Positions 1 to 64,000 of a stretch of DNA of 64,000 nt are shown in pieces. The notes under the pieces were generated by a model. The model was not told the DNA's origin. It made no database searches and was given only the letters and a program-made list of their open reading frames with translations. Both the position numbers and the translations under genes were made by a program. How positions within the stretch are numbered: the first letter of the stretch is position 1; the number at the start of each line of letters is the position of its first letter. This DNA comes from an uncultured Myxococcaceae bacterium (lineage in GTDB: Bacteria > Myxococcota_A > Polyangia > Polyangiales > Ga0077539): contig CAMFHP010000008.1 in the NCBI GenBank assembly GCA_945952225.1, positions 1 to 64,000 on the forward strand, given 5' to 3'.

Positions 1-686
1 CGCGCGCCCACGGTGGCCGTGAGTTCGTCGTTCACCGAGAGGTACGGCGACGCGTTCGACTCGTTGAGCCGCAGCCCGAGCGAGCCCGCGACGGTGAACG
101 CGCCGCGCGTGTGGGCCACGAGCACCGCGGGGTTGAACGTCCAATACGCGGCGCCGTTGTAGTGCGCGTCGTCGCCCGTGGGAAAGCCCACGGCGAGCCG
201 CAGCGCCACGCCCGTCGCACCGCGCACGAGGGGGACCTTCACGTTCACCCGAAGGTCGCCGGGACCGGTCGCGCGCGCGGGCGATCCGAGCGTCGGGCAG
301 GTGACCACGCCGGGCGGCGCGCAGGTGCCCGCGAAGGGCGTCACGCGCTGGCTCACGGCGGGCATCGCGAGCCCGACTTCGAAGAGCTGAAAGAGACCGA
401 GGTTGACGTGCGCCTCGCCCTGCACCGTGTCGGTCACGAGGTCGTTGGCGCCTGCGGCGAGCGAGCGGCTCGCGTAGCTGGCCCAGAGTCCCGCGGTCAC
501 CGTGAGGTGCGGCGCCACCGTCGGGAGGTCGAGGGAGAGCAGCGCGCGCGACGAGGTCGAGGGCTCGAAGAGCTGGAGGTTGAACGCCTGCGGGCGGTCG
601 GAGACGGTCTGCGCGCGGGCGGTCGAGGCGGCGGTGACGGAGGCAGCGAGCGCAACCGCGAACGCGCACGAAGGAAGGCGTTGCAC
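1..686 (-). CDS. Secreted outer-membrane beta-barrel-like protein, 5' part only; the gene continues beyond the window start
   Basis: The minus-strand frame is open from a GTG at 684-686 to position 1 and is not in the ORF track because it has no stop in the window. The translation starts V/MQRLPSCAFAVALAASVTAASTARAQT (signal peptide), followed by a Gly/Ala/Thr-rich beta-strand-like sequence ending ...HYNGAAYWTFNPAVLVAH. Codon third positions are strongly GC-biased. Confidence 0.45.
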   Translation of the reverse strand, partial: MQRLPSCAFAVALAASVTAASTARAQTVSDRPQAFNLQLFEPSTSSRALLSLDLPTVAPHLTVTAGLWASYASRSLAAGANDLVTDTVQGEAHVNLGLFQLFEVGLAMPAVSQRVTPFAGTCAPPGVVTCPTLGSPARATGPGDLRVNVKVPLVRGATGVALRLAVGFPTGDDAHYNGAAYWTFNPAVLVAHTRGAFTVAGSLGLRLNESNASPYLSVNDELTATVGA

Positions 687-808
687 AGCGGGCGACTCTA
701 GTACCGCGCGTCGCGGCGGCGCGAGCCCTTCACGCGCGCGGGGCCGTGGGAGGCGCGAGAAATCCGCGCACACCTCGGACACCACTGTGCCTATACTCGC
801 GCGCTGCG

Positions 809-1465
809 ATGATGCACATCGGATGCTCTGGCTTCCCCGTCCCCGCGACGCGGTACCTGCGGGAGTTCATGCTGGCCGAGGTGGCGGACACGTTTCTCGG
901 CGTGCCGGGCCCCGCGCTGGTGCGTCGGTGGAAGCGCGAGGCCCCGGAGAACTTCGTGTTCACGGCCCTCGCCCCGCGTGACCTGGGCATCGACGGGTTC
1001 AAGCCCGCGGCGACGGTCGACAGCGCGTGGGAGGCGTTTCTGCCCGTGGCGCGCGAGCTCGACGCGAAGGTGCTGGTGATCCCGTCGAACCCCGAGACCC
1101 CGCCGGGCAAGACGAACCGCGCGCTCGTGCGAGCGTTCTTCGAGAAGATCACCGTCGAGAAGCTCCCGCCCCTCGTGTGGGAGCCTCCGCCCACGTGGGA
1201 CCTCAAGGAGTGCGAGGCCACCGTGAAGGACCTCAAGGTGCTCGTCGCGCGCGATCCGCTGCGCCACGCGCCCTTCGGCAAGGTCGCGCGGGGCTACTAC
1301 CGCCTGCCGGGACCGGCTGGATACAAGTCTCGCTACGAAGATCCGGCGCTCGACGAGGTGGCCGAGGCGATCCAGAAGACGCAGTCCGCCGAGACCTTCG
1401 TGGTGTTCGCCAACGTGGACATGTACGCGGACTCGAAGCGCCTGCGGAAGCTCCTCGACCTGTGA
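809..1465 (+). CDS. DUF72 family protein (YecE-like)
   Basis: Within ORF 746..1465 an internal ATG at 809 gives MMHIGCSGFPV...AEVADTFLG, which matches the DUF72 N-terminal IGTSGW / aEvNsTFY pattern. Length about 218 aa. Confidence 0.7.
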   Translation: MMHIGCSGFPVPATRYLREFMLAEVADTFLGVPGPALVRRWKREAPENFVFTALAPRDLGIDGFKPAATVDSAWEAFLPVARELDAKVLVIPSNPETPPGKTNRALVRAFFEKITVEKLPPLVWEPPPTWDLKECEATVKDLKVLVARDPLRHAPFGKVARGYYRLPGPAGYKSRYEDPALDEVAEAIQKTQSAETFVVFANVDMYADSKRLRKLLDL

Positions 1466-1484
1466 TCCTCCCGGGCGCGCCGCG

Positions 1485-2648
1485 ATGATCCCCGCCGCCG
1501 TCGCGACCGCCCTCAGCGCCCTCTGGTGGGCGTGGACGCTCTACGCCACGGTCCGCACGATCCAGACGCTCCCGGTGCTCGCGCGCGACACCTCGCCGCC
1601 GCCTCCATCGTGGCCGCGCGTCTCGCTCGTGGTGCCCGCCCGCAACGAGGCGCGCGACCTCGAAAAGGGCATCCGCACACGCCTCGACGACGACTACCCC
1701 AACCTCCAGGTGGTGCTCGTCAACGACCGCTCCACCGACGCGACGGGGGCCCTCGCCGACGCCCTCGCCGCCCGCGATCCGCGCGTCCGCGTGGTGCACG
1801 TCACCGAGCTCCCCGCGGGCTGGCTGGGCAAGCTCCACGCGATGCAGCGCGGGGCCGAGGCGAGCGACGGCGACTGGATCCTCTTCAGCGACGCCGACGT
1901 CGAGTTCGCACCGGGAACCCTGCGCCGCGCGATCGCCCACTGCGAGCACGGCGCCTACGACCACATGACCGTGGTGCCGGGGTTCCGCGCGCAATCGTTC
2001 GCGCTCGATGCGACGCTCAACGTGTTCTGCCGCGAGCTCGTGGCGGGGGCGCGTCTCTGGCGTGTGTCGGACCTCACGTCGCGCGCGGCCGTGGGCGGCG
2101 GCATGTTCAACCTCGTGCGACGCAGCCTGTGGACGCGCACGCCGGGCCTCGAATGGCTGCGTCTCGAGATCGCCGACGACGTGGTGCTCGGGCAGATGTT
2201 GAAGCAGCACGGCGCGCGGCCCGTGGTGGTGCAGGCCGTGAGCGCGGTCACGCTCGACTTCTACAAGACGCTCGGCGAGATGGCCTGGGGCCTTGAGAAA
2301 TCGGGCTTCGCGATCATCGGACGCTACCGCGTGTCGGTGATGCTGCTCTCGTGCACGCTGGGCCTCGTGGCCGAACTGGGATGGCTCGCGGGCCTCGCGC
2401 TCCCCTCGCCCGCATGGCGCGCGCTCTCGCTCGCGGCGGGTGCGATGTCGCTGCTCTCGGTGGTGCTGCTGATGCACTGGGCCGGGCGCCGTGTGATCGC
2501 GGGGCTCGCGTATCCCTTCGGGCTCGTGGCGCTCGTGGCGATGGTGTTCCGCTCGGCGTGGCTCGTGTGGCGTCGCGGCGGCGTGGTGTGGCGCGACACG
2601 CTCTACCGCGTCGAGGAGCTACGGGCCCACTCGCGGCTCACGCTCTGA
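1485..2648 (+). CDS. Family 2 glycosyltransferase, membrane-anchored
   Basis: N-terminal TM helix, then VSLVVPARNEA...VVLVNDRSTD...DWILFSDADV, which are the GT-A DxD-type motifs. The C-terminal third is multi-TM. ATG at 1485. Confidence 0.8.
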   Translation: MIPAAVATALSALWWAWTLYATVRTIQTLPVLARDTSPPPPSWPRVSLVVPARNEARDLEKGIRTRLDDDYPNLQVVLVNDRSTDATGALADALAARDPRVRVVHVTELPAGWLGKLHAMQRGAEASDGDWILFSDADVEFAPGTLRRAIAHCEHGAYDHMTVVPGFRAQSFALDATLNVFCRELVAGARLWRVSDLTSRAAVGGGMFNLVRRSLWTRTPGLEWLRLEIADDVVLGQMLKQHGARPVVVQAVSAVTLDFYKTLGEMAWGLEKSGFAIIGRYRVSVMLLSCTLGLVAELGWLAGLALPSPAWRALSLAAGAMSLLSVVLLMHWAGRRVIAGLAYPFGLVALVAMVFRSAWLVWRRGGVVWRDTLYRVEELRAHSRLTL

Positions 2649-3242
2649 CGGCACCGCGGGCGACCACGCACCGAGGCGGGTCTCCATGGGGTCCTCGTCG
2701 AAGAGCCAGTGCCAGAGGGTGCGTCCGTCGCCCGCGGGCTCGCACAGAAAGGCCGCGTCGAGGCACACGACCTTCTTCGCGCGGAGCATGCCCTGCGCGC
2801 CCTTCACGAACATCGCGAGGCGCCGGTCGACCACGCCCACACAGCGTGACTCTTCGATCCACCAGCCGTCGCCGTCGCGCGCGCCGGAGAGCGTGACCTC
2901 CTGCAGCGTCGCGTAGCGGCCCATCGCCGAGACGCCCACACGGAGCGCCGTCTCGACGGGTGCGTCGGGCGCGTCACCGAGGCCCTCACGCGCCGCAGCC
3001 CACGCGCGCGCGTCGACGGTGGGCACGAGGTAGATCCAGTCGGCGACGGTTCCGCGCACGGGCACCGCGAGCACGGGGAGCACGTCGGCGAAGGCGCGGG
3101 CGAGCGCGTGGAGCTCGTCGTCGGCGAAGGGCGCCGCGTCGAAGACCTCGTCGATGCACGCGCGGGCCACGAGGGCGCGCACGGCGTCCTTCTGGCGCTC
3201 GCGGTCGCGGGTGATGCCGCAGCTCGATCCGCACGAAGACAT
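2619..3242 (-). CDS. Hypothetical protein
   Basis: ORF of 207 aa filling the gap downstream of the TPR gene on the same strand, with GC3-rich codons. I recognise no motif. Start uncertain. Confidence 0.4.
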   Translation of the reverse strand: MSSCGSSCGITRDRERQKDAVRALVARACIDEVFDAAPFADDELHALARAFADVLPVLAVPVRGTVADWIYLVPTVDARAWAAAREGLGDAPDAPVETALRVGVSAMGRYATLQEVTLSGARDGDGWWIEESRCVGVVDRRLAMFVKGAQGMLRAKKVVCLDAAFLCEPAGDGRTLWHWLFDEDPMETRLGAWSPAVPSEREPRVGP

Positions 3243-3281
3243 CGGTGGGTCGCGGTGTGGAGGGGTCGAACGGTCGCGCGC

Positions 3282-4256
3282 TCAGGCGTCGGCGGCGACG
3301 ATGCCGAAGAAGACCTCGGCCTCGGCCTGGAGCGCGTCGGAGAGCTCTTCGCGCTGCTCGTCGGCGTCGTCGGTCTCACGCTCCAGGGCCTTGCGGTACA
3401 CGCGCACGGCGTCGAGGGTCTTGCCCTCGCCCACGAGGCGCAGCACGGCGCGCGGATCGACGCCGGACCTCACCTCGTCGTCGCTCGCGTGCGAGGCGGC
3501 CTCGACCTTCGCGACGCTGAAGAACGCGCGGATCGCCTCGGGCTGCGCGGCGATCACCTCGCGGGTCATGGCCACGAGCTCGTCGTCGGTGAGCACGTCG
3601 TGGCCCGCGTCGTCGTCCTCTTCGCGGTCGAGGCGCAGGGCTTCGAGCCAGGCGCGGTCGCGCGTCGCGGTGTCGGCCACCTGGTCGGCCGCGAGCCCGA
3701 GCCCGTGCCACGCGTCGGAGAGCGACGGATCGGCCTCGATGAGCGCTTCGAAGTACCCGCGCGCCGTGCCGATGTCGCCGACGGCGAGCATGAGGTGGGC
3801 GAGTTCGAGCGCGAGGGGCGGCGCGAAGTCGATCTCCTCGGGGGGCGGCGCGTCTTCGAGCGTGGCGCGCGCGGCCTTGATGTCGCCCGCGTTCACTTCG
3901 AGGCCGGCCTTGAGGGCGAGCGCGTCGAGAAAGACCTCGTCGTCGTCGGCCACTTCGAGGGCCTTCGTCACGAGCTTGAGGGCCTCGTCGGTGTCGCCCA
4001 CCTCGGTCGCGAGAATCTCCGCGTGCCACATGAGCGGCGTGGCCCACTCGGCGTCGAGCTTCGCGGCCTCGACGAGGAGCTCGATGGCCTTCGCGGCGTT
4101 GCCCTCTTCACGCTGGATCGCCGCGTGGAGCAGCAGCCCGTCGCCGCGCGTCGCCGACGCGTCGCGGAGCCTGTCGGCCACCTTGCGCGCGCCCGCGAGG
4201 TCGCCGTCTTCGAGCAGGGCCCAACCGGATTCGAGGAGGTCTTCGTGCTTCTTCAT
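3282..4256 (-). CDS. TPR repeat protein
   Basis: Internal ATG (MKKHEDLLESGW...) within ORF 3282..4340. The sequence has repeated helical A/L/E-rich approximately 34-aa units (AEILATEVGDTDEALKL..., AHLMLAVGDIGTARGYFEALIEADPSLSDAWHGLG) typical of TPR repeats. Confidence 0.6.
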   Translation of the reverse strand: MKKHEDLLESGWALLEDGDLAGARKVADRLRDASATRGDGLLLHAAIQREEGNAAKAIELLVEAAKLDAEWATPLMWHAEILATEVGDTDEALKLVTKALEVADDDEVFLDALALKAGLEVNAGDIKAARATLEDAPPPEEIDFAPPLALELAHLMLAVGDIGTARGYFEALIEADPSLSDAWHGLGLAADQVADTATRDRAWLEALRLDREEDDDAGHDVLTDDELVAMTREVIAAQPEAIRAFFSVAKVEAASHASDDEVRSGVDPRAVLRLVGEGKTLDAVRVYRKALERETDDADEQREELSDALQAEAEVFFGIVAADA

Positions 4257-4364
4257 CGGAGTGGTGGCGCCCACTACCACAGGCCCGCGCGACGTGGTGC
4301 GACGATCCCGAGAGATTCTTCGCGGGATGCGTTCTGGCAACCCGCGGCCGTCGCGCGCGAGGTC

Positions 4365-6275
4365 TCAGGCGTTGGACCAGAAGTGCTTCGCGCCCCGCGC
4401 CACGCGCTCGCGCGTGAGGTCGAAGTCGTAGCGGCGCGACGCGCGCGGATCGCCCGAATAGGCTTCGAGGCAGCGGTCGATGACCGCGAGCGCCGTGTCG
4501 CGCAGGTGGGGATGGTGGTGCACCACGAAGGTGATCGCCTCGCCGAGCGCGCGCACCTCGTCGTAGGCGCCCTCGTGCGTGGCGTTCCATTCGAGCTGCG
4601 CGAGGAGCAGCGGGAGCGCGTCGGCGCCGAGGTGGTGGGCGAGCATCTTCGAAGCCATGCGGGTGGTCGGGTGCGGGTACATCCGTCCGCCGCGCTCCCG
4701 GCCCGCGAGCGCGCGCGCCACGAGGTCGAGCGTGAGGGCCTCGGTGGACCATGCGTCGGGGATTCCCCCCTCCGGCCACCCCTGCGCAGCGAGGGTCTCG
4801 AAATGCGCGCGCAGAAAGAGCCGCTCTCCTTCGCCCTCGAAGGGAATCGCGTTCGTGTACGGCCCGCTCGGAATGCCCATGCCGCGGTCGTACGAATCGC
4901 CGAGGGGATGGGACACATCGCACGGCAACACGTCGTTCGCGCGCATCCACGCGAGCACCGCGCGCACCGTCGCGAGCGTGGCGGCCCCTGCGTCCTGCGC
5001 CCACCCGCCGTCGGTGCCCGCCGAGCCCCAGTGCCACCCGTGCGTGCGCAGCTCGTAGCGGTCGAGCAGGTCTTGCGTGAGCCCTTCGGAGACGCGCCCC
5101 GCGAGCCCCGACGGCGTGGCCGAGCGCAGCATCGAGAGGGCGACGCGCAGGTCCTTCGGGTGCCGCTCGAAGGCCCCGAGCTGAAGGCCGATGTGCAGGC
5201 CGCGCAACGACTCGTCGACCACCGCGAGGCGTTCGAGCGCGAGCCGACGAAACGCGATGGGCGATGCATCGAGTCCCCGCGCGTGGCCGACGCCCTTCAC
5301 GAGATCGACGGCGCACTCGCGGTGCCACGGCACGAACCATCGCTGCGCGCCGCGCACGCCGAGAAGGCCCGGACGGCGCGTAGGCAGACGCGGCGTGTGT
5401 CCCTTGTAGACCGCGGCTTCGGGCTCGGGCCCCGGGTGCGCGCCCCACGCCGAGACCTCGTAGCGCGTGACCGCGCCCGTCGCGAGGTCGTGCGCTTCGA
5501 CGGTGTCGTTCGTGGGCTGCGCGAGGATCGTCGCGCCGTCGACCGCGGGCACGCAGAGGCTCACCACCTCGTGCACGGCGACCTCGCCCGCGCGGGTGAT
5601 CGAGACGCAGCGCACGGTGTCGTTCGAACGGTCGCGCACGAGCACCCACGCGGTGTCTCCCGCGAGGGCGAGGCCGACGTCGGCGCCGGGGTGCACGGCG
5701 AGCGGGAGCTTCCACCACACGGCGTCGTGGGCCGCGTCGACGCCGAGGGAGCCCGCGTAGACGTGGTCGTGGATGCGCGCGAGAAAGTGTCCGTCGCACG
5801 TGGTCGTGAGGTCGAACGACTCGGGCAGCCATCCCGCGCGGTCGTCGGCCTGCGGACCCACGGTGCGCGCATCGAGGGCGCGCGCCGCCGAGAGGTCGAC
5901 CTGACGCTCGTGGCGCGCCGAGTCTCCATCGATCGTCGACACATCGAGCCCGTGCGCGGCGACGGTCACGAGGTGCTCCGCGTCGCCGAGGGTGACCAGT
6001 TGCTGCGGGTGCGCGCCGCGCGAGAGCTTCGCGCGAAGTCCGAGCGCGGGCAGGCCGAGGAGCGACGTGCCCGGGTTGCCGTAGGCGCCCGTGTGCGTGC
6101 GTCCCCACACGAGCAGCGCGCCCTGCCGCGCGTCGATCGAGACGACGCCTGTGGGCGCCGAGACCTTCGCCTGGTGCTTCACCTTCACGGCCTTGCCGAG
6201 CGCGAAGCGGGTGATGCCGAACACGTCGGCGACGAAGAGCGAGGAACCGTCGGGCGCGAAGAGCAGATGGGCCAT
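4365..6275 (-). CDS. Hypothetical protein, about 636 aa
   Basis: The internal ATG giving MAHLLFAPDGSSLFVADVFG (derived from the sequence) is preferred over the low-complexity N-terminal extension of ORF 4365..6632. Same strand and probably the same operon as the TPR gene. No recognisable catalytic motif. Confidence 0.55.
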   Translation of the reverse strand: MAHLLFAPDGSSLFVADVFGITRFALGKAVKVKHQAKVSAPTGVVSIDARQGALLVWGRTHTGAYGNPGTSLLGLPALGLRAKLSRGAHPQQLVTLGDAEHLVTVAAHGLDVSTIDGDSARHERQVDLSAARALDARTVGPQADDRAGWLPESFDLTTTCDGHFLARIHDHVYAGSLGVDAAHDAVWWKLPLAVHPGADVGLALAGDTAWVLVRDRSNDTVRCVSITRAGEVAVHEVVSLCVPAVDGATILAQPTNDTVEAHDLATGAVTRYEVSAWGAHPGPEPEAAVYKGHTPRLPTRRPGLLGVRGAQRWFVPWHRECAVDLVKGVGHARGLDASPIAFRRLALERLAVVDESLRGLHIGLQLGAFERHPKDLRVALSMLRSATPSGLAGRVSEGLTQDLLDRYELRTHGWHWGSAGTDGGWAQDAGAATLATVRAVLAWMRANDVLPCDVSHPLGDSYDRGMGIPSGPYTNAIPFEGEGERLFLRAHFETLAAQGWPEGGIPDAWSTEALTLDLVARALAGRERGGRMYPHPTTRMASKMLAHHLGADALPLLLAQLEWNATHEGAYDEVRALGEAITFVVHHHPHLRDTALAVIDRCLEAYSGDPRASRRYDFDLTRERVARGAKHFWSNA

Positions 6276-6470
6276 GGCGGCGCGGACTCTATCGGTTCGC
6301 GCGGCGTCGGTCAGCGCGTTGTGCGACGCGCGTCGGGCCCCGTCGCCGATGCGAGGCGGACGCACCGCAGACGTTTGCACGGTGTTGCGTGAACGCCGCC
6401 GCAGCGCGACGCATCGGGAGCGGTCACGGGGCGCCCACGAGGGCACCGCCGCGCCGAGGGAACCCACACC

Positions 6471-6902
6471 ATGCAAGCGCTCCAGGGCGCGCGCCGCGTT
6501 GCGGTCGCGTGCGGCGTCGTCGTCTGCCTGCTCACCGGCTGCTACAGCGGCACCGCCGCGTACGTGCCACGTCACGCGCGCCTCGGCGTCGACGGCGCCC
6601 GCGCGATGCGCGCCATCGAAGACACGGTGCACGCCGCGGGTCTCACCGTGGTCTCACGCGACGCGCGACGCGGCTCCCTCGTCGCCCTGAGCACCACCAC
6701 GGCGCTCGGCGACATGGCGACGCGCGAGCGCTGGGTCTTCGGCCTCCGCGGCGACGACGTGCACGTCGAGATGCACCCCGAGACGCGCGATGCCAACGCG
6801 TGGGTGCCCCTGCGCCTCGTGTGCGACTGCTACCAGTACGCCCGCGAGCGCGAGATGCTCCGGGCGATCCGCGCGCGACTCATCGACGCGCGACGGGGAT
6901 GA
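6471..6902 (+). CDS. Small lipoprotein
   Basis: Signal peptide with a lipobox (VVCLLTGC, then YSG). GAGGGA ribosome-binding site 8 nt upstream of the ATG. 143 aa. Confidence 0.55.
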   Translation: MQALQGARRVAVACGVVVCLLTGCYSGTAAYVPRHARLGVDGARAMRAIEDTVHAAGLTVVSRDARRGSLVALSTTTALGDMATRERWVFGLRGDDVHVEMHPETRDANAWVPLRLVCDCYQYAREREMLRAIRARLIDARRG

Positions 6903-6942
6903 CCCGCAGCCACGGCGTGCGTGCTAGGGTCCGCGCCCTCCG

Positions 6943-7740
6943 ATGGGCGGCGCCATTCACATCTTCGTGACCCTGCCGACGCTGATCTACACGGTGCTGC
7001 TCGGGGCCACGCTGCTCTACTGGCTCTCGGTGGTGCTCGGTGCGCTCGACCTCGACGCGCTCGGCGGCGACGGCGCAGACCACGGCGGCGACGCGCACCA
7101 CCACGACGCGGGCGATGCGTCGGGTGACGGCGATGGCGACGCCGACGGCGACGGCGATCATCCCGGTCACGGCGACCTGCTCTCGGCCCTCGGCGGCATG
7201 TCGATCCGCAAGGTGCCGCTCACGATCTCGCTGAGCTTCACGGTGATCTTCGGCTGGCTGCTCAGCGCGCTCACGGTGCTCTTCGTCGGCGACGTCGCGC
7301 GGCGTGCGGGCGTGCCCTCCGCGGCCTTCAACGCGGTGACCTTCACGCTCACGCTGCTGGTCGCGCTGCGCCTCGCGGGTCTCGCGGTGAGGCCCATCGC
7401 GAAGGTCTTCGAAGCGCGCGGCGCCACGAAGAAGGAGCAGCTCACGGGACGCCTCGCCGAGGTCTCGACCGCGCGGCTCGATGCGCGCTTCGGTCAGGTG
7501 CTCGTCGCCGATGGCGGCGCGGGGCTGCTCATCGACGCGCGCTGGGAGGGCGACCGCACGCTCCGTCGCGGCGAGCGTGTGGTGATCACGCACTGGGACG
7601 CCGAGCGCGCCGTCGCCCACGTCGAACCCCTCGATGCGAGCCCGCGTGTGCGCGCGGTCGACGAGGGCGAGCGCGCGGAGGCAGAGCTTTCGCATTCGGC
7701 TGAAAAACAGACCAATCGACGCGGATCCGATTCGGGGTAA
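6943..7740 (+). CDS. NfeD-like / YqiJ-like inner-membrane protein; usual flotillin partner
   Basis: Three predicted TM helices, a His/Asp/Gly-rich loop (GDGADHGGDAHHHDAGDASGDGDGDADGDGDHPGHGD), and a C-terminal OB-fold-like segment (GQVLVADGGAGLLIDARWEGDRTLRRGERVVITHWDAERAVAHVEP) resembling the NfeD C-terminal beta-barrel. It lies immediately upstream of a flotillin gene, as in yqiJ-yqiK. Confidence 0.7.
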   Translation: MGGAIHIFVTLPTLIYTVLLGATLLYWLSVVLGALDLDALGGDGADHGGDAHHHDAGDASGDGDGDADGDGDHPGHGDLLSALGGMSIRKVPLTISLSFTVIFGWLLSALTVLFVGDVARRAGVPSAAFNAVTFTLTLLVALRLAGLAVRPIAKVFEARGATKKEQLTGRLAEVSTARLDARFGQVLVADGGAGLLIDARWEGDRTLRRGERVVITHWDAERAVAHVEPLDASPRVRAVDEGERAEAELSHSAEKQTNRRGSDSG

Positions 7741-7833
7741 CCCGCCGATTCTCGTCCGTACGTGCCCGCCGCGTCTGGTACGGTCCGCGCCGCCGTCGCG
7801 CCGGGGTGCCGACGTAGCCAAAGGGAGCGTTGG

Positions 7834-9783
7834 ATGGACAGCCTCATTCCTGTTGTGATCGCGGCGAGCGCGCTCGGCGTGCTCGTGCTCGGCATCATGG
7901 CCCTGCTCGCACGGTTCTACCGACAGGTCGATCAGGGCAAGGCGCTGATCGTCAACACGCTGAAGGCCGAGCCCCTCGTGACCTTCACGGGCACCGTGGT
8001 CTACCCCATCGTGCATCGCGCCGAGGTGATGGACATCTCGGTGAAGACCATCATGATCGACCGCCGCGGCAAGGAGGGGTTGATCTGCAAGGACAACATC
8101 CGCGGCGACATCAAGGTCACGTTCTTCGTGCGGGTGAACAAGACCCAGGAGGACGTGCTCAAGGTCGCGCAGTCGATCGGGTGTGCGCGCGCGAGTGATC
8201 CCGCGACGATCGAGGGGCTCTTCGAAGCGAAGTTCGCCGAGGCGCTCAAGACCGTGGGCAAGCGGCTCAACTTCGAAGACCTCTACAAGGAACGCGACCA
8301 CTTCAAGGACGCGATCATCGAGGTCATCGGCAAGGACCTGAACGGCTTCGTGATGGACGACTGCGCCATCGACTATCTGGAGCAGACGCCCGTCGAGTCG
8401 CTCGACAAGGACAACATCATGGACGCGGAGGGCATTCGGAAGATCACCGAGCTCACCGTGATCCAGAACGTGAAGACCAACGACCTGCGCCAGAAGGAGC
8501 GCATGGAGGTCGGGGCCCAGAACCTCTCGGCCGACGAGGCGCTCTTTCGCTTCGAGCAGAAGCGCTCCGAGGCCGAGGCGCGGAAGAACAAAGAGGTCGC
8601 CGTCGCGCAGGCCCGAGAGCAGAACGAGGCCGTGCGCGTCGCCAACGAGGAGCACAAGCGCACCGCCCTCGCGCAGGAGAAGAACGCCGAGGAGACCCTC
8701 GTGGCCCAGCAGGCCCGCGAGCGCGCCGTGCTCGTCGCCCAGAAGAACAAGGAGCGCGAGATCGCCGTGGAGCAGGAGCGCGTCGAGCGCGCCCGTCAGC
8801 TCGAAGCGGCCAACCGCGAGAACGACGTGACCGCGCTCAAGATCACCCGCGAGGCCGAGATCGAGCGTCAGCGCCGCGAGATCGCCGACGTGGTGCGCGC
8901 GCGCATCGTGGTCGAGAAGTCCGTGGCCGAAGAGGAGGAGCGCATCAAGGACGTGCGCGTCCTCGCCGATGCGAACCGTCAGAAGGACGCGAAGCGCATC
9001 GCCGCCGAGGCCGACGCCGCGCAGAACCTCGTGAAGCAGGTGAAGGCCGCCGAGGCCGCGGAAGAGGTCGCGAAGTTTCAGGCGCGTCAGCAGCTCGTGG
9101 CCGCCGAGGCCGCGCTCGAAGCCGCGGAGAAGCAGAGCCGCGCGAAGGTGCGTCTCGCCGAGGGCGTGCAGGCCGAAGCCGCCGCCGCGGGCCTCGCCGA
9201 CGTGCGGGTGCGCGAGGCCGCCGCCGCCGCGGTCGAGAAGCAGGGCCTCGTCGATGCGCGGGTGATGCTCGAGAAGATGCAGGCCGAGGCGCAGGGCGCC
9301 GAGCAGCAGGGCGTGGCGCGTGCGAAGGTGCGCGAGGCCGAGGCGCGCGCGCTGGAGCTGCAGGGCGCCGCCGAGGCGTCGGCGATTCGCGCGAAGATGA
9401 GCGCCGAGGCCGCGGGCATCGCCGAGAAGGCCGAGTCGATGAAGGCCCTCGACGCCGTGAGCCGCGAGCACGAGGAGTTCCGCCTGCGACTGGAGCAGAG
9501 CAAGGTCATCGCGCTGGAGTCGATCCGCGCGAAGAAGGACGTGGCCGGCGTGCAGGCCGAGGTGCTCCGCGCGGCCTTCGAGCACGCGAAGATCAACATC
9601 GTGGGCGGCGACGGGCAGTTCTTCGAGCGCTTCATGCGCGCGGTGACGCTCGGTCAGTCCATCGACGGCGCCATCGACCAGAGCGACACATTGCGCTCGC
9701 TGCTCACGCAGATCGCCGAGACCGAGGCCGCGCCCGCCGAGACGGCCGAGACCGCGGAAACCTCCCCCCGCCGCGCGCGCTGA
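7834..9783 (+). CDS. Flotillin family protein (SPFH/band-7; YqiK/FloT-like)
   Basis: ATG at 7834 preceded by AAGGGAG. The product starts MDSLIPVVIAASALGVLVLGIMAL (TM helix), then an SPFH domain (QGKALIVNT...VVYPIVHRAEVMDISVKTIMID...), then a long Ala/Glu/Arg/Gln-rich coiled-coil typical of flotillins. Confidence 0.85.
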   Translation: MDSLIPVVIAASALGVLVLGIMALLARFYRQVDQGKALIVNTLKAEPLVTFTGTVVYPIVHRAEVMDISVKTIMIDRRGKEGLICKDNIRGDIKVTFFVRVNKTQEDVLKVAQSIGCARASDPATIEGLFEAKFAEALKTVGKRLNFEDLYKERDHFKDAIIEVIGKDLNGFVMDDCAIDYLEQTPVESLDKDNIMDAEGIRKITELTVIQNVKTNDLRQKERMEVGAQNLSADEALFRFEQKRSEAEARKNKEVAVAQAREQNEAVRVANEEHKRTALAQEKNAEETLVAQQARERAVLVAQKNKEREIAVEQERVERARQLEAANRENDVTALKITREAEIERQRREIADVVRARIVVEKSVAEEEERIKDVRVLADANRQKDAKRIAAEADAAQNLVKQVKAAEAAEEVAKFQARQQLVAAEAALEAAEKQSRAKVRLAEGVQAEAAAAGLADVRVREAAAAAVEKQGLVDARVMLEKMQAEAQGAEQQGVARAKVREAEARALELQGAAEASAIRAKMSAEAAGIAEKAESMKALDAVSREHEEFRLRLEQSKVIALESIRAKKDVAGVQAEVLRAAFEHAKINIVGGDGQFFERFMRAVTLGQSIDGAIDQSDTLRSLLTQIAETEAAPAETAETAETSPRRAR

Positions 9784-9835
9784 ATCCCCGTCCTCTCCAC
9801 GTCCATTCCCCCGCACCTGACCGGGAGCGAGAGCC

Positions 9836-12800
9836 ATGTCCGACGCCGCTGAGAACACGGCGGCCTCCGAGCTCGGAGGCAGCTACGAGGTGATCCGCCG
9901 AAGGCTCATCGAGCAGGCGACCGAGCTCGGTCGGCGCGCCGAGCAGCTCAACGCGCGCCGCATCGAGGTGTTCGGCGGCAGCGACCTGAGCCTCACGGCC
10001 ACGGAGCGCGTGCGCACGGAGAACAACTGCCTCCCGCGCGACATCGTCGCCGTGGGGCCGCGGCTCCTCGTGGCCTACGACGTGTTCGTGGGCATGAAGA
10101 GCGAGGTCACCGTGGCCGACGTGTTCGGCCTCCACCGCGTCGTGCGCAACGAGCAGGGCGCACCCACGCTCGAACCGCTGCCCCTCGACGACGGCGGGTT
10201 TCTCAGCGACGAGCGCTTCGTCCGCGAGTTCGGCGACCTGTTCAAGTACGTGCGCGAGGCGCGGATCCTCCAGCTCCGTCGCACCGATCACCGCCTGCTC
10301 GCGGTGTTCTCCACGGGCCCCGGCGCGCGCGATCGGAGGGTGTTCCGCTGGAGCATCGACGCCGCGGGACGCATCACGTACCTCGACGCGCGCGGCGAAG
10401 AGGACCACGTGCGCCCCCGCGCCCACGACTTCACGTGGAAGACCGCCACGCGCGAGAACCACGTGCAGGGCCGCCATCCCCACGTGTCGATCTTCGACGA
10501 GGTCTTCGTCGAGACCATCGGCGGCGACCTCACCATCAAGGTCGAGAACAACACGGCATCGGGCCAGGGCATCTACGCCGAGCCCGTCGACGACGCGAAC
10601 CAGTCGCTCGACGACGCGACGATCGGCTACGCGCGGCTCGGCGCGCTGATCCTGCTGCGCGTGAAGCCCTACCGCGAGAGCGTCACGCGGCATTTTCTCT
10701 ACAACCCGCGGCGTCGTCAGGTGCTGCGCATCGACGCGTTGGAGCAGGCCTGCCTCGCGCTGCCCGAAGACCACGGCGCGATCTTCTCGACGGGCTACTA
10801 CCTCGTCACCGGCGAGCACAAGCTCTTCGACGCCGAGGGCGGGCCCATGACCTTCGAGCGCGTGCTCCGCGCGCCCAACGGCGAGGACGTGCTCTACGTC
10901 TTCTTTCGCGAGAGCGACGGTCGCTACCTGCTCTTTCCGTACAACCTCATTCGCAAAGAGGTCGCGACGCCGATCACCTGCCACGGGTACTCGCTCTTCG
11001 ACGACGGTGCGCTCATCGTCTTTCGTGCGGCGCCCGGTGAAGAGCCTCGCAGGGTGCATCCGATGCAGGTGTGGCGGACGCCCTTCGTCTCCGCGGAGGT
11101 GGCCGCGAGCGCGCCGGTGGCAGGGTCGTTCCTGGGGCGCGTGGGCAACCCCGACCTGGTGCGCGGCATCTCCGAGGCGCTCTCGCTGCGACGACTCGCG
11201 CTCGGCGAGAACCCCGATCGGCAGACCTGGGAAGACCTCATCGCCGCGTCGGGACGCATGGTCGATGCGTTCCACTGGCTCGGCCACGCGGAGTGCTTCG
11301 ACCTGCTGGGTGCGCTCAAGCAGGTGCGCGCCGTCGCCGAGCAGATCGTCGACGAGTACGAGAAGGTCGTCGCGATCCGCGCGCGCGCCGCCGAGGCCCT
11401 CGCGAAGGCCGAGGGCGATCAGAAGGAGCTGCTCCGCGCGCCCGCCGATGCGTCGGAGAGTGCCGACGCGTTCATGCAGGCGCTCACGGCGCTGCGTCGT
11501 CAGCGGGGTGCCCTCGGAACGCTCCGCGAGATGCGCGCGATGAACCTCACGCGCGTCGAGGCGTTGGAGTCCGAGGTCGACGCGCGCTTCACCGAGACGA
11601 GCCTCGCGGCGGCGACGTTCCTGTGCCGCGACGACGCGCTGCGCCCGCTCGTCGAGAAGGTCGACGCCGCGGTCGCGCAGGCCGAGAAGGTCGCGCGCTC
11701 CATCGAGCTCGCCCCCGCACAGGCCGAGGTCGACCGCGTGTACGAGGGCACCACCGTGCTCTCCGAGACCGTCGCGGGACTCCAGGTCGACGACCCCACG
11801 GTGCGCACGCGCATCCTCGACGCGATCGGCGAGGTCTTCGGCCGCGTGAACCGCGCCCGCGCCGTGCTCCAGGGCCGCGCGAAGGAGCTCCGCGGCCACG
11901 AGCTCCGCGCCGAGTTCGCGTCGCAGTCGAAGCTCCTCGCGCAGGCCATCCAGAGCGCGCTCGCGGTGGCCGACACGCCCGAGCGCTGCGACGCATCCCT
12001 CTCGCGCCTCGTGGTGCAGCTCGAAGCCCTCGAAGGCCGCTTCGGCGAGCTCGACGAGTTCGCCCCCGAGCTCGCATCGCGGCGCGAGGAGCTCCACGAC
12101 GCCTTCGGCGCGCGGCGCCAGACCCTCGTCGACGAGCGGCAGAAGCGCGCGGCGAACCTCATGGCCGCGGCGGAGCGCATCCTCCAGGGTGTCGAACGCC
12201 GCGTGCGCGCGATCCCCTCGCCCGAGGAGCTTCACGCGTACTTCGCGGGCGATCCGATGGTGGCGCGGGCCCGCGAGCTCGTGGCGCAGCTCCGCGCGCT
12301 CGGCGACGCGGTGAAGGCCGACGAGATCGAGGGACGCATCAAGTCCGCGCGTCAGGAGGGCACGCGCGCGCTCCGCGACCGCAGCGATCTGTTCGACGGC
12401 GCCGACAACGTCATCCGCTTCGGCCAGCACCGCTTCTTCGTCAACACGCAGCCCCTCGAACTCGCGATCGTTCCCCGTGACGGCGCCCTCGCGCTGCACC
12501 TCACGGGCACGGATTTCTACGAGCCCCTCGAAGACCCGCGCCTCGACGAGGCCCGCGATCTCTGGGCGCAGACGCTCCCCGGCGAGTGCGAGACCGTGTA
12601 CCGCGCGGAGTTCCTCGCGGCGTGTGTGCTCCGCGACGCCGAGCGCAACGAGCGCGGCCTCTCGATCGAGACGCTCCGTCAGGAGTCGCTCAAGTCCGAC
12701 GGGCTCCTCGCGCTCGTGCGAACGTGGTCCGCGGAGCGCCACGACGAGGGCTACGAGCGCGGCGTGCACGACGTCGATGCTGCGGCCATTCTCGGCGCGC

Positions 12801-15535
12801 TGCTTCCCGTGCTCACCGCGGCGGGCACGCTCCGTCACCAGGGCGACGCGCGCTCCCTCGGAGTGCTCCACGCGGCGACGCTCGACGAGCCCGCCCGCAC
12901 CCTCCTCGCGCGGCGTGCCCGCTCGGCCCGCAGGCTCCGCGCGCACATCGGATCGAGCGCCGCGCGCGACGAGCTGGTCGACGAGCTCGTGCCCGCGCTC
13001 GACGCCTCCGCGAAGCTCTGGCGCACCGCCTCTCACGAAGGTCTTCGCCGTCGCGCCGCGCAGTACATCGTCGACGAGCTCGGCGCCGACAGCGCGCGCT
13101 GGGTGCTCTCGTCCGAGGCCACCGCGCTGCGCCTCGCGTTCCTCAAGGTGCTCACGGAGCAGGGCACGCGGTCGGCCTTCGAAGACGACCTGCGCGCGCT
13201 GGAGAAGCTCCCCGCCGAGCGCCTCGCCCTCGCCACGCGCTGGCTCGAAGCCTTCGCGCAGAAGGCGCCCGAGCACACGCGCGCGGTCGCCGAGTGTGCG
13301 GCCTCGATGGTGGTCGACCGACGCATCGAGCGAGAGCCCTCCACGGTGTCGCTCGACGTGAAGATCGAGGGACTCTTCGGTCAGCACCCGCGCGTGCAGA
13401 ACCGCACGCTCGCGCTGCGGCTCGATGAGTTTCTCGCGCGCACCGACGAGATGATCGACGTGCGCCTGCCGCGATGGCGCGCGTACCGAAAGGCCCGCGC
13501 CGAGGTGGCCGAACGCGAGCGCCGTCGACTGCGCCTCGATGAGTTCACCGCGCGCGTGCTCACGAGCTTCGTGCGCAACGGACTGATCGACGAGGTGTAC
13601 CTCCCGCTCGTGGGGCAGAACCTCGCGAAGCAGCTCGGCGCCGCGGGCGATGGCAAGCGCACCGACCTCATGGGCCTGCTGCTCCTCGTGTCGCCGCCGG
13701 GCTACGGCAAGACCACGCTGATGGAGTACGTCGCGAGTCGGCTGGGGCTCGTGTTCGTGAAGGTGAACGGCCCGTCGCTGGGACACGCCGTGGTGAGCCT
13801 CGACCCCTCGGAGGCGCCCAACGCCACCGCGCGCCAGGAGGTCGAGAAGATCAACCTGGCCTTCGAGATGGGCAACAACGTGATGCTCTACCTCGACGAC
13901 ATCCAACACACGAACGCGGAGCTGCTCCAGAAGTTCATCTCGCTCTGCGACGGGTCGCGTCGCATCGAGGGCGTGTGGCGCGGCCGCACGCGCACCTACG
14001 ACCTTCGCGGCAAGCGCTTCTGCATCGTGATGGCGGGCAATCCGTACACCGAGTCGGGCGCGCGCTTTCGCATCCCCGACATGCTCGCGAACCGCGCGGA
14101 CACCTACAACCTCGGCGACATTCTCGGCGGCCGCGACGACGTGTTCGCGCGCTCGTACGTCGAGAACGCGCTCACCTCGAACGCCACGCTCGCGCCCCTC
14201 GCGGGTCGTGACCCCGCAGACCTCCGCAAGCTCCTTCGCATCGCCGAGGGTGAGAGCCTCGCGCCCTCGGAGCTCGCGCACCCGTACAGCGCCGCCGAGG
14301 TGGGAGAGATCACCGCGGTGCTCCGGGGCATGCTCCGCGCGCGCAACACGCTGCTCGCGGTGAACGCCGAGTACATCCGCAGCGCCTCGCAGGAAGATGC
14401 GTTCCGCACCGAGCCGCCCTTCAAGCTCCAGGGCAGCTACCGCAACATGAACAAGGTCGCCGAGAAGATCGTCGCGGCGCACACCGACGACGAGGTCGAG
14501 GCCCTCGTGAGCGACCACTACACCAGCGAGAGCCAGACGCTCACGACGGGCGCAGAGCAGAACCTCCTGAAGCTCGCCGAGCTCCGCGGACGACTCACCG
14601 ACGCGCAGCGCGCCCGCTGGGATGCGATCAAGAAGGAATACCTCCGTCAGAAACGCGTCGGCGGCCGCGACGACGACCCCGTGGCGCGCGTCACGGGCAC
14701 GCTCTCGACGCTCGGCGAGGAGCTCGAACGGCTGCGCACCGACCTCGTGAAGGCCGCGTCTTCTCGCGAGGGAGAGCGCACCGTGGCCGCGCAGCTCACG
14801 CCCCACCTCGACGCGCTCGCGAAGGCCCTCGCCTCGGTGTCGCGCCCCACGCTCGACGTGAGGCTCCCGACGCCCGATCCCCGCGCGCAGGCCGACGCGC
14901 TCGCGCTCGCGCTGCGCAACGCCTCGGCCGACCTCGCGCCCGTGGCCCGCGCCGCACAGCACGGCCTCGGCACGCTCCCCGCGCTCCTCGAGTCGCTCGT
15001 GTCGGTGCTCACCCGCATGGAGCAGCGCCTCGCCGACGCGCCCGTCCCCGTGGCCACGGTCGCCCCCGCGTTGCCCGCGCAGCCCGCCTCCGTGGCCCGT
15101 GCGTCGGTTCCCTCGCCGGCCCCCTCCCCGACCCCTGCGCCGCGCGCGGCGACGCCCGCAAGGCCCCTCTCCGCGCTGCCCGACACCATGGCCGCCGTGC
15201 CCGGTGCGATGCGCTTCGAAGCCACCCTCGACGCGGCGAGCGCCTCGCATCTCTGGGTGCCCCGCGGCGCCGACACCGATGTGCTCCGCGACGGCGGGGT
15301 CTACGTGCAGACCCATCGCGCGCTCCCGCCGCTTGGCGGGCTCGTCTCGCTCGTGATCGACCTCGCGGGTGCGGGACGCTTCGAGGTGCCCGCGCAGGTG
15401 ATGTTCGTCCGCGAGGCCGCCCTCGATGTGCCCGATCCGGGCTTCGGCGCGCGGCTCACGCAGCTCCCGCCGGAGCTCGAACGTGCGCTCCGTCGCTACG
15501 TGATCGAACGTGACCCCGTGCAGGTGCGACGGTGA
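9836..15535 (+). CDS. Giant (1899 aa) MoxR-like AAA+ ATPase with a long coiled-coil region and a PilZ-like C-terminal domain
   Basis: A single uninterrupted ORF with a GGGAG ribosome-binding site before the ATG at 9836. Near residue 1300 there is a Walker A motif (LLLLVSPPGYGKTTLMEYV), a Walker B motif (NVMLYLDDIQH) and a sensor region (FCIVMAGNPYTESGARFRIPDMLANRADTY) that resemble MoxR/dynein-type AAA+ modules. After a Pro/Ala-rich linker, the last roughly 110 aa (LRDGGVYVQTHRALPPLGGLVSLVIDLAGAGRFEVPAQVMFVRE...GFGARLTQLPPELERALRRYV) follow the myxobacterial PilZ-domain pattern but lack the canonical RxxxR / DxSxxG motifs. The antisense 1870-aa ORF I treat as a shadow. Confidence 0.8.
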   Translation: MSDAAENTAASELGGSYEVIRRRLIEQATELGRRAEQLNARRIEVFGGSDLSLTATERVRTENNCLPRDIVAVGPRLLVAYDVFVGMKSEVTVADVFGLHRVVRNEQGAPTLEPLPLDDGGFLSDERFVREFGDLFKYVREARILQLRRTDHRLLAVFSTGPGARDRRVFRWSIDAAGRITYLDARGEEDHVRPRAHDFTWKTATRENHVQGRHPHVSIFDEVFVETIGGDLTIKVENNTASGQGIYAEPVDDANQSLDDATIGYARLGALILLRVKPYRESVTRHFLYNPRRRQVLRIDALEQACLALPEDHGAIFSTGYYLVTGEHKLFDAEGGPMTFERVLRAPNGEDVLYVFFRESDGRYLLFPYNLIRKEVATPITCHGYSLFDDGALIVFRAAPGEEPRRVHPMQVWRTPFVSAEVAASAPVAGSFLGRVGNPDLVRGISEALSLRRLALGENPDRQTWEDLIAASGRMVDAFHWLGHAECFDLLGALKQVRAVAEQIVDEYEKVVAIRARAAEALAKAEGDQKELLRAPADASESADAFMQALTALRRQRGALGTLREMRAMNLTRVEALESEVDARFTETSLAAATFLCRDDALRPLVEKVDAAVAQAEKVARSIELAPAQAEVDRVYEGTTVLSETVAGLQVDDPTVRTRILDAIGEVFGRVNRARAVLQGRAKELRGHELRAEFASQSKLLAQAIQSALAVADTPERCDASLSRLVVQLEALEGRFGELDEFAPELASRREELHDAFGARRQTLVDERQKRAANLMAAAERILQGVERRVRAIPSPEELHAYFAGDPMVARARELVAQLRALGDAVKADEIEGRIKSARQEGTRALRDRSDLFDGADNVIRFGQHRFFVNTQPLELAIVPRDGALALHLTGTDFYEPLEDPRLDEARDLWAQTLPGECETVYRAEFLAACVLRDAERNERGLSIETLRQESLKSDGLLALVRTWSAERHDEGYERGVHDVDAAAILGALLPVLTAAGTLRHQGDARSLGVLHAATLDEPARTLLARRARSARRLRAHIGSSAARDELVDELVPALDASAKLWRTASHEGLRRRAAQYIVDELGADSARWVLSSEATALRLAFLKVLTEQGTRSAFEDDLRALEKLPAERLALATRWLEAFAQKAPEHTRAVAECAASMVVDRRIEREPSTVSLDVKIEGLFGQHPRVQNRTLALRLDEFLARTDEMIDVRLPRWRAYRKARAEVAERERRRLRLDEFTARVLTSFVRNGLIDEVYLPLVGQNLAKQLGAAGDGKRTDLMGLLLLVSPPGYGKTTLMEYVASRLGLVFVKVNGPSLGHAVVSLDPSEAPNATARQEVEKINLAFEMGNNVMLYLDDIQHTNAELLQKFISLCDGSRRIEGVWRGRTRTYDLRGKRFCIVMAGNPYTESGARFRIPDMLANRADTYNLGDILGGRDDVFARSYVENALTSNATLAPLAGRDPADLRKLLRIAEGESLAPSELAHPYSAAEVGEITAVLRGMLRARNTLLAVNAEYIRSASQEDAFRTEPPFKLQGSYRNMNKVAEKIVAAHTDDEVEALVSDHYTSESQTLTTGAEQNLLKLAELRGRLTDAQRARWDAIKKEYLRQKRVGGRDDDPVARVTGTLSTLGEELERLRTDLVKAASSREGERTVAAQLTPHLDALAKALASVSRPTLDVRLPTPDPRAQADALALALRNASADLAPVARAAQHGLGTLPALLESLVSVLTRMEQRLADAPVPVATVAPALPAQPASVARASVPSPAPSPTPAPRAATPARPLSALPDTMAAVPGAMRFEATLDAASASHLWVPRGADTDVLRDGGVYVQTHRALPPLGGLVSLVIDLAGAGRFEVPAQVMFVREAALDVPDPGFGARLTQLPPELERALRRYVIERDPVQVRR

Positions 15536-16308
15536 GCGCAGCCCGTCTCGTCACGGTCGCTGTCGTGCTGGTGGCGTGCGCGGCGCGTCCTGCGTCGGTG
15601 CTCCCCGACGTCTCGCACACCGAGCTCACGTCGCGCGCCGTGCAGGTCACGCCCGATCTCACGGTGCGTCCGCTGGCGCCCGGCGTGTTGCGCCACACCT
15701 CGTGGCGCGTGCTGCCCGACGTGGGGCGCTTTCCCTCGAACGGCCTTGTTCTCCTGGGCCCGCATGAGGCCATCGTGGTCGACACCGCGTGGGGTGCGGA
15801 GCTCACGGAGGCGCTCTTCACCCACATCGAGCGCGACCTGCACCGACGCATCACGCACCTCGTGGTGACGCACTCGCACGACGACCGCATCGGCGGCATT
15901 CGCGAGGCGCTGCGTCGTCACGTCGCCGTGCACGCGCTCACCCTCACCGCCACGCGTGCGACGGCCGAAGGGCTCCCGCCACCCACCGACCCCTTCGAAC
16001 GCGAGACCGCCGTCGACGCCGATGGAATGCGCGTGGAGGTCTTCTTCCCCGGCGCCGCCCATGCCCCCGACAACGTGGTCGTGTGGGTCCCCTCGCAGCG
16101 CATCCTCTTCGGCACGTGCATGGTGCGCTCGGCCGACGCGCGCTCCCTCGGCAACCTCGCCGACGCGTCCGTCGCCACGTGGGCTGCATCGGTGCGCGCG
16201 GTGATGGCCCGCTATCCGTCACCCGCCATCGTCGTGCCGGGCCACGGCGAACCCGGCGACGCCTCGCTCCTCACGCACACGCTCGACCTCGTGGCCGTGG
16301 GACGCTGA
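15532..16308 (+). CDS. Subclass B1 metallo-beta-lactamase lipoprotein
   Basis: GTG start at 15532 overlaps the TGA stop of the upstream giant gene (GTGA). LVAC lipobox in the signal peptide. B1 zinc-ligand motifs are present in order: HSHDDRIGG (H116-x-H118-x-D120), GAAHAPDNVVVWVP (H196), ILFGTCMV (C221) and VVPGHGEPGD (H263). Confidence 0.85.
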   Translation: MSAARLVTVAVVLVACAARPASVLPDVSHTELTSRAVQVTPDLTVRPLAPGVLRHTSWRVLPDVGRFPSNGLVLLGPHEAIVVDTAWGAELTEALFTHIERDLHRRITHLVVTHSHDDRIGGIREALRRHVAVHALTLTATRATAEGLPPPTDPFERETAVDADGMRVEVFFPGAAHAPDNVVVWVPSQRILFGTCMVRSADARSLGNLADASVATWAASVRAVMARYPSPAIVVPGHGEPGDASLLTHTLDLVAVGR

Positions 16309-16312
16309 CCCG

Positions 16313-16870
16313 TCACCCGCCGCAACGCGCGAGGCACACGCCGCTGCAGCATCGCATTCCGCCGCAGCTCACGCCGCACGCGCCGCAGTTCGCGGTGTTC
16401 GCCTGCGTGTCGACGCACGCCCCGTTGCAGAGCTGCCGCGCGCCCTCGCAACCGCACGCGCCGCTGCGACACACGAGGCCCGACTCGCAGCGGTTCAAGC
16501 ACCGACCGCAGTTGGAGCTCGACTCCGTGAGGTCGACCTCACACCCGTCGCTCGCGCGGCCGTTGCAGTCGGCCCATCCCTGCTCGCACTCGCACGCGCC
16601 CGCGTTGCAGACCTGGTGGTCGCCGCACGCGCAGACCCGCGCGTCGCTCCCCGTGTCGACCGACGCATCGCGGCCCGTGTCGGGCGCGCTGTCACGCGAG
16701 ACCACGTCGGGCGTCGACACGTCGGGCGCGGGCGCGTCCATCGGGGCCATCGCGTCGGGCACGGAGAGATCCGTGCGATCGAAGTCGAGCGCGACCGTGC
16801 ACCCGCCGAGCGCGTGCGCCACGACCGTCACCACTCCCCACCGGGACCACAGGCTGCGCACCGTCGCCAT
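16313..16870 (-). CDS. Secreted cysteine-rich repeat protein
   Basis: Internal ATG at 16870 (MATVRSLW...) within ORF 16313..16948. Signal peptide with GGC. The C-terminal half has repeated CxCxxxxxCxxGxCxC-type units (VCACGDHQVCNAGACECEQGWADCNG..., CGCEGARQLCNGACVD..., CGACGVSCGG). Confidence 0.55.
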   Translation of the reverse strand: MATVRSLWSRWGVVTVVAHALGGCTVALDFDRTDLSVPDAMAPMDAPAPDVSTPDVVSRDSAPDTGRDASVDTGSDARVCACGDHQVCNAGACECEQGWADCNGRASDGCEVDLTESSSNCGRCLNRCESGLVCRSGACGCEGARQLCNGACVDTQANTANCGACGVSCGGMRCCSGVCLARCGG

Positions 16871-17026
16871 GAGCCGTCCTCCGTCGACGCCCGCACCGGC
16901 AGACGCACCCGCCAAGGTACCGGATCGCGCGCGCCTGCAAAGCGGCACCTTTGCACACGCGAAGCGCGCAACGTTCTCACACCCGCGACGTGGCGCGGCG
17001 TGGCCGTTTCGCCGTGCGCCGCACGA

Positions 17027-17461
17027 TCACCAGGCCGACACGCCCATGGCCTCGGCAATCCGCGCAGCGTCGTCGCGCGACACCTCGAAGTGCCCGCGTC
17101 GCGCGAGCATTCCCCACCCTGCGTCGCGCGTGAACGAGAGCGCCGCACGCAGCGCCGCGAGCGGAACCTCCCTCGCCTCCGCGCACCAGCGCACGTCGCG
17201 ACGAAAGGGCGTGAACCCGCCGCCCATGTCGACCTGCACCACGGGTCCGTCGCCGACGCGACCGAGGGCCGTGAACGCCTGCAGCGCGTCGCCGCCGTTC
17301 ATCTCCGTGCGCGGCGAGTAGACGATGAAGCCGTCGCCCGCGGCCATGCGCACGAGCGGCGCGCGCTTGCCGTGGCACACCTGCGTGAAGCCGCCCGCCA
17401 CTCCGCGCATCACGTGACTGCGCGAGATCACCCCGATCCAGAACCGCGTCGTGTCGTTCAT
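17027..17461 (-). CDS. PUA-like (EVE/ASCH-superfamily-like) domain protein
   Basis: 144 aa. FWIGVISRSHVMRGVAGGFTQVCHGKRAPLVRMAAGDGFIVYSP resembles small PUA-like barrel proteins. The exact family assignment is uncertain. Confidence 0.55.
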   Translation of the reverse strand: MNDTTRFWIGVISRSHVMRGVAGGFTQVCHGKRAPLVRMAAGDGFIVYSPRTEMNGGDALQAFTALGRVGDGPVVQVDMGGGFTPFRRDVRWCAEAREVPLAALRAALSFTRDAGWGMLARRGHFEVSRDDAARIAEAMGVSAW

Positions 17462-17509
17462 GCGCCGACCGTAGCGTCCGCGCGCTGACAGCCGACTGTC
17501 AGGGTTGTG

Positions 17510-17998
17510 TCAGCCTTTCGGCGCGCCCTGTCGTTCGAGCACGGCGAGGATCTTGTCGAGGCGATCGGCGATGCGCCGCTGCGTCTCCTGCGCGTCGCGG
17601 GCCTCGGCCTCGCGCTCGGCGGCCGGCGCGTCGAAGAGCTTCGCGGCGAGCGAGGGCCCCACGGTGTTGAGCCACGACGCGATGACCTTGCCGCGCTCGG
17701 ACCGCGCGAAGGTGTCGGCGTAGCCCACGGAGAGGCTCGTGGTCACGAACACCAGCGCGTCGGCGAAGGTGCGCACCTTGGGGTTCACGCCGCGCTCGCA
17801 CTGCCAGAAGAGGTACGCGGCCGAGAGCACGGTGACCGCCGTCGCGTCGAGGGGATCGCGCGCCACGAGCTCGCGCGCCTGCTTCTTCACCGCGGGCCAC
17901 GGCCCCCCCGCGTCGGGGTCGCCGAGGGCGTTCATCGCGAGGCCCGCGAGGGCGGTGAGGGCCTTGAGGTTCACGGCGCGACGGGGCGTGGTGCTCAT
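17510..17998 (-). CDS. Putative two-TM ion-channel family protein
   Basis: TM1 (TAVTVLSAAYLFWQ), a pore-helix-like segment and a selectivity-filter-like SVGYAD (compare TVGYGD), then a second hydrophobic segment. 162 aa. Only 12 nt from the downstream hydroxylase gene on the same strand. Confidence 0.45.
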   Translation of the reverse strand: MSTTPRRAVNLKALTALAGLAMNALGDPDAGGPWPAVKKQARELVARDPLDATAVTVLSAAYLFWQCERGVNPKVRTFADALVFVTTSLSVGYADTFARSERGKVIASWLNTVGPSLAAKLFDAPAAEREAEARDAQETQRRIADRLDKILAVLERQGAPKG

Positions 17999-18010
17999 CG
18001 GGCGCCGAGC

Positions 18011-19153
18011 CTACCGCGCGGCGTACGCGGCGCCAGCGACGATCGAGAGCGCGAACGAGACCCACCAGAGGCCCTGCGAGACCGACGCCCACGCGCGCGC
18101 TTCGAGGAGCCCGCCCACGTTCGCGAGTCCCCACACCGAGAGCGTCGCGGCCGCGAGGTTCACCGCATCGGCCCCCACAGGGCGTTGCAGCACGACCACC
18201 GAGAGCAGCATCGCGAGCGCGAACACCACCACCGCGTGGAGCGTCGTCGCGCGCGCAGCGGTCACGTCGTAGCGGGGTGCGCCGCGGCGCGCGTCGGCCA
18301 TCGCGTTGAGGTCTTCGGCGGGCCATCCGGGCGGCTGCCATCCGGGGCCGCGCACGAGCACCTGGGCGGCGGTCGCGAGGCCCTCGGCGCGGGCCATCTT
18401 GGCGAGGAGCTTTGCGCCGTACTGGAGGTGCACCCACACGGGGTTCCAGCTCGCGACGGGCTCGATGGTGCCGTAGGTGGGCGACTGCGATTCGGCGGTG
18501 AAGGTGCCGAAGAGGCGATCCCAGACGATGAAGACGCCCGCGTAGTTGCGATCGAGGTAGGCGGGGTCGACGCCGTGGTGCACGCGGTGATGCGACGGGG
18601 TGTTGAAGACTGCTTCGAGGGGCGCGGGCAGGCGGTCGATGAGCTTCGTGTGGATCCAGAACTGGTAGACGATGACCACGCCGTAGGCCGACGCGAACAC
18701 CGACGGCGGCACGCCCATCAGCGCGAGCGGAAGCTGAAACCACAGGGAGAACAGGGGCTGCCACGCGTCCTGACGGAGCGCGACGGAGAGGTTGTAGTCC
18801 TCGCTCTGGTGGTGCACGACGTGGCTGAACCAGCCCACCGCCGACTCGTGGCTCCAGCGATGGAACCAGTAGTAGAAGAAGTCCGCGGCGACGAAGGCCA
18901 CGAGCCACGCGACGACGGGATGCGCCGCGAACCAGTCGGTGGCCCGCGCATGGTCGTAGAGCCAGTGGTAGGGCGCTTCGAGGGGCACCGTGAGCAGCGC
19001 CACGAGGAGCTGCTGGTACGCGCCGCACGCGAGGTTCGTGAGCGCGTCGTTCAGGCGGTAGAGACCGAGGTTTCTGCGCCGATCCCACCACCACTCGGCG
19101 CCCATGAAGACGAAGTACATCGGCACCGCGAGCACGATGGGGTCGACCGCCAT
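18011..19153 (-). CDS. Fatty-acid hydroxylase / sterol desaturase family membrane protein
   Basis: Three histidine boxes are present: HRWSHE, HVVHHQ and HHRVHH. Multi-TM N-terminal half. Confidence 0.8.
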   Translation of the reverse strand: MAVDPIVLAVPMYFVFMGAEWWWDRRRNLGLYRLNDALTNLACGAYQQLLVALLTVPLEAPYHWLYDHARATDWFAAHPVVAWLVAFVAADFFYYWFHRWSHESAVGWFSHVVHHQSEDYNLSVALRQDAWQPLFSLWFQLPLALMGVPPSVFASAYGVVIVYQFWIHTKLIDRLPAPLEAVFNTPSHHRVHHGVDPAYLDRNYAGVFIVWDRLFGTFTAESQSPTYGTIEPVASWNPVWVHLQYGAKLLAKMARAEGLATAAQVLVRGPGWQPPGWPAEDLNAMADARRGAPRYDVTAARATTLHAVVVFALAMLLSVVVLQRPVGADAVNLAAATLSVWGLANVGGLLEARAWASVSQGLWWVSFALSIVAGAAYAAR

Positions 19154-19201
19154 GGGCGCGGATCATCGCACCCGACACGTGCCCCGCGGTAGCCTCGCGC
19201 A

Positions 19202-19492
19202 ATGGCACGCACCCCACTCACCGACGACGCACTCCGCGAGGCGCTCGCCGCGCTCCCGCGATGGGAGGGCGACGGACGCTCGATCCGCGCGACGTACCAC
19301 TTCTCGACCTACGAAGCGGGCGTCGCCTTCGCGATGCAATGCGCCCTCGTCGCGCAGCGCATGGACCACCACCCCGAGCTGCTCATCGGCTGGCAGCACG
19401 TGACCGTGACCTTCACCACCCACGACGCCGGCGGCGTCACCGCGCGCGACCTCGACGGAGCCCGCGCCGTCGACGCCATCGCCGCGGCCTGA
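19202..19492 (+). CDS. phhB: Pterin-4-alpha-carbinolamine dehydratase
   Basis: 96 aa with EAGVAFAMQCALVAQRMDHHPEL, which carries the conserved E..DHHP motif of PCD/DCoH. Confidence 0.85.
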   Translation: MARTPLTDDALREALAALPRWEGDGRSIRATYHFSTYEAGVAFAMQCALVAQRMDHHPELLIGWQHVTVTFTTHDAGGVTARDLDGARAVDAIAAA

Positions 19493-19513
19493 ACCGACCG
19501 CCCGTCGCAGCGC

Positions 19514-21481
19514 TCAGGGCACGCGCCCGAAGCCCGTCCCGTTCCATCGCCAGCTCACACGCCGCGTCGGCTCCCACGGGAGCAGCAGCGCCTCGAAGCC
19601 CTGCGGCGGCGCGTCGTGAAAGGGGTACGTGCTCTGGGTCCATCCGCGCGCGGGCCGCGATTGCACGGTGATCGTGTCGCCCTGCGCGCCCTCGGGGAGC
19701 ACGAGCTCGTTGACCACGGCCTCGTCGCCCACACGACGCGCGACCTCGACGGCGAAGAGTCGCCCGCGGTGCGCCGGGTCGAAGCTGTAGACGAAGGCCA
19801 TGTCGCGCAGCGAGGTGTTGGCCTGCCCCTGCACCTGAAGCGTCACCGAGCGACGCACGGTCACCACCGCTTCGGCCTTGCCGTCGCGGGTCACGTCGGC
19901 GGCGCGCAGGCCCACCACGGTGTCTCCGGGGTTCGCAGGCAACGAGATGCTCGCGTAGGAGCGACCGCCCATGAAGCCCGTGCCCACGACCACGAGCGTG
20001 CGTCCGTACACGTAGAGCTGCTCGCGCGTGGCGTCTTCGGCCACGTCGGCGTTCACACGAAACTCCGGCCGCGCGCCCGCCGCGAGGTGCTCGCGCTCTG
20101 CGAAGAGACGCAGCACACCGGCCACGTCGGCGCCGGGCTCCACGGGCTCGCGCGGGGGCTCCTGGGTCGGCGCGCTCGGTGCGGAAACGCCTGCGGGCAT
20201 GGGCATCGCGACGTTCTCCGCGGGGCCGAACGACTGCGCGGATGCGTCCCAGACGAAGCTCCGCGCGCGCACACCGCCCCAGGGCGTGAGCGGCGCGTCG
20301 ACGCCGTCCTCGGTGGCCGCGGGCCAGGTCTGCGCGGTGAATCCCTGCGACGGACCGACGGTGATCGTGAGGCGTCCGGCGGTGAAGGCCACGGTGTTGC
20401 GCACCTCGTTGGCCCCGTCGCGGCGCCCGATCTCGTGGGCGAACACGCGCTGGAACCCGCCGTCGTCGCCGACGCGAAACACCTGGTAGACCGAGCGTTC
20501 GAGGGGAGCGCCCGGTGCGCGCACGGTCACGCCCACGAGCGCGGTGCGAGCGCGCGGCGGGGTGAGCACCTCGGCGCGCTCCACGGTGGCGCCGTCGAAG
20601 GAGAGGAACGCGTACGACGCGCCGCCCGCGATGCCAGGGCCCCACACGACGAGGTGGTGGGGCAACGCGGCGAGGCGCTCGGGGGCTGCGTCGCCCGCGA
20701 GGTTGACCTGCCGTTCGAGGAGCGGTCGCACCGACGCGTCGACGTGGTGCTCGCTACGAAAGCGTGCGAAGAGATCCACCGCAGCGGCGGCGACGGCGGG
20801 CGCCGAGGTCACCGTGGGCGGCAGCTCCTGCGGGCGACGCGCGTCACCGGGACCGTTCGCGAGCACGGTCTCGGTGCTGGGGCGCGCCTCGACGTCGCTG
20901 TCTTCGTAGGCCACGCGAATGCGCGCGCTCGCGAGGTTCTCGCGCAGCCCCGGCATCGCCGCCCACGGAATGCGCGCTTCGAAGGTGTACCCGCCGCGCG
21001 AAGGGGCTTCGACGATCACGGCGCCGGGCACTGCGCGCGACGAGGGCACGCGGTAGCGCACCGCACCGGGAAAGGTCCCGGGCTCGCCGGGCTGGAGCCC
21101 GATCTCCCACGCGGTCCAGAGACGCCCGCGCGGAAAGGCCACGGTGAGCACCACGGTGTCGTCGGCGGGTCGATGCGCACGCGAGCGCACCACGCGGTCG
21201 TCGCGCACCTCCGCGGCGATCCAGAGGCCCTCGTTGTCGCGCCCCACGGCGAACCCGAGGGAGGCGTCGTCGGGCCCCTGCCACGCGCCGATTCCGTCGA
21301 TGACCTGCGCGCGGGTGTCGAGGGCCGCGAGCGCGCCGGACCACTCGCGGGGCACGCCGTCGAGGGTCACACGCGCGGCGGCGCGGTCGATCACATCGAC
21401 GAGCGGATCGGCCTGAACAACGGCAGACGCGGTGATCAGAGCGAGGGCGAAGGCGGGTGCGTGGGCGCGCGGCGGAGTCAT
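19514..21481 (-). CDS. Secreted hypothetical protein, about 655 aa
   Basis: Internal ATG MTPPRAHAPAFALALITASAVVQA (signal peptide) within ORF 19514..21502. The N-terminal DGVPREWSG...GLWIAAEVRDD resembles a carbohydrate-binding family 9-like beta-sandwich. The rest is unknown. Confidence 0.55.
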   Translation of the reverse strand: MTPPRAHAPAFALALITASAVVQADPLVDVIDRAAARVTLDGVPREWSGALAALDTRAQVIDGIGAWQGPDDASLGFAVGRDNEGLWIAAEVRDDRVVRSRAHRPADDTVVLTVAFPRGRLWTAWEIGLQPGEPGTFPGAVRYRVPSSRAVPGAVIVEAPSRGGYTFEARIPWAAMPGLRENLASARIRVAYEDSDVEARPSTETVLANGPGDARRPQELPPTVTSAPAVAAAAVDLFARFRSEHHVDASVRPLLERQVNLAGDAAPERLAALPHHLVVWGPGIAGGASYAFLSFDGATVERAEVLTPPRARTALVGVTVRAPGAPLERSVYQVFRVGDDGGFQRVFAHEIGRRDGANEVRNTVAFTAGRLTITVGPSQGFTAQTWPAATEDGVDAPLTPWGGVRARSFVWDASAQSFGPAENVAMPMPAGVSAPSAPTQEPPREPVEPGADVAGVLRLFAEREHLAAGARPEFRVNADVAEDATREQLYVYGRTLVVVGTGFMGGRSYASISLPANPGDTVVGLRAADVTRDGKAEAVVTVRRSVTLQVQGQANTSLRDMAFVYSFDPAHRGRLFAVEVARRVGDEAVVNELVLPEGAQGDTITVQSRPARGWTQSTYPFHDAPPQGFEALLLPWEPTRRVSWRWNGTGFGRVP

Positions 21482-21591
21482 CGGGCGCGCGAGGATACCC
21501 AACGTGTCCCGCGCGGCGAACGTGGGACGCGCGCGCCGTGTGGGTTGAACGAAACCGCGAAGCCGTGGTAGTCGCTCGCCCCCGAATCTAT

Positions 21592-23226
21592 ATGTTCGAC
21601 TCGCTCACCAAGGGTTTCCGCGCCGCCCGCCAACGCCTCACCGGCATGGCGGAACTCTCCGAAGACGTCATCGACCAGGCGCTCCGCGATGTGCGGGTGT
21701 CGCTGCTCGAGGCCGACGTCGAGCTCGGGGTGGTCAAGCGCTTCCTCGCGCGCGTTCGCGAGAAGATGCTCGGTCGCGTGGTGCAGGTGCGCGCCGAGCA
21801 CCAGGGCAAGAAGCTCAACATCGCGCCCGAGCAGATCTTCGTGAAGGCCTGCGAAGAAGAGCTCACGGCCATGATGGCCGACAACGACCCCGAGCCCCTG
21901 CGCGAGGCGCCGAAGGGCAACCCCACCGTGGTGATGATGGTGGGCCTCCAGGGGCAGGGAAAGACCACGACGAGCGCCAAGCTCGCGCGGCTCTACGCGA
22001 AGGAGGGCAAGAAGGTGCTCCTCGTCGCGGCGGACCTTCAGCGCCCCGCGGCCGTCGAGCAGCTCACGGTGCTGGGCAACAAGATCAACGTGCCGGTGTT
22101 CAGCGTGCCCGGCGCGACGCCCGTCGAGGTGTGCCGCCGCGCGGTCGCCGTGGCGCGCGTGCAGAAGAAGGACCTGGTCATCCTCGACACGGCCGGTCGC
22201 CTCGCGATCGACACGACGCTCATGGGCGAGCTGCAGGCCATCAAAGACGAGACGAAGCCGCAGAACATCCTGCTCGTGGTGAACGCGGCCATCGGGCAGA
22301 ACGCCCTCGCGACGGCGCAGGCCTTTCACGAGACGCTGGGGCTCACGGGCGTGGCGCTCACGATGCTCGACGGCGATGCGCGCGGCGGCGCGGCGCTCTC
22401 GATCCGTGAGGTCACGGGCGTGCCGATCAAGTTCGCGGGCATGGGCGAGACCGTCGAGCAGCTCGAAGCGTTTCGCCCCGACGGCATGGCGTCGCGCATC
22501 CTCGGGATGGGCGACATCATCGGCATCGTCAACGACTTCAACCGCGTCGTGACCGACACGAAGAAGGTCGAAGAAGACGCCCAGCGGATGCTCCAGGGCA
22601 ACTTCACCTTCGACGACTTCGTGCAGCAGATCTCGATGATCCAGCAGATGGGTCCGCTGAAGGAGCTGTTCGAGAAGATGCCCTTCTTCTCCGAGATGCT
22701 CCCGCAGGACGTGAACATCGACGACCGCGAGCTCGACCGCGTGAAGGCCATGATCGCGTCGATGACCGCGCAGGAGCGCCGCGACCCCGACGTCTTCAAG
22801 AACCAGCAGGGCCGCGTGCAGCGCGTGGCGAAGGGCTCGGGACGCAAGCCCGAAGACGTCGCCGAGCTCATCGCCAAGTTCATGATGATGCGCGAGATGA
22901 TGGGCGGCATCGGCAAGCAGGCGGGCTTCCTCTCGAAGCTCCCCGGCGCGAAGCAGCTCGCGATGGCGCGGCGCCTGCGCGAGATGGTGCGCGTGCAGGG
23001 CGAGAACGCGGCGATGTCGACGCTCATGCAGGAGATGCTCGAAGCGGCCGTGGCAGGCAACGGCGCACCGGGCGGTCCCGGCGGCATGGGCGACCCCATG
23101 GGCTTCATGAACTCGCTGCTCGGGGGCGGCGGGGCGGGCGGCGCGAACCGCGGCGGTCAGCCCGGCATGCGCCAGCGCGACGTGCGTCGGCAGCAGCGCC
23201 TCGCGAAGAAGAAGACCCGGAAGTAA
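21592..23226 (+). CDS. ffh: Signal recognition particle protein Ffh
   Basis: MFDSLTKGFR... N-domain, then the SRP GTPase G-domain (GLQGQGKTTT P-loop, DTAGR, LTMLDGDARGGAALS) and a Met-rich M-domain (KFMMMREMMGGIG). ATG at 21592. Confidence 0.95.
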   Translation: MFDSLTKGFRAARQRLTGMAELSEDVIDQALRDVRVSLLEADVELGVVKRFLARVREKMLGRVVQVRAEHQGKKLNIAPEQIFVKACEEELTAMMADNDPEPLREAPKGNPTVVMMVGLQGQGKTTTSAKLARLYAKEGKKVLLVAADLQRPAAVEQLTVLGNKINVPVFSVPGATPVEVCRRAVAVARVQKKDLVILDTAGRLAIDTTLMGELQAIKDETKPQNILLVVNAAIGQNALATAQAFHETLGLTGVALTMLDGDARGGAALSIREVTGVPIKFAGMGETVEQLEAFRPDGMASRILGMGDIIGIVNDFNRVVTDTKKVEEDAQRMLQGNFTFDDFVQQISMIQQMGPLKELFEKMPFFSEMLPQDVNIDDRELDRVKAMIASMTAQERRDPDVFKNQQGRVQRVAKGSGRKPEDVAELIAKFMMMREMMGGIGKQAGFLSKLPGAKQLAMARRLREMVRVQGENAAMSTLMQEMLEAAVAGNGAPGGPGGMGDPMGFMNSLLGGGGAGGANRGGQPGMRQRDVRRQQRLAKKKTRK

Positions 23227-23295
23227 CGGCCGCCACGCGCGCCGAGAGACTCCACAAGAACCTTTACGTGTGAATGGTCATTCAGAGGGGATGAG

Positions 23296-24741
23296 ATGAA
23301 GAACGCAGCCCGATGGATCGTGTGCCTCGCGCTCGGTGCGGGGTGTGTCGAACAGCCCGCCGCGAACCGCGCCGGGGTGTCTTCGCAGGAGCTGGAGCAG
23401 GTGCGCCGTCGCGTGGCGCGCCGCACGGCCCCCACGCCGCAGCACCCGCTGAACATCAACTTCGGCGGCAACAAGGTGCAGCTCGTCGGCTACGACATCA
23501 ACGTGACCGAGCTGCGCCCCGGGCAGAGCGTGACGGTCACCTGGTGGTGGAAGTGCAACACCGCGCCGGGCGACGGCTGGCACCTCTTCACGCACCTCGA
23601 CGACGCGAACCGTCCGCGTACGAACCAGGACAACGTGGGCGAGGTGCGCCGCGCGTATCAGCCCGATCGCTGGCGCGCGGGTGAGTACATCGCCGACACG
23701 CAGACCTTCGACCTCCCGGCGGACTGGGATTCCCCCGTCGTACGCTTTCACGTCGGCCTGTGGAAGGACGCGGACCGCATGACGCCGACCCCCGCGGAGA
23801 TGACCGACGGCGACCGCCGCGCGCGGGTGCTGGAGCTCCGCACGGGCGTGCAGATCCAGGTGTCGGAGATCGCCGCGCCGCGCGCCACGGGTGCGATCAA
23901 CATCGACGGCCGCCTCGACGAGCCCGCGTGGCAGGCCTCGGCGCGCACCGGCGCCCTCGTGAGCACGATGTCGGGTGATCCCCCGTCGGGCACCGACGCG
24001 CACGCGCTGGCCCGCATCCTCTGGGACGACACGAACCTCTACCTCGCCTTCGAAGTGCAGGACGAGAACCTCGTCGACCCGTCGCAGAACCGCGACGACC
24101 ACCTCTGGGAGCACGACGCGGTCGAAGTGATGATCGACCCCGACGGCGACGGACAGAACTACTTCGAGTTCCAGGTCTCGCCCCGTGGGACGCGCTTCGA
24201 CACGCGCTACGACCGCGCGCGCCAGCCGTCGACGCCGACGCCGGGCCACATCGATTTCAACCCCGAGACGCGCGCCGCGGTGGTGCTCACCACGCCTGGC
24301 ACCATCGGCAACCCCGACGACAACGACACGGGCTACACCGTGGAGTTCGCGATCCCGTGGGCGTCGATCTCGACGGGCCTCGCCCACAATCCTCCGCAGG
24401 TGGGCGACAACGTGCGCCTCAACCTCTTCGTGATGGACGAAGCCAAGCAGGGCGGCCACCGCTTCGCCGCGTGGAGCGCGCCGCGCTCGGGCGACTTTCA
24501 CGCGCTGGAGCGCTTCGGTCGCGTGACGCTCGTGACGGCGATCCCCGATGCGCCCATGGCGCCCGGCGTGGTCGTTCCTCCGGCCCCCGGTGCGGCCGCG
24601 CAGGGTGCCGCCGCGCAGCCCGCGAACGCGCAGCCCGCGCAGCCCGAAGGCAACCGTCGCATGGCGATCCCCGCGGTGATCAACCCCGCGGTGCTCCGCG
24701 CGGCGCCTCGCGTGGGCGCTCCCTCGGGCATCGGTCACTGA
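23296..24741 (+). CDS. Lipoprotein with a carbohydrate-binding family 9-like domain
   Basis: GAGGGG ribosome-binding site. Lipobox LALGAGC. The central ...INIDGRLDEPAWQ...ILWDDTNLYLAFEVQDENL...EHDAVEVMIDPDGDG...FEFQV...YTVEFAIPW closely follows the CBM9 / DOMON-like consensus. Confidence 0.7.
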   Translation: MKNAARWIVCLALGAGCVEQPAANRAGVSSQELEQVRRRVARRTAPTPQHPLNINFGGNKVQLVGYDINVTELRPGQSVTVTWWWKCNTAPGDGWHLFTHLDDANRPRTNQDNVGEVRRAYQPDRWRAGEYIADTQTFDLPADWDSPVVRFHVGLWKDADRMTPTPAEMTDGDRRARVLELRTGVQIQVSEIAAPRATGAINIDGRLDEPAWQASARTGALVSTMSGDPPSGTDAHALARILWDDTNLYLAFEVQDENLVDPSQNRDDHLWEHDAVEVMIDPDGDGQNYFEFQVSPRGTRFDTRYDRARQPSTPTPGHIDFNPETRAAVVLTTPGTIGNPDDNDTGYTVEFAIPWASISTGLAHNPPQVGDNVRLNLFVMDEAKQGGHRFAAWSAPRSGDFHALERFGRVTLVTAIPDAPMAPGVVVPPAPGAAAQGAAAQPANAQPAQPEGNRRMAIPAVINPAVLRAAPRVGAPSGIGH

Positions 24742-24820
24742 CCGCCTCGCGCGCCGCGGGTGCCATCACGGCCCCGCGGCGAGGCTCCGTTCGCGCATCG
24801 ATCACAGCCCCGAAATGACC

Positions 24821-24862
24821 GACGGCCCCGCGGAGATTCTCCGACGGGGCCGGTGGTGTTTT
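24821..24862 (+). terminator. Candidate intrinsic terminator between convergent genes
   Basis: GC-rich hairpin CGGCCCCG-CGGAG-att-CTCCG-a-CGGGGCCG followed by GTGGTGTTTTC. It lies 80 nt after the stop of the CBM9 lipoprotein gene. A second imperfect hairpin sits at about 24744-24786. Confidence 0.4.
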
Positions 24863-24887
24863 CAGGGGACGCGCGAGGCGATGGGGC

Positions 24888-25055
24888 TCACTCGTCGTCG
24901 CTGTCGTCGTCGTCCTTGTCGTTGAAGGCGAATCCCTCGGTCTGCATCTCGGATTCGAAGTCGAGGTCGTCGAGCGACCACCCGATGCGACTCGCGCCGG
25001 GGCGGATCTCATCGCGGGCGAACTCTTCGAACGATCGGTAGTACTTCGAGCTCAT
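24888..25055 (-). CDS. Small acidic hypothetical protein (55 aa)
   Basis: Not in the ORF track because it is under 60 aa. The reverse strand encodes MSSKYYRSFEEFARDEIRPGASRIGWSLDDLDFESEMQTEGFAFNDKDDDDSDDE with an AGGAGAAG ribosome-binding site 7 nt upstream. Divergent from parA. Confidence 0.4.
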   Translation of the reverse strand: MSSKYYRSFEEFARDEIRPGASRIGWSLDDLDFESEMQTEGFAFNDKDDDDSDDE

Positions 25056-25316
25056 GTCGGTCTTCTCCTGACGGAAGCAGTAGCCGGACGACGTCGGTGG
25101 AGCGCCTACTCACACCTACATCTGCCGCCAATGTATTCACGCTCCGGGGACCGTCAAAAATCCGCTGGACTTTCCCTGTGGGCTCGCGGTTGCGCGGTGT
25201 TTTTGTGGCGTTTTCGCAGCCGTTGCCACGGGGGGCGGGGTCGGGGTAGAGACCGTGCTCCCGTTGAGCGGGGCCCGCGGAAATCCCGCGTCGGCGACCG
25301 TCTGGAGAGCACACGC
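25056..25316. promoter_or_regulatory. Divergent intergenic region upstream of parAB; comparatively AT-rich
   Basis: 261 nt with T-runs (GTGTTTTTGTGGCGTTTTCG, GTCAAAAATCC) in an otherwise roughly 70 % GC genome. This is the expected promoter region for parA. No parS-like palindrome identified. Confidence 0.3.
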
Positions 25317-26096
<780 letters not shown>

Positions 26097-26176
26097 CCGG
26101 CGCCGCTCCGCCTCTGCGCGCGACGCGACGCGCACCGACCGAACTCCTCCCGCACGAAGCACCGACACCCGACGCC

Positions 26177-27109
26177 ATGACCGACAAGAAGCCCAAGGTC
26201 CCCGACCCGAAGGAACCGCGCCGCGTGCTCGGCCGCGGACTCGACGCGCTGCTCCCGATCGCGCAGGTCGCGCAGGCCGCTGCGAAGCGCGCCGAGGGCC
26301 CGTACCAGATCGTCGGCATCGAGCGCGTGCACCCGCGCCACGACCAGCCCCGCAAGCGCTTCGAAGAGCAGGCCCTCGCCGACCTCGCGGCGTCGATCCG
26401 TGAGCAGGGGATCATCCAGCCCCTCGTGGTGCGCCGTCGCGACGACGACGAGACGCAGTTCGAGATCATCGCGGGCGAGCGGCGCTGGCGCGCGTCGCAG
26501 CGGGCGGGGCTCCGCGAGGTGCCCGTGGTGGTGCGCGAGACCACCTCCGACGAGGCCTTCGAACTGGCCCTCGTCGAGAACCTCCAGCGGCAGGACCTCG
26601 ACGCCGTCGAGACCGCGCAGGCGTACCAGAAGCTCCTCAAGGAGCACGGCTGGACGCAGGAAGACCTCGCCTCGCGCATCGGCAAGGACCGCTCGACCAT
26701 CTCGAACACGCTGCGCCTGCTGCACCTCCCGGGCGACGTGCTCGACCTCGTGACCGCGCAGAAGCTCACCGAGGGCCACGCGCGCGCGCTCCTCTCGGCG
26801 GAGCAGCCCGCGGAGATCACGCGCCTCGCGCATCTCGCCGTCGAGAAGGGGTGGTCGGTGCGTCAGGCCGAGGCCGCCGCGCGCCGTCGCGAGAAGCCCG
26901 CGGACAAGCCCGAGGACAAGCCCGCGACGCCCGAGCGACGGAACCCCAACGTGCTCGACCTGGAGAAGCGCCTCGCCGCGGCGCTGGGCATGCCCGTGGC
27001 CGTGCGCACCGACGCGAGCGGCAAGGCGGGCACCGTCGAGATCGCGTGGGACGACCTCGACCAGCTCGATCGCTTCATCGACCGCGTGCTCGGCGCGCCC
27101 AACGGCTGA
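26177..27109 (+). CDS. parB: Chromosome partitioning protein ParB (Spo0J)
   Basis: ATG at 26177. ...IRPNPHQPRKRF-like box (VHPRHDQPRKRFEE), GIIQPLVVRR, IIAGERRWRAS ParB box II, and an HTH (DLASRIGKDRSTISNTLRLL). Confidence 0.9.
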   Translation: MTDKKPKVPDPKEPRRVLGRGLDALLPIAQVAQAAAKRAEGPYQIVGIERVHPRHDQPRKRFEEQALADLAASIREQGIIQPLVVRRRDDDETQFEIIAGERRWRASQRAGLREVPVVVRETTSDEAFELALVENLQRQDLDAVETAQAYQKLLKEHGWTQEDLASRIGKDRSTISNTLRLLHLPGDVLDLVTAQKLTEGHARALLSAEQPAEITRLAHLAVEKGWSVRQAEAAARRREKPADKPEDKPATPERRNPNVLDLEKRLAAALGMPVAVRTDASGKAGTVEIAWDDLDQLDRFIDRVLGAPNG

Positions 27110-27124
27110 CGCGCGCCTCGCGCT

Positions 27125-28000
27125 TCAGAGCGGGAGCTCCGGGAGGGGGAGGCCCGCGCGCATCCACGCCGCGCGGAGCGTGTTCTCGAGCAGGCACGCG
27201 ATGGTCATGGGACCGACGCCGCCGGGGACGGGCGTGATCCACGACGCGCGCTCGGCGGCCTCGTCGTAGGCCACGTCGCCCACGAGTTTTCCGTCGGCGC
27301 CGCGGTTGATGCCCACGTCGAGCACCACGGCGCCGGGCTTGATCCAGTCGCCGCGCACGAGGCCCGCGCGGCCCACGGCGGCCACCACCACGTCGCTCTC
27401 GGCGCAGCGCGCGGCGAGGTCGCGGGTGCGCGAGTGCGCGAGGGTCACCGTGGCGTTGCGCGCAAGGAGAAGGAGCCCCGCGGGCTTGCCCACGATGTTG
27501 CTCCGACCGATCACGATGGCGCGCGCGCCGTCGAGCGAGACCTTCGCGTGGTCGAGCATGCGCATGCACCCGAGAGGCGTGCAGGGCACGAGCGCGGGGC
27601 GTCCCGAAAGCAGCGCACCGGCATTCATCGGGTGGAATCCGTCGACATCGCGGCGCGGATCGATCGCGTCGAGCACGGCGGTCTCGTCGAGGTGCTTCGG
27701 CAGGGGAAGCTGCACGAGCACACCATCGACGTCGTCACGCGCGCACAACGAGTGAACGAGCGCGAGGAGCTCGGCCTGCGTGATGTCTCCGGGGCGACGG
27801 TGCACCTCGCCGCGCATGCCGACCTCCTCGCAGGCCTTCGCCTTGTTGCGCACATAGACCTGCGACGCGGGGTCGTCGCCGACGATCACCACATCGAGCC
27901 CGGGACGCCGCCCGCGACGGGCTACGAAGTCGCGCACGCCCACGGCCACGCGGGAGCGCAGGTCCGCCGCGATCGCCTTGCCATCGAGAATCTGAGCCAT
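27125..28000 (-). CDS. folD: Bifunctional methylenetetrahydrofolate dehydrogenase / methenyl-THF cyclohydrolase
   Basis: Internal ATG at 28000 ([15 protein letters not shown]...). [29 protein letters not shown], and [10 protein letters not shown] at the C-terminal end. 291 aa. Confidence 0.9.
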
Positions 28001-28145
28001 CGAATGCCTCACAGCGCATCGCCCGGAGCGAGCGCTCCCGGCAGAAGGGGCGCGGAGCATACCCGAACGCGCGTCGCGCACCGACGCTCTGGGCACAGGA
28101 GCCCCACGGTGACAGCGCCACCTCACCGGTGGTCTACTCCGCGCG

Positions 28146-30122
28146 ATGAGGCACGGACGGCTCTTCGTGTGGCTCGCCTGCGCGGCGACGCTTGGCGCCT
28201 GCGCAACCGACGCTCCCCCCGACCCGGCGCAGTTCGCGTCGGCGACGACGCTCTCCGACGCGATCACCCGCGCGTCGCTGGCGTACGGCGTTCCGCGCGA
28301 TCTGCTCGCGGCGATCGCGTGGTCGGAGACGCGCTTCGGCAACCCCCTCGCCCACGACGACGTGGTGCCCGCCGAACGCGATCCGCACGCGCACGCGACG
28401 GGCGACGTGGGCCCGCTCGGCCTGCGCCCCGCGGTGGCGAACACGCGCGAGCGCGGCGTCGACACGCTGGCCCGCGCGCGTGCGCTGCTCGACAACCCCG
28501 ACGTCGAACGCCTCTCGCACAACCTCGGACTCGGCGTCGCAGGCGCTGCGGCGGTGCTCGCCGAGCTCGGTCGAGAGACGGGCGCGCACGGTGACGACCT
28601 CACGTCGTGGGCCGAGGCCGTTGCGCGCTACTCCGCGGCGCCCGAGCGGGCGTTCCAGCTCTCGTATGCGCGGCAGGTGTTTGCGGTGCTGCGCGAGGGC
28701 GTCGCTGCCGAGAGCACCTTCACCGGCGAGCGTCTCGGCGTGCAGGCGCACCCGTCGCTCGGCGCGGTCGAGGCGATGGTGGGCGCCGTCGGTCAGTCGG
28801 TGGCCGCGAGCAGCGACTACGGCCCCGCGCTGTGGTCGGCCGCGGCCTCGTCGAACTACACCGTCGGACGCGGCGGCAACCCGATCCAGTACGTGGTGAT
28901 CCACACGATGGAGGGCTCGTACGCGGGCTCGATCTCGTGGTTCCGCAACACGTCGGCGATGGTGAGCGCGCACTACAGCGTGCGCTCGTCCGATGGCGAG
29001 ATCACGCAGTCGGTCGCCGAGTCGAACACCGCGTGGCACGCGGGCAACTGGTATTACAACCAGCGCTCGGTGGGCATCGAGCACGAGGGCTACGTGGCCG
29101 CGCCGGGGCGCTGGTACACCGAGGCGATGTACGCATCGAGCGCTCGCCTCGTGCGCGCGCTCTGCAACAAGTACGGCATCCCGATCGACCGGCAGCACAT
29201 CATCGGGCACTACCAGATTCCCCGCAGCGGCAGCGGCGCGCCCTGCGCCACGAACGCCACGAACTGCGGCGGCGCGGGCGGCCACACCGACCCCGGCAAC
29301 GGCGGCACCGGCTGGGACTGGAACCACTTTCTCGACCTCGTACGCGGCGGCAGCGCACCGCCTCCCCCTCCTCCTCCGCCGCCTCCTCCTCCACCGCCTC
29401 CGCCCCCTCCTGCGCCCGCGTACGCCGCGGACTTCGTGGGCATGAGCTGCCCCGCCACGGCCACGTCGGGCGACCGCCCCGTCGCCTGGATCGAGTACCG
29501 CAACACGGGCACCGCGACGTGGCAGATCGCAAGCACGCGCGTGGGCACCACGAACCCCCGCGACCACGACGGCGTGTTCTTCGACATGGAGAACTGGGTC
29601 GCGCGCAATCGACCCTCGGGCGTCGACCATGCGACGGCGCCCGGCGCGGTGGGGCGCTTCTCCTTCGTCCTCAACATCCCCGACGTGACGAGCGAGCAGA
29701 CCGTCGCCGAGAACTACGGCCTCGTGCAGGAGGGCGTCACCTGGTTCGGCCCCGCCGACACCGCCGTGCGATGCGCCGTGCGCGTGTCGCCGCGCGTGGT
29801 GCCCGATGCCTCCGCGCCCGCCGACGTCGTGACCGCGCCCGATGTGTCCGCGCCTGATGCCGACACGCCCGATGCGTCGGAGATTCCCGACGCGTCGGAA
29901 ATTCCCGACGCATCGACCGCGGACGTGCAGGCGCCTGAAGACGTGTCCGTGGTCGACGCCTCGACGGCCGATGCGTCGGACCTGCGTGCGGCCCCTGAAG
30001 ACTCGCCCGGCTGCGGCTGTCGCAGCGCGCCGGGGCTCCCTGCGCGCGGCGCGCCCGTGTCTCCCGCCTCCACGCTCGTGTGCGCAGCGCTCGCTGCCGT
30101 GGTGCTTCGCCGCCGTCGCTGA
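28146..30122 (+). CDS. N-acetylmuramoyl-L-alanine amidase (Amidase_2/PGRP domain) with an 18-Pro linker and a MYXO-CTERM sorting signal
   Basis: Signal peptide with LGAC. Amidase_2 core ([31 protein letters not shown]...[20 protein letters not shown]). Then [18 protein letters not shown] and a D/S/A/P-rich region. The C-terminus [10 protein letters not shown]...[15 protein letters not shown] matches the MYXO-CTERM pattern. Confidence 0.8.
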
Positions 30123-30174
30123 CCGTCACGGTCGGGCTTGGGGTTTCGCGCGCTCGCGTCGTTGCAACTCCACG

Positions 30175-30594
30175 ATGGCGACCTCGTACCCGGGCCTCTC
30201 GCTCCACCTCGCGCCCCTCGCACGCGCCGCCGGCGCGCCGACCGCGCTGTGTGATCTTCGCAACCAGCTCCTGGTGTTCTTCTCCGCGTCGGCCTGGGCG
30301 CGCACGCAGTCGACCTCGCACGCGATCGAGCTCCGCGACGCGACGCGCGCCCTCGAACGTGCGGCCTCGCAGCTCCGCGACGCGCTCGCCTGCGAGGTGA
30401 CCGCGGCGCCGACGGAGATCACCGCGTCGGCCGTGCAGCGCTTCGTCGCCGACACCGACACGCCCATGGGCACGCTGCGCCGGAGCCTCATGCTCTCGGG
30501 CATCGACGGCGTCGAGCTGCTCGCAGACCTCGAAGTGGCGCTGGCCCGCGTGCGCATCGGCGCGCTCCCGCACGCCGACCGTCGCGCCGCGTAG
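30175..30594 (+). CDS. Hypothetical protein (139 aa)
   Basis: ATG at 30175 (MATSYPGLSLHL...) with GC3-rich codons. Preferred over the Arg/Ser-rich antisense ORF 30126..30641. No motif recognised. Confidence 0.4.
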   Translation: MATSYPGLSLHLAPLARAAGAPTALCDLRNQLLVFFSASAWARTQSTSHAIELRDATRALERAASQLRDALACEVTAAPTEITASAVQRFVADTDTPMGTLRRSLMLSGIDGVELLADLEVALARVRIGALPHADRRAA

Positions 30595-30595
30595 G

Positions 30596-31906
30596 TCACT
30601 CCGTCGGCGCGTGGGGGTGCGCGTCGTCGTGGGCGCTCCACGGCAGCGCGCGTTCGCGCCAGTGCAGAAAGAGGCTCTGCACGATCGACATCACGGGCAC
30701 CGCGAGGAGCGCGCCCTGGATGCCGAAGAAGTGCTCCCCCGCGAGCAGCGAGAACACCACGAGCACCGGGTGGATCTTCGCCGCGTCACCCATGATCTTC
30801 GGGTTGAGCAGGTTGGCTTCGAGCTGGTGGATCCCGAGGATCCAGAGCAGCACGAACACGCCGGTGCCGAAGCTCTGCGTGAGCCCGATCGCCACGGCGG
30901 GCACCGAGCTCAGGATCGATCCGAAGATCGGCACGAGCGAGAACACCGTCGCGACGAGCGCGAGCGTGGGACCGTACTTCAGCCCCGCGATGGCGAAGCC
31001 CACGGCGCTCAACACCCCGTTCACCATGCAGATGATGAGCTGCCCGCGCACGACGCCCTTGAGCCCGCGGTCGAGGCGGTCGAGGAGCGCGTCGAAATCG
31101 TCGCGCGCCGCGGGGTGCACGAGCCCGCGCAGAAAGCCCCAGATCTGCGCCTCGGTCACGAGCATGTAGGCGCTGACCATCATGGTCATGAAGAACCCGA
31201 AGATGCCGCCGATGACCCCGCCGATGATGCCGCTCCCCACGCGCACGATGTCGCTGAGGTGACCGGCGCCGAGGGCCTGGAGCTTGCGGCCGAGGCCCTC
31301 CTGCTCGCCGGGGGGCGACACGCGCGGAGAGCCTACGCGGAAGCGGTTTTCGTCGATGCGCTCGATCTGGAGCCCGTCGCTCGGGAGCACCACGCGCCAG
31401 CCCCCCGCGGGCGCCGCCTCGATGCGCAGCGCGGGCTCGTCGGCCTCGTCGGGTCCGTCGACGTTGGGCGGCGCGTCGGGCGAATGTGTGGCGCCGCCGA
31501 GCACGCCCTGGAGCCTGCCCGCGAGGCGCTGCACCGAGGGCAGCCACGTGCGCTGCGCCTTCGCGCGAATCTCGGGGACCTCGTGCACGGCGAAGTCGCG
31601 CACCTCGACGACGACGCGCGGGGTGATCGCCGTGATGCCCAGCACGAGCGACGTGATGAGCCCGACGTAGATCGTGAGCACCGCGGCCCAGCGGGGCATC
31701 GCGCGGCCCGCGACGCGCACCTTCGAGAGCGCGGTGACCACCGGAGCGAGCACGTACGCGAGGAGGGCGCCGAGCACGAAGGGCCGCAGCACGGCCTGAA
31801 ACGCATAGAGCGTCGCCACGAAGACGAGGGCGCACACCGCGAGGAAGATCCGTCGGCGTCGGCGCGCGGCGGGGTCCTCGTCGAGCGCCAGGGTGCGGTC
31901 GACCAT
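30596..31906 (-). CDS. AI-2E family transporter (PerM/UPF0118)
   Basis: 436 aa multi-TM protein. ...SAYMLVTEAQIWGFLRGL... and LALVATVFSLVPIFGSILSSVPAVAIGL are characteristic of the AI-2E/PerM family. Confidence 0.8.
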   Translation of the reverse strand: MVDRTLALDEDPAARRRRRIFLAVCALVFVATLYAFQAVLRPFVLGALLAYVLAPVVTALSKVRVAGRAMPRWAAVLTIYVGLITSLVLGITAITPRVVVEVRDFAVHEVPEIRAKAQRTWLPSVQRLAGRLQGVLGGATHSPDAPPNVDGPDEADEPALRIEAAPAGGWRVVLPSDGLQIERIDENRFRVGSPRVSPPGEQEGLGRKLQALGAGHLSDIVRVGSGIIGGVIGGIFGFFMTMMVSAYMLVTEAQIWGFLRGLVHPAARDDFDALLDRLDRGLKGVVRGQLIICMVNGVLSAVGFAIAGLKYGPTLALVATVFSLVPIFGSILSSVPAVAIGLTQSFGTGVFVLLWILGIHQLEANLLNPKIMGDAAKIHPVLVVFSLLAGEHFFGIQGALLAVPVMSIVQSLFLHWRERALPWSAHDDAHPHAPTE

Positions 31907-31940
31907 GGCGCATTGGTTGGCACGGAACCGCGCCCGTTGG

Positions 31941-32480
31941 CTACGGCTCTCGTACGGGCGCGAGCGCGGCGTTGCCGAGCGGTCGCAGGAGCGGTTCGAG
32001 CCGCGCCCACGTGGCGTCGAGCGCCTCGGGCATCACGCGCACGTCGGCGATGATGGGCATGAAGTTCAGGTCGCCGCGCCACCGCGGGACGATGTGCACG
32101 TGGAGGTGCTCTGCGATGCCCGCACCCGCGGCCGCGCCGAGGTTGAGCCCCACGTTGAGGCCCTCGGCGTTCACGGCCTTCTGGAGCACCCCGCAGGTGT
32201 CGCGCACGAGTTCGAAGAGCGCCGCGTGTTCGGCGGCGGTGAGCTCCGCGAGGTCGCTCACGTGGCGCGTGGGAACCACCATGAGGTGCGACGACGCGAA
32301 GGGGTAGCGGTTGAGCATCACGAAGGCGTCGGCGCGGCGGCAGAGGATCAACCGCTCACGGTAGTGCGACGGGTCTTCGGAGGGGTAGCGACAGAAGATG
32401 CAGCCCTGCTCCTTGGGACCGCGGATGTACTCCATCCGCCAGGGGGCCCAGAGGTGCGGACGTTCCGGTTCGTGCGACAT
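31941..32480 (-). CDS. HIT family hydrolase
   Basis: Histidine triad HLHVHIVPR. CIFC zinc-binding-like motif near the N-terminus. The start could instead be the GTG at 32498. Confidence 0.8.
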   Translation of the reverse strand: MSHEPERPHLWAPWRMEYIRGPKEQGCIFCRYPSEDPSHYRERLILCRRADAFVMLNRYPFASSHLMVVPTRHVSDLAELTAAEHAALFELVRDTCGVLQKAVNAEGLNVGLNLGAAAGAGIAEHLHVHIVPRWRGDLNFMPIIADVRVMPEALDATWARLEPLLRPLGNAALAPVREP

Positions 32481-32537
32481 GGGAGCGACGTCGCGCACCC
32501 TAACGCGGCGCGTGACGCGCAGGGAAGGGCCTCGTCG

Positions 32538-33287
32538 CTAGCCGCGTCCCGTGAGCACGCGCGCCTTCGCCTTCGAGAGCCACTGCGTCGCCCAGAAGGG
32601 CAGCCTGCGGATCACCTGCTTGCGCGCGCGATACACCGGCGACGACACGTCGACGATGGGCGCGCCGTCGGCCACGCGGAACATCTGCGCGTACGGATCG
32701 ACGGCCTTCGCGGCCTCGTCGTTGAGGAACAGAAACGCGTTGTGCCGGTACCACGGCGCCACGGCCTCGTCGTCGCGGAGCAGCGGGCGCAGGCAGTCGT
32801 AGAGCGCGTAGCCCCGCGCCGCGAAGAGGTCGCGCCAGTACTCGTAGGGCATCTCGTGAATGTGGTTCTCGCCGCCCTGCCCCGGCGGCGCCGCGGAGAA
32901 GAGCACCGCGTTGGCGTGGGCCGTGAGGTCGGCGACGAATCCCTCGGCGCGCGAGGCCGGGAGGTGCTCGGCCACTTCGACGCTCTGCGCGAGGTCGAAG
33001 CGACGACCGAGGGCGAAGGGCTGCGCGAGGTCGTGGGCCGTGAAGCGCCCGGGGTCGACCATCATGCGCGCGCGGTCGACGTAGTCGCCGTCGAGGCCGG
33101 CGTAGTCGGCGACGCCGTGGTCGCGCCACACGGAGAGCCACGCGCCCTGGGCGCAGCCCACGTCGAGCACGCTGGTCACCGGGAGGATGCGCTGCACCAC
33201 CGCGACGACCTTGCGGGCAGAGTCGAGGGACACGCGGGTGGTGTGGTCGAAGAACGAGCTGTCGTAGGTGTACGCGGGGGTCGACAC
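32538..33287 (-). CDS. Class I SAM-dependent methyltransferase
   Basis: VLDVGCAQGAW (motif I, GxGxG-like) and a following acidic loop. GTG start. 249 aa. Confidence 0.7.
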   Translation of the reverse strand: MSTPAYTYDSSFFDHTTRVSLDSARKVVAVVQRILPVTSVLDVGCAQGAWLSVWRDHGVADYAGLDGDYVDRARMMVDPGRFTAHDLAQPFALGRRFDLAQSVEVAEHLPASRAEGFVADLTAHANAVLFSAAPPGQGGENHIHEMPYEYWRDLFAARGYALYDCLRPLLRDDEAVAPWYRHNAFLFLNDEAAKAVDPYAQMFRVADGAPIVDVSSPVYRARKQVIRRLPFWATQWLSKAKARVLTGRG

Positions 33288-33432
33288 GGGACTCGGTGCG
33301 CTTTCGTGCGTGGAGGGATGAGCGGGGACGCGCGGACCCGTCGGTGGCGCAACGCCGTAGGAGGCCGCGCGCGAGGCCCTTTGCGGGCCCGGGACACTAG
33401 CAGACGAAGGGCCTGCAGTTGCGCACTTCGCG

Positions 33433-33463
33433 TTGACTTTTCGTGGGAATACGACTACCCACG
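33433..33463 (+). promoter_or_regulatory. Candidate -35/-10 region for rpsA with a long leader
   Basis: TTGACT at 33433 followed, after 17 nt, by a TACCCA-like element. It lies about 270 nt upstream of the rpsA ATG. S1 genes commonly have long, structured autoregulatory leaders. Weak. Confidence 0.2.
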
Positions 33464-33702
33464 GCGGCCTCGCTCCGGGTTTCTTCCGGGCGGACCCTGC
33501 GCCTCGCGCGCCGTCTCACGTCGACACCCACGTAAGGGATATTCAACTCGCACCACGACCGCGCGATGGGCGCGCGGACGGCGGAGATGCGGCCCTCTGT
33601 GAACCGGGTTTCGATGCGTACGGCGCTGTGATGCACCACCGCAGACCGCGCGAAATGATCCGTCGGGGACTTCTCTCGAAAGGCAGGTCTCAGAACAACC
33701 GC

Positions 33703-35448
<1,746 letters not shown>

Positions 35449-35478
35449 TCCGCTGATCTCGACCTGATACGAACGGCT

Positions 35479-35520
35479 TCGCGGCGCGGTGGCGATGAGC
35501 TCCCGCGCCGCGTCGTCATT
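35479..35520 (+). terminator. Candidate terminator after rpsA
   Basis: Inverted repeat CGCGGCGCGG...CCGCGCCGCG followed by TCGTCATTTGGGGG. It lies 30 nt after the rpsA stop, between convergent genes. Confidence 0.3.
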
Positions 35521-35567
35521 TGGGGGATCGACGCGGCGTGGGTGCGGTGTGTTGCGCGGGGGTGCGC

Positions 35568-38500
35568 TCAGCGGCGCGCGGCCGTGCGGACCGCGGCGGG
35601 ATCGGGGGTGACAGGCTCGTCGACGAGGGCGCCGTCGGTCACGCGAAGCCCGCGGGCGCGGTGCTCGCGATCGAGACGAACCGTGCGCTCCACGAGGCGC
35701 GTGCGAAGGCCCTGCGGAACGAGGAGCTGCACGCGCACGTCGACCGCGCGGCGGTGTTCGAGGCCCGCCGTGGCGCGCACCACGAGGTGCTGACCGACGA
35801 GCGCGGTGTCGGGTGTCCACACGCGCGCGCCGAGCGATGCGGGCGCGTCGCCGACGACGGTGGGCGCGGTGTCGGCGTCGGTGCGTGCGAGGAGCTCCAG
35901 CGCGAGATCGGGGTGCGTCCATCGCACGATCACGCGGCCCTCACGGGCGTTGCGAAGGCGCGCGGCCACGCGGAGCCACGCGCGCACGGCGGGATCGTCG
36001 GGGCGCAGGGCCACCACGCGGGCCACCTCGGCGTCGAGGATCGCCTGCGCCACGGGGCCCATCGCGTCGCTCCCCGACGCCTCCGATGCGCGACGGAGCA
36101 GACGGAGGCCTTCGTCTTCGCGTCCCGCGGCCAGCGCGCAGAGTGCCACGCGCACGAGCGGGAGCGCGTCGCCGGGGCTCAACATCGCGAGCGTCTGCGC
36201 GTGGTGGTAGGCCTCCGCGGGCCATCCCCAGGTGAGCAGAAGGTCGGAGAGCCGCGCGCGGGCGAAGGGATCGTAGGGCGCGAACTCGGCGACCTCGGTG
36301 AACGCGCGCAACGCCTCGTCGCGGTCGTTGGCGCGCAGGAGGAGCTCGGCCACGCGGCTCCGCACGCGCGCGTCGGCGACGGGGTCGTGGCGCAGTCGCT
36401 CGCCCACCGCGCGTGCCTCGGGGAGCGAGCCTGCGTCTTCGAGGGCGTCCATGAGACGGAGGCGGAGGTCGACGTCGTCGGGCACCGCGACGAGCCACGC
36501 GCGCAACAGGGCGATGCGCTGCGCAGGCGTGAGCGTCGGCGCGGCGAGGCGCGTGAGGAGCGCATCCCAGTCGAGCGACACAGGCCGTGCGCCGCGCGCG
36601 CGCCACACCCACGTGGGACCGAAGCGTCGCGCGATGGCGCCGTCGAGCCACATCACCGACGCGCGGTCGGAGAGGCCGTTGCGAAGCGCCACCACGTCGT
36701 CGGGATTCGTGAGTGCCACGAGGAGCACGTCGAGCAGCGCGCGACGGTCGTCCCACGTGCGCAGCTCGCAGCGTGCGACCGCGGTGTTCCACACGTCGAG
36801 GGCGGTCGAGGCCGATGGGCCGCGCACACGCAGACGCTCGCGCCACAGCGTACGGAGCACGTCGCGTGAGAGGCCCGCGGTGGGCGCGCACACGCGCGTC
36901 GCGGGTCCCGTCGCGATGGGGAGCGACCACGTGAACGCGCGCACGTAGCGTCCCGGCGAGGCGCCGAAGAGCGCGGGCTCGGGCACGCGCACGCCCGACA
37001 CCGCGCGGCGCACACACTCGGCGGCCTCGACGTCGTTGAGGGTCGAGTACGCGAGCGTCGCCGCCGTGACCTGGCCCGTCGCGTCGATGTCGGCCGCGAT
37101 GCCCACGGTGCCCGCGATCGCAGGGCGAAGTGCGCGACGTCGCGTGATGCACACCTCGGCTGCGGGACCTGCCACGGAGAGCGCCTCGACGAGCGCCGCC
37201 GCGCCGCCCACGCCGCGCCCCTCGCCCTCGCCGTGCACCTGCCAGCCGCGTCCGTCGTCGAAGGCCACGGGAACCTCGCGGGCGTCGCGCTCGGTGCGAA
37301 GCACACCGCGCGGAGCGAGGTCCGACGACACACCGAGCGACGGGAGACGCGCGCCGTCGTCCTCGGCGGGCCAGAGGCTCGCGCGCACGGTGAGTCCCTG
37401 CGCCGCGACCGTCGGATCGACGGCGGCCACCACGAGGCCCGACACCGGCGTGATCACACCGAAGCGCGCGCCGAGGTCTGCGATGGAGCCGCGTCCGGCG
37501 CCCCCTCGCGTGAGCGCGTCGATGCGCGCGGAGGCCCAGCGCCGTGCGAGGTCGCCGTGGTCGACCACGTCGCGGAGTTCGAGCGGGAGCGTCCACGCGC
37601 GCGCGGTGAGCCCGTCACGGGCGCGCACGGTGAGCTGCGTGGGGGCGCGTCCGGGGAGCTCGGCGAGGAGGTGCAGCGCATCGCCCGCGACCCACACCGT
37701 GCGGCGCGTGGGCATCGGGTGCGTGAGCAGCGGGCCCGCATCGACGCGAAGGTCGCGAAGACACGGACGGAGCGCGTGGGCCACGATGCGTTCCGCGGCG
37801 TGCACGGCGTCGTCGGCGTCGTCGACACGCAGTGCGAGGCCGCCGTCTTCGGTGAGCGGCGCGAGCACCTCGGGGTGCGCCGCGGCGCCGAGCGTGACGG
37901 TGTAGAGCCGCAGGTCGGGCGCCTGCCGCGTGGCCTCGTCGACGAGACGCGCAGGGTCGAGTGCGCCCACGGTGGGCGTGCCATCGCCGAGGTACACCAC
38001 CGCGCCGTTGCGCGACGGATCGAGGGCCGCGTGCGCGTCGACGAGCATGCGCGCGAGGTCGGTCGCGCCCCCCGAGCGGGCACGGGCCACGGCGTCGAGC
38101 ATCGACTCGCGACGGGCGTCGTCGACGGCGGCGAGCGTGCCCAGCGAAGGCCCTGCGGGGCGCGCGCCGAGGTCGCCGACAAAGAGGGCCGCGCGGTCGT
38201 CGGGACCGAGCTGCCGGAGCATCGCGTCGATGGACGCGCGGGCCAGTTCGAGCGATGCGGGGTCGGTCGCAGCCGAGGTGTCGAGCACGAGCGCGAGGTC
38301 GGTTCCACGTGCGATGGGCGTTGGAAGCGCGACGTCGACGAGGAGGTGGCGCGTGCCATCGGGCTGCGCGGCGACGCTGCGCCACGCGCGGGCCGCGGGG
38401 ATCGTGCGAGGCCTCGCGTCGTCGAGGGTGACCACGAGCGCGCCGCGCGGGCGCCAGTCGCTGCGGCGCATGCGAACGTGCTGGTCGGCGTCGAGGCGCG

Positions 38501-39608
38501 CTCCCTCGGGAGACTCCACGCGTGCGGCGTCGGCCTTCGAGAGGTCGACGTCGAGGGAGAACTCGCCCACCGCCTGCGGCGCCACCGCATCGCCGAGGGG
38601 ATACACCCAGCTCCGTCGGTTGTGCGTGTGCGGGAGCCACTGAACCCACGAGAGTTCCGTGCGGCGTGTGGCGCCGGGCGCGAGCGTGCCGAGGCTCGCG
38701 TACACCTCACCGTCGCCCGCGGAGAGCAGCGCCGCGAGCCCCGCGTGGGCCACCCGTCGCGCGACCACGCCGGGCACCGCGTCGTTCCACCCGTCGCCCT
38801 CGCCCTCGCCCACACGGAACGACGACACGAGCGCGCCGTCGGGCACTCGCACGCGGTACTCCACCGGCGCGACGCGCTCGCCGCCGTTGAAGAACCGCTG
38901 CGTCACCGTGGTGATCGCGAGGTCGCCGGTCACACGCACGACCACCCGCTGCTCGTTGAGCGCGAGCGCGCCGGGCGCCTCGCCGTCGTCGCCGTGCGAC
39001 ACCATGCGTCCCGTCGACGCGTGCGCGGTCTGCGGGGTGGCGGCGCCGCCGGTCCAGTCGTCCCACACGCCCGCGGGGTGGAGTTCGAGCGCGCCCGTTC
39101 CTTCGAGCGACTCGCCCTGCGCGACCTGCCCCTGTCGCGCGCCCTGCTGGTACGAGGCCTCGCCGCGCACGACCACGACGCGCGTGCCCGCAACGCCTGC
39201 CACGCCGCGCTCTACGGAGAACGCCGCGTCGGCGAAGCGCAGCACCGCATCGTCGCCCACAGAGAGCGCGCGCTCGCCCTCGCCCCACGCCGATGCGGAC
39301 ACACGACCGCGCACCACCCGCGCGCGTCCGTCGAGGAACGTGAGCTCGGTGTCGCCCGCGAGGCGCAGCTCGATGCCGTCGTCGGTGCGCACGATGGCGC
39401 GTCCTTCGGCGGCGGTGCGCACGCTTCCGCTGCGTTCGGCGCGCGCGATGCCTTGCGGATCGACGACCGAGCCTGCGCCGAGCACGCGCACGCCCGGGTG
39501 CAGCACCTCGATGGAAGCGCAGGTCGAAGCCCCCGCGCGGAGCCCCTTAGCGCGGCACGACATTTCGCCGAGGAGCGCGACGAGTGCGACGGTGACGGCG
39601 AGCTTCAC
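35568..39608 (-). CDS. Giant secreted FecR-like / VIT / von Willebrand factor A / TPR-like protein (1346 aa); paralog 1
   Basis: GTG start overlapping the stop of the upstream paralog (GTGA). Signal peptide. FecR-like N-terminus. VIT-like segment (VVVRVTGDLAITTVTQRFFN...EYRVRVPDGALVSSF). VWA with a MIDAS-like motif (DLALVLDTSAATD...GGATDLARML...VVYLGDGTP). Alpha-helical TPR-like C-terminal third. Confidence 0.75.
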   Translation of the reverse strand: MKLAVTVALVALLGEMSCRAKGLRAGASTCASIEVLHPGVRVLGAGSVVDPQGIARAERSGSVRTAAEGRAIVRTDDGIELRLAGDTELTFLDGRARVVRGRVSASAWGEGERALSVGDDAVLRFADAAFSVERGVAGVAGTRVVVVRGEASYQQGARQGQVAQGESLEGTGALELHPAGVWDDWTGGAATPQTAHASTGRMVSHGDDGEAPGALALNEQRVVVRVTGDLAITTVTQRFFNGGERVAPVEYRVRVPDGALVSSFRVGEGEGDGWNDAVPGVVARRVAHAGLAALLSAGDGEVYASLGTLAPGATRRTELSWVQWLPHTHNRRSWVYPLGDAVAPQAVGEFSLDVDLSKADAARVESPEGARLDADQHVRMRRSDWRPRGALVVTLDDARPRTIPAARAWRSVAAQPDGTRHLLVDVALPTPIARGTDLALVLDTSAATDPASLELARASIDAMLRQLGPDDRAALFVGDLGARPAGPSLGTLAAVDDARRESMLDAVARARSGGATDLARMLVDAHAALDPSRNGAVVYLGDGTPTVGALDPARLVDEATRQAPDLRLYTVTLGAAAHPEVLAPLTEDGGLALRVDDADDAVHAAERIVAHALRPCLRDLRVDAGPLLTHPMPTRRTVWVAGDALHLLAELPGRAPTQLTVRARDGLTARAWTLPLELRDVVDHGDLARRWASARIDALTRGGAGRGSIADLGARFGVITPVSGLVVAAVDPTVAAQGLTVRASLWPAEDDGARLPSLGVSSDLAPRGVLRTERDAREVPVAFDDGRGWQVHGEGEGRGVGGAAALVEALSVAGPAAEVCITRRRALRPAIAGTVGIAADIDATGQVTAATLAYSTLNDVEAAECVRRAVSGVRVPEPALFGASPGRYVRAFTWSLPIATGPATRVCAPTAGLSRDVLRTLWRERLRVRGPSASTALDVWNTAVARCELRTWDDRRALLDVLLVALTNPDDVVALRNGLSDRASVMWLDGAIARRFGPTWVWRARGARPVSLDWDALLTRLAAPTLTPAQRIALLRAWLVAVPDDVDLRLRLMDALEDAGSLPEARAVGERLRHDPVADARVRSRVAELLLRANDRDEALRAFTEVAEFAPYDPFARARLSDLLLTWGWPAEAYHHAQTLAMLSPGDALPLVRVALCALAAGREDEGLRLLRRASEASGSDAMGPVAQAILDAEVARVVALRPDDPAVRAWLRVAARLRNAREGRVIVRWTHPDLALELLARTDADTAPTVVGDAPASLGARVWTPDTALVGQHLVVRATAGLEHRRAVDVRVQLLVPQGLRTRLVERTVRLDREHRARGLRVTDGALVDEPVTPDPAAVRTAARR

Positions 39609-42600
39609 GGCGCCCTCCGGGTGGCGATGCGAACGTGGGTGTCGGGCTCGGGCGGCGGTGTGAGCGCGCCGTCGACGACGTCGAAGCGCGCACGAGATTG
39701 CGACGCCTCGAAGCGCACGCGCTGACGCACGACACGTTCGCGCGGCGTGCCTTCGTTCCAGAGCACCACGAGCTCGACGTCACCACGCGGACGACCGCCG
39801 CCCGCGCGGCGCACTTCGAGGGAGAGCCCCGCGGGAACGTCGGACCACACCGCGCCTTCGAGGGGCACCTGCGCGCCCACGAGTTCGGCGCGTCGAAGGG
39901 GCACGTCGCGGGTCGCGACCCAGAGCTCGGCCGACTCGTCGGGGTGCAACGCGCGAAGCACCACACGCACCGCGCCGGCACCACGCGCCGCGGGGCTCCG
40001 ACGCCATCGTGCGCGCAGGGCGGCCACGTCGCGCGCGGCGGCGTGCGGGTCGGACGCGGCGAGTGCGAGCTCGGTGGCGATCCACGCGGCGGCGGCTTCG
40101 ACAGTGCCATCGGTCGCACCCGGTCCGCCCGCGGTGCTCACGCGCTCCGCGAGACGGATCGACTCGTCGAAGCGACCGGCCGCGCGCGCGGCCCACGCGA
40201 GTCGCAGCAGGATCTCGGGCGCGTCGCGCCGCAGGGTCGCGAGGGTCTGAAACTGCCGATACGCCTCCTGCGCCCAGCCGTGAGCGAGCGCGATGTCACC
40301 GAGACGCTGACGCGCCGCGGGATCGTCGGGGGCGAACTCCACGATCTCGGAGAACGCGCGCCGCGCCTCGGCCTCGTCGCCGATCGCGAAGAGCGCCTCA
40401 CCCACCACGGTGCGGGCGCGTGCGTCGGTGCGCGGGTCTTCGCGGAGCTTCGCCGCCGTGGCGCGCACCACCTCGCGATCGTCTGCGAGCACCGCGGCGT
40501 CGAGCACGAGCAGCGCCAGTTCGAAGTCGTCACCGTGCACGCGCGACAGGGCCAGCAGCACCGAGAGCCGCTCGCGGGGCGTCACCGCGTGGGCGAGCGC
40601 CGCGGAGAGCGTGGCCGCATCGAGGCGTCCGAGGCCGAGCTCGTCGGCGCGCGCGAGCTCTCCGCGCCGGGCGAGCGTGCGGAGCAGCACGTCGCGCATC
40701 CACGCGCGTGCACCGGCGTCGCGCGCGAGCCCGCGGTAGAGCGCGATCTGTCCGTCGACGGATCCCACCGTCTGCGCGAGCACGCGCAGCATCGCCACGC
40801 GGTCGGGCCATGCGGGCAGCTCGCACGCGCGCTTCGCGTCGCTCCACACGCGGAGCGCGGTGGCCGCGTCGGCCTGCGCGAGCCGTTCGCGCCAGAGCGA
40901 CACGCGCTCGGCGAGGGTCACCGCCGCGGCGTCGCTGCACCGTGCGAGCGCAGTGGTCTCTGCGGGTGCGGGCGCCGACTGGGCGGCGCGCTGCGCCTGG
41001 TCTGCGGCGGGCTCGCGGTGGTCACGGGCGTTGCGCTCGTCGCCGTCGAATCCCGCGACGGACGAGCCCTCGATGCCCCATCGCGACGTCGTCGCACGTC
41101 GACCGCCCGCGGGGCGTAGTCCGTCGGCAGCGCGCTCCGTCGCGGGCATCACGGGTGCCGCGGTCGGAGGTGGCGGCGGCGCGGCGACCGTCGGCTCGGC
41201 CTCCGCAGCGTTGCGATTCATCGGCGCGAGCGGCTGCTCCTGTTGCGCGGCCTCACGGGCCACACCGGGTGACGACGGTGCTTCGGGCTGCGCGGGGATG
41301 TTTGTGGTGCGATCGATGTCCTGCGGAGCCGCGGTGGGTGTGGTGGTCGACGCGCTCGGCGCGGGTGCAGCAACCGGTGCCTGCGCGACGGTCGCGGCGG
41401 GGACCTCTTCGCGCGCCTCGTGGTCGAGGCGTGCGCATCCCACGAGCGGAATCAGATCGACGAGGGACCACCGCAGGTCGCTCTCGCGACGCGCATCGCG
41501 GGGCACGAGCGGCTCGTCTTCCGAGGGCACGTAGAACGACGTGAACGGCGTCACGAGCCCGAAGCGCGTGCCGAGTTCGACGACCACCGCGCGGGGCTCA
41601 CCCGTCGCGAGCAGGTGATCGAGGCGGGCCGACGCCCAGCGCGCGCGCAGGTCGTCGCGGTCCGCGAGGGTGCGCACCGCGGGGTCGACGGTGCGCACAC
41701 GTTCCTGACCATTCCAGCGCGCGCGCACGGTGACACGCGGGGTGCGATCGCCGGTGGCGCGTCCGACGACCACGAGGGGTTCGCCCGCAGGCACGTCGAC
41801 GGGCCCCACCGGGTACACACGTTCGACGTCGGGCCCCAGGTCGACCTGAAACCCTCGCACCAGCGGACGCGTCGCGTGTTCGATCACCTCGATGGCCGTG
41901 CGCGCGACCTCGGCGCGTCGTGCCACGCGCGCGGCGAATCCCGTGGGGGCCGCGATGCCCGCGAGCACGTCGAGCTTCGGCGCGTCGCCCACCGCGATCG
42001 CGTAGAGCCTCGGGTGCGGATCCATGCGCGCGAGCCGCGCCCGCAGCGCCGTCACATCGGCCTCGCCCACCGTCGCATCGCCGTCACCGACGTACACGAT
42101 CACGCCGTTGCGTCGCGGGTCGAGGGCCGCGTGGGCCGCGTCGAACATGGCGCCGAGATCGGTTGCGCCACCGCGGCGGTCGTTGGCCAGCGCGTCGAGC
42201 AGCCGCTGACGGGCCTCGTCGGTCACCGCCGCGAGCCGTGCTTCGGGCGCGCCCACGGACCGCGTGGACACATCCCCCGCGAGCACGAGGAGCCGATCGC
42301 GCGGCGAGAGCGAGCGCACGAGGGCCTCCGCGAAGGCCTGCCCGAGGAGCGCCGAGGCGGGGTCGGTGGCCGCCGAGTGGTCGACCACCACCACGAGGTC
42401 GACGCCCTCGTCGCGCGCGGTGAGCGCCTCGGAGAACGGCGGCTGCACCGCGACGCGCACGAAGCCGAAGCGGTCACCGACGGCGCCCGACGACGGCACG
42501 CGCACGACGCTGGCCGCCAGGGGCGGAGGGCCTTCGAGGTCGAGCACGAAGTCCGCGGCGGGGAGCGTGTCGCTGCGAGAGAATGTGAGGTGGTCTCCAT

Positions 42601-43768
42601 CGCGCACGGCGCCGTCGCTCGCGCGGAGCCCCGTCGACTGCGCGCGGCTCACGTCGACGTCGACGCGGAGCTCTCCCACGCGCGTGCCGAGCGAGGCGAG
42701 CGGGAGCCGCCATGCGCGGCGGCCGTCGACGCCCGCGGAGAGCCACTGGGTGTACGTGATGCGCACGCGCCGCGTGGTGCCCGCGGCGATGGGATAGAGG
42801 CGCGCGTGGTAGCGCCCTGGAGCGTCCCATTCGAGCAGCGCGGGGTCGTGGGTGGAGCCGCGGTAGACCTGCGCCTGGTAGTCGGCGGCGGCGACGTTGC
42901 GCTCGCGCACGAAGCCGTCGACGAGCGCGCCCCGTCGGTCGACGGCGAAGCGTTGGAGCACCGCGCCGCGCGGCACCACGAGGGTGTAGAGGCCCTCGAC
43001 GGTGTCGGCGGTGGGGTTGAAGAAGGTCTCGTCGAGCTCGGTGATCGCGAGGTCACCCACCACGGCGACGTGCGCGTCGAGGCGCTGCAGCGCGAGGGGC
43101 CAGCGCGGCGCGCCCTGCTCGTCGGGGCGTCGCGCAGCCACCGCGCCGATGCCCATGGCGCTCGCCGTCTCGACGCCCGCGGGGAGCTCATCGGCGAGCC
43201 CGCCGGTCCAGTCGTCGAAGAGCGTTCGCGCGTTCACGGTGGCGCCCGAGACATCGATGCGCGCCGACTCGCCTGCGCGCACGAGTCCCTGACGTTCGCC
43301 CGCGCGCCATGCGACCTCGCCCGCGAGCACGTCGACGAGCGCTGCACCGCCCACGCGCGCCACGCTCGCACGCACCCCGCGCAGCGCGAGCGACACCGCG
43401 CCGACCGAGAGCGCCGCAGGGTCGTCGTCAGGCGCGTCGCGACGTCCGCCGATCCACACGCGCCCCGCGTCGAGCGTGAGCGCCGATGCGTTGTCGATGC
43501 GCACGCGCGCGTCGCGATCGAGGAGCACGCGGTCGCCGTGGTCGAGCGCAACGATGGCCCGCCCGGCGCTGTCGGTGCTGAGCACCGCACCCGCGACGAG
43601 GCGACGGAGGTCGGTCACGTCGACCGTGGAGTTCCCCTCGCGCAGCGACACGCCGGCGCGCACGCGCTCGACGTGGGCGACGGTGACGACGAGCGGCGAC
43701 GCGCGCTCGCACGCGGCGGACGACACGAACGTGGCAAGAACAACGGCCGCGGCGAACGAGAAGCGCAT
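39605..43768 (-). CDS. Giant secreted FecR-like / VIT / VWA / TPR-like protein (1387 aa); paralog 2
   Basis: Signal peptide MRFSFAAAVVLATFVSSAAC. Same domain order as its neighbour (VAVVGDLAITELDETFFN...; DLVVVVDHSAATD...GGATDLGAMF...VIVYVGDGDA), plus a Pro/Ala/Thr-rich spacer. Its stop overlaps the start of paralog 1 by 4 nt. Confidence 0.75.
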   Translation of the reverse strand: MRFSFAAAVVLATFVSSAACERASPLVVTVAHVERVRAGVSLREGNSTVDVTDLRRLVAGAVLSTDSAGRAIVALDHGDRVLLDRDARVRIDNASALTLDAGRVWIGGRRDAPDDDPAALSVGAVSLALRGVRASVARVGGAALVDVLAGEVAWRAGERQGLVRAGESARIDVSGATVNARTLFDDWTGGLADELPAGVETASAMGIGAVAARRPDEQGAPRWPLALQRLDAHVAVVGDLAITELDETFFNPTADTVEGLYTLVVPRGAVLQRFAVDRRGALVDGFVRERNVAAADYQAQVYRGSTHDPALLEWDAPGRYHARLYPIAAGTTRRVRITYTQWLSAGVDGRRAWRLPLASLGTRVGELRVDVDVSRAQSTGLRASDGAVRDGDHLTFSRSDTLPAADFVLDLEGPPPLAASVVRVPSSGAVGDRFGFVRVAVQPPFSEALTARDEGVDLVVVVDHSAATDPASALLGQAFAEALVRSLSPRDRLLVLAGDVSTRSVGAPEARLAAVTDEARQRLLDALANDRRGGATDLGAMFDAAHAALDPRRNGVIVYVGDGDATVGEADVTALRARLARMDPHPRLYAIAVGDAPKLDVLAGIAAPTGFAARVARRAEVARTAIEVIEHATRPLVRGFQVDLGPDVERVYPVGPVDVPAGEPLVVVGRATGDRTPRVTVRARWNGQERVRTVDPAVRTLADRDDLRARWASARLDHLLATGEPRAVVVELGTRFGLVTPFTSFYVPSEDEPLVPRDARRESDLRWSLVDLIPLVGCARLDHEAREEVPAATVAQAPVAAPAPSASTTTPTAAPQDIDRTTNIPAQPEAPSSPGVAREAAQQEQPLAPMNRNAAEAEPTVAAPPPPPTAAPVMPATERAADGLRPAGGRRATTSRWGIEGSSVAGFDGDERNARDHREPAADQAQRAAQSAPAPAETTALARCSDAAAVTLAERVSLWRERLAQADAATALRVWSDAKRACELPAWPDRVAMLRVLAQTVGSVDGQIALYRGLARDAGARAWMRDVLLRTLARRGELARADELGLGRLDAATLSAALAHAVTPRERLSVLLALSRVHGDDFELALLVLDAAVLADDREVVRATAAKLREDPRTDARARTVVGEALFAIGDEAEARRAFSEIVEFAPDDPAARQRLGDIALAHGWAQEAYRQFQTLATLRRDAPEILLRLAWAARAAGRFDESIRLAERVSTAGGPGATDGTVEAAAAWIATELALAASDPHAAARDVAALRARWRRSPAARGAGAVRVVLRALHPDESAELWVATRDVPLRRAELVGAQVPLEGAVWSDVPAGLSLEVRRAGGGRPRGDVELVVLWNEGTPRERVVRQRVRFEASQSRARFDVVDGALTPPPEPDTHVRIATRRAP

Positions 43769-44064
43769 GGCGATGGCCGATCCTTCGGGCGTGGAGGGGT
43801 GACGCGAGGCCCGCTTCGATCCGTACGGGCGCGCTGCACGTCGACGTGACGTGGAGCGCGTCGGACCGACGAGGCGCGCGGTGCCTTGGCAAGTTCGCGC
43901 AGCACGTGGCCGAGATGCCCGCCGAAGTGTTGCCCGTGATCGACCCGCGTCGCGACACTTCCCGACGACCGGATGCGGGAGATCACGGCGTGCTCAAGGC
44001 GCGCGGTCATCCCGCCGAGAGGAGCCTCTCGGAAGCGCCGGTTGCGGCGCACTTCGGGAGATCC

Positions 44065-44289
44065 ATGCGAACGAACGCGGTCGAGCACGTGGTGGCGATG
44101 GTGTCGGCGGTGGCCCTCGTGGCGGTGGCCGCCGTGGTGGTGCTGCGAGCGCCGTTGGCGCAGGGCGCGGCCCGTCACGCAGGGCGCCCGCACACGCCCG
44201 GCGTGGTGGAGCGGGCGCAGACGACCGCGTGTTCGGCGCGGTGCGCGGCGGGCCTCGAAGCGTGCCTCGCGCGGTGCGCGCTCCGTTGA
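44065..44289 (+). CDS. Small membrane-anchored Cys-rich hypothetical protein (74 aa)
   Basis: Internal ATG preceded by GGGAGA. One TM helix (VVAMVSAVALVAVAAVVVL) then TACSARCAAGLEACLARCA (CxxxC-x7-CxxxC). It sits inside the 640-nt region upstream of the sigma-54 activator. Weak. Confidence 0.25.
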   Translation: MRTNAVEHVVAMVSAVALVAVAAVVVLRAPLAQGAARHAGRPHTPGVVERAQTTACSARCAAGLEACLARCALR

Positions 44290-44408
44290 ACAGGTGAAAC
44301 TGTCGCGTCGCGCGGAGATCGGTCGAAGGTTTCTCCGGTTCGCGGTCATACACCGTGCAGGACGTTGCGCGGCCCGCGCAGCGCAGCCCCCACGACGAAC
44401 GAGACGCC

Positions 44409-45686
44409 ATGGAACACACCGACACCTCTTCGCTCGATCACGGCCTCCCCTCCCCAGCGGCGTCTGCGCGTCTGCTCGTCGACGAGGGCGGGCGCGCGCC
44501 GCGTACGGTCCTCGTGGCGCCGGGCTCGGTGCTGCGCGTCGGCCGGGCGCCCGACCTGGAGCTCTCGCTCGACGATCCCCGCGCATCGCGCACGCACTGT
44601 CTCCTCCGCTACGACGGCCAGTCGGTCACCCTGCAGGATCTCGAAAGCTCGAACGGCACGTGGATCGGCGCGAACCGCGTCCACGGGACCGTGCCCCTCG
44701 CGAACGGCGCGCTCTTTCGCGTGGGGAGCACCTCGGTGGTGCTGCTCCTGCCCGAGCGTGAGGCGTCGGCGCGCACGCTCCCCGCGACGGCCCCTGCGCC
44801 CGTGATGGTCGACCCTGCGACGGTGTCGCTCTTCGACCTCGCGCGACGCCTCGGACCGACGGACCTCGCGGTGCTGGTGCAGGGCGAGACGGGCTCGGGC
44901 AAGGAGGTGGTCGCGCGGGCGATCCATCAATCGAGCCCGCGGGCGACGGGACCCGTCGTGGTGGTGAACTGCGCGGTGCTCTCCGACGCGGTGAACGAGC
45001 CCGACAACGCGCAGCGCATCGCGGAGTACTTCGACACCGCGGAGGGGGGCACGCTCCTCCTCGACGAGGTGGGCGAGCTGTCGGCCGTGAGCCAGGCGCG
45101 CCTGCTCCGCGCCCTGCAGGAGCGCACGGTGGGGGCGTCGACCACGTCGGGCGTGCGGGTCGTCGCGACGACGCACCTCGACCTCGCGCGCGAGGTGTCG
45201 GCGGGACGCTTCCGCGAAGACCTCTACTTTCGCCTCAACGGCGTGACCGTCGACGTGCCCCCGCTGCGCGCACGCGCGAAGGACATTCCCGCGCTCGTGC
45301 AGCGCATGCTCGAAGAGCACGGCGGCACCCTCACGCTGGGCACCGGCGTCGCGGCGGTGCTCGCGGCGCATCGCTGGCCCGGCAACGTGCGGGAGCTCCG
45401 CAACGCCCTCTCGTCGGCGGTGGCCCTCGCGCAGGGCGGGGTGATCAAGGTCGAGCACCTTCCGCCCGCGGTGCGCGGTGACAGCGCGGCCTCGTCGGCC
45501 CCGGTATCGCCGCTGCGCGAGCGCGTCGATGAGACCGAGCGCAAGGTCATCATCACGGCCCTCGAGAGCACCGGGTGGAACCAGTCGCGCGCCGCGCGGG
45601 TGCTGGGCATCTCGCGCCGCGCGCTGATCTACAAGATGGAGCGCTACGGTCTGAAGCCCCTGCCCAACGGCCAGCGTCACGCCTGA
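44409..45686 (+). CDS. Sigma-54-dependent transcriptional activator with an N-terminal FHA domain (Fis-type HTH)
   Basis: MEHTDTSS..., then an FHA-like segment ([47 protein letters not shown]). AAA+ sigma-54 interaction domain ([27 protein letters not shown], an ESELFGH-equivalent region, GNVRELRN). C-terminal HTH ([22 protein letters not shown]). Confidence 0.85.
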
Positions 45687-45811
45687 CCGACGACGCCCCA
45701 TCGACGGGGCGGCCACCGCACGTTGACGTGCACGTTTCCAGCAGAGACGGGGTATGCTCCGCAGGTGGCGCGCGGCCCCCGATCGCGCCGCGCGGAGTCG
45801 ACCCGACCACG

Positions 45812-47338
<1,527 letters not shown>

Positions 47339-47393
47339 CACGTAGTGGGCACCGCGGCGTCGGGGGGACCCGACACGCGCATGGCGCCACACG

Positions 47394-48596
47394 ATGCTTC
47401 ACCGTTCCAGCCGTCTCCGCGTTGCCCTCCTCGCGTCGTGCACGTGTGTGCTGTGGGGTGGTGCGACGAACGCGCAGCCCGCGCCGCAGACGACGCCCAC
47501 CGCCGCCCAGGTCGCCGAAGGTCGAGAGCATTTCGACCGCGGAATCAGGCTCTTCGACGAGTCGAACTTCGATGGCGCGCTCGTGGAGTTCCAGCGCGCG
47601 TGGGACCTCTCGCAGCGCTCCTCGGTGCTCACGAACATCGCCGCGGCCTGTCAGGCCCTGCACCGTTACGCCGACGCCATCGCGGCCCTCGAGCGCTACC
47701 TCACCGTGTCGACCGACGCGCGCCAGCGACGACAGGTGCAGCGCGCGATCGAGGAGCTCCGGGAGCTCATCGCCTACGTGCGTGTGACGGTGGTGCCCGC
47801 CGACGCGCAGGTGCGCCTCGACGCGCGCTCCATCGATGCCTCGCAGGAGGTGCTCGTCGGCCCCGGCACGCACCACATCGAGGCGACGCACGCGGGCCGC
47901 GTGGCCGCCTCGGCAGATTTCACCATCGCCTCGGGCGAGCACCGCGAGGTGCGCCTCACCCTCGCGGAGACCGCAGGCGGCACCACCGGACCGACGGTGC
48001 TCATCGTCGACCCCGCGAACCCGCCGCCCCCGCCGCCTCCGCCGCCCCCGCCTCCACCGTCCACGATCGCGGTCGACGGCGTTCCCTCGAACGCCACGCT
48101 GCGCCTCGACGGCGTGCCCATGGTGCTCGACGGACGCCCGCTCACCGTGGCCCCCGGCGCCCATCGCGTCGAGATCTCGGCCCCCGGCATGCGCCCGTGG
48201 AGTGGGCCCATCACAGCCCGCGCGCAGGCGTCGCACCGCCTCCACGTGTCGCTCTCGCCCGCGACCACGGGAATGCGCCCGATCTACTTCATCGCCGCGG
48301 CTTCGGCGACGGGCGTGTTCCTCATCGCGACGGTGGCGACGGGGCTCTCGGCCATCAGCACGCACTCGGAGTACATGTCGCTCGCGCCCGGCGATCCGCG
48401 CATCGCGACGCTCGGCTCCGAGGGGCGCGCGCTCTCCATCGCGTCCGACCTCCTGGGTCTCGGCACCCTCGGACTCGGCGCGCTCTCCGTGGTGCTCTTC
48501 ACCCGCACGTCGTTTCACAACGAGCCCTCGTCGGCGCGCTTCGTTCTCGCGCCGACCGCGGGCGGCGCCACCGCGGGCGCGACCTTCACGTTCTGA
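47394..48596 (+). CDS. Secreted TPR-like / PEGA-domain protein with a 14-Pro linker and a C-terminal TM
   Basis: Signal peptide. TPR-like N-terminus (EGREHFDRGIRLFDESNFDGALVEFQRAWDL). PEGA-like segment (YVRVTVVPADAQVRLDARSI...HHIEATHAG). [15 protein letters not shown]-terminal hydrophobic segment. Confidence 0.55.
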   Translation: MLHRSSRLRVALLASCTCVLWGGATNAQPAPQTTPTAAQVAEGREHFDRGIRLFDESNFDGALVEFQRAWDLSQRSSVLTNIAAACQALHRYADAIAALERYLTVSTDARQRRQVQRAIEELRELIAYVRVTVVPADAQVRLDARSIDASQEVLVGPGTHHIEATHAGRVAASADFTIASGEHREVRLTLAETAGGTTGPTVLIVDPANPPPPPPPPPPPPPSTIAVDGVPSNATLRLDGVPMVLDGRPLTVAPGAHRVEISAPGMRPWSGPITARAQASHRLHVSLSPATTGMRPIYFIAAASATGVFLIATVATGLSAISTHSEYMSLAPGDPRIATLGSEGRALSIASDLLGLGTLGLGALSVVLFTRTSFHNEPSSARFVLAPTAGGATAGATFTF

Positions 48597-48598
48597 CC

Positions 48599-49558
48599 AT
48601 GCGCCGACGCGCGTGGTGCGAGACGCTCCCGCTGGCCGACCTGGCCGCTGCGAGACCCATGTCGCTCGCCGCGCGCTACGGGCTCGGGCTCCTCGTCGCG
48701 GTGCGTCCCGAGTCGCTCGACGCGCTGCCTGCGCTCCTCGCCGCGAGCGCGCATCACGGCGTGCGAATCACCGTGTGGCCCATGCTCGACGACGCGCACG
48801 GACGCTGGCTCGGCGTACGCACCGTCGACACCTTCGGCGCCTTTCTCGATGAAGTGCTCGCGCGTTGCCCCGCGGGCTCCATCGACGCGGTGGCCTTCGA
48901 CCTCGAACCGCCCATCGGGCTCGTGTCGCGCGTGCTCTCGTCGACACGCGCCGCCTCCCTCACGCCCCGCGACGCGCGCAGCCCTGGATTCACCGTCGGC
49001 CGCGACGCGATCGCATCCCTCGTGGCCCGCGTGCACGACCGCGGACTCGACGCGGTGGCCGCCGCCGTGCCCATGACGCTCTTCGATGGCCCCGCCGCGC
49101 GGTGGCAGCGCGCCCTCGGCACGCCCGTCGACGGCCTCGCGTGGGACCACGTCACCGCCATGGCCTACTCCACGATGTTCGAAGGGTGGTCGCTGCGCAC
49201 GCTCGACCGCCGCGACGCGCTCGCCGTCGTGGCCGCCTGCGCACGCGCCGCGCGTGAACGCCACGGTGCCCGCGCGGACCTCTCACTCGGCGCCATCGAC
49301 ACCGGCGCCCTCGGCGATGAGCCCGTCTACCGCTCGCCCGCGGAGCTTGCCGACGATGTGGCCGTCGCCCACGCGTGCGGCGTCGACGACCTGACGCTCT
49401 TCGACTACGCGGGCGCGCTCCGACGGGGGCGACCGGAGGCGTGGCTCGACGCGTTCACGGCGCCGCCGCGCGCGATCGAGGTGCCGACGACGTGGCGCGC
49501 CTCGGCGGTGGTGCGGAGCTTCGAAGCGTTCGGCGGCGCCTGGCCCGCGCGCCGCTGA
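48599..49558 (+). CDS. Hypothetical protein (319 aa)
   Basis: The ATG at 48599 immediately follows the upstream stop. GC3-rich. No motif recognised. Confidence 0.5.
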   Translation: MRRRAWCETLPLADLAAARPMSLAARYGLGLLVAVRPESLDALPALLAASAHHGVRITVWPMLDDAHGRWLGVRTVDTFGAFLDEVLARCPAGSIDAVAFDLEPPIGLVSRVLSSTRAASLTPRDARSPGFTVGRDAIASLVARVHDRGLDAVAAAVPMTLFDGPAARWQRALGTPVDGLAWDHVTAMAYSTMFEGWSLRTLDRRDALAVVAACARAARERHGARADLSLGAIDTGALGDEPVYRSPAELADDVAVAHACGVDDLTLFDYAGALRRGRPEAWLDAFTAPPRAIEVPTTWRASAVVRSFEAFGGAWPARR

Positions 49559-50053
49559 TCACGCGCCCTGGAACATCATCGCCAGCTCCGACGCGAGGAT
49601 GCGCGAGGTCTCGCTGGCGCTGCATCCCGCGCAGCCCGCGATGGCCCGCTGCGAGTCTTCGAACATCACCCGCGCGCGCGCCATGTCGCCCTCGCACGCC
49701 GTCGCGAGCACGGCGAGCGTGCGCGCCTCGCCGCAGCCCGGTCCGAGCGTTTCGAGGCGGTCGGAGCACGCGCGCACGAGGTCGGTGCGCCCCGCGCGCA
49801 ACGCGAGGATGGCGACACGCGCCACCGCGGTCTTGTCGCGGAGCCCCTCGACGGACCCGTCCGCGAGCAGGTCGTCGAGGGAGGCCGAGAGCGCCGCCGG
49901 ATCGTCGTCGGAGAAGTCGTCCCACAGCGCGGCGACTCGGTCGTCGGTGGGCAGACGGAGCGCGCGCTGCTTCGCCTCGAAGCGCGTGTTCACCCGATGG
50001 ATCCAGAGCGAGAGCGCGACCACGCCCACCACGATCGCAATCAGCGTCGGCAT
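49559..50053 (-). CDS. Membrane-anchored hypothetical protein (164 aa)
   Basis: Internal ATG (MPTLIAIVVGVVALSLWIHRV...), one N-terminal TM helix, and a soluble helical domain with CGEA / CAGC cysteines. Confidence 0.45.
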   Translation of the reverse strand: MPTLIAIVVGVVALSLWIHRVNTRFEAKQRALRLPTDDRVAALWDDFSDDDPAALSASLDDLLADGSVEGLRDKTAVARVAILALRAGRTDLVRACSDRLETLGPGCGEARTLAVLATACEGDMARARVMFEDSQRAIAGCAGCSASETSRILASELAMMFQGA

Positions 50054-50119
50054 GGCGTATCGGAGACCACAGCCGCGGCGCTTCGCGCAAGGGCGCCGGG
50101 GCCTCGCAGGAGTCGCTCC

Positions 50120-50713
50120 ATGGCCCCGAACCCCGACAGCTACGAAGCCCGTTACATGAACGCCGACGCGGCGGTGATCCAGTCGCGCAAGCCGATGCCC
50201 TGGTGGTTCTTCGCGATCCTCGGGGTGGCGGCGCTCGTCTCCGTGGGCTCGGGCCTCGCGTCGGGCTCCTTCGCGGCGCTGCTCTCGCTGCCGGTGATCG
50301 CGGTGGTGGCGCTCGTGCTCTCGGTGCTGCGCGTGGTCGTGACGCGCGAGTTCGTGCACGTGCAGCTCGGGCTCTGGGGACCGAAGATCGCCCTCGCCGA
50401 CATCCTCTCCATCGAGGCCATGGACTACCCCGCGATGCGCTACGGCGGCTGGGGCATTCGCCGCGGCCTCGACGGGAGCTGGGCGTACAGCACCCCCGGC
50501 GGCAACGGTCGCTGCGTGCGCATCGAGTACCGCGACGGCGATCGCACGAAGGCCGTGTGCGTGTCGACCAACGACGCCGACGAGGTGGTCAGCGCCGTGC
50601 GCTCGCTCAAGGCTGGAGGAACGGGCGTACGCGTCGAGACGGAGTCCCTCGCGGCCCCCGAGGAGGCCGAGGTTCCACGCGCTTCGGAGGACGCGGCGAA
50701 GGCCCGGAGGTGA
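50120..50713 (+). CDS. Membrane hypothetical protein (about 198 aa)
   Basis: Internal ATG (MAPNPDSYEARYMNADAAV...), two TM helices, then a beta-rich domain (bacterial PH-like?). Confidence 0.45.
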   Translation: MAPNPDSYEARYMNADAAVIQSRKPMPWWFFAILGVAALVSVGSGLASGSFAALLSLPVIAVVALVLSVLRVVVTREFVHVQLGLWGPKIALADILSIEAMDYPAMRYGGWGIRRGLDGSWAYSTPGGNGRCVRIEYRDGDRTKAVCVSTNDADEVVSAVRSLKAGGTGVRVETESLAAPEEAEVPRASEDAAKARR

Positions 50714-50738
50714 CGGCCTCGCGCGCGTCGGTGATAGC

Positions 50739-52184
50739 GTGCGCGCCGTGGTTGAAGACCGTCTTTCGAGGCTCCGCGCGCTCCCGGCCGCCCACGCGCT
50801 GCTCGCACACGAAGCCCTCCGCACGCTCGCGCAGACCCGCGGCGACGACACGGTGAAGCGCCTCGTGCGCGCGTCCCTCGAACGCGCCCGACGCGCGCTC
50901 CTCGACGGATCGCTCGACGGGGACCGCGCGGCGCTCACCGCAGCTCTTGTGGCCGACGTGCTGACGGTCTCGGCGCGCGAGCAGGAGCCCGGACTGCGCG
51001 CCGTGGTCAACGCGACCGGCGTGGTGCTCCACACGAACCTCGGACGCGCGCCCCTCGGCGACCGCGTGCTCGACGAGGTGCGCGAGGCCTGTCGGAGCTA
51101 CGCCACGCTCGAATACGACCTCGACGAAGGACGGCGCGGGCACCGCGACCTCGCCCTCGCCACACGCCTCGCGCGGCTCACCGGCGCCGACGACGCCACG
51201 GTGGTGAACAACGGTGCGGCGGCGGTTCTTCTCGCATCGACCGCCCTCGCCGCGGGGCGCGAGGTGGTGGTCTCGCGCGGTGAGCTCGTCGAGATCGGCG
51301 GCGGGTTTCGCATCCCCGACGTGCTCACGTCGTGCGGCGCGACGCTCGTCGAAGTGGGCACCACGAACCGCACGCGCGTCGACGACTACGCCCGCGCGAT
51401 CACCGGGCGCACGGGCGCGGTGATGAAGGTCCACCCGAGCAACTTTGCGATCACGGGCTTCACCGCGTCGGCCGATGTGCGCGCACTTGCAGACGTGTGC
51501 AGGTCGCGAGGCGTTCCCCTCGTCGAAGACCTCGGGAGCGGCGCGATGGTCGACACCGCGCACTTCGGCGTTCCCCGCGAGCGCACGGCCCGCGACGCGC
51601 TCGCCGAGGGCGTCGACCTCGTGATCGTGTCGGGCGACAAGCTCCTCGGCGGTCCGCAGGCGGGCATCCTCGCCGGCCGCGCCGAGCTCGTCGCGCGCAT
51701 GCGCCGTCATCCGCTCATGCGCGCGCTGCGTCCCGGTCGACTCGTGGTCGCCGCGCTCGACGCCACGCTGCGCGCCTACGAAGAGCAGCGCGCCCATCGC
51801 GACGTCGCCGCCGTGGCCCTGCTCGCACAACCGCTCGCCGTGCTCGAAGCGAGGGCCCGACGCATGGCCGCAGGGCTCCCAGAGGCCCGTGTAGCGCCCG
51901 TCGAAGGGCGCGTGGGCGGCGGCACCCTTCCGACGGCGGCGCTGCCCTCCTGGGGCGTTCGCGTGGTGGGAATCCATGCGGCCGCGGTCGAGCGACGGTT
52001 GCGTGCGGCGCGTCCCGCGGTGGTGGCGCGCATCGAGAGCGGAGAGGTCGTGCTCGACGCGCGGACGGTGCGAGACGACGAGGTCGACGCGGTGCGCGCG
52101 GCGCTCACCCTCGCGGTCGCTGCGGGCGGAGACGTCGTCTCGACGGACGCGCGCGCAGACGACGGCGACGACGGCAGCCCGTGA
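50739..52184 (+). CDS. selA: L-seryl-tRNA(Sec) selenium transferase
   Basis: VVNATGVVLHTNLGRAPL, VVNNGAAAVLL, FRIPDV and SGDKLLGGPQAGI (PLP lysine) match SelA motifs. GTG start. Confidence 0.85.
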   Translation: MRAVVEDRLSRLRALPAAHALLAHEALRTLAQTRGDDTVKRLVRASLERARRALLDGSLDGDRAALTAALVADVLTVSAREQEPGLRAVVNATGVVLHTNLGRAPLGDRVLDEVREACRSYATLEYDLDEGRRGHRDLALATRLARLTGADDATVVNNGAAAVLLASTALAAGREVVVSRGELVEIGGGFRIPDVLTSCGATLVEVGTTNRTRVDDYARAITGRTGAVMKVHPSNFAITGFTASADVRALADVCRSRGVPLVEDLGSGAMVDTAHFGVPRERTARDALAEGVDLVIVSGDKLLGGPQAGILAGRAELVARMRRHPLMRALRPGRLVVAALDATLRAYEEQRAHRDVAAVALLAQPLAVLEARARRMAAGLPEARVAPVEGRVGGGTLPTAALPSWGVRVVGIHAAAVERRLRAARPAVVARIESGEVVLDARTVRDDEVDAVRAALTLAVAAGGDVVSTDARADDGDDGSP

Positions 52185-52194
52185 TCGATGGGGC

Positions 52195-54048
52195 TCAGTG
52201 CGCGTGGGGCTCGCTGCGATCGCCGGGCTCGGCGGGCGCCATCGCGGCGAACCACGCGCGAGGCCCGAGTCGCACGAGGCTTCGCACGAGCACGGCCGCG
52301 AGAAACGCCGCGCAGGCGAGCTCCCACCACGCGTGCGTGTGGGCCACGAGGTGGTGCATCTCGGGCACCGCACTTCGGGGCACGAGCGCGTTCACGGCCA
52401 CCCCCAGCAGCACCGACGCCGTGAGGCTCGCGAACGCATAGGCGAGCGCCGCGCGGTTGCCGAGCGCGCGACGGATCGCGGCGATCACCGGGAGGTTCGT
52501 TCCTGGCGCCACGAGCACGAACGCGAGCGCAGCGCCCACGGAGGCGCCCTTGTGCACGAGCATCGCCGCGAAGGGCGTCGCCCCCTGCGCGCACATGTAC
52601 AGCGGAACGCCCGCGAGCGCGGCGACCACCACGTCGAGCGGCGCGCCGAGCGAGGCGATGCGCGCGGGGTCGATCGCGGCTTCGAAGGCCGCGGCGAGAC
52701 AGAGACCCACCACGTACCAGGCCGCCACGTGGTCGAGGGTCGGGCCCACCGCGCGGCGCAGCGCGTAGCGCACGCGACCGGCGTGGTCCGCGGGCGGAAG
52801 CTCATCGGCGGGCGTGTCGCGCCATCGCAGCACGGGGCGCATGAGGGCCTTCGCGGGCGCCGCGCGGAGTGACACGCGCATGGTCACGTTGCGCGCGCTC
52901 CACGCGACGACGAGGGCCACGACGACGGCCACCGCGAGGCCCGACGCGATGCGCGCCACCGCGAGCGGAGCGCCCAGCAGTCGGAACGAGAACACGGCGC
53001 CGCCCACGTCGACGGCGGGCGTTCCTGCGGCGAAGGCGGCGACGGCGGCGACGGGCACACCCGCCGCGAGGAGGCTGCGCACGAGCGGGAGCACGCCGCA
53101 CGAACACTGCGGCAGCGGCACACCGAAGACCACACCGCGGAGGGCCTGCGAGAGCGACGCGCCGCCGCTCAGCCATCCCGCCACACGCCGCGGAACCCAC
53201 GTCTGCACCGCGCTCGCCGCGAGGAGCCCCACGAGCATCGACGGCGCGGTCTCGACGAAGAGCGGCCCCAGCGACTCGACGAACGACAGCTCGTGCGGCC
53301 GCGCGTGGCGCAGCACGCTGTCGGGGTCGGGGATCCACGTCGCGAGGCCCACTCCCCCGAGAAAGGCCGCGGCCGAGAGGGCCTTCGTGCCCGCCGTGGG
53401 TGACACCCTTCCGTGGCGATGCGTGGCGAGTCGCAACATCGCGCCGATGCCGAAGGCCGCCACCGCGTCGAACACCGCGTCGGGAATGCGCGCGAGCAAC
53501 GCGCTGCCGAGGAGCGCGCCCACCACCGTCGCCGACGCCACGAGCGCGAGCCGCGGAATCGCGCGACGCCACCCCATCGCGGGCACGAGCGCCGTCGCGA
53601 GAAAGAGCCCCTCGGGCAGTCGATGAAGCACCAGCGCGACGCCGAGGCCCGCGCTCACCGACCCGTGGTGCTCGCCCGCGGCCGTGGCCATCGCGAGCCC
53701 CGCCCCATCACCGAGCGCGTGCACCACGAGGGCCGGGAGCACCACCGCCGCGCCGAGGCGGTCGTCGTCGTGGTGCGCGCGACGGTCGGCGAACCACAGC
53801 ACGCCGTAGCCCAGCGCGACGAGCGCGAGCCCCGCGGCGCCCACCTCGTCGACCACGTGGGGCACGAGGTGGAGCAGCAGGAGGGCGGGCACCACGCCCA
53901 GCGTGAAGCCGTCGATGAACGACGACGGCGCGCGGCGGCCGCGTCCCCACGCGACGAGGAGCGGTCCCACCGCGAACCCCATCAGCGACAGGAGGAGCAC
54001 CGGCCCGAGCACGGCGGCGGTTCTGCCCTCGCGTGCGCGAATTCGCAA
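52195..54048 (-). CDS. Fused metal transporter: ZIP-family-like N-terminal domain plus COG0701-type two-cysteine permease C-terminal domain
   Basis: N-terminal half is His-rich multi-TM with an HRLPEG ZIP-like motif (compare HNFPEG in ZupT/ZIP proteins). C-terminal half has PLPQCSCGVLPLV (the CSCG motif of COG0701 predicted permeases) and GVPLYMCAQGATPFA. TTG start; the true start may be internal. Confidence 0.65.
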   Translation of the reverse strand: MRIRAREGRTAAVLGPVLLLSLMGFAVGPLLVAWGRGRRAPSSFIDGFTLGVVPALLLLHLVPHVVDEVGAAGLALVALGYGVLWFADRRAHHDDDRLGAAVVLPALVVHALGDGAGLAMATAAGEHHGSVSAGLGVALVLHRLPEGLFLATALVPAMGWRRAIPRLALVASATVVGALLGSALLARIPDAVFDAVAAFGIGAMLRLATHRHGRVSPTAGTKALSAAAFLGGVGLATWIPDPDSVLRHARPHELSFVESLGPLFVETAPSMLVGLLAASAVQTWVPRRVAGWLSGGASLSQALRGVVFGVPLPQCSCGVLPLVRSLLAAGVPVAAVAAFAAGTPAVDVGGAVFSFRLLGAPLAVARIASGLAVAVVVALVVAWSARNVTMRVSLRAAPAKALMRPVLRWRDTPADELPPADHAGRVRYALRRAVGPTLDHVAAWYVVGLCLAAAFEAAIDPARIASLGAPLDVVVAALAGVPLYMCAQGATPFAAMLVHKGASVGAALAFVLVAPGTNLPVIAAIRRALGNRAALAYAFASLTASVLLGVAVNALVPRSAVPEMHHLVAHTHAWWELACAAFLAAVLVRSLVRLGPRAWFAAMAPAEPGDRSEPHAH

Positions 54049-54093
54049 CAGAGATACGTCTACGAAATCGCCCGACGCGCGCGGCGGTGGCGC

Positions 54094-54540
54094 TCAGGCG
54101 CAGCGGTCGCAGCGGCCCTTGAGCTGGATCTCGACCTCGCGGCCCTTCAGCGAACGCGGCGCGCCGCGCGTCGAGTGGAGCTCGACGATCTCGTCGGGGA
54201 GGCACTGCACGTCGCCGCACTCGTCGCAGACGAAGTGGGGATGGCGCTTCTCTTCGTGCGAGCGCACGTCGTCGGCGCGGAGTTCGAAGCGCCACACGTG
54301 ATCGCCCACGTCGGTGCGCCGCAGGAGCCCGGCCTCCGTGAGGTCGGTGAGGTTGCGGTAGATCGTCGCGCGATCCCACTGGGGCGCGAGCGCTTCGGCG
54401 AGCTCGCCGTGCGTCACCGGCGACGTGGCCGCCGAGAGGCGCTGGAGCACCGCCACGCGCGGCGACGTCACGCGGAGGCCCGACGCGCGGATCTTCTCGC
54501 GGAGCTCATCGAGCGAAGGCGTCGTTCGCGGTCGCACCAT
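54094..54540 (-). CDS. zur: Fur family transcriptional regulator, probably Zur
   Basis: 148 aa with an HTH (RVTSPRVAVLQRLSAAT...HGELAEAL...ATIYRNLTDLTEAGLL) and HFVCDECGDV...CDRC (CxxC...CxxC structural zinc site). Adjacent to a predicted zinc transporter. Confidence 0.8.
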   Translation of the reverse strand: MVRPRTTPSLDELREKIRASGLRVTSPRVAVLQRLSAATSPVTHGELAEALAPQWDRATIYRNLTDLTEAGLLRRTDVGDHVWRFELRADDVRSHEEKRHPHFVCDECGDVQCLPDEIVELHSTRGAPRSLKGREVEIQLKGRCDRCA

Positions 54541-54544
54541 CGGC

Positions 54545-54566
54545 CGACGGTTCTAGTACCAACCCG
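54545..54566. promoter_or_regulatory. AT-rich near-palindrome immediately upstream of zur; candidate Zur/Fur operator
   Basis: GGTTCTAGTACC (10 of 12 positions palindromic). It is a conspicuous AT-rich island in GC-rich DNA, 5 to 25 nt upstream of the zur start codon. A second AT-rich element (ATACGTCTACGAAAT) lies between zur and the transporter gene. Confidence 0.25.
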
Positions 54567-54596
54567 CACCGCGGCGCAATGGCGGCGCCCGCGCGC

Positions 54597-55961
54597 TCAG
54601 CGACGCGCGCGTCGACGACGGAGCGCCGCGAGCGCCAACGCCACGAGCGCGACGAGCGGCGAGCGCGTCGGGAGACCCGGCGTGCGGCATCCGCAGGTGG
54701 TGTCGGGAGGCGCAGGCGTGGCTGCATCGGGCGCTGCGTCGAAGGCCGCGTCGCGTGCGGCATCGCGCGGAACGTCGGCGGTGGCGTCGCGCGCGCCGCT
54801 GTCGAACACGGGCGCCGAGGCGTCGGGCTCCGGCGCTTCGAGCATGCGCTGCAAGAGGGGCCAGCGCTCGACGCAGATGTCCGCGCCCTCGGAGCGCTGC
54901 GTGCACGTGGGCGGGCCCACGAAGGCGTCGAAGTTCGAGAAGTTCACGACGGTCGAGAAGCTGCGTCCGCCGTCGGACGAACGGCCGAGCGCGAAGGGCT
55001 GGTTGATCCAGTCGGAGCACGCCCACAGCGTGCCCGCGTGCTGACGCAGACACAGCACGGGCAGCGGGTTCACCTGTCGGAAGGTCTCGCCGCCGTCGTC
55101 GCTGCGCTGGAGCCCCTCGGCGATGCTCCCGTACCAGACCGTGCGGCCGTCGTCGGAGATCGCGAAGCCCAGCATCGGGTCGCGCGCCATCGCCACGCGT
55201 TCGAAGCGCATGCCGCCGTCGCGTGAGCGCAGGAGCTCCGTGCCCAGACCCGCGGCCGCGCGCACGAACACCACGTCGGGGTTCGTCGGATCGACGCCGC
55301 TCACCCAGAGCGAGTCGTAGGTTCCGCCGTCGCCCGTGAGCGCGCGCATCGTGGCGCCGCCGTCGTCGCTGCGAAAGAACACGGGCGCGAAGCCCTCCTC
55401 GCGGCGCCCCGTGAGGTAGAGCCGCATCGGGTCCGAGGGCGCGACCTCGATCGTGTCGAAGGCCACGCCCGCGACCCCATCGCCCACACGGCGAAACGCG
55501 CCCGTCATCGTGTCGCCGCGAAACACCGCGTTCACGCCCGACTGCGCGCCCTCGATGGCGTAGGCCACCGTGCCCGCAGGCGTGGTCGTGAGGTCGGCGA
55601 AGAAGCGCCCGCGCACGCTCTCGACCTCGTCGTGCTTGCACGCGTCGAAGGTCGTGCGGAGGCCCTCTTCGTACGCGTAGAGCACGGTGCCGCCCGCGGT
55701 CACCTCGATGGGCGCGTCGTAGTTGAACGCGGGCACGAGCGGGTAGTAGAGCCCCTCCTCGCACATCCACGCGAAGGTGCGGCCGCCGTTGCGGCTCAGG
55801 AGCAGACCGAAGGTCGTGCGGAGGGCGATCACGTCGCTCGACGGGCCGGGGCCCACGACGACGTGCTGCGCGGTGGGAAAGCGTCCGTTGGCCTGCGAGG
55901 CAGACGACGCCGCGGCGAGCGAGAGGGCGGCGGCGAGGGCGACGATGCGGGCGGTGCGCAT
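54597..55961 (-). CDS. Secreted BNR/Asp-box repeat protein with a MYXO-CTERM sorting signal
   Basis: Internal ATG (MRTARIVALAAALSLAAASSASQA, signal peptide). Repeated SxDxGxTW/F BNR motifs (SRNGGRTF, SDDGGATM, SRDGGMRF, SDDGRTVW, SDDGGETF, SSDGGRSF). The C-terminus TTCGCRTPGLPTRSPLVALVALALAALRRRRARR matches the MYXO-CTERM pattern. Confidence 0.7.
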   Translation of the reverse strand: MRTARIVALAAALSLAAASSASQANGRFPTAQHVVVGPGPSSDVIALRTTFGLLLSRNGGRTFAWMCEEGLYYPLVPAFNYDAPIEVTAGGTVLYAYEEGLRTTFDACKHDEVESVRGRFFADLTTTPAGTVAYAIEGAQSGVNAVFRGDTMTGAFRRVGDGVAGVAFDTIEVAPSDPMRLYLTGRREEGFAPVFFRSDDGGATMRALTGDGGTYDSLWVSGVDPTNPDVVFVRAAAGLGTELLRSRDGGMRFERVAMARDPMLGFAISDDGRTVWYGSIAEGLQRSDDGGETFRQVNPLPVLCLRQHAGTLWACSDWINQPFALGRSSDGGRSFSTVVNFSNFDAFVGPPTCTQRSEGADICVERWPLLQRMLEAPEPDASAPVFDSGARDATADVPRDAARDAAFDAAPDAATPAPPDTTCGCRTPGLPTRSPLVALVALALAALRRRRARR

Positions 55962-56069
55962 GAGGCGCGGGACTATGGGTGACGGCCCCGCGCGATTGCA
56001 ACCCGCCACGGCGCGCGCGGCGAAACACCCGCTGCCCGCGCGCGACGCCCTGCGGTAGAGGTGCGGCCC

Positions 56070-56828
56070 ATGGCCGACCCGACCGTGCACACCGTGGTGT
56101 TCCTGCACTCGTTTCCGATGGACCGCGCGATGTGGGACGCGCAGCGCGCCGCGGTGGAATCCGACGGACACCGCGCGCTCGCCCTCGACCTCGCGGGCTT
56201 CGGCGACGCACCGCTCCCGCCCGACGCCGCGCCCACGATCGAGACCTACGCCGCGCAGGTGCTCTCCACGCTCGATGCACACGGCGTGGCGCGCGCGGTC
56301 TTCGTGGGCCTCTCGCTCGGCGGCTACGTCGCGCTCTGCATCGCCTCCATGGCCCCTGCGCGCGTCGCGGCCCTCGTGCTCGCCGACACGCGCAGCGCCG
56401 CCGACGACCCGCCCACGCGCGCGGGACGCATCATCAACCTCTCGCTCGTGCGCGACCGCGGCGTCGAAGCCCTCTTCGACAAGATGCGCCCGATGCTCCT
56501 CGCGCCGGACCACGACCCCGCGGTGGCGACGCAGCTCCGCGCGATGGCGCTCCGTCAACGCCCGGAGTCCGTGGCCTTCGCGCTCGTCGCGATGCGCGAC
56601 CGGCCCGACCGTGGCGCCGTGCTCGATGCGTTCGCCGCACCGACGCTCGTGCTCGTGGGAGACCGTGACGTCATCACACCGCCCGCGGAGATGACCGCCA
56701 TGGCCGCGCGGATGCGCGACGCGCGCGTCGAGGTGCTCGAAGGCGCGGGACACCTCTCGAACCTCGAACGGCCCGAGGGCTTCAACCGCGCGCTGCGGGC
56801 GTTCCTGCGCGGGCTGCCGGGCGCGTAG
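56070..56828 (+). CDS. Alpha/beta hydrolase
   Basis: VVFLHSFPMD; GLSLGG nucleophile elbow (GxSxG); C-terminal GAGHLSN. Confidence 0.75.
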   Translation: MADPTVHTVVFLHSFPMDRAMWDAQRAAVESDGHRALALDLAGFGDAPLPPDAAPTIETYAAQVLSTLDAHGVARAVFVGLSLGGYVALCIASMAPARVAALVLADTRSAADDPPTRAGRIINLSLVRDRGVEALFDKMRPMLLAPDHDPAVATQLRAMALRQRPESVAFALVAMRDRPDRGAVLDAFAAPTLVLVGDRDVITPPAEMTAMAARMRDARVEVLEGAGHLSNLERPEGFNRALRAFLRGLPGA

Positions 56829-57132
56829 CGCGCTCGCGTTCGAGCTTCGCGATCCGGGCGTCGACGCGGTCGAGGTGCGAGGTCGAGAAGTGCCGGTCGA
56901 CGAAGCGTCCGACGCCGAAGAGGGCCGCGAGGGCGCAGAACACCTCGGTGCGTTCGGGCGCGCCGAGCCAGGCCTTCAGCGCCCAGCCCACGCCGTACCC
57001 GAGCCCGAAGCACACGATCGCGATGGGAAAGAGCGCGGCGTAGCGGTTGGTCTCCCACCAGGTGATGCGGTCGAGGAGCCGCTGGCGCTCGGCGCGCGCG
57101 AGGGTCAGGGGGTCGTTCACGTCGTCGGCCAT
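56782..57132 (-). CDS. Small membrane hypothetical protein
   Basis: Internal ATG (MADDVNDPLTLARAERQRLLDRITWWETNRYAALFPIAIVCFGLGYGVGWAL...). Two TM segments. Its 3' end overlaps the convergent hydrolase gene. Confidence 0.35.
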   Translation of the reverse strand: MADDVNDPLTLARAERQRLLDRITWWETNRYAALFPIAIVCFGLGYGVGWALKAWLGAPERTEVFCALAALFGVGRFVDRHFSTSHLDRVDARIAKLERERATRPAARAGTPAARG

Positions 57133-57306
57133 CGCAGGGCGCGCGACTCTACACGCCGCGGCCCGCAGCGCCCACACCCCGACCGCGCAGGGCACCGCAG
57201 CGCGTCACCGTCGACGGGAGGCGACATGCGCGGAACACCGTCCACACAAGGGATTTTCGCGCAAATGCGTCGTGACCGTCGCGCGAGGTGCGTTACCGTC
57301 GCGGCC

Positions 57307-59082
57307 ATGCGAACCGCGATGCGACTCGTCTCTCTGGTCACCCTCGCCTCGTGCGCTGCGATGTCGTGCAGCGACGGCGGCACGTCTCCGACGCCGACGC
57401 CTTCGCAAGACGGCGGCGTGTGCACGCCCGACCGCGCGCAGTGGAACAGCACCGTGCGCGGCCTCGTCGCGCAGCAGTGCGGCGGGTGCCACGGCGACAC
57501 GCCCTCGTACGGCGCGCCCTACTCGCTGCTCGACTACGACGCGCTCCTTCGCGCGCGCACCGGCGGACGCCCCGTCGATCGCATCGCGGCGCGCATGATG
57601 GCCGGCACCATGCCCCCGTCGGGCACGCCCGCGCCCACCGACGACGTGGCCCGCGCGATCGTGCAGTGGGCCACCTGCGGCGCGCAGACGCCGTCCGCGG
57701 GTCACGGCCTCCGCGCGACGCGCCCGGTGTTCCGCTCGCCCCCCACCGCGCCCTCGGGCATGGAGACCTGGGACCTCACCGCGCCGCAGTGGAGCGTCGG
57801 CCCCGACGTGCTCGACCGCTACCAGTGTTTCACCTTCGAGTTCCCCGGCACGACCGACCGCTTCGTGCGGCGCTTCGAACTCGTCGCCGACCAGCGCGCG
57901 GTGCTGCACCACGTGGTGCTCCTCCGCGACAACAACCGCGTGGCCCCGACGACGCCGTTCGAGTGCGGGAGCATGCCCGAGGGCAGCGACTACCTCTACG
58001 CCTGGGCGCCCGGTCAGGACGCGCTCCAGTTCCCCGAGGGCGGGCTTCGCATCACGCCGGGGCAGCGCCTCGTGATGCAGATCCATTACAACAACGGACA
58101 GCACCTCCCGAACCTCCGCGACAGCTCGGGCCTGCGCCTCTACCACACGGCGCCGAGCGGCACGGAGTACGGCATGGTCGCGCTCGGTCCGCTCGCCTTC
58201 CAGATCCCCGCGCGCTCCACGGGTCAGACGGCGAGCGCGTGCACCGTCACCCGCGAGTCGCGGATGCTCGCGGGCATGCCGCACATGCACCAGTTCGGCT
58301 CGACCTTCACCGAAGAGATCGTGCGCGCCGACAACTCGCGCGAGTCGCTCATCGGCATCCAGGGATGGCAGTTCGCGTCGCAGCTCTTCTACGACTTCAG
58401 CACCCCGCTCCACCCCGGCGACCGCATCGAGACGCAGTGCGTGTTCGACAACACCACCACGTCGACGGTGCGCAGCGGCGGACGCACGAGCGACGAGATG
58501 TGCTTCAACTTCGCGTACATCACGCCGCCCCCGTCGGAGCGCTACTGCGACCAGCCCGTGGGCTCGCCCGAGACGGTGCCGTACACCCCGGGCATGTGCG
58601 CGATCCCCGCGGCGCCCACGGACATCGCCACGGTGTCGGGCCGCGCGATGGTCGCTGCCGCGCCCGCCCTCGCCGGCGGCACGCTGCGCGACGGACGCTG
58701 GGAGCTCCAGGGCGTCACCTGGTATCTGAACTCGGGCATGGTGGGCACGAGCACCACGATCAACCTCGACGAGACCTCGCTCCACGCGCGCGGCCAGGTG
58801 TGGATCAACGGCACGCAGATCAACGCCGACCTCGTGACCCGTCTCAACCTCACGCTCGTCGGCGGCGCGCGCCTCTCGCGCGACCTGCCCACCACCTTCG
58901 CGGGCGCCCTCGCGAGCGGCACCACCTCGCCGCTGCGCCTCACGGCCTCGTGCCCGAGCTCTGGCGCGCCGCAGACCCTCGACTACGCCGTCGACGGCGA
59001 CACGCTCACCGTGGGACCGCCCGCGCAGAACTACTCGGGGCTCATGGTCACGCCGCGCTACCAGTTCCGCTTCGTGCGCTGA
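57307..59082 (+). CDS. Lipoprotein fusing a mono-heme cytochrome c module to a PHM/DBH-like copper type II monooxygenase domain
   Basis: MRTAMRLVSLVTLASC lipobox. QQCGGCHGD (CxxCH) with a downstream AGTMPP (candidate Met ligand). Then CuH-like HH (VLHHVVLL) plus a third His (MQIHYNN), a CuM-like HxH (GMPHMHQFG), and a Met in DEMCFNFAY. Spacing matches the PHM/DBH N- and C-domains. The start could be the upstream in-frame ATG at 57226. Confidence 0.65.
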   Translation: MRTAMRLVSLVTLASCAAMSCSDGGTSPTPTPSQDGGVCTPDRAQWNSTVRGLVAQQCGGCHGDTPSYGAPYSLLDYDALLRARTGGRPVDRIAARMMAGTMPPSGTPAPTDDVARAIVQWATCGAQTPSAGHGLRATRPVFRSPPTAPSGMETWDLTAPQWSVGPDVLDRYQCFTFEFPGTTDRFVRRFELVADQRAVLHHVVLLRDNNRVAPTTPFECGSMPEGSDYLYAWAPGQDALQFPEGGLRITPGQRLVMQIHYNNGQHLPNLRDSSGLRLYHTAPSGTEYGMVALGPLAFQIPARSTGQTASACTVTRESRMLAGMPHMHQFGSTFTEEIVRADNSRESLIGIQGWQFASQLFYDFSTPLHPGDRIETQCVFDNTTTSTVRSGGRTSDEMCFNFAYITPPPSERYCDQPVGSPETVPYTPGMCAIPAAPTDIATVSGRAMVAAAPALAGGTLRDGRWELQGVTWYLNSGMVGTSTTINLDETSLHARGQVWINGTQINADLVTRLNLTLVGGARLSRDLPTTFAGALASGTTSPLRLTASCPSSGAPQTLDYAVDGDTLTVGPPAQNYSGLMVTPRYQFRFVR

Positions 59083-59122
59083 GCGCCGCCCCACGCCGCG
59101 CTCGCGCATCGAACGCCTGCGC

Positions 59123-60742
59123 ATGAAGAAGCTCGTCTCGCTCTGCACCCTCAACAGCCTCCCCGACCGACGCGCGCAGCTCGTGAAGGGCCCCGACGGA
59201 CGCCGCTACGCGTGCGTGCGCCGCGGGTCGCGCGTCGACCTCCTCGACGATCGCTGCCCGCATGAGGGCCATCCGCTCTCGATGGGGCTCGTGCGCGACG
59301 GCGTGCTCACCTGTCAGTGGCACAACTGGAAGTTCTCCCTCGACGACGGCGCGTGCCTCCGCGGCGGCGAGCACGTGGCCCGCTACGACGCGGAGGTGCA
59401 CGACGGCGAGGTGTTCTTCGATCCGCGCCTCGACGACGACGACCGACGGGCGCGCATCCGTCACGACCTCGAACGCGCCCTCGAACGTGCGCAGGCCGAC
59501 GGCGCCACGCGCGAGGCGCTCCGTCTGCTGCCCTTTGAGGGCGGGCTCGACGAGGCCGTCGACGCGATGGTGCGCCACGCGATGGACCGCGACGGATGCG
59601 CCATCGCAGGCCACGCGCGCGCCGCGCTCTCGCTCCGCGACGCGGGTGTGCTCGACGACGCGGACGCCCTCGCCGTGCTCGCATCTGCGGCCGTGCGCGA
59701 AGGCGGATTGCGCGCGGTAGCGCCCTCCCCTGTGGCGCCCTCCCCCGCGACGCGCGCTGCGACCCTCGACGACGGCGAGGCCGTGCTCCTGGCGCTCCTC
59801 GATGAGCGCGTCGACGAGGCCGAGTCGTACGCGCGCGGAGTGCCGCCTTCCCACGCGATGCGCGCCCTCGACGCGTGGCTCATGCCCTGGGCCGCCCTCA
59901 AGCTCTGGAACGGCGGCGCCACCCTCGCCGCACTCGCCGACACGCGCGCCGTCGCGGCGCACCTCACCGACGGCACGCGCACGGCCTCGCTCGCGGCGCT
60001 CACCCGCGGCCTCGGCGTGGCGGTGGCCGAGAGCGACCTCCCGCCGTGGCGACACACGCGCAAGGCGCTGCTCGAAGCGCGCGTGATCCAACCGGGAACC
60101 GCGGCCCTCGACGACGCCGAGGCCCTCGCGCGCGACGCGCTCACCTCCGAGGGGCAGGGGCTCCATGCGACGCTCATCGCGCTCGACGCGGGCGCGTCTC
60201 CCGCCGCGGTGCTCACCGTGCTCGCGCGCACCGCCGCCGAACGCGCCGCCACCTGGAACGTCGCCCACTCGCGCGACGATCACCGCGACGTGCGCGCCCT
60301 CGACGCGACGCGCGCGCTGCGCTTCTGCCGCGCGGCGCAGACCCTCGCGGGAGCGGTTCCCGGTACGCACTCCGTCGCCCACGCGGTGCTCGCCGCGGGC
60401 CTCGTGGGCAAGCTCCGACGGCACACCCACGTCGCCGAAACACCCGCCCGCGCGCACGGCGCCGACACCCTCGCCGACGCCCTCGCACGCCGCGACGGTG
60501 CGGCCCTCCGCGCGCTCGTGAACGACGGCGCGTCGCTCGCCGCGCTGACCCGCGCCGCAGCCCTCGACGGCGACGGATCGCACGCCCCCTTCGCCGCCGA
60601 CTGCCACGCGATGGTGCGCGACGGAACGCTCACGGTCTCCGCGGCCCGCGACGCGATGGTGCGCGCGGTGTTCGAAGAGCCCCCGGCCTCGCTCGCACGC
60701 CTCGCGGCGAGGGCGAAGCGCGCGGTCGAACGCACGCGTTGA
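59123..60742 (+). CDS. Rieske [2Fe-2S] domain protein with a long C-terminal extension
   Basis: CPHEGHPL...CQWHNWKF (CxH-x(15-17)-CxxH Rieske motif) in the first about 100 aa. The remaining about 430 aa are Ala/Leu/Arg-rich with no recognised motif. Confidence 0.75.
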   Translation: MKKLVSLCTLNSLPDRRAQLVKGPDGRRYACVRRGSRVDLLDDRCPHEGHPLSMGLVRDGVLTCQWHNWKFSLDDGACLRGGEHVARYDAEVHDGEVFFDPRLDDDDRRARIRHDLERALERAQADGATREALRLLPFEGGLDEAVDAMVRHAMDRDGCAIAGHARAALSLRDAGVLDDADALAVLASAAVREGGLRAVAPSPVAPSPATRAATLDDGEAVLLALLDERVDEAESYARGVPPSHAMRALDAWLMPWAALKLWNGGATLAALADTRAVAAHLTDGTRTASLAALTRGLGVAVAESDLPPWRHTRKALLEARVIQPGTAALDDAEALARDALTSEGQGLHATLIALDAGASPAAVLTVLARTAAERAATWNVAHSRDDHRDVRALDATRALRFCRAAQTLAGAVPGTHSVAHAVLAAGLVGKLRRHTHVAETPARAHGADTLADALARRDGAALRALVNDGASLAALTRAAALDGDGSHAPFAADCHAMVRDGTLTVSAARDAMVRAVFEEPPASLARLAARAKRAVERTR

Positions 60743-60748
60743 CGACGG

Positions 60749-61376
60749 TCAGTCGGCGCGCTCCGCGGGCTTCGGATCGCGCGCCGCGAGCAGCGCCGCA
60801 GCCGCGAGGAGCGGCGCGAGCACGGCGTCGTAGAGCGCTTCGAACGAAGGCAGCGGACGCACCGTGGCGCGCTGCGAGGCGACGTTCATCGCGAGCGTGG
60901 CGAGGGCCGCGAGCGACCACCACCGCACGGCCTTCGGCGTCGCCTTCACGAGCAGCGCAACGGCACTGAGCGCCACCGCGCCGTCGAGCGCCGAGGCGAG
61001 GTTCGCGTAGGCGCCAGGGAGCCATCCAGCGCCCGCTGCGGAGAGCCGCGCGAGGCCCGCGAATCGCAGCACCGCGAGGCCGAGGGCGAACGCGGGAGAC
61101 GACGCCACGAGCGCGCGCCGCAACGGGGATGGCGCCTGCGTCGCGAGCACCATCGCCGCGAGGGCCGCCGCGCCGTGCCACTCGCGGAGCATCCGCGCGT
61201 GGGCGAGCCACGTCGCGCCGCCGAGCCACCCGAGGAGCGCGAGCATCCACACGCCCGCGGCGACACGTTCGCGCGCGGCCTTCGCGGCGAGCAGGGGCGC
61301 GAGGCCCGCGAGCAGCGCGGCGGTGGCCGACGTGCCCAGTACGATCGCAAAGAACAGCCTGGCGCTCTCGGACACG
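60749..61376 (-). CDS. Multi-TM membrane hypothetical protein
   Basis: Hydrophobic throughout (LFFAIVLGTSATAALLAGLAPLLAA...). Start uncertain: GTG around 61376 or the upstream ATG at 61498. Confidence 0.4.
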
Positions 61377-61485
61377 GTGACGGTCTCTCTCGTAGCGCCG
61401 CGCGCACGGTGCCGCGGCGGGTGCGGGCGTATAGCGTGATGTTCCCCCTCCACGCGAGGGGCGCGTTGTGGGTAGTGTCGCGGCC

Positions 61486-62439
61486 ATGAAGGCGTCAACC
61501 CTCACGCTCGACCGCGGCGGCGAGCGGATCTTCGTGTACGCGTGGCTCCCCGACGGCGACGCCCCGGTGCGCGGCGTGGTGCAGGTGAGCCACGGCATGG
61601 CCGAACACGCGGCGCGCTACGAGCCCCTCGCGGAGTCGCTCGTCGCGCAGGGCTTCGCGGTGTACGCCCACGACCACCGCGGCCACGGACGCACCGCGGG
61701 AGACCCTTCGCGCCGCGGACATTTCGCCGACCGTGACGGATGGCGCGCCGTCGTCGACGACCTCTACGCCGTGGGCGACCACGCGCGCGCGCAGCACCCC
61801 GGCGCACCGCACGTTCTCTTCGCCCACAGCATGGGCGCGTTCATGGGGCAGCAGGCCCTCTACGAGCGCGGCGGTGACTACGCCGCCGTGGTGCTCTCGG
61901 GCTCGACGAGTCCGGTGAGCAATCCGCTCGCGCCCATCGGACGCGTCGTCGCGCGGGCCGAGCGCTGGCGCCTCGGACCGAAGTCGGCGAGCGCGCTGCT
62001 CACGAAGCTCTCGTTCGGCGAGTTCAACCGCGCGTTCAAGCCCGCGCGCACCGAGTACGACTGGCTGAGCCGCGACGCCGCCCAGGTCGATCGCTACATC
62101 GCCGACCCGTGGTGCGGCTTCGACATGACGACGCAGTCGTGGGTCGACCTGCTCGACGCGCTGCCCGTGATCGCGGCGCCCGAGAACGTCGCGCGCATCC
62201 CGAAGGATGTGCCCGTGTACATCCTCGCGGGCTCGATGGACCCGGTGTCGGGCGCCGTGAAGGGCCTGCGCCAGCTCGTCGACGCGTGGAGCGCCGCGGG
62301 CCTGCGCGACCTCACGTGGAAGGTCTACGAGCAGGGCCGCCACGAGATGCTCAACGAAATCAACCGCGCCGAGGTGCTCGACGACCTCCGACGCTGGCTC
62401 GAACGAACCGTCCCCGCGAAGAAGGGAGATCCGTCATGA
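61486..62439 (+). CDS. Alpha/beta hydrolase (lysophospholipase / monoacylglycerol-lipase-like)
   Basis: GVVQVSHGMAEHAARYEPLAESL...AHDHRGHGRT, GHSMGA nucleophile elbow, C-terminal His (GRHEMLNE). Confidence 0.8.
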   Translation: MKASTLTLDRGGERIFVYAWLPDGDAPVRGVVQVSHGMAEHAARYEPLAESLVAQGFAVYAHDHRGHGRTAGDPSRRGHFADRDGWRAVVDDLYAVGDHARAQHPGAPHVLFAHSMGAFMGQQALYERGGDYAAVVLSGSTSPVSNPLAPIGRVVARAERWRLGPKSASALLTKLSFGEFNRAFKPARTEYDWLSRDAAQVDRYIADPWCGFDMTTQSWVDLLDALPVIAAPENVARIPKDVPVYILAGSMDPVSGAVKGLRQLVDAWSAAGLRDLTWKVYEQGRHEMLNEINRAEVLDDLRRWLERTVPAKKGDPS

Positions 62440-62651
62440 AGCAGGCGACCCTCACCATCACCGGCATGCACTGCGGCGGCTGCGTGGCCTCCGTCGACCG
62501 CGTGCTCGCGAAGCTGCCCGGCGTGGGCGAGCGCAAGATCACCGTCGGGTCCGCGACGCTCACCGTCGACGAGACGCAGGTGGGCGAGGCGCAGCTCCGC
62601 GACGCCATCGACGGCGCGGGCTTCGACGTGACCGACGTCGCGTGGTCGTGA
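62436..62651 (+). CDS. Heavy-metal-associated (HMA) domain protein, CopZ-like metallochaperone
   Basis: ATGA overlap with the hydrolase stop. MKQATLTITGMHCGGCVASVDRVLAKLPGVGERKITVGSATLTVDE...LRDAIDGAGFDV is the classic GMxCxxC ferredoxin-like HMA fold. 71 aa. Confidence 0.8.
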   Translation: MKQATLTITGMHCGGCVASVDRVLAKLPGVGERKITVGSATLTVDETQVGEAQLRDAIDGAGFDVTDVAWS

Positions 62652-63109
62652 GCACCGCCCCCGCCGAGGCGCGCAAGGCCCTGCAGACCAGCGTCGTGCG
62701 GATGCGCGTGCACTACGCCGAGGTCGACCGCATGGGCTTCCTCCACCACAGCAACCACCTGCGCTGGTTCGAACGCGGCCGCGAGGAGTTCTGCCGCCGC
62801 CGCGCCGCGGCCTATCGCGAGATGGAAGACGCGGGCGTGCTCGTCGTCGTGGTCGACCTCGACGTGCAGTACAAGTCTCCGCTGCGCTACGAAGACGTCG
62901 TCGACCTCCACGTGCGCCTCACCGACGTGCGCCACGCCTCGCTCACCTGGGAGTACGAGATGCGCCGCGTGGGCGACGACGCGCTCGCCGCGACGGGCCG
63001 CACGCGCCACGCGTTCGTGACCCGCGAGGGGCGCATCACCCGCGTCGACGCGCGCGTCGCGGGGCTCCTCACCGGCGACGAGACCGAGACCCGCCTCGGC
63101 GAGATCTGA
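62642..63109 (+). CDS. Acyl-CoA thioesterase (4HBT/YbgC-like hotdog fold)
   Basis: VRMRVHYAEVDRMGFLHHSNHLRWFERGREEF. The GTG start overlaps the HMA gene stop. Confidence 0.75.
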   Translation: MVVSTAPAEARKALQTSVVRMRVHYAEVDRMGFLHHSNHLRWFERGREEFCRRRAAAYREMEDAGVLVVVVDLDVQYKSPLRYEDVVDLHVRLTDVRHASLTWEYEMRRVGDDALAATGRTRHAFVTREGRITRVDARVAGLLTGDETETRLGEI

Positions 63110-63118
63110 TCCGCGCGC

Positions 63119-64000
63119 TCAGCGCCCCTCGCACACGCCGCCGTCGACCGCGCTCCATCGCACCGCGGGATGGCGTCGCACGATCGTCGCCTGCTGCCGC
63201 GAGAGCCCCCGCGCCATGGCCTCCGTGGGCCGCGCGTTCATGAGGTTCGAGGCGTCGGTGTCGTCGAGGACGTCCGCGCGTCCGTCGGCTTCGACCGAAT
63301 GGTAGAGCCCGAGGTAGTGCCCGAGCTCGTGGGCCATCACGCGCACCGCGTGGGGCGGCGCTTCGGTGCCCGGCGGAATCGCAAAGCACCCGTCGCTCAA
63401 CACCACCCCGTCGGCCACCGACGACGTCGCCCCTCCCCCGGGAACGTGCGTCGTGAAGCCCTCCGGCGACGTGGTCTCGCCGAGCGTCGCGTTGCGCACC
63501 GTGAGGCATCGCACGCCCCACACGGTGATCCGCGGCGCCGACGCTTCGAAGCCCCTGCACGCGCTGGCCGCACGGGCCGTGAGGTCTGCGAGCGTGGCCC
63601 CCTCGCCCGCCTGCACGGTCACCTCGTCGGCCACCGACGGAGGAAGCACACACCGCGCGACTACACGCACGCGCAACGCGGCGTCGGCGAGCTCGGCGGA
63701 CACGTCGCGTTCGAAGCGCCGCAACGACGCGTCATCGGCCCGCGCGAGCCAGCTCGATGGCGTGGCGATCACCGCGAGGTCGAGCGCGCCCGTCGCACCG
63801 GGGGTCGCATCGTCGAGGGCCACCCGCGCGACCGTCGCGCGCACCCCCGAAGGGAGCGGCCGCAACGACGCGCCCGTCGCACAGTCACGAAGCGCGAGCG
63901 TCACGCGCGAAGGCCCGAGCCGCGACGCATCGGAGGGGATCGCGAACCACCCCGCGCCCTGCATCACGCTCACGCGCTGGAAGCACCGGACGCACGTGGG
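63119..64000 (-). CDS. Metzincin-type zinc metalloprotease; 3' part, with the start probably beyond the window end
   Basis: HELGHYLGLYH (HExxHxxGxxH metzincin signature). Cys-rich C-terminus. The frame stays open upstream of the listed start to position 64000. Confidence 0.6.
   Translation of the reverse strand, partial: PTCVRCFQRVSVMQGAGWFAIPSDASRLGPSRVTLALRDCATGASLRPLPSGVRATVARVALDDATPGATGALDLAVIATPSSWLARADDASLRRFERDVSAELADAALRVRVVARCVLPPSVADEVTVQAGEGATLADLTARAASACRGFEASAPRITVWGVRCLTVRNATLGETTSPEGFTTHVPGGGATSSVADGVVLSDGCFAIPPGTEAPPHAVRVMAHELGHYLGLYHSVEADGRADVLDDTDASNLMNARPTEAMARGLSRQQATIVRRHPAVRWSAVDGGVCEGR

What the first reader, a model, noticed from the sequence alone, without database searches (positions are those of the whole stretch)
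9836..15535. Unusual architecture: N-terminal unknown domain, about 700 aa of coiled-coil, a MoxR-like AAA+ core, and a degenerate PilZ-like C-terminal barrel
The only recognisable catalytic module is a single AAA+ core near residue 1300 (Walker A GYGKTT, Walker B LYLDD, sensor Arg region), which resembles MoxR/dynein-type chaperone ATPases. The C-terminal roughly 110 aa follow the myxobacterial PilZ fold pattern but lack the c-di-GMP-binding RxxxR/DxSxxG motifs. That suggests a non-canonical PilZ used as an interaction domain. MoxR ATPases normally work with VWA partners, and this window holds two giant VWA proteins 20 kb away.
Basis: partly seen in the sequence, partly recalled or inferred. 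Interest (0 to 1): 0.7.

Follow-up and report, generated by a model that had tools for sequence, protein, structure and literature searches.

The report
Flotillin-operon AAA+ ATPase with PilZ tail
This 1899-residue protein is an ordinary member of a widespread, uncharacterised bacterial family that databases call "DNA repair ATPase", but its fold and its conserved neighbours indicate a MoxR-like motor working with a membrane flotillin scaffold rather than on DNA.

Summary

Three points do not hold.
- The "unknown" N-terminus is Pfam DUF3686 (632 bits), modelled as a beta-propeller.
- The middle is only partly long helices.
- The proposed VWA partnership has no support.

The family is common: at least 585 species and 916 clusters at 50% identity. 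NCBI names it "DNA repair ATPase". I found no paper on DUF3686 or PF12458.

The gene is the third in a cassette made of a YqiJ-like 3-TM protein, a YqiK/flotillin-like SPFH protein and this ATPase. The flotillin-like gene lies within 8 kb upstream on the same strand in 79 of 81 informative loci, median gap 45 nt, across five phyla. In 11 gammaproteobacterial loci DUF2170-PspA precedes the cassette. In 7 loci each, a rhomboid gene and a PLD gene follow it. Ravi et al. 2024 (PMC11237479) already described this operon computationally.

Most likely it is an ATP-driven remodeller of flotillin/PspA assemblies under the membrane. The PilZ-like tail is specific to Myxococcota. Interest is moderate.

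The parts
6943..7740 (+). Gene 1 of the cassette: a small membrane protein (265 aa) with 3 TM segments, an acidic Asp/Gly/His-rich loop and a C-terminal beta domain. It is YqiJ/YuaF-like.
   Evidence: Hydropathy shows TM segments at 7-32, 97-115 and 127-152. A profile of 37 orthologues against E. coli YqiJ gives hhalign probability 92.9%, E 3.6e-7. The match to YuaF (2k14) is weak, E 0.41. There is no Pfam hit. An orthologue is present in 72 of 83 loci.
7834..9783 (+). Gene 2: a flotillin/YqiK-like SPFH protein (649 aa from ATG 7834; the ORF is open from GTG 7762). It has an N-terminal TM helix, an SPFH domain and a long Glu/Ala-rich coiled coil.
   Evidence: The N-terminal part alone hits Pfam Band_7 at 34.6 bits, cut-off 23.6. 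The family profile against E. coli YqiK gives probability 99.9%, E 6.8e-33. Sources name homologues 'YqiK' or 'flotillin family protein'. There is one TM helix at 7-25. It lies within 8 kb upstream of the ATPase gene on the same strand in 79 of 81 informative loci, median gap 45 nt.
9836..15535 (+). Gene 3: the DUF3686/DUF7902/AAA+ protein (1899 aa), cytosolic.
   Evidence: GC3 is 0.92. There is no convincing TM segment. It is colinear over residues 1 to about 1640 with 55 diverse full-length homologues.
9989..11077 (+). N-terminal beta-propeller (residues 52-414), preceded by helix 16-46. This is the core of Pfam DUF3686 (residues 30-480, window 9923-11275).
   Evidence: The AlphaFold model has pLDDT mostly above 85 and is all-beta here. 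Foldseek hits are WD40 and other propellers: PALB2, prolyl oligopeptidase propeller, clathrin terminal domain and IFT-A. Pfam DUF3686 scores 632 bits.
11093..12397 (+). Long-helix stalk (residues 420-854), with helices of up to 58 residues. It contains Pfam DUF7902 (residues 600-684, window 11633-11887).
   Evidence: DSSP on the model, pLDDT 67-90. Pfam DUF7902 scores 82.8 bits.
12413..13420 (+). Small beta unit (860-897), a compact all-alpha domain (901-1160) and short strands (1166-1195). It holds invariant motifs such as G863, F867, Y973, G976, H978 and D981. It is not a coiled coil.
   Evidence: The model has pLDDT above 90 over 920-1200. Invariant columns are listed.
13676..14125 (+). AAA+ alpha/beta core (residues 1281-1430). 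Walker A is at 13691-13717, Walker B (LYLDD) at 13883-13900, the pre-sensor-1 beta-hairpin at about 13958-14020, sensor-1 N1402 at 14030-14053 and the Arg-finger candidate R1420 at 14075-14101.
14135..15037 (+). Lid and a further helical region (residues 1434-1734). The part conserved across the family ends near residue 1640; the remainder is lineage-specific helices.
   Evidence: Model. Actinobacterial homologues end at the equivalent of about residue 1643. The block around 1510-1540 has many invariant residues.
15041..15187 (+). Pro/Ala-rich disordered linker (residues 1736-1784).
   Evidence: pLDDT is below 50. The sequence is shown.
15209..15532 (+). C-terminal PilZ-type beta-barrel with a terminal helix (residues 1792-1899). 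It lacks the c-di-GMP motifs and is restricted to Myxococcota.

Best explanation
The protein is a cytosolic mechano-enzyme of the DUF3686 family. It has a beta-propeller and a long helical stalk at the N-terminus, a conserved alpha domain, one MoxR/dynein-clade AAA+ module, and in Myxococcota a c-di-GMP-blind PilZ-type domain on a flexible linker.

It is co-transcribed with a YqiJ-like 3-TM protein and a YqiK/flotillin-like SPFH protein.

The likely mechanism is as follows. All of it is inferred except where marked as shown.
1. The YqiJ/YqiK pair builds an oligomeric scaffold or cage anchored on the cytoplasmic face of the inner membrane. This is by analogy with solved SPFH cages.
2. The ATPase oligomerises through its AAA+ module, as MoxR proteins do, presumably as a hexamer.
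3. The propeller-tipped arms dock on the flotillin coiled-coil cap, on PspA polymers, or on a client protein.
4. ATP binding and hydrolysis use K1292, D1354/D1355, N1402 and R1420. Their invariance is shown. This drives assembly, opening or disassembly of the sub-membrane structure during envelope stress.
5. The PilZ-like domain adds a protein-protein docking or regulatory site and is not a c-di-GMP sensor.

The database name 'DNA repair ATPase' is probably wrong.
For: Shown:
- Gene order. The flotillin-like gene lies upstream on the same strand within the 8-kb flank in 79 of 81 loci that have upstream DNA (median gap 45 nt; a few are further away). The YqiJ-like gene is present in 72 loci. 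The taxa include Myxococcota, Actinomycetota, Gammaproteobacteria, Planctomycetota and Acidobacteriota.
- These are the only conserved neighbour families.
- Independent RefSeq annotation shows the same triad on a Streptomyces plasmid and on pQBR103.
- Partner identity: the profiles match E. coli YqiK at E 7e-33 and YqiJ at E 4e-7.
- In 11 gammaproteobacterial loci DUF2170(YjfI)-PspA precedes the cassette. A rhomboid gene and a PLD gene each follow it in 7 loci.
- Ravi et al. 2024 (PMC11237479) reported the same operon and proposed a role in sub-membrane assembly and dynamics.
- The catalytic motifs are invariant, and the AAA+ region is the best conserved part of the protein, at 48-70% identity between phyla.
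- Topology. The ATPase has no TM segment. The flotillin has one N-terminal TM helix followed by basic residues, which places SPFH and the coiled coil in the cytoplasm.
- No + strand terminator-like site was found between the three genes, and Shine-Dalgarno-like sequences precede genes 2 and 3.

Established knowledge used for the inference: SPFH proteins form membrane-attached cages (flotillin, HflK/C and QmcA-YbbJ structures cited in PMC13086221 and PMC11260169). HflK/C works with the AAA+ protease FtsH.
Against: - There is no experimental datum for any member of the family. No paper mentions DUF3686 or PF12458.
- Operon linkage shows functional coupling, not physical interaction or the direction of the remodelling.
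- Two loci (Sorangium L001 and Labilithrix L024) carry a copy with no flotillin gene within 8 kb. In L005 the flotillin gene is 6.4 kb away.
- Characterised MoxR ATPases act through VWA/MIDAS adaptors, and none is present here.
- Walker B is DD rather than the usual DE, so turnover may be slow or regulatory.
- A helix-2 insert hairpin, typical of this clade, is not evident in the model.
- The flotillin profile finds no solved structure by sequence, so the cage analogy is indirect.
Confidence: 0.55

Rival explanations
1. It is what the databases call it: a DNA-repair ATPase, that is, an SbcC/Rad50/RecN-like coiled-coil ATPase acting on DNA ends or junctions, or a RuvB-like motor.
For: Pfam describes PF12458 as 'ATPase involved in DNA repair' and NCBI names the homologues 'DNA repair ATPase'. 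The protein has long helices. RuvB appears among the weak sequence hits and the Foldseek hits.
Against: - The protein does not have an ABC/SMC-type split ATPase head. The P-loop lies in a single AAA+ domain at residues 1281-1430.
- No SMC, Rad50, nuclease or DNA-binding domain is detected.
- No nuclease or repair gene is conserved nearby. The conserved neighbours are membrane proteins.
- No paper supports the name.
- My inference, not tested: the name may have spread from coiled-coil similarity to COG0419-type annotations.
Confidence: 0.05
2. One reading: a MoxR-type chaperone that works with the two giant VWA proteins at 35568-43768 in the way RavA-ViaA, NorQ-NorD and CbbQ-CbbO work.
For: The AAA+ core is structurally closest to NorQ and CbbQ, which use VWA partners. 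One of the distant proteins has a weak VWA match and both have VIT.
Against: - The VWA hit is sub-threshold (17.3 bits against 23.8) and occurs in one protein only.
- Those genes are 20 kb away on the opposite strand. ffh, an S1-repeat protein gene, an amidase gene and others lie between.
- None of 83 homologous loci has a conserved VWA/VIT neighbour.
Confidence: 0.03
3. The cassette is an anti-phage or other conflict system: a large NTPase sensor with membrane-acting effectors, spread by horizontal transfer.
For: - The distribution is patchy across distant phyla.
- It occurs on some megaplasmids, including pQBR103.
- There are weak PADLOC hits to AAA+ defence ATPases: mad8 and IetA at E about 2e-3.
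- A PLD-family hydrolase follows the cassette in 7 loci.
Against: - The PADLOC hits cover only the P-loop region and are not significant.
- Only 13 of 72,556 plasmid records carry it, and several of those are chromosome-sized records.
- The ATPase module is 48-70% identical between phyla, unlike fast-evolving defence sensors.
- The partners are orthologues of the housekeeping or stress proteins YqiJ, YqiK and PspA.
- The flanking genes in the loci examined are not defence genes.
Confidence: 0.07
4. The C-terminal PilZ domain makes the protein a direct c-di-GMP effector, so that c-di-GMP switches the ATPase on or off.
For: The fold is PilZ. Eight myxobacterial homologues have a Pfam PilZ hit on record. 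Myxobacteria have many PilZ-like paralogous domains (TIGR02266).
Against: RxxxR is absent from this protein and from all 22 aligned family members. The Ser of DxSxxG is replaced. The closest solved relatives are the Xanthomonas type IV pilus PilZ proteins. From my own knowledge, not from a tool result, these do not bind c-di-GMP and instead bind PilB and FimX.
Confidence: 0.08

Closest known systems
[quoted passage not shown] 2024, mSystems, PMC11237479)
   Same: The three genes and their order are the same. The ATPase architecture is the same: propeller, helices and AAA+. My gammaproteobacterial loci reproduce their extended form with DUF2170-PspA and PLD.
   Different: This window holds the abbreviated form. 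No PspA or CesT/Tir gene was found among the ORFs scanned (the GC3-called ORFs of the first 43.8 kb). The ATPase also carries a PilZ-type C-terminal domain that the text I read does not mention. The system is known only from comparative genomics.
MoxR-family AAA+ ATPases CbbQ and NorQ (PDB 6l1q, 9qh4)
   Different: Identity is only 14-16%. There is no VWA/MIDAS partner. Walker B is DD rather than DE. No helix-2 hairpin is seen in the model. The module is embedded in a 1900-aa multidomain protein rather than a roughly 270-aa stand-alone ATPase.
HflK/HflC-FtsH (an SPFH cage working with an AAA+ machine)
   Same: Both pair an SPFH-family membrane scaffold with an AAA+ ATPase. This is a functional analogy only.
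   Different: FtsH is a membrane-anchored classical-clade AAA protease. Here the ATPase is cytosolic, belongs to the MoxR clade and has no protease domain. The SPFH protein is of the YqiK/flotillin type, not HflK/C.
Xanthomonas type IV pilus PilZ (XAC1133/XC1028; PDB 3cnr, 3dsg, 4f48, 7lkq)
   Different: Here the domain is fused to a giant AAA+ protein through a disordered linker instead of being a free roughly 115-aa protein. Its partners are unknown.
E. coli yqiJ-yqiK and Shewanella SO1376-SO1377 (two-gene flotillin operons)
   Same: Genes 1 and 2 of the cassette are homologues of these. The Shewanella pair is described as a two-gene unit with a terminator after SO1377 (PMC1468410).
   Different: Those operons lack the third, ATPase gene.

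Membership tests
DUF3686/DUF7902 AAA+ family (NCBI 'DNA repair ATPase') | Pfam DUF3686 hit above the gathering score | tested here: met
   632.5 bits against a cut-off of 25, residues 30-480, full profile 1-448.
DUF3686/DUF7902 AAA+ family (NCBI 'DNA repair ATPase') | Pfam DUF7902 hit, and colinear full-length similarity including the AAA+ module | tested here: met
   DUF7902 scores 82.8 bits against a cut-off of 26. Residues 1 to about 1640 align with 55 diverse full-length representatives at 33-51% identity.
MoxR/dynein-clade AAA+ | Walker A, Walker B, sensor-1 and Arg finger present | tested here: met
   GYGKT, LYLDD, N1402 and R1420 are all invariant. Walker B is DD, not DE.
MoxR/dynein-clade AAA+ | Pre-sensor-1 beta-hairpin | tested here: met
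   The model shows two strands at residues 1376-1389, between the post-Walker-B helix and the sensor-1 strand. This rests on the model only.
MoxR/dynein-clade AAA+ | Helix-2 insert (beta-hairpin) | tested here: inconclusive
   The model shows a loop and short helices at about 1312-1329, not a hairpin.
MoxR/dynein-clade AAA+ | Closest solved structures belong to the clade | tested here: met
MoxR/dynein-clade AAA+ | Sequence-profile membership (Pfam AAA_3 or AAA_5) | tested here: inconclusive
   AAA_5 scores 25.0 bits against a cut-off of 22. There is no AAA_3 hit, and the generic AAA profile PF00004 scores higher, at 29.1 bits.
MoxR-VWA two-component chaperone systems | A VWA/MIDAS partner encoded next to the ATPase | tested here: not met
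   No VWA family appears among the conserved neighbours in 83 loci. The only candidates in the window are 20 kb away, on the opposite strand, with a sub-threshold VWA hit.
PilZ domain (PF07238), canonical c-di-GMP receptor | Pfam hit above the gathering score | tested here: not met
   20.3 bits against a cut-off of 22.5, covering profile positions 32-101 only. Eight homologues have a PilZ hit on record.
PilZ domain (PF07238), canonical c-di-GMP receptor | RxxxR and (D/N)xSxxG motifs | tested here: not met
   There is a single Arg in the R-F-[DE] stretch. The second motif is D-V-[VL]-R-x-G, with the Ser lost, in all 22 aligned members.
Non-canonical (XAC1133-type) PilZ | PilZ beta-barrel fold with significant profile similarity to XAC1133/XC1028 | tested here: met
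TIGR02266 (myxobacterial PilZ-like paralogous domain) | NCBIfam hit above the cut-off | tested here: not met
   23.6 bits against a cut-off of 68.7, E 4e-5. Related, but not a member by the curated threshold.
SbcC/Rad50/RecN-type DNA-repair ATPases (implied by the database name) | ABC/SMC-type head split by a coiled coil, and a nuclease or repair gene context | tested here: not met
   There is no SMC_N, AAA_23 or similar hit. The protein has a single AAA+ fold. No repair gene is conserved nearby.
Flotillin-YqiJ-AAA+ operon of Ravi et al. 2024 | [quoted passage not shown] | tested here: met
   Conservation is shown.
Flotillin-YqiJ-AAA+ operon of Ravi et al. 2024 | CesT/Tir-PspA dyad in the same operon (extended form) | tested here: not met
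   Absent from the ORFs scanned in the window (first 43.8 kb). Present in 11 gammaproteobacterial loci. The window therefore has the abbreviated form that the paper also describes.

The most novel reading that the evidence does not exclude
The DUF3686 ATPase is the missing energy source of bacterial flotillin and PspA biology. In this reading a MoxR/dynein-clade AAA+ ring carries propeller-tipped helical arms. The propeller-plus-helix arrangement gives weak fold matches to clathrin, IFT-A and nucleoporin proteins. The ring would uncoat or reshape YqiK/flotillin cages and PspA (ESCRT-III-like) polymers on the inner membrane. That would make it a bacterial functional counterpart of Vps4 or of clathrin uncoating. 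In Myxococcota its PilZ-like tail would dock a FimX-like c-di-GMP sensor or another ATPase, tying membrane-domain turnover to second-messenger signalling.
Probability: 0.25. Interest if true: 0.8.

Novelty: new member of a known kind. Interest (0 to 1): 0.42.

Why it matters
The function of bacterial flotillins is still debated. Deleting SPFH genes often gives weak phenotypes, for example in P. aeruginosa (PMC13086221).

A conserved, dedicated AAA+ partner gives a concrete way to study them. A Walker-B trap mutant, or a deletion in Pseudomonas, Streptomyces or Myxococcus, could show what flotillin/PspA assemblies do and how they are turned over.

The work also shows that a database name carried by thousands of proteins, 'DNA repair ATPase', has no support in sequence, fold or gene context. 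Annotation-based analyses should not rely on it.

For this window the result is mostly a correction. The architecture is not unique. Its partner is a flotillin, not a VWA protein. The operon was already described computationally in 2024.

Tried and rejected
- Literature searches for 'DUF3686', 'PF12458', and 'flotillin' with 'DNA repair ATPase' found nothing. Searches for flotillin with MoxR, and for SPFH with AAA+ and gene neighbourhood, gave no direct description. The prior description turned up only on reading PMC11237479.
- Whole-protein phmmer against PDB gave only weak P-loop hits to classical-clade AAA proteins such as Cdc48 and Rix7, E about 1e-3. This would have suggested the wrong clade. 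The structure comparison overruled it.
- The full-length flotillin-like protein gave no Pfam or PDB hit. Only its N-terminal part alone hits Band_7. The family profile also finds no PDB sequence.
- The link between the small upstream protein and NfeD could not be established through YuaF (E 0.41) or through Pfam. The comparison with YqiJ worked.
- PADLOC gave only insignificant hits.
- The first context look-up, Sorangium L001, showed no flotillin gene. That nearly led me to drop the context idea. The 80-locus scan showed L001 to be an exception.
- I checked whether ORF 6471-6902 could be a CesT/Tir-like chaperone. It looks like a lipoprotein and has no family hit.
- The downstream metallo-beta-lactamase is not part of the cassette. 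It has no counterpart in the other loci.
Full report
**1. Is the feature there?**

The window is 72% G+C, so long ORFs occur on both strands. The + strand ORF 9836..15535 (1899 aa) has third-position G+C of 0.92. The overlapping antisense ORF has 0.74. The + strand is therefore the coding one.

- Walker A SPPGYGKTT at residues 1286-1294
- Walker B MLYLDD at 1350-1355
- sensor-1 MAGNPYTE at 1399-1406
- PDMLANRAD with R1420 at 1414-1422

**2. What the profile libraries say**

- Pfam finds DUF3686 ('ATPase involved in DNA repair') over residues 30-480 at 632 bits.
- It finds DUF7902 over residues 600-684 at 83 bits.
- It gives weak AAA (29 bits) and AAA_5 (25 bits, cut-off 22) hits around residue 1282.
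- NCBIfam gives only a sub-threshold hit to TIGR02266, the myxobacterial PilZ-like domain (23.6 bits against 68.7), at 1819-1889.
- The last 131 residues alone score 20.3 bits against Pfam PilZ, cut-off 22.5, and match only profile positions 32-101.
- PADLOC gives nothing significant.

So the N-terminus is not unknown to the databases, and the AAA+ core is not the only recognisable module.

**3. How common is it?**

- A word-indexed search found more than 4100 homologues at E below 1e-10. The closest is 73% identical, from Polyangiales metagenome bins. Sources mostly name them 'DNA repair ATPase'.
- An exhaustive search of the 50%-identity library with residues 1-700 found 916 clusters at E of 1e-3 or better. 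Full-length members are 1600-1900 aa.
They come from Myxococcota, Actinomycetota, Gammaproteobacteria, Planctomycetota and Acidobacteriota.
- Plasmid records add Deinococcus and Hymenobacter.

Residues 1 to about 1640 are colinear in all full-length members. The AAA+ region is the best conserved part, at 48-70% identity even where the N-terminus is about 30%. The sequence beyond about 1640 is lineage-specific.

**4. Structure**

Two AlphaFold models were built from family alignments.

Residues 1-1200 (pLDDT 85.9):
- a helix at 16-46
- an all-beta domain at 52-414
- long helices at 420-854
- a small beta unit at 860-897
- a compact all-alpha domain at 901-1160

Foldseek matches the beta domain to WD40 and other propellers, and to propeller-plus-helix proteins such as the clathrin terminal domain, IFT-A and nucleoporins. 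TM-scores are low. 'About 700 aa of coiled coil' is therefore only partly right.

Residues 1190-1899 (pLDDT 78.7):
- an AAA+ alpha/beta core with a beta-hairpin between the post-Walker-B helix and the sensor-1 strand
- a helical lid and extension
- a disordered Pro/Ala linker at 1736-1784
- a confident beta-barrel plus helix at 1792-1899

**5. The C-terminal domain**

- A profile of 22 family members hits the same PilZ proteins (3dsg, 3cnr, 4f48, 7lkq) at E 6e-7 to 4e-6, and nothing else significant.
- The alignment shows no RxxxR. It shows D-V-[VL]-R-x-G in place of DxSxxG. It also shows the conserved motifs GGVFVxT, LPxLG and PGFGAR.
- The domain occurs in 103 of 236 close homologues, judging by the named sources all from Myxococcota. 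Other lineages have a helical tail instead.

The 'degenerate PilZ used as an interaction domain' reading is reasonable. From my own knowledge, XAC1133-type PilZ binds PilB and FimX rather than c-di-GMP.

**6. Gene context, the main result**

Upstream on the same strand lie a 265-aa protein with three TM segments (6943-7740) and a 649-aa protein with one TM helix, an SPFH domain and a long Glu/Ala-rich coil (7834-9783).

- In 83 homologous loci, tblastn and all-against-all ORF clustering found exactly two conserved neighbour families.
- The flotillin-like gene is present in 79 loci. Two of the remaining four are cut at a contig end. It lies upstream on the same strand with a median gap of 45 nt; a few gaps are larger, up to 6.4 kb in L005.
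- The small TM protein is present in 72 loci.
- Profiles of the two families match E. coli YqiK (probability 99.9%, E 7e-33) and YqiJ (92.9%, E 4e-7).
- RefSeq annotation independently shows 'hypothetical / flotillin family (or SPFH) protein / DNA repair ATPase' on a Streptomyces plasmid and on pQBR103.
- In 11 gammaproteobacterial loci DUF2170 (YjfI) and PspA/IM30 genes precede the cassette. A rhomboid gene and a PLD-family gene each follow it in 7 loci.
- No VWA gene is conserved nearby.
- The window's candidate VWA proteins are VIT/TPR proteins (one also has FecR) 20 kb away on the other strand. Only one has a VWA hit, and it is sub-threshold.

**7. Prior knowledge**

No paper in the library mentions DUF3686 or PF12458.

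Ravi et al. 2024 (mSystems, PMC11237479) describe an operon that combines CesT/Tir-PspA with three further genes:
[quoted passage not shown] - a 3TM YqiJ/YuaF protein, with a PLD hydrolase in some Proteobacteria

They note that abbreviated operons without PspA are widespread. This window has the abbreviated form. None of the ORFs scanned, which are the GC3-called ORFs of the first 43.8 kb, hits PspA or CesT/Tir. The operon association is therefore already known computationally. No experiment on it is reported in what I could search.

**8. Mechanism**

Shown:
- the domain anatomy, the invariant catalytic residues and the MoxR-clade fold
- a cytosolic ATPase next to membrane-anchored partners whose bulk faces the cytoplasm
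- tight operon linkage across phyla, and linkage to PspA in one lineage

Inferred:
- The YqiJ/YqiK pair forms an SPFH-type scaffold under the membrane.
- The ATPase oligomerises like other MoxR proteins and uses its propeller-tipped arms to engage that scaffold, PspA or clients.
- ATP turnover remodels the assembly during envelope stress.
- The PilZ-like domain is an added docking or regulatory site in Myxococcota.

I put about 0.55 on this explanation as a whole. Functional coupling to the flotillin scaffold is the best-supported part; the specific remodelling mechanism is much less certain.

Rival explanations are a DNA-repair ATPase, a MoxR-VWA chaperone, a defence system and a direct c-di-GMP effector. 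Each conflicts with at least one tested feature (see the rival entries).

**9. Verdict**

- The protein is a typical member of a catalogued but uncharacterised family, in an operon described in 2024.
- What remains interesting is that the family name is almost certainly wrong. The family also offers a direct experimental route into bacterial flotillin and PspA function.

Noticed in passing
window 15532-16308 (+): A subclass B1 metallo-beta-lactamase gene lies here (NCBIfam NF033088, 242.8 bits against a cut-off of 200). The protein has a hydrophobic N-terminus with a Cys that looks like a lipoprotein signal. Its GTG start overlaps the ATPase stop codon (GTGA). It has no counterpart in the other 83 loci, so the adjacency is specific to this lineage.
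   Followed up: partly
window 35568-39608 and 39605-43768 (-): Two tandem, overlapping ORFs of about 1350-1390 aa with VIT and TPR hits. One of them also has FecR and a sub-threshold VWA hit.
   Followed up: partly
L049, L051, L052, L055, L060, L064, L065 and others (Gammaproteobacteria), about 3600-5000 and 13100-14700 in locus coordinates: An extended operon: DUF2170(YjfI)-PspA, YqiJ-like, flotillin, ATPase, rhomboid and PLD-like. The passages of Ravi et al. 2024 that I read do not mention the rhomboid protease gene (7 loci).
   Followed up: partly
L001 (Sorangium sp. So ce233) and L024 (Labilithrix sp.); L005 (Myxococcales 68-20): These PilZ-bearing copies of the ATPase have no flotillin gene within 8 kb, or have one 6.4 kb away (L005). 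Sorangium homologues fall into two length classes, about 1870-1890 aa with the PilZ-like end and about 1780-1810 aa without it. That suggests paralogues, only one of which is linked to flotillin.
   Followed up: no
C-terminal tails of non-myxobacterial homologues, e.g. L049:12978-13349, L053:6805-7275, L064:12942-13391, L076:12891-13223: A short conserved motif, roughly (I/V)NQPVPG(L/M/I)DKVL..(L/M)(A/G)(D/E)(T/A).E.S..P(L/V)V, recurs in otherwise low-complexity helical tails. It may be the ancestral C-terminal element. In Myxococcota the PilZ-like domain lies at the equivalent end of the protein.
   Followed up: no
window 13883-13900 (Walker B): Walker B is hhhhDD (D1354, D1355), invariant in all 56 aligned homologues, rather than the usual hhhhDE. 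The catalytic consequence is unknown.
   Followed up: no
window 6471-6902 (+): A 143-aa ORF lies just upstream of the YqiJ-like gene. It has a lipoprotein-like signal (LLTGC) and overlaps the end of the 755-aa minus-strand ORF 4365-6632. It is also called as a gene in the metagenome contig L087, whose flotillin-like protein (P0387) is 99% identical to the window's. It has no family hit.
   Followed up: partly
L085 (pQBR103, NC_009444.1) 1-1423 in locus coordinates: On the Pseudomonas megaplasmid, DUF1190 and glutathionylspermidine-synthase-family genes sit directly upstream of the cassette. These resemble E. coli yjfM and yjfC of the PspA-paralogue operon. This fits the polyamine/PSP context described in PMC11237479.
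   Followed up: no
window 17510-17998 (-); L008:4362-4826 and five other myxobacterial loci: A small Ion_trans_2 (K+ channel-like) gene lies near the cassette in the window (20.3 bits, below cut-off). Another lies just upstream on the opposite strand in six myxobacterial loci (26.5 bits in L008). I did not test whether the two are orthologous.
   Followed up: no

Follow-up and report, generated by a model that had tools for sequence, protein, structure and literature searches.

The window, a stretch of 64,000 nucleotides of genomic DNA, encodes a genuine zinc beta-lactamase of subclass B1. The explanation that we favor as a whole, with a probability of roughly 0.82, is that this is a resident chromosomal metallo-beta-lactamase (MBL) gene of an uncultured Polyangiales-type myxobacterium, with the giant ATPase gene in front of it an incidental neighbor. 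That the MBL gene follows the ATPase gene is a single, accidental event in this lineage and does not reflect a conserved partnership. The features on which the analysis rests are as follows.

9836-15535, + strand: upstream neighbor, a 1899-aa ATPase (DUF3686 + DUF7902 + AAA); context only, no demonstrated functional partnership
15522-15526, + strand: AGGTG, weakly similar to a Shine-Dalgarno sequence, 5 nt before the GTG and within the ATPase CDS; putative function
15532-16308, + strand: subclass B1 MBL CDS, 258 aa, GTG start, TGA stop; same gene call in four assemblies
15532-15535, + strand: GTGA, 4-nt overlap of MBL start and ATPase stop, the same in L001-L004
15532-15579, + strand: signal peptide, codons 1-16, M-SAAR-LVTVAVVLVAC, read from the sequence by eye
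15568-15579, + strand: lipobox L-V-A-C with Cys16, assessed visually using the lipobox rule
15871-15885, + strand: codons H114-S-H116-D-D118, BBL H116-x-H118-x-D120, then R119 (BBL R121), from the BcII alignment and alignment A1
16060-16062, + strand: codon H177, BBL H196, zinc site 1 ligand (BcII alignment, A1)
16117-16128, + strand: codons C196 (BBL C221, zinc site 2) to R199 (BBL 224) (BcII alignment, A1)
16243-16245, + strand: codon H238, BBL H263, zinc site 2 ligand (BcII alignment, A1)

Four metagenome assemblies (L001-L004), each with its own independent gene calls, give an identical start and an identical 4-nt overlap, in which GTG at 15532-15534 opens the MBL gene and TGA at 15533-15535 closes that of the ATPase. 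An earlier note on this DNA had described the MBL start as overlapping the stop codon of the gene for the 1899-aa ATPase, and the GTGA at 15532-15535 on the + strand bears this out. The MBL protein is identical in all four assemblies, which therefore count as one lineage and not four. Because only six in-frame codons lie between the GTG at 15532 and an upstream stop, this is the sole start that yields the full signal peptide.

Family assignment and zinc ligands

The NCBIfam equivalog model for subclass B1 (NF033088) matches the protein over positions 3-216 of its 217, with a score of 242.8 bits where 200 is required, and Pfam Lactamase_B (PF00753) matches with E = 7e-16. The best sequence match in the PDB is BcII (E = 2e-50). 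An AlphaFold (AF2) model has a pLDDT of 91.7, and the top 50 Foldseek matches to it are all B1 enzymes (target-normalized TM up to 0.95; 0.94-0.95, with an rmsd of 1.3-1.6 Å, for the first ones); the predicted structure has the alpha-beta/beta-alpha sandwich fold and superposes on BcII, VIM and CcrA.

The alignment to BcII is free of gaps at the ligands, where H114, H116, D118, H177, C196 and H238 correspond to BcII H86, H88, D90, H149, C168 and H210. In BBL numbering these are positions 116, 118, 120, 196, 221 and 263, in that order, and all six are invariant in an alignment of 22 sequences (A1). Both the zinc site 1 set (His116, His118 and His196, here H114, H116 and H177) and the zinc site 2 set (Asp120, Cys221 and His263, here D118, C196 and H238) are present, and position 121 is Arg. 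Asp120, Cys221 and His263 set B1 enzymes apart from those of subclass B3 (His121, no Cys221) and, with His116, from those of subclass B2 (Asn116). D84, W87, R121 and N233 are matched as well. The earlier note had proposed six B1 zinc ligands in the right order and spacing and a di-zinc B1 fold, to be checked by alignment to BcII in BBL numbering; no ligand is lost in that alignment, and the equivalog score, the pLDDT and the B1-only Foldseek matches agree with the predicted fold.

Export and lipidation

Read by eye, the N-terminus is built like an export signal: its n-region is positively charged, its core is hydrophobic and the lipobox LVAC follows, and the precursor would be exported via Sec. 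The signal fits the usual lipobox rule, with an Arg within the first 7 residues, six uncharged residues and then L-V-A-C. The lipobox Cys and its 'ACA' context are kept in most close homologues (A1), with a clade consensus of 'LLxACA'. The lipoprotein-type signal proposed earlier is supported. Because the N-terminal signal carries this lipobox, the mature enzyme would most likely be lipidated on Cys16 and tethered to a membrane facing the periplasm, as is NDM-1, which is a lipoprotein.

The A-C-A motif of codons 15-17 overlaps the lipobox and is a possible type I cleavage site, which could alternatively give a soluble periplasmic form. It is possible, though on balance we think it unlikely, that type I signal peptidase cuts after A15-C16-A17 and that the active MBL is soluble in the periplasm with no lipid anchor. 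The overlapping A-x-A is common in the clade, as its consensus indicates, and myxobacterial MBLs have been described with this combination of type I and type II signals, most of them having alternative type I sites; in E. coli their lipoboxes were not processed as lipoproteins and the enzymes were soluble in the periplasm (PMC13616975). However, behavior in E. coli may not mirror that in the native host, and the retention of the Cys in most close homologues argues for lipidation, as does the agreement of this signal, with its Cys at position 16, with the lipobox rule given above.

Predicted activity

Judged from its residues and predicted fold, the MBL is probably catalytically active on beta-lactams. 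The alpha-beta/beta-alpha domain would bind two Zn(II), one at site 1 (H114/H116/H177) and one at site 2 (D118/C196/H238), and a zinc-bridging hydroxide would attack the beta-lactam carbonyl, with R199 (BBL 224) binding the substrate carboxylate and N208 (BBL 233) helping to polarize the carbonyl. One would expect EDTA-sensitive hydrolysis of penicillins, cephalosporins and carbapenems, and the role of the enzyme would be to protect the cell against beta-lactams from its neighbors.

We consider it improbable that a protein with this fold and these ligands hydrolyzes beta-lactams poorly or not at all, or favors a different substrate. There is precedent for such an outcome: 18 of 21 computationally predicted B1 genes hydrolyzed imipenem in E. 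coli, the active set including the myxobacterial MYX-1, STA-1 and ANA-1, and the remaining three were inactive on imipenem with their motifs intact (PMC5637372, Berglund 2017). In the window MBL, a member of an uncharacterized clade, BBL position 224 is Arg (R199) where Lys is usual. Arg224 is, however, common to the whole clade and to other environmental B1 proteins (A1), and the residue at this position differs among active VIM enzymes (Leu224 in VIM-26 and H224 in VIM-7, according to PDB titles). Because position 224 varies among active B1 enzymes, the K224R difference is unlikely to abolish activity. Also arguing for an active enzyme are the conservation of all first-shell and key second-shell residues (D84, R121 and N233), a confident predicted fold close to that of BcII, and a score above the NCBI equivalog cutoff.

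Comparison with known B1 enzymes

A B1 MBL in a myxobacterium is not odd, as its kind is already known to be common in the phylum. B1 homologues occur in 62.9% of Myxococcota species, mostly as predicted lipoproteins, and carbapenemase activity has been measured, the MYX, COR and PYX enzymes being potent hydrolases and predicted lipoproteins (PMC13616975, Lambropoulou 2026); MYX, COR, PYX, STA and ANA together exemplify the chromosomal predicted-lipoprotein B1 MBLs that are common in Myxococcota (PMC5637372, PMC13616975). The window MBL is like MYX-1/2, COR-1, PYX-1/2, STA-1 and ANA-1 in its Myxococcota host, its chromosomal location with no mobile elements nearby, its full ligand set, and its short signal peptide, in which a type I site overlaps the lipobox. 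Its identity to the enzymes of Cystobacter, Myxococcus and Pyxidicoccus is nevertheless just 38-44%, and it has Arg at BBL 224 where these have Lys.

The family-specific NCBIfam models (PYX, COR, MYX, BcII, VIM, NDM, IMP and others) place the MBL far below the cutoff of every named B1 family. The PYX model scores best, at 199 bits against a cutoff of 473, and the scores for BcII (180 bits, cutoff 500), COR (177, cutoff 450), MYX (167, cutoff 520), VIM (163, cutoff 500) and NDM (128, cutoff 580) are lower.

By both sequence and structure, the closest solved enzyme is BcII of Bacillus cereus (PDB 4c09, 1bc2 and 6dja), with 42% identity over 207 aligned residues and one single-residue gap, a target-normalized TM of 0.94 and an rmsd of about 1.4-1.6 Å. 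The two share their ligands, R121 and N233, but BcII has K224 where the window MBL has R. BcII comes from a Gram-positive bacterium, which secretes it as a soluble enzyme. With the acquired clinical B1 carbapenemases NDM-1 and VIM the window MBL shares subclass and fold, and VIM also has the HxHDDR motif; identities are 33% to NDM-1 and 37% to VIM-2, approximate values from reference sequences entered by hand. Unlike those enzymes, it is encoded by a chromosomal gene with no mobile context.

Closer relatives are found among unnamed B1 MBLs of Polyangiales/Sandaracinaceae MAGs. Proteins such as MFO0691994.1, MEZ4325669.1 and MCA9578405.1, which fall into clusters represented by sequences with 60-67% BLASTP identity to the window MBL, share its ligands, R224 and lipobox, but their contexts differ (AraC-MBL-LysR, or a beta-helix protein followed by the MBL) and none lies behind such an ATPase gene. 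NCBI already labels these relatives 'subclass B1 metallo-beta-lactamase'. The named members of the clade are Polyangiales/Sandaracinaceae MAGs and one Alphaproteobacteria MAG. In a neighbor-joining tree the clade is separate from the Myxococcia enzymes, although the tree is a rough guide only, because it has no support values and includes the NDM-1 and VIM-2 sequences entered by hand.

Sequence comparison thus places the MBL in a separate, uncharacterized clade, with no more than 44% identity to any Myxococcia homologue in the alignment. The earlier note had raised the possibility of a new B1 lineage and suggested a phylogeny against known B1 enzymes. The scores below all named-family cutoffs (199 against 473 for PYX) and the 42% identity to BcII mark it as a lineage apart from every named family, and the threshold of 70% identity used by Berglund et al. 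2017 (PMC5637372) would make the MBL a new family. Its value is modest, as one more uncharacterized B1 lineage for the environmental resistome catalogue. It also shows that resident B1 enzymes occur in Polyangiales-type myxobacteria, a class to which PMC13616975 ascribes no part in the spread of B1 enzymes.

Chromosomal location

A 128-kb contig carries the MBL gene, with ffh, parA and parB close by; in the 20 kb around the gene, no transposase, integrase, integron features or mobile-element genes were found, so that its earlier description as chromosomal is reasonable. Its GC3 of 0.88 is typical of the 72% GC window and like that of neighboring genes, and there is therefore no compositional sign of recent import. 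With no indication that the gene is mobile, nothing here speaks for clinical relevance.

These observations make it very unlikely that the MBL gene arrived recently as a mobile resistance determinant and inserted behind that of the ATPase, even though this lineage alone has it in this position. Positions 15340-15380 and 16266-16306 form a direct repeat of 41 nt with 31/41 matches, but we do not take it for the scar of an insertion: 1 of 300 random 41-mers matches as well, which is within chance after multiple testing, and the repeat would enclose the conserved C-terminus of the ATPase. The closest relatives, moreover, are chromosomal genes of Polyangiales/Sandaracinaceae MAGs.

The ATPase neighbor

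Were the pairing functional, it should recur. The survey took in 80 loci, all from Myxococcota, whose ATPases are related to this one (47-73% identity), and tblastn found an MBL within 6 kb at none of them; with one genome per species and a 6 kb flank, a rare second pairing could be missed. The gene directly 3' of the ATPase belongs to 34 unrelated clusters at the 63 evaluable loci, on the same strand at 36 and on the opposite strand at 27, and elsewhere this slot holds, for example, DUF4291, PEGA, porin, FIST or Stig1-like genes. Conversely, the six close MBL homologues with readable context (55-71% identity) lie in six other contexts, none next to the ATPase. A truncated ORF upstream of the closest of these (P0002, L009:1-663), examined as a candidate ATPase C-terminus, shows no similarity to it.

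The earlier note had taken the odd context as a possible pointer to a non-antibiotic role. Given 0/80 ATPase loci, 0/6 MBL contexts and a variable 3' slot, this suggestion finds no support: because the adjacency is not conserved, the context is no evidence for such a role, and it raises no new question about the native function of the MBL.

The MBL gene would probably be transcribed when RNA polymerase reads through from the three-gene ATPase operon ahead of it, and translated by re-initiation at the GTGA overlap, that is, by translational coupling; the arrangement has arisen in this lineage alone and implies no functional tie to the ATPase. A scan of 14800-17100 for sigma-70 promoters and intrinsic terminators returned 0 sites, with about 0 expected at 72% GC.

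A more elaborate account, which we regard as highly speculative, would make the Arg224-bearing Polyangia clade an unrecognized, functionally distinct B1 branch and have this MBL recruited into an envelope-associated ATPase operon with its output tied to the signal of the module. If true, it would amount to native regulatory integration, more than a simple resistance gene. Also very improbable is that the MBL is a functional fourth part of the ATPase module, co-regulated with it and acting on a non-antibiotic substrate or envelope process: the same-strand 4-nt overlap is stable in four assemblies, the two upstream proteins look membrane-associated and the MBL would be exported to the envelope, but those assemblies are a single lineage with an identical protein, every beta-lactamase-specific residue is kept, and the non-conservation documented above largely refutes the idea.

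Pfam and NCBIfam scans of the two proteins encoded ahead of the ATPase gave nothing usable (E up to 5); by eye, the one of 649-673 aa bears an unsupported resemblance to a membrane-anchored coiled-coil protein of the flotillin type, and that of 265-270 aa an equally unsupported one to a membrane protein whose C-terminal domain is soluble. A PADLOC scan of the four operon proteins returned no defense-system match, and literature searches on DUF3686 / PF12458 found no papers. Searched against PDB sequences, the upstream 673-aa protein has no match, and the ATPase has only marginal matches, in the AAA+ Walker region, to Cdc48, VCP and Rix7 (E about 1e-3).

Gene structure at the ATPase–β-lactamase junction

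The GC content is 68-76% throughout the window, so long spurious open reading frames (ORFs) are found in every frame, and ORF length alone is no evidence for a gene. An ATG-started ORF of 1870 aa lies antisense to the ATPase gene (9704-15316, minus strand); it fails a third-position GC test, and the 72% GC content accounts for it as an artefact. Filtering on third-position GC gives a run of plus-strand genes at 6928-7740, 7741-9783, 9821-15535 and 15514-16308 (stop-to-stop coordinates), modeled as follows:

6943-7740, plus strand: module gene 1, small membrane protein with an acidic Gly/Asp/His-rich loop
7834-9783 (or from GTG 7762), plus strand: module gene 2, ∼650 aa, N-terminal membrane anchor and long Ala/Glu-rich coiled coil
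9836-15535, plus strand: module gene 3, 1899-aa DUF3686 + DUF7902 + AAA ATPase
15532-16308, plus strand: metallo-β-lactamase (MBL), GTG start, 258 aa

Just six codons separate the preceding stop in the MBL frame from GTG 15532, and starting at the next in-frame GTGs (codons 12 and 14) removes the signal peptide; 15532 is therefore the only sensible start. At the junction (cgGTGAgc), this GTG (15532-15534) overlaps the ATPase stop TGA (15533-15535), and the motif AGGTG is located 5 nt upstream of it. The exact MBL protein is encoded by five public-assembly contigs, the longest being 128 kb, and is also present in an NCBI source for which no name is shown. The start call and the 4-nt overlap are identical in all four contigs examined, each from a separate metagenome assembly. 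The overlap between the GTG start and the stop of the 1899-aa ATPase gene, as described in the earlier note, is thus borne out by the sequence and by four sets of gene calls, and that description of the MBL gene was accurate in every detail.

MBL is a subclass B1 enzyme

MBL scores 242.8 bits against the NCBIfam subclass B1 equivalog NF033088 (cutoff 200), with nearly the whole profile covered, and contains the Pfam domain Lactamase_B. Its best solved-structure relative is BcII, the B1 enzyme of Bacillus cereus (E = 2e-50), followed by a Pontibacter enzyme, VIM, CcrA and GIM. Alignment with BcII (42% identity over 207 aligned residues, with one single-residue gap) confirms the proposal that all six B1 zinc-ligand positions are present: H114, H116, D118, H177, C196 and H238 of MBL correspond to BcII H86, H88, D90, H149, C168 and H210, which are positions 116, 118, 120, 196, 221 and 263 in standard class B (BBL) numbering. 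D84, W87, R121 and N233 are likewise retained, and BBL position 224 is Arg rather than Lys. All six ligands are unchanged across 22 aligned sequences, in close homologues and distant ones alike; Arg224 is found throughout the close clade and in several further environmental B1 proteins, and Lys224 is kept in the Myxococcia enzymes. Position 224 also varies among active VIM enzymes, as judged from PDB entry titles.

An AlphaFold2 model built on the 22-sequence alignment has a pLDDT of 91.7 and a pTM of 0.85, with low confidence limited to the N-terminal ∼30 residues. The top Foldseek matches in the PDB are solely B1 enzymes, and BcII superimposes with a target-normalised TM of 0.94-0.95 and an rmsd of 1.3-1.6 Å. 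The combination of His116 with Cys221 and Arg121 rules out subclasses B2 and B3 for MBL, and we place the protein in subclass B1 with a probability of about 0.97.

Export signal

In the MBL N-terminus (M-SAAR-LVTVAVV-LVAC-AARPAS), a positive n-region precedes an uncharged hydrophobic core and a lipobox, L-V-A-C, ending at Cys16; the sequence conforms to the usual prokaryotic lipoprotein rule. Most close homologues share both this Cys and the type I motif A-C-A that overlaps the lipobox (consensus LLxACA). A dual type I/type II signal like that of MBL is typical for myxobacterial MBLs, and myxobacterial B1 homologues are for the most part predicted lipoproteins (PMC13616975). From its signal sequence, MBL is likely to take the lipoprotein form. 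Whereas MBL carries an export signal, a signal sequence is lacking in the ATPase, which presumably stays in the cytoplasm.

Relatives and predicted activity

The closest database relatives of MBL are metagenomic, with identities of 71%, 68%, 67% and lower. Named members of the cluster are annotated as 'subclass B1 metallo-beta-lactamase' from Polyangiales, Sandaracinaceae and 'Myxococcales' MAGs, with one Alphaproteobacteria MAG. MBL shares 38-44% identity with the enzymes of Cystobacter, Myxococcus and Pyxidicoccus sp. 3LFB2, the last of these a strain obtained in PMC13616975. A rough neighbor-joining tree places MBL within a clade of ∼19 mostly metagenomic sequences, apart from the Myxococcia clade. 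All named family models score well short of their cutoffs. The suggestion of a new B1 lineage holds at the level of the family, the enzyme group itself being known: under the below-70% rule of Berglund et al. (PMC5637372), MBL would be a new family by sequence.

B1 homologues are found in 62.9% of Myxococcota species, and myxobacterial B1 enzymes expressed in E.coli are active carbapenemases (PMC13616975); MYX-1, STA-1 and ANA-1 are also active in E.coli (PMC5637372). MBL is an uncharacterised addition to this known and recently well-described group. Polyangia have been considered non-contributors to the spread of B1 enzymes (PMC13616975), and the MBL clade adds a small twist in that Polyangia do carry resident ones.

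β-Lactamase activity is predicted for MBL and is very likely. The precursor would most likely be exported by Sec and the mature enzyme probably anchored by lipid, with a binuclear zinc active site that could hydrolyse penicillins, cephalosporins and carbapenems and so shield a soil or sludge myxobacterium against β-lactams. Expression probably comes at least partly from read-through out of the ATPase operon.

The MBL–ATPase pairing is not conserved

The earlier note considered the genetic context odd and a possible pointer to a non-antibiotic role. To evaluate the pairing, we surveyed 80 loci encoding ATPase relatives (47-73% identity, 6 kb flanks) from Sorangium, Chondromyces, Labilithrix, Myxococcus, Corallococcus, Archangium, Nannocystaceae, Haliangiales and others. 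These 80 best genome loci are exclusively from Myxococcota, the closest being Polyangiales MAGs (73% identity). A tblastn search with MBL gave no match in any of the 80 loci and their 6 kb flanks, and one of the two upstream module proteins was recovered in 51 of them and the other in 61; the unit conserved across Myxococcota therefore consists of three genes (6943-15535, plus strand), with the ATPase gene as the last. In the 63 loci where the next gene 3' was evaluable, it belongs to 34 unrelated clusters (36 same-strand, 27 convergent), and the nearest relatives have at this position a DUF4291 pair, a PEGA protein, a porin, a FIST protein or a Stig1-like Cys-rich protein.

On the MBL side, the six homologues with readable flanks (P0002, P0004, P0005, P0008, P0014 and P0015; 55-71% identity) lie in six different contexts, such as AraC-MBL-LysR, hemerythrin-MBL and DUF4215-MBL, and a DUF3686 ATPase adjoins none of the six. 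A truncated ORF upstream of P0002, considered as a piece of the ATPase, is unrelated to it. Across the loci surveyed from both sides, the pairing is confined to one species-level lineage, and reading the context as odd or as a pointer to a non-antibiotic role finds no support. Co-transcription and translational re-initiation of MBL from the ATPase are plausible. Same-strand bacterial genes that overlap do so most often by 4 nt at start and stop, and such an overlap is uninformative on shared function; a functional link between MBL and the ATPase is highly improbable.

Pfam, PADLOC, the PDB and the literature gave no leads on the function of the three-gene module. By eye, the ∼650-aa protein appears flotillin-like. 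The ATPase C-terminus (residues 1819-1889, window 15290-15502) weakly matches TIGR02266 (E = 4e-5; 23.6 bits, cutoff 68.7), a myxobacterial paralogous domain family that we take to be PilZ-related; the match hints at a regulatory domain in this part of the ATPase. One surveyed locus, BNCN01000023.1 (L050, 'Comamonas sp. KCTC 72670'), encodes a myxobacterial ATPase (56% identity) with a match extent as in Myxococcus sp. CA023. This record is probably the same genome as GCF_016735485, an assembly deposited as Comamonas and identified as a misclassified Myxococcus (PMC13616975).

Mobility and downstream neighborhood

The 20 kb examined on and around the MBL gene contain no integrase or transposase genes, and the GC3 of MBL (0.88) agrees with that of neighboring genes. 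Features at and beyond the MBL 3' end are as follows, the last three with coordinates from the gene table of L001, a contig encoding the identical MBL, shifted by +5531:

15340-15380 and 16266-16306: imperfect 41-nt direct repeat (31/41), ATPase 3' region and last MBL codons
16313-16870, minus strand: MXAN_6577-like cysteine-rich protein (NF041328, E = 5e-13, below cutoff), convergent to MBL
21592-23226: ffh, signal-recognition-particle protein
25317-26096: parA
from 26177: parB

The repeat copies encode similar peptides, LVSLVIDLAGAGR and LLTHTLDLVAVGR. As 1/300 random 41-mers matches equally well within 1.5 kb, the repeat is probably chance after multiple testing. We reject it as an insertion scar, since the ATPase C-terminus, which is conserved, would also lie between the two copies. 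The stop of the cysteine-rich protein gene is only 4 nt from that of MBL, leaving no space for a terminator. At another surveyed locus (L019), a much longer Stig1-like Cys-rich protein directly follows the ATPase. Other neighbors of MBL encode an EVE-domain protein, a channel-like protein, a fatty-acid hydroxylase, pterin-4a-carbinolamine dehydratase and a CBM9 protein. The presence of ffh and the parA/parB pair 5-10 kb downstream suggests that the MBL locus is chromosomal and possibly origin-proximal.

Follow-up and report, generated by a model that had tools for sequence, protein, structure and literature searches.

VIT and VWA domains occur together in the ITI heavy chains (ITIH1-4; compared here with PDB structures 6fpy and 9c4f), in which the VIT domain lies N-terminal to a VWA domain that, in ITIH1 as in integrin beta chains, is integrated with a hybrid domain. 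The MIDAS of HC1 is functional, and the C-terminal region of ITI heavy chains holds a cleavage and transfer site that serves their linkage to glycosaminoglycan; we know of no bikunin/chondroitin/hyaluronan chemistry in bacteria. The VIT-VWA core itself is shared by bacterial envelope proteins, i.e. TIGR03788 (marine sortase target), TIGR04477 (XrtN VIT protein) and YfbK-like proteins annotated as 'Ca-activated chloride channel homolog'. Other architectures bear on the proteins described below: the FecR/PupR sigma regulators (PDB 6ovk), with their periplasmic FecR (PF04773) beta domain; TonB/TolA and GltG/GltJ (AgmX/PglI), whose related domain is C-terminal, the TonB family being energy transducers with an N-terminal inner-membrane anchor and motor genes of ExbB/ExbD type; and the BatA-E operons, whose products include a DUF58 protein and a MoxR ATPase and lack VIT and FecR-like domains. 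In myxobacteria, the VWA lipoproteins CglB and CglD function in adhesion, CglB being described as a small protein (beta-jellyroll plus VWA) with many cysteines and a complete MIDAS (D56, S58, S60, T182, D211), which co-occurs with Agl-Glt genes (PMC9946355).

The window, which is the whole stretch of 64,000 nucleotides analyzed here, contains two overlapping large genes, hereafter A and B, read from the open reading frames and their translations:

39605..43768, minus strand: gene A, predicted lipoprotein of 1387 aa, first of the pair, ATG start
35568..39608, minus strand: gene B, predicted lipoprotein paralog of 1346 aa, second of the pair, GTG start
39605..39618, minus strand: junction, GGAGGG, about 4-5 nt, then GTGA (A stop overlapping B start)

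An earlier note on this DNA had described a tandem pair of 1346-aa and 1387-aa proteins, and both reading frames are indeed found on the minus strand. Spurious long ORFs are common in DNA of 72-75% GC; A and B are considered real genes because their codon-position composition is of coding type (GC3 0.86-0.87, 0.86 for A, with a matching GC1/GC2 pattern) and because searches returned hundreds of homologs, with orthologs at 54-68% identity for A and 45-63% for B. The pair is not an assembly artefact either, since the two genes share no long near-identical DNA (among direct repeats, the longest span 31-52 nt and are 62-78% identical) and since an independent ENA assembly (ERZ12289976, NODE_832) holds the identical B protein and the same two gene calls, in agreement with the earlier reading of the genes as diverged.

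Pairwise alignment revealed two collinear blocks (residues 1-751, 35% identity, E 3e-82; residues 944-1385, 37% identity, E 7e-41), which confirms at the sequence level that A and B are diverged paralogs of about 35% identity, with one architecture in a tandem duplication, as had been proposed. This duplication is old: separate A and B orthologs are present in every related genome examined, and the tree places it before the lineage of the window and Sandaracinaceae diverged. A tandem gene-1/gene-2 arrangement with a 1- or 4-nt overlap was found in 13 contexts, i.e. the window and 12 others (L002-L005, L010, L011-L014, L016-L018), including cultured Sandaracinus amylolyticus, while the flanks are otherwise unrelated. 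In no genome context examined did either gene occur alone; the call for the second gene of L018 is only 794 aa long, so that this pair may be degraded or the call an assembly error. Collectively, these comparisons indicate that Polyangia myxobacteria keep the two genes together as a unit. The 4-nt stop/start overlap noticed earlier (GTGA, 39605-39608) is likewise conserved in orthologs: ATGA, GTGA or TGATG with a GGAGG-like site was also read in L003, L004, L005, L010 and L011-L014, the site lying 5' of the overlap in all nine junctions read.

Both chains begin with a signal peptide, and the FecR-like, VIT, VWA and TPR regions follow in the same order, as the earlier note had stated. The N-terminal features of A are:

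43709..43768, minus strand: signal peptide with lipobox (..FVSSAAC, Cys20), from the translation
43229..43708, minus strand: FecR/PupR-CJM-like all-beta domain, aa ~21-180 (Pfam, PDB profile, AF2 model)
43199..43219, minus strand: conserved linker motif [FW]-x-D-W-T-G-G, aa 184-190 (alignments)

The lipobox cysteine is present wherever an ortholog N-terminus was recovered, for both genes; the lipobox of B is degenerate (GEMSC), where orthologs have LAAC, VVAC or AAAC. The proteins had been described as secreted; the invariant cysteine predicts lipid-anchored lipoproteins rather than merely secreted ones. The FecR-like N-terminus was recovered by Pfam (PF04773) in A (25.2 bits, aa 62-152, cut-off 24), B scoring under the cut-off (15.7 bits), and the family N-terminal profile matches PupR (6ovk_R, E 9e-4); the region is all-beta in the AF2 model of A. 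The linker motif, which lies at the edge of a low-confidence linker of this model (pLDDT 55-85), has an invariant D, T and one G, with W and the other G at least 90% conserved in a 79-sequence alignment, and is also seen in the 19 aligned pair members; its W-T-G core is kept throughout.

The FecR-like domain had suggested an anti-sigma-like role, a possibility which the architecture largely refutes. In contrast to FecR/PupR regulators, A and B lack an anti-sigma domain and a TM segment, and an STN-like C-terminal subdomain was not detected: the FecR-like domain follows directly on the lipobox, whose signal is the sole hydrophobic segment, and no cytoplasmic domain was found in either protein. 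Neither an ECF sigma gene nor a TonB-dependent transducer lies near the pair in the window or the other contexts. A Bat/vWA-MoxR type system fares no better, as the ~10 kb around the pair, in the window as in the other contexts, encode no MoxR-class AAA+ ATPase, no DUF58 gene lies in the neighborhood, and PADLOC returned no defense system. It is thus very improbable that the pair is a cell-surface-signaling component of the FecR type or a Bat-like system.

The FecR-like domain is followed by a module resembling that of ITIH:

41519..43096, minus strand: A, VIT (aa 227-339), hybrid beta domain, VWA (aa ~457-640) and closing helices (to ~750)
42335..42400, minus strand: A, variant first MIDAS loop (DLVVVVDHSAAT: D-x-S-x-A, not D-x-S-x-S), from the alignment of 19 pair members
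37812..38955, minus strand: B, VIT (from aa 218) to VWA (to aa ~599), by Pfam and collinearity with A

The VIT and VWA assignments of the earlier note stand, VIT (PF08487) exceeding the Pfam cut-off of 26.5 bits in A (60.4 bits) and, barely and as a partial match, in B (27.3 bits), and VWA, sub-threshold in both, being established from profile and structure; B orthologs carry precomputed VIT and VWA_3 matches. Searched against the PDB, the family profile matched ITIH4 (3e-30), ITIH1 (2e-19), the PARP4 VIT (8e-8) and TonB (2e-3). As in ITIH, VIT precedes VWA, and VWA is integrated with a hybrid domain. However, the A/B module is bacterial and lipid-anchored, and the chains carry the FecR-like domain before it and, after it, a Pro-rich spacer (in B with the TonB-C-like domain), TPR repeats and a beta-sandwich. 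The profile match stops at residue 697 of the ITIH4 chain and Pfam detects no ITI_HC_C domain in A or B at E<=1; the heavy-chain C-terminal region with its glycosaminoglycan site was not found. Moreover, while the MIDAS of HC1 is functional and that of CglB complete, all 19 pair members lack the complete motif (DxSxS...T...D), keeping four of its five residues without the second Ser (D-x-S-[AG]-[AG]-T, then GGA[TS]D, then GD[GA]). With no complete MIDAS in the family, ligands may not be captured in the classical metal-dependent way.

The VIT-VWA combination had been called rare among bacterial cell-surface modules, which the several curated bacterial families and the size of the A/B family (at least 113 clusters at 50% identity, E<=1e-30) do not support. 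TIGR03788 matches A (residues 436-764, E 2e-21) and B (E 4e-17), its score of 75.9 bits being far under the equivalog cut-off of 551.65, and several homologs bear the JGI name 'Ca-activated chloride channel family protein'. A and B differ from these proteins in being twice as long, in their extra domains and in always forming a paralog pair. We infer that the family is a clade-specific version of a known VIT-VWA module.

Beyond this module the two chains read as follows:

40949..41431, minus strand: A, Pro/Ala-rich low-complexity spacer, aa ~780-940 (translation)
39644..40939, minus strand: A, family-specific C-terminal module of two-Cys helical region, TPR solenoid and beta-sandwich (invariant columns; Pfam TPR)
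36924..37208, minus strand: B, TonB/TolA-C-like domain, aa 801-895, AgmX/PglI C-terminal type
35616..36890, minus strand: B, helical/TPR solenoid (aa ~907-1219) and C-terminal beta-sandwich (aa ~1225-1331)

Pfam supports the TPR repeats reported earlier. The family-specific module forms the C terminus of full-length matches (about 1,300-1,620 aa), and its helical region has two invariant cysteines (C..LWRERL..CEL), which suggests an extracytoplasmic location. A and B end in ..IATRRAP and ..RTAARR, without an LPXTG or PEP-CTERM sorting signal, and Pfam and NCBIfam revealed no catalytic domain. The TonB-C-like domain of B, a feature outside the earlier description, scores under the NCBIfam cut-off, and an HMM of it found no match in A, which has lost the domain, or in the close orthologs of A. 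It has a TonB-domain fold preceded by a Pro-rich spacer; it differs from the tails of TonB/TolA and GltG/GltJ in being internal and in belonging to a lipoprotein, and neither ExbBD nor TolQR genes are near the pair. In contrast to CglB, the pair has no adjacent Agl or Glt genes.

Two readings of the pairing have to be weighed here. A and B could be independent paralogs with separate ligands, i.e. surface adhesins or matrix binders like CglB or ITIH, their tandem order being a relic of duplication. Their identity of only about 35%, the TonB-C-like domain in the middle of B where A has just a spacer, and the known VWA lipoprotein adhesins of myxobacteria agree with this, but a relic would hardly retain gene order, overlap and Shine-Dalgarno-like site at 30-40% protein identity while all flanks changed, nor would one expect that no context examined holds one gene alone; we consider it unlikely. 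The explanation we favor, to which we give an even chance as a whole, is that a bicistronic operon, complete in itself, encodes A and B as anciently duplicated ~145-kDa lipoproteins of the Polyangia cell envelope. The stop/start overlap and the internal Shine-Dalgarno-like site would couple translation, so that A and B would be made 1:1, and the products would most likely assemble into a hetero-oligomer anchored through their N-terminal lipids. Each chain would be a string of protein-binding modules (FecR/PupR-type beta domain, VIT-hybrid-VWA, Pro-rich spacer, solenoid and beta-sandwich), B alone adding the TonB/TolA-C-like domain after its spacer. The role of the complex, whether periplasmic or on the cell surface, would be that of a multivalent tether or a scaffold for adhesion, and neither that of an anti-sigma factor nor that of an enzyme. 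Precedents are the paired homologous ITIH heavy chains with the cation-dependent self-association of HC1 (PMC7170535) and the myxobacterial VWA lipoprotein adhesin CglB (PMC9946355). A bolder and rather improbable version is an obligate hetero-dimeric receptor of integrin/ITIH type, whose two chains would together bind a polymer or partner outside the cell or in the periplasm, the linker motif being a processing or docking site. Such a receptor could cross-link matrix, in which case it would be the bacterial equivalent of the inter-alpha-inhibitor with its two heavy chains, or it could pass 'outside-in' information to Ser/Thr-kinase/FHA-sigma54 signaling.

Genes for such signaling adjoin A in the window, with rpsA on the downstream flank of the pair:

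44065..44289, plus strand: conserved 74-aa ORF, TM helix and Cys-rich tail, upstream of the enhancer-binding protein gene
44406..45686, plus strand: FHA - sigma54-interaction AAA+ - HTH_8 enhancer-binding protein (EBP), divergent from A (Pfam; start inferred)
45575..47338, plus strand: membrane Ser/Thr kinase with kinase domain, TM aa 432-456 and PEGA-like periplasmic tail; its true start is probably internal
47394..48596, plus strand: signal-peptide TPR/PEGA protein with C-terminal TM segments

A and B might accordingly be an envelope sensor, an extracytoplasmic cue being relayed, e.g. through the PEGA/TPR portions that the kinase and the TPR/PEGA protein have in the periplasm, to the kinase, whose phosphothreonine would recruit the FHA-sigma54 activator that controls the A/B operon. 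The divergent EBP gene, the kinase with its PEGA-like tail and the secreted TPR/PEGA protein favor this idea, and the cluster also lies beside the pair in close relatives (L004, L006, L007, L009 and L010, in L010 even without the rpsA flank). It is absent in L002, L003 (whose gene 1 is 83% identical to that of L010), L005, L011-L014 and L016-L018, so that, of the two kinds of conservation that the earlier note proposed to check, that of the tandem pair holds across the 13 contexts and that of kinase and activator in close relatives only. A Ser/Thr kinase gene is also near the pair in L003, L011, L012 and L014, which is weak evidence because myxobacterial genomes are rich in such kinases. Upstream of A (43769-44400), no sigma54 -24/-12 element (TGGCAC-N5-TTGCW) was found with up to two mismatches, a degenerate promoter being possible; at 10 loci, the best GG-N10-GC sites reached 6-8 of 11 matches, none exceeding 8/11 or conserved in position. 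A functional link of the pair to the adjacent regulatory cluster is therefore not supported, and we regard the sensor as doubtful. The examined contexts yielded no conserved third partner gene that would point to the ligand, and the gene neighborhoods show a pair that is independent of its flanking genes.

Polyangia are social, matrix-building and predatory bacteria with very large genomes. The A/B family has no bearing yet on a long-standing open question, nor does it conflict with current knowledge. It is recognizable by its C-terminal module together with the x-D-W-T-G-G motif and, being present in cultured Sandaracinus amylolyticus, is directly testable. If the scaffold explanation is correct, Polyangia would hold clade-wide, always-paired and very large envelope lipoproteins of ITIH/integrin-like type, and paired heavy-chain-like VIT-VWA proteins would have an example among bacteria.

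In the window, whose GC content stays at 69-76% throughout, screening of open reading frames by codon-position GC retained the two long minus-strand genes listed below, at exactly the coordinates that the earlier note had assigned to them.

39605-43768, minus strand: gene A (gene-1 of the pair), 1387 aa, ATG start
35568-39608, minus strand: gene B (gene-2 of the pair), 1346 aa, GTG start

The 4-nt overlap described between the stop of A and the start of B was read at the junction as GTGA, and a GGAGGG sequence is located 5 bases upstream of the GTG. The proposed tandem paralogy was borne out by BLASTP, which aligned the two proteins in two collinear blocks, residues 1-751 (35% identity, E 3e-82) and residues 944-1385 (37% identity, E 7e-41), separated by a region without alignment. 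Near-identical DNA would have pointed to an assembly duplication; no extended DNA similarity was found between the two genes, which are only ~35% identical as proteins. An independent ENA assembly (ERZ12289976 NODE_832) contains an identical B beside a 1387-aa gene, also with a 4-nt overlap. An assembly artefact is thus ruled out by the lack of long similar DNA repeats, the protein divergence and the agreement between assemblies, and the pair is real.

The pair has also been conserved in related genomes. The tandem arrangement was found in 12 of the 12 other contexts with enough flanking sequence (loci L002, L003, L004, L005, L010, L011, which is Sandaracinus amylolyticus CP070225.1, region 7,946,888-7,971,636, L012, L013, L014, L016, L017 and L018), while L008 and L015 contain partial pairs at contig ends. 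In every readable junction the genes overlap by 1 or 4 nt (ATGA, GTGA or TGATG), with a GGAGG-like site ahead of the overlap in all nine junctions read. Gene order and overlap are strictly kept across deep divergence, the flanks differ almost completely from context to context, and no conserved third partner gene was found in 13 contexts: the conserved entity is the two-gene unit. Neighbour-joining analysis of 19 pair members yielded four clades, and the gene-1 proteins of the window lineage cluster with those of Sandaracinaceae, so the duplication is older than the split between these lineages. In a Polyangiaceae MAG (L018, 12338-16400), gene-2 is called as 794 aa only and followed by ~1.7 kb without a called gene, which could reflect a frameshift, a pseudogene or an assembly error.

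Judging from their source names, homologs are distributed among Polyangiales, Sandaracinaceae, Polyangiaceae, Sorangiineae and unclassified Myxococcota, under generic names such as "VIT domain-containing protein", "AgmX/PglI C-terminal domain-containing protein", "Ca-activated chloride channel family protein" and "TPR repeat protein". A comparison of the 448-residue C-terminal module of A with 1.84 billion cluster representatives retrieved 113 proteins at E<=1e-30, a number that rises to 278 at E<=1e-10. In full-length matches (about 1,300-1,620 aa) the module is located at the C-terminal end and, as far as this search shows, it belongs to this architecture only.

The FecR/VIT/VWA/TPR layout initially proposed was examined with Pfam, which supports VIT in A (residues 227-339, E 2e-16) and, as a partial match, in B (27.3 bits, cut-off 26.5), as well as TPR in both proteins. 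FecR passes the cut-off of 24 in A (residues 62-152, 25.2 bits) but not in B (15.7 bits), and VWA is weak in both. While a single-sequence search of PDB sequences returned TPR matches only, a family profile built on 79 sequences reached ITIH4 (inter-alpha-inhibitor heavy chain; E 3e-30), ITIH1 (2e-19), the VIT domain of PARP4 (8e-8) and TonB chains (~2e-3). On the basis of this profile, the ITIH-like core of A and B is beyond doubt. An N-terminal profile (165 residues) similarly matches the periplasmic domain of the PupR sigma regulator (6ovk_R, E 9e-4); like those to ITIH, PARP4 and TonB, this match was reached only with a family profile. The AF2 model of B residues 740-1346 (pLDDT 88.8) shows three parts, among them a C-terminal beta-sandwich.

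Between the alignable halves, B contains an AgmX/PglI-C-terminal-like mid-domain according to NCBIfam (E 1.7e-7, 31.3 bits against a cut-off of 40). An HMM made from this domain matches 100% of the gene-2 proteins examined and some gene-1 proteins only, namely the first gene of Sandaracinus amylolyticus, that of L014 and, among the 44 closest homologs of A (P0001-P0044), nine proteins. Neither A of the window nor the gene-1 orthologs in the loci retrieved are matched, a Pro/Ala-rich spacer alone being present there.

Both N-termini consist of a signal peptide ending in a lipobox Cys, which is kept at both gene positions in every ortholog with a recovered N-terminus. The proteins, previously described as secreted, do possess a signal peptide, but this conserved residue marks them as lipoproteins. 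The VWA metal site (MIDAS, classically D-x-S-x-S) has a variant form, D-x-S-[AG]-[AG]-T followed by GGA[TS]D and GD[GA], the second Ser being missing from each of the four clades. A conserved [FW]-x-D-W-T-G-G motif (43199-43219, minus strand; A residues 184-190), located in the flexible linker that joins the FecR-like domain to VIT, is kept in the four clades and in both paralogs, W-T-G being retained throughout, and could be a docking or processing site. Where the helical C-terminal module begins (C..LWRERL....CEL..W.DR), two invariant Cys fit a predicted oxidising, extracytoplasmic location.

Four genes are divergent from A, encoding a 74-aa ORF, an FHA-sigma54-AAA+-HTH activator, a membrane-bound Ser/Thr kinase carrying a PEGA-like tail in the periplasm, and a signal-peptide TPR/PEGA protein. 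The first probably encodes a small membrane protein that belongs to this regulatory cluster and has escaped annotation; it is conserved at the same position in L001, L006, L009 and L010.

44065-44289, plus strand: ORF of 74 aa whose product combines an N-terminal TM helix with a Cys-rich tail (..AC..RC......C..RC), directly upstream of the activator

The tie of the pair to the neighbouring kinase and activator does not hold across the family. The cluster adjoins the pair in L004, L006, L007, L009 and L010 but does not border it in L002, L003, L005, L016, L017, L018 or any Sandaracinaceae-type context, even though the gene-1 proteins of L003 and L010 share 83% identity. A sigma54 promoter upstream of A was considered and dropped: neither a consensus search (strict or with 2 mismatches) nor a scan for GG-N10-GC across 10 orthologous upstream regions revealed a -24/-12 element that was convincing or kept its position, in the window or in nine orthologous regions upstream of A. 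Because the cluster is absent from other contexts and no such element is present, the link is positional and lineage-restricted; within that subclade it may be regulatory. A conserved DNA block, GCGCGTCGCG ... CCGTGCGATGGT, located about -70 to -40 of the gene-A start in L001, L004, L006, L007 and L009 and weaker in the window (~43810-43840), fits neither the sigma54 nor the sigma70 consensus; it may serve as a promoter or an operator.

In L011, L012 and L014, a short cytoplasmic Ser/Thr kinase (322-326 aa), a His_Phos_1 phosphatase and two methyltransferase genes lie upstream of the pair. The Pkinase and His_Phos_1 combination recurs only within Sandaracinaceae, and may represent lineage synteny rather than a functional link.

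Elsewhere in the window, a large uncharacterised two-gene unit with no relation to the pair (7741-15535, plus strand) encodes a 680-aa ORF without Pfam match, then a 1904-aa protein with DUF3686 ("ATPase involved in DNA repair"), DUF7902 and AAA domains. A 735-aa protein (56875-59082, plus strand) combines the two domains of copper type II ascorbate-dependent monooxygenases (PHM/DBH-like) and is followed by a Rieske-domain protein, a pairing unusual for bacteria.

Regarding known systems, A and B have a module in common with the heavy chains of ITIH and with VIT-VWA proteins of bacterial envelopes, and would work in a similar way, although the pair differs from ITIH proper by its incomplete MIDAS and the lack of the heavy-chain C-terminal region. 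The anti-sigma-like role suggested from the FecR-like N-termini is not supported since, unlike FecR anti-sigma factors, A and B are devoid of a cytoplasmic domain and a TM segment and have no sigma partner. They also lack the TonB-type membrane anchor and motor genes, and, in contrast to Bat and vWA-MoxR systems, the pair has no MoxR; a vWA-MoxR paper in eLife has no bearing on it. Both proteins score far below the cut-off of sortase/exosortase target families and have no sorting signal, LPXTG and PEP-CTERM tails being absent. No catalytic domain was found in either, and a defence-system reading was dropped, no PADLOC model matching. No publication on this family came up when the literature was searched for VIT/VWA/FecR/TPR in myxobacteria or Sandaracinus.

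A and B are co-oriented, overlapping genes for paralogous lipoproteins made of binding-type modules only: a FecR-like beta domain, an ITIH/integrin-like VIT-VWA, a TonB-C-like domain, TPR and a beta-sandwich. Translation of B coupled to that of A would yield equal amounts of the two chains, which could associate into a hetero-oligomer held by their N-terminal lipids and serve the envelope as a multivalent tether or a scaffold for adhesion, a proposal that has about an even chance of being right. It is supported by two precedents: by mammalian inter-alpha-inhibitor, which has two homologous heavy chains and whose HC1 self-associates via its MIDAS (PMC7170535), and by the Myxococcus VWA lipoprotein CglB, a gliding adhesin (PMC9946355). 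Caution is required because the MIDAS is incomplete in every member and neither a ligand nor a third partner was found; the three possible places of such a scaffold, inner membrane, outer membrane or cell surface, also weigh against over-reading. Confidence is far higher in the structural annotation than in the proposed function. Not surprising in itself, the pair represents a clade-specific variant, a fused FecR-like/ITIH-like/TonB-C-like/TPR lipoprotein which always occurs as a paralog pair with probable translational coupling.

Follow-up and report, generated by a model that had tools for sequence, protein, structure and literature searches.

Textbooks present PHM and DBH as eukaryotic enzymes that depend on ascorbate. 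Bacteria as a rule do not synthesize ascorbate, and the ascorbyl/ascorbate couple and His/Met heme c have similar potentials, in the region of +0.25 to +0.3 V. Heme donors to copper monooxygenases are exemplified by cellobiose dehydrogenase, whose cytochrome domain is the physiological one-electron donor to lytic polysaccharide monooxygenases—enzymes that ascorbate also drives in vitro. In PHM, ascorbate reduces both coppers and the electrons are supplied by the CuH site, and the entry of electrons at CuH and their crossing of the 11 Å cleft to the CuM site are still debated (PMC9064607). A 2020 metalloproteome survey places PHM and DBH under eukaryotes only (PMC7435645). Copper nitrite reductases with a tethered class I cytochrome c are well established, an example being the three-domain enzyme of Ralstonia pickettii, RpNiR (PMC6278305, PMC13324648).

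The window analyzed here is a 64,000-nucleotide stretch of an uncultured Myxococcaceae bacterium (GCA_945952225.1; contig CAMFHP010000008.1, positions 1 to 64,000), and all coordinates refer to its + strand. Two genes, both on the + strand and separated by 40 bp on checking the ORFs, were delineated from their reading frames and translations: gene A (57307..59082; 591 aa plus stop), which encodes a three-domain lipoprotein, and gene B (59123..60742; 539 aa plus stop), which encodes a Rieske-domain fusion. An initial annotation had placed two ORFs, one cytochrome c/PHM-like and the next Rieske-like, at 57307–60742, and these coordinates proved exact on re-check. The start codon of gene A is uncertain, with in-frame alternatives at 57226 and 57319, and the public annotation of this contig starts the gene 27 codons upstream; its 299 homologs are about 590 aa in length, and its AlphaFold2 model has a pLDDT of 86.6. 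With moderate confidence, we read gene A as an exported, lipid-anchored enzyme that combines a monoheme class I cytochrome c, a non-coupled two-copper monooxygenase and a lipocalin-like barrel, and whose hydroxylation chemistry would be fed by the heme, with gene B representing a separate cytoplasmic family outside the electron chain.

The gene A product begins with a signal peptide and lipobox (57307..57369, +) in which Cys21 is the predicted lipidation site; this residue is at least 90% conserved among homologs, in the pattern L-A-x-C-G. A low-complexity linker follows to about residue 36 (residues 1–36 have pLDDT <50 in the AlphaFold2 model), leading into a class I c-type cytochrome domain at residues 37–132 (57415..57702, +) that was assigned from conserved motifs and a sub-threshold Pfam match. 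Its CGGCH heme-attachment motif (C58-G-G-C61-H62; 57478–57492, +) and axial-Met motif (M102-P-P; 57610–57618, +) are both invariant. Specifically, across 30 homologs sharing 40–66% identity with gene A, C58, C61, H62, M102, P103, P104, C39 and C124 never vary. The earlier call of a lipoprotein with an N-terminal CxxCH and a downstream Met stands. From its position and invariance we infer that M102 would be the axial heme ligand, and a C39–C124 disulfide within the domain is probable.

Pfam Cytochrome_CBB3 matches residues 51–121 at 20.3 bits in the whole protein and 23.8 in the isolated domain, both below the cut-off of 27; at the family level, 18 of 19 N-domains match the same model at E ≤ 0.01. 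All 16 PDB profile matches of the domain are c-type cytochromes, at weak E-values (0.03–3), and the AlphaFold2 model has a four-helix pattern. The domain is also the most conserved part of gene A (mean column identity 59% vs. 52% overall), and neither a second copy nor any other c-type cytochrome was found in the window.

Behind the cytochrome lies the two-copper core. A PHM N-subdomain (57769..58104, +), identified by PF01082, alignment to 1OPM and invariance, carries the CuH (electron-transfer) site H201, H202 and H260, and a PHM C-subdomain (58198..58560, +), identified by PF03712, carries the CuM (O2-binding, catalytic) site H326, H328 and M398. The Pfam check proposed with the initial annotation succeeded for both copper-monooxygenase models—Cu2_monooxygen at residues 155–266 (36.2 bits; cut-off 30) and Cu2_monoox_C at residues 298–418 (45.3 bits; cut-off 23)—with the cytochrome model below its cut-off. 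In phmmer searches against the PDB, gene A matched rat PHM (E = 3e-14) and human DBH (E = 4e-13). The initial annotation had claimed CuH and CuM His/Met clusters and held that a failure to align with the PHM ligands would refute it: H201/H202, H260, H326/H328 and M398 align with PHM H107/H108, H172, H242/H244 and M314, and all six ligands are invariant in the 30 homologs. By residue alignment to 1OPM, Y172 and Q258 correspond to PHM Y79 and Q170, and the PHM disulfides C81–C126 and C293–C315 are kept as C174–C220 and C378–C399, which fits an oxidizing compartment. With its two-subdomain β-sandwich fold as well, the core is, by domains, ligands and fold, a member of the copper type II (PHM/DBH) monooxygenase superfamily, and its activity is predicted accordingly.

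These comparisons define both the kinship and the distance of gene A from the described enzymes. With PHM, the catalytic core of PAM (1PHM, 1OPM, 1SDW), it shares the His-His...His CuH and His-x-His...Met CuM ligands, the Y79 and Q170 equivalents, at least two disulfides and an extracytoplasmic location. However, identity is only 24%, and gene A is a bacterial lipoprotein with an extra N-terminal heme c domain and C-terminal barrel, without the PAL partner domain and presumably with heme rather than ascorbate as reductant. In the group of DBH, tyramine β-monooxygenase and MOXD1 (4ZEL), the N-terminus of DBH is a DOMON β-sandwich, whereas that of gene A is a cytochrome c in a protein with no Pfam DOMON match, and the C-terminal dimerization domain of DBH is missing from gene A. 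A eukaryote-type relative in our set, P0250, has a DOMON domain. PNGase F resembles gene A in fold only, being a hydrolase without the copper ligands.

The fusion extends well beyond this locus. While the initial annotation considered PHM/DBH-type domains rare in bacteria, that view needs qualifying, as the gene A family occupies at least 310 genomic loci among GTDB species representatives; it is large and multi-copy, and all organism-labeled members of the heme–copper fusion family are Myxococcota. Cultivable Sandaracinus amylolyticus is one organism that encodes paralogs (DB32_008257, for instance). Among 146 cluster representatives first retrieved by the PHM-core search, 106 were near-complete relatives (35 of at least 540 aa and 71 of 400–539 aa). 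In 94 of these 106 a single CxxCH precedes the core (33/35 and 61/71, respectively), and all six copper ligands are present in 101. The claimed fusion of a cytochrome c to a PHM/DBH-like core is real, and the joining of heme c to a PHM-like core is the conserved state of the whole bacterial family. A full-text literature search, with most subscription journals outside its coverage, returned no published account of a bacterial cytochrome-fused PHM-like enzyme.

The gene neighborhoods do not point to a substrate. No neighbor family recurs around gene A relatives on ORF clustering, the maximum being 9 of 80 loci, and hence no conserved neighbor is there to supply another reductant. CcmF/CcmH heme-attachment genes lie directly downstream of a gene A relative in five loci; the Pfam scan of the neighbor sample otherwise returned unrelated functions (kinases, dNK, SDR, amine oxidase). 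Genes for a FUR-family regulator, an ArsP_1 permease and an HMA protein lie near gene A in the window, and we rejected them as a copper-supply module (present in 0–1 of 80 loci). Such neighbors would suit a non-catalytic lipoprotein that uses the PHM scaffold to bind, store or sense copper and/or heme in the periplasm, as would the few relatives (P0243, P0310, P0238 and P0247) that have lost all ligands and show that the scaffold survives the loss of its copper sites. We consider this role very improbable for gene A, given how sporadic the metal-related neighbors are and that both ligand sets, together with Y172 and Q258, are strictly invariant down to about 40% identity, which argues for catalysis.

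Gene A lacks the residues with which PHM binds peptidylglycine. Three PHM peptide-carboxylate residues are replaced (R240→M324, N316→F400, Y318→F402). N316 and Y318, further peptidylglycine-binding residues of PHM, give way to Phe/Tyr and Phe, respectively; the R240 position is never Arg in the 106 representatives and varies among M, F, W, A, S, G and L. In PHM, R240 forms the salt bridge to the C-terminal carboxylate of the peptide (PMC9064607). Because these carboxylate-binding residues have been exchanged for hydrophobic ones, the substrate of gene A is, to judge from its pocket residues, not peptidylglycine. Downstream of the core, residues 428–591 (58588..59079, +) form a C-terminal up-and-down β-barrel of about 160 aa, lipocalin/YceI-like and without a match to any Pfam family, in which C431 and C549 are invariant and may form a disulfide. 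More speculatively, the presence of the barrel suggests that the ligand is small and hydrophobic.

The replaced pocket residues also bear on whether gene A hydroxylates at all. Like gene A, RpNiR has its cognate one-electron donor built in as a fused class I cytochrome c; unlike gene A, it has cupredoxin T1/T2 sites instead of the PHM fold, a C-terminal instead of an N-terminal cytochrome, and nitrite reduction instead of the O2-dependent hydroxylation predicted here. By this architectural parallel, the heme-plus-two-copper protein could be a small-molecule redox enzyme on the respiratory chain rather than a C–H hydroxylase, either reducing O2, nitrite or peroxide or oxidizing a substrate in a dehydrogenase mode, with electrons passing out to the heme. 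PHM substrate-binding residues are not retained, gene A loci contain no biosynthetic neighbors, and crystals of PHM have been obtained with nitrite, azide and CO bound at CuM, going by the titles of 3mib, 3mic and 3mlj. Yet the His3 and His2Met sites, the Y79 and Q170 equivalents and the fold are those of O2-activating hydroxylases, no terminal reductase is among the known members of the PHM fold, and the multi-copy expansion with its variable position 324 fits better with a hydroxylase that has diversified in substrate. We therefore regard a respiratory redox role as unlikely and favor heme-fed hydroxylation.

In the heme-fed hydroxylation model, the heme c of gene A would accept electrons one at a time from respiratory carriers in the periplasm and hand them on to the CuH site; CuH would in turn reduce CuM, where O2 would be activated and the substrate hydroxylated. 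The tethered heme would thus fill the role that ascorbate has in the eukaryotic enzymes. As the fusion is conserved across the bacterial family, it is reasonable to propose that the tethered heme c feeds the copper sites; an internal electron route from heme to copper is plausible for the family, and heme probably replaces ascorbate (vitamin C) as the electron donor of gene A. Cellobiose dehydrogenase is comparable to gene A in that its heme domain provides a copper monooxygenase with electrons, but its heme is a heme b on a separate protein and its target a mononuclear histidine-brace copper.

A broader proposal, which we hold only tentatively, is that the family comprises ascorbate-independent PHM-type monooxygenases that connect through the fused heme c to the periplasmic respiratory pool and whose substrates for hydroxylation are lipids or small hydrophobic molecules that the barrel presents. 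If so, the expansion of paralogs in Myxococcota, a phylum that includes predatory groups, would represent substrate diversification, and the family would be a naturally occurring system, amenable to genetics, for triggering the entry of electrons at CuH and tracking it by the optical signal of the heme. A bacterial family with a covalently attached heme reductant would show this chemistry without ascorbate, with the attached heme, being spectroscopically visible, as a built-in optical probe of the electron-transfer steps. Myxococcota would also gain a new class of periplasmic oxygenases.

Gene B does encode a Rieske protein, as the initial annotation held. Its Rieske [2Fe-2S] domain (59135–59422, +) scores 39.8 bits against Pfam Rieske (PF00355; cut-off 20.3), and the cluster ligands C45-P-H47 and C64-x-W-H67 (CxH...CxxH) are invariant in 24 homologs. 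From this, gene A and gene B had been proposed to form a functional operon encoding a self-contained periplasmic chain from Rieske [2Fe-2S] to heme c to the copper sites. The two genes share a strand at a spacing of 40 bp with no terminator-like site detected between them, and they may be co-transcribed; our promoter/terminator scan of 56700–61000 on both strands found none of either, a result that is uninformative in DNA of 73% G+C. In one locus, L082, a gene B relative lies 2.7 kb from a gene A relative. Against these points, gene B lacks a signal peptide, and its N-terminus leaves no space for one: the Rieske fold begins at residue 5 (the Pfam Rieske_2 match spans residues 5–97 and profile positions 3–101 of 104), no in-frame start exists upstream of 59123, and reading of the alignment found an N-terminal hydrophobic signal segment absent in all 24 aligned homologs. 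The gene B product is thus predicted to be cytoplasmic, whereas that of gene A is exported.

Nor is the pairing conserved, which was a check proposed for the chain. Across 80 loci of gene A relatives (1.06 Mb), no Rieske-family ORF was found by tblastn (E ≤ 1e-5) or even by hmmsearch at E ≤ 1. Conversely, only 1 of 84 independent loci of gene B relatives, L082, contains a gene A relative—a paralog of 41% identity, encoded on the other strand and separated by three genes—and no other neighbor is shared there. The closest gene A relatives (L001, L002 and L004; 64–66% identity) likewise have no Rieske gene nearby in the available sequence, which for L001 extends only ~470 bp downstream of the gene. 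The periplasmic Rieske chain is therefore largely refuted, and we give it almost no credence; gene B is most likely a chance neighbor of gene A rather than part of the same system, this genome being the only one where the two are adjacent. Assigning a Rieske partner by adjacency was attractive but unsupported, and the operon inference is corrected here. After its Rieske domain, gene B continues for ~430 aa that match no Pfam family; this C-terminal region and the barrel of gene A are both additions to what the initial annotation described.

Gene A (57307–59082, forward strand; 591 aa) and gene B (59123–60742, forward strand; 539 aa) are open reading frames exactly where the initial annotation had placed them, separated by 40 bp in a window of ~72% G+C, and codon-position G+C supports the coding status of both. 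An identical 17-kb contig in an ENA metagenome assembly was not counted as an independent observation. As read from its sequence, gene A encodes a lipoprotein, predicted to be exported, that joins a domain with a heme c motif to a complete PHM-type copper core (i.e., both CuH and CuM sites) and a C-terminal barrel, and we hold this domain assignment with high confidence. The N-terminal sequence, MRTAMRLVSLVTLASCAAMSC, is a lipoprotein signal whose Cys21, part of an L-A-x-C-G pattern, has a conservation of at least 90%; a low-complexity linker follows, and residues 1–36 have pLDDT <50 in the AlphaFold2 model. The cytochrome domain (residues 37–132) carries the CxxCH and downstream Met noticed initially, as C58-G-G-C61-H62 and M102-P-P. 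Pfam Cytochrome_CBB3 scores below its cut-off of 27 on both the whole protein (20.3 bits) and the isolated domain (23.8 bits), and matches 18 of 19 family N-domains at E ≤ 0.01; PDB matches of the domain profile are weak (E = 0.03–3) and exclusively c-type cytochromes (CcoP, c5, c6, c-552, c-553, and bc1 cytochrome c). The domain's helices follow the expected pattern in the model, and CxxCH closes the first of them; C39 and C124, also invariant, probably staple the domain.

Both PHM/DBH halves of the copper core (residues ~150–420) match Pfam above cut-offs, in agreement with the domain type first proposed, and a phmmer search of the PDB returned PHM (E = 3e-14) and human DBH (E = 4e-13) and nothing else. 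The alignment of His and Met ligands with those of PHM, put forward earlier as a test, holds at all six positions: in the phmmer alignment (chain numbering offset 44), H201, H202, and H260 correspond to the CuH ligands H107, H108, and H172, and H326, H328, and M398 to the CuM ligands H242, H244, and M314. The second-sphere residues Y172 and Q258 (Y79 and Q170 in PHM) and the disulfide pairs C174/C220 (C81/C126) and C378/C399 (C293/C315) also align, and every one of these residues is invariant in 30 homologues at 40–66% identity. From superposition and alignment, we infer that the ligand side chains converge on the copper sites. The best Foldseek PDB match of the model is 6ala_A (PHM H108A-citrate; TM 0.79), with open structures at ~0.70; that form of PHM is the "closed" conformer (PMC9064607), and the preference for it may be a modelling artefact.

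Gene A belongs in the PHM/DBH superfamily, yet its sequence rules out a peptidylglycine hydroxylase because the PHM carboxylate-binding residues R240, N316, and Y318 are replaced by M324, F400, and F402. In PHM, N316 and Y318 assist R240 in binding the carboxylate. It is the peptide C-terminal carboxylate that R240 binds (PMC9064607), and in 106 near-complete relatives the equivalent position is M, F, W, A, S, G, or L and never Arg. A DOMON domain is absent from gene A, and the DBH subtype was therefore rejected as well. The C-terminal domain (58588–59079, forward strand; residues 428–591), which the initial annotation did not mention, is predicted to form an up-and-down beta-barrel, lipocalin/YceI-like; modelled alone it reaches a pLDDT of 95.6, and it has no sequence match in Pfam or the PDB. 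Its invariant C431 and C549 may form a disulfide. Both the hydrophobic replacements in the pocket and the lipocalin-like barrel hint that the substrate may be a small hydrophobic molecule.

The account we favor, with moderate confidence, is a heme-fed PHM-type copper monooxygenase. The heme c would take single electrons from periplasmic carriers and hand them to CuH, thereby substituting for ascorbate, which is generally absent from bacteria; the potential of a His/Met heme c is similar to that of the ascorbyl/ascorbate couple. CuH would then feed CuM for O2 activation, as in PHM, where CuH is the electron-transfer copper that passes electrons to CuM (PMC9064607). A well-studied precedent for joining a cytochrome c to a copper enzyme is the Ralstonia pickettii nitrite reductase, which has three domains (PMC6278305, PMC13324648). 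All three domains are under purifying selection, and the cytochrome domain is the most conserved part (mean column identity 59% vs. 52% overall). A small-molecule reductase or dehydrogenase, its heme serving as a link to the respiratory chain, seems unlikely given the complete hydroxylase-type site and the paralogue diversification of the family, while strictly invariant copper ligands make a non-catalytic metal-binding lipoprotein more improbable still. If the heme-fed monooxygenase predicted here is correct, the family would interest copper-enzyme specialists as a way into the question of how electrons enter at CuH.

A word-indexed search found 299 gene-A relatives, the best 120 of which are almost all 577–636 aa long. 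GTDB species representatives contain 310 loci encoding relatives; the best 80 come nearly all from Myxococcota MAGs (Polyangiales, Sandaracinaceae, Bradymonadia), often with 2–3 copies per MAG. When the copper core alone served as query in an exhaustive search, 5578 cluster representatives reached E ≤ 1e-3, and 107 of them E ≤ 1e-30. Among 146 representatives first retrieved by copper-core search, one CxxCH lies upstream of the core in 33/35 proteins of at least 540 aa and 61/71 of 400–539 aa, and all six copper ligands are present in 34/35 and 67/71, respectively. The cytochrome–copper fusion is thus no isolated case: it defines a bacterial clade of considerable size and is conserved within it. 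The barrel is missing from ~450-aa relatives, of which those named are Myxococcota too. Four copper-core relatives of 466–538 aa (P0243, from a Deltaproteobacteria-labelled MAG, P0310, P0238, and P0247) have lost CxxCH and all six ligands and may be pseudo-enzyme paralogues. Databases name the family "hypothetical protein," "cytochrome c domain-containing protein," "cytochrome c5," or "monooxygenase." A 2020 review treats PHM and DBH as eukaryote-only cuproproteins (PMC7435645), and the full texts searched, most subscription journals lying outside them, hold no account of a cytochrome c-fused PHM/DBH-type enzyme or of a characterised bacterial member. The family, whose public database entries bear generic names, appears to combine catalytic and donor modules, each already known, in a way not described before.

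What stood out most in the initial annotation, a periplasmic chain from a Rieske protein through heme c to the copper sites, was not upheld. Gene B does encode a genuine Rieske [2Fe-2S] domain, as annotated (Pfam 39.8 bits; C45/H47/C64/H67 invariant), fused to an Ala/Leu-rich region of ~430 residues (59423–60742, forward strand; residues 101–539) that has no Pfam match and contains conserved motifs (e.g., S-D-L-P-x-W-R-x-T-R, residues ~303–313). It is a member of a separate, conserved family whose proteins are 500–600 aa long, found in Polyangiales and relatives and in at least 561 metagenome stretches. Because the Rieske fold starts at residue 5 (Rieske_2 residues 5–97 on profile 3–101; NirD-type model residues 6–98), no start codon lies between the upstream stop and 59123, and no signal-like hydrophobic N-terminus was seen in 24 aligned homologues, the gene B protein should be cytoplasmic, whereas gene A is predicted to be an exported c-type cytochrome lipoprotein. 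Conservation of the Rieske neighbor, proposed as a check, was absent: no gene-B relative occurs in the 80 gene-A loci (≤8 kb either side, 1.06 Mb in total) by tblastn (E ≤ 1e-5) or by hmmsearch (E ≤ 1) with the gene-B family profile or the Rieske part alone. Reciprocally, a gene-A relative occurs in only 1 of 84 gene-B family loci (80 metagenome, 4 assembly). A predicted cytoplasmic location and the lack of conserved co-occurrence leave a self-contained Rieske–heme c–copper chain scarcely credible, and we exclude the Rieske protein from the gene A chain with little doubt. The adjacency in the window is best read as coincidental, though the two genes could be co-transcribed.

The single exception (L082, a Myxococcales MAG; JAEUKI010000031.1) has a gene-A paralogue, 41% identical, at 1464–3263 (reverse strand) and a gene-B relative at 6001–7686 (forward strand), 2.7 kb apart with a TetR and two unknown genes in between; a protoglobin gene lies nearby, and no other neighbor is shared. 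We judged this co-occurrence coincidental.

No family neighbors gene-A relatives in more than 9 of the 80 loci. One recurrence only is suggestive: in 5 loci the gene immediately downstream is a CcmF/CcmH fusion for cytochrome c maturation, as would suit a genuine heme c protein; the fusion at L031:9894–12605 and its four counterparts are on the same strand and within one subclade of gene-A relatives. Metal-related genes flank genes A and B on both sides (52195–54540, reverse strand; 62436–62651, forward strand): a 617-aa membrane protein with an ArsP_1 permease domain (52195–54048), the adjoining FUR-family regulator (54094–54540), and, downstream, a 71-aa HMA protein (62436–62651; CopZ-like, MHCGGC). 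None of these three is conserved near gene-A relatives, and because neighbors are not conserved across loci, the gene A enzyme appears genetically self-contained. A secreted BNR/Asp-box-like protein (54597–55970, reverse strand) ends in ...TCGCRTPG, then a run of hydrophobic residues and a tail rich in Arg; this looks like a MYXO-CTERM sorting signal, consistent with a Myxococcota origin of the window.
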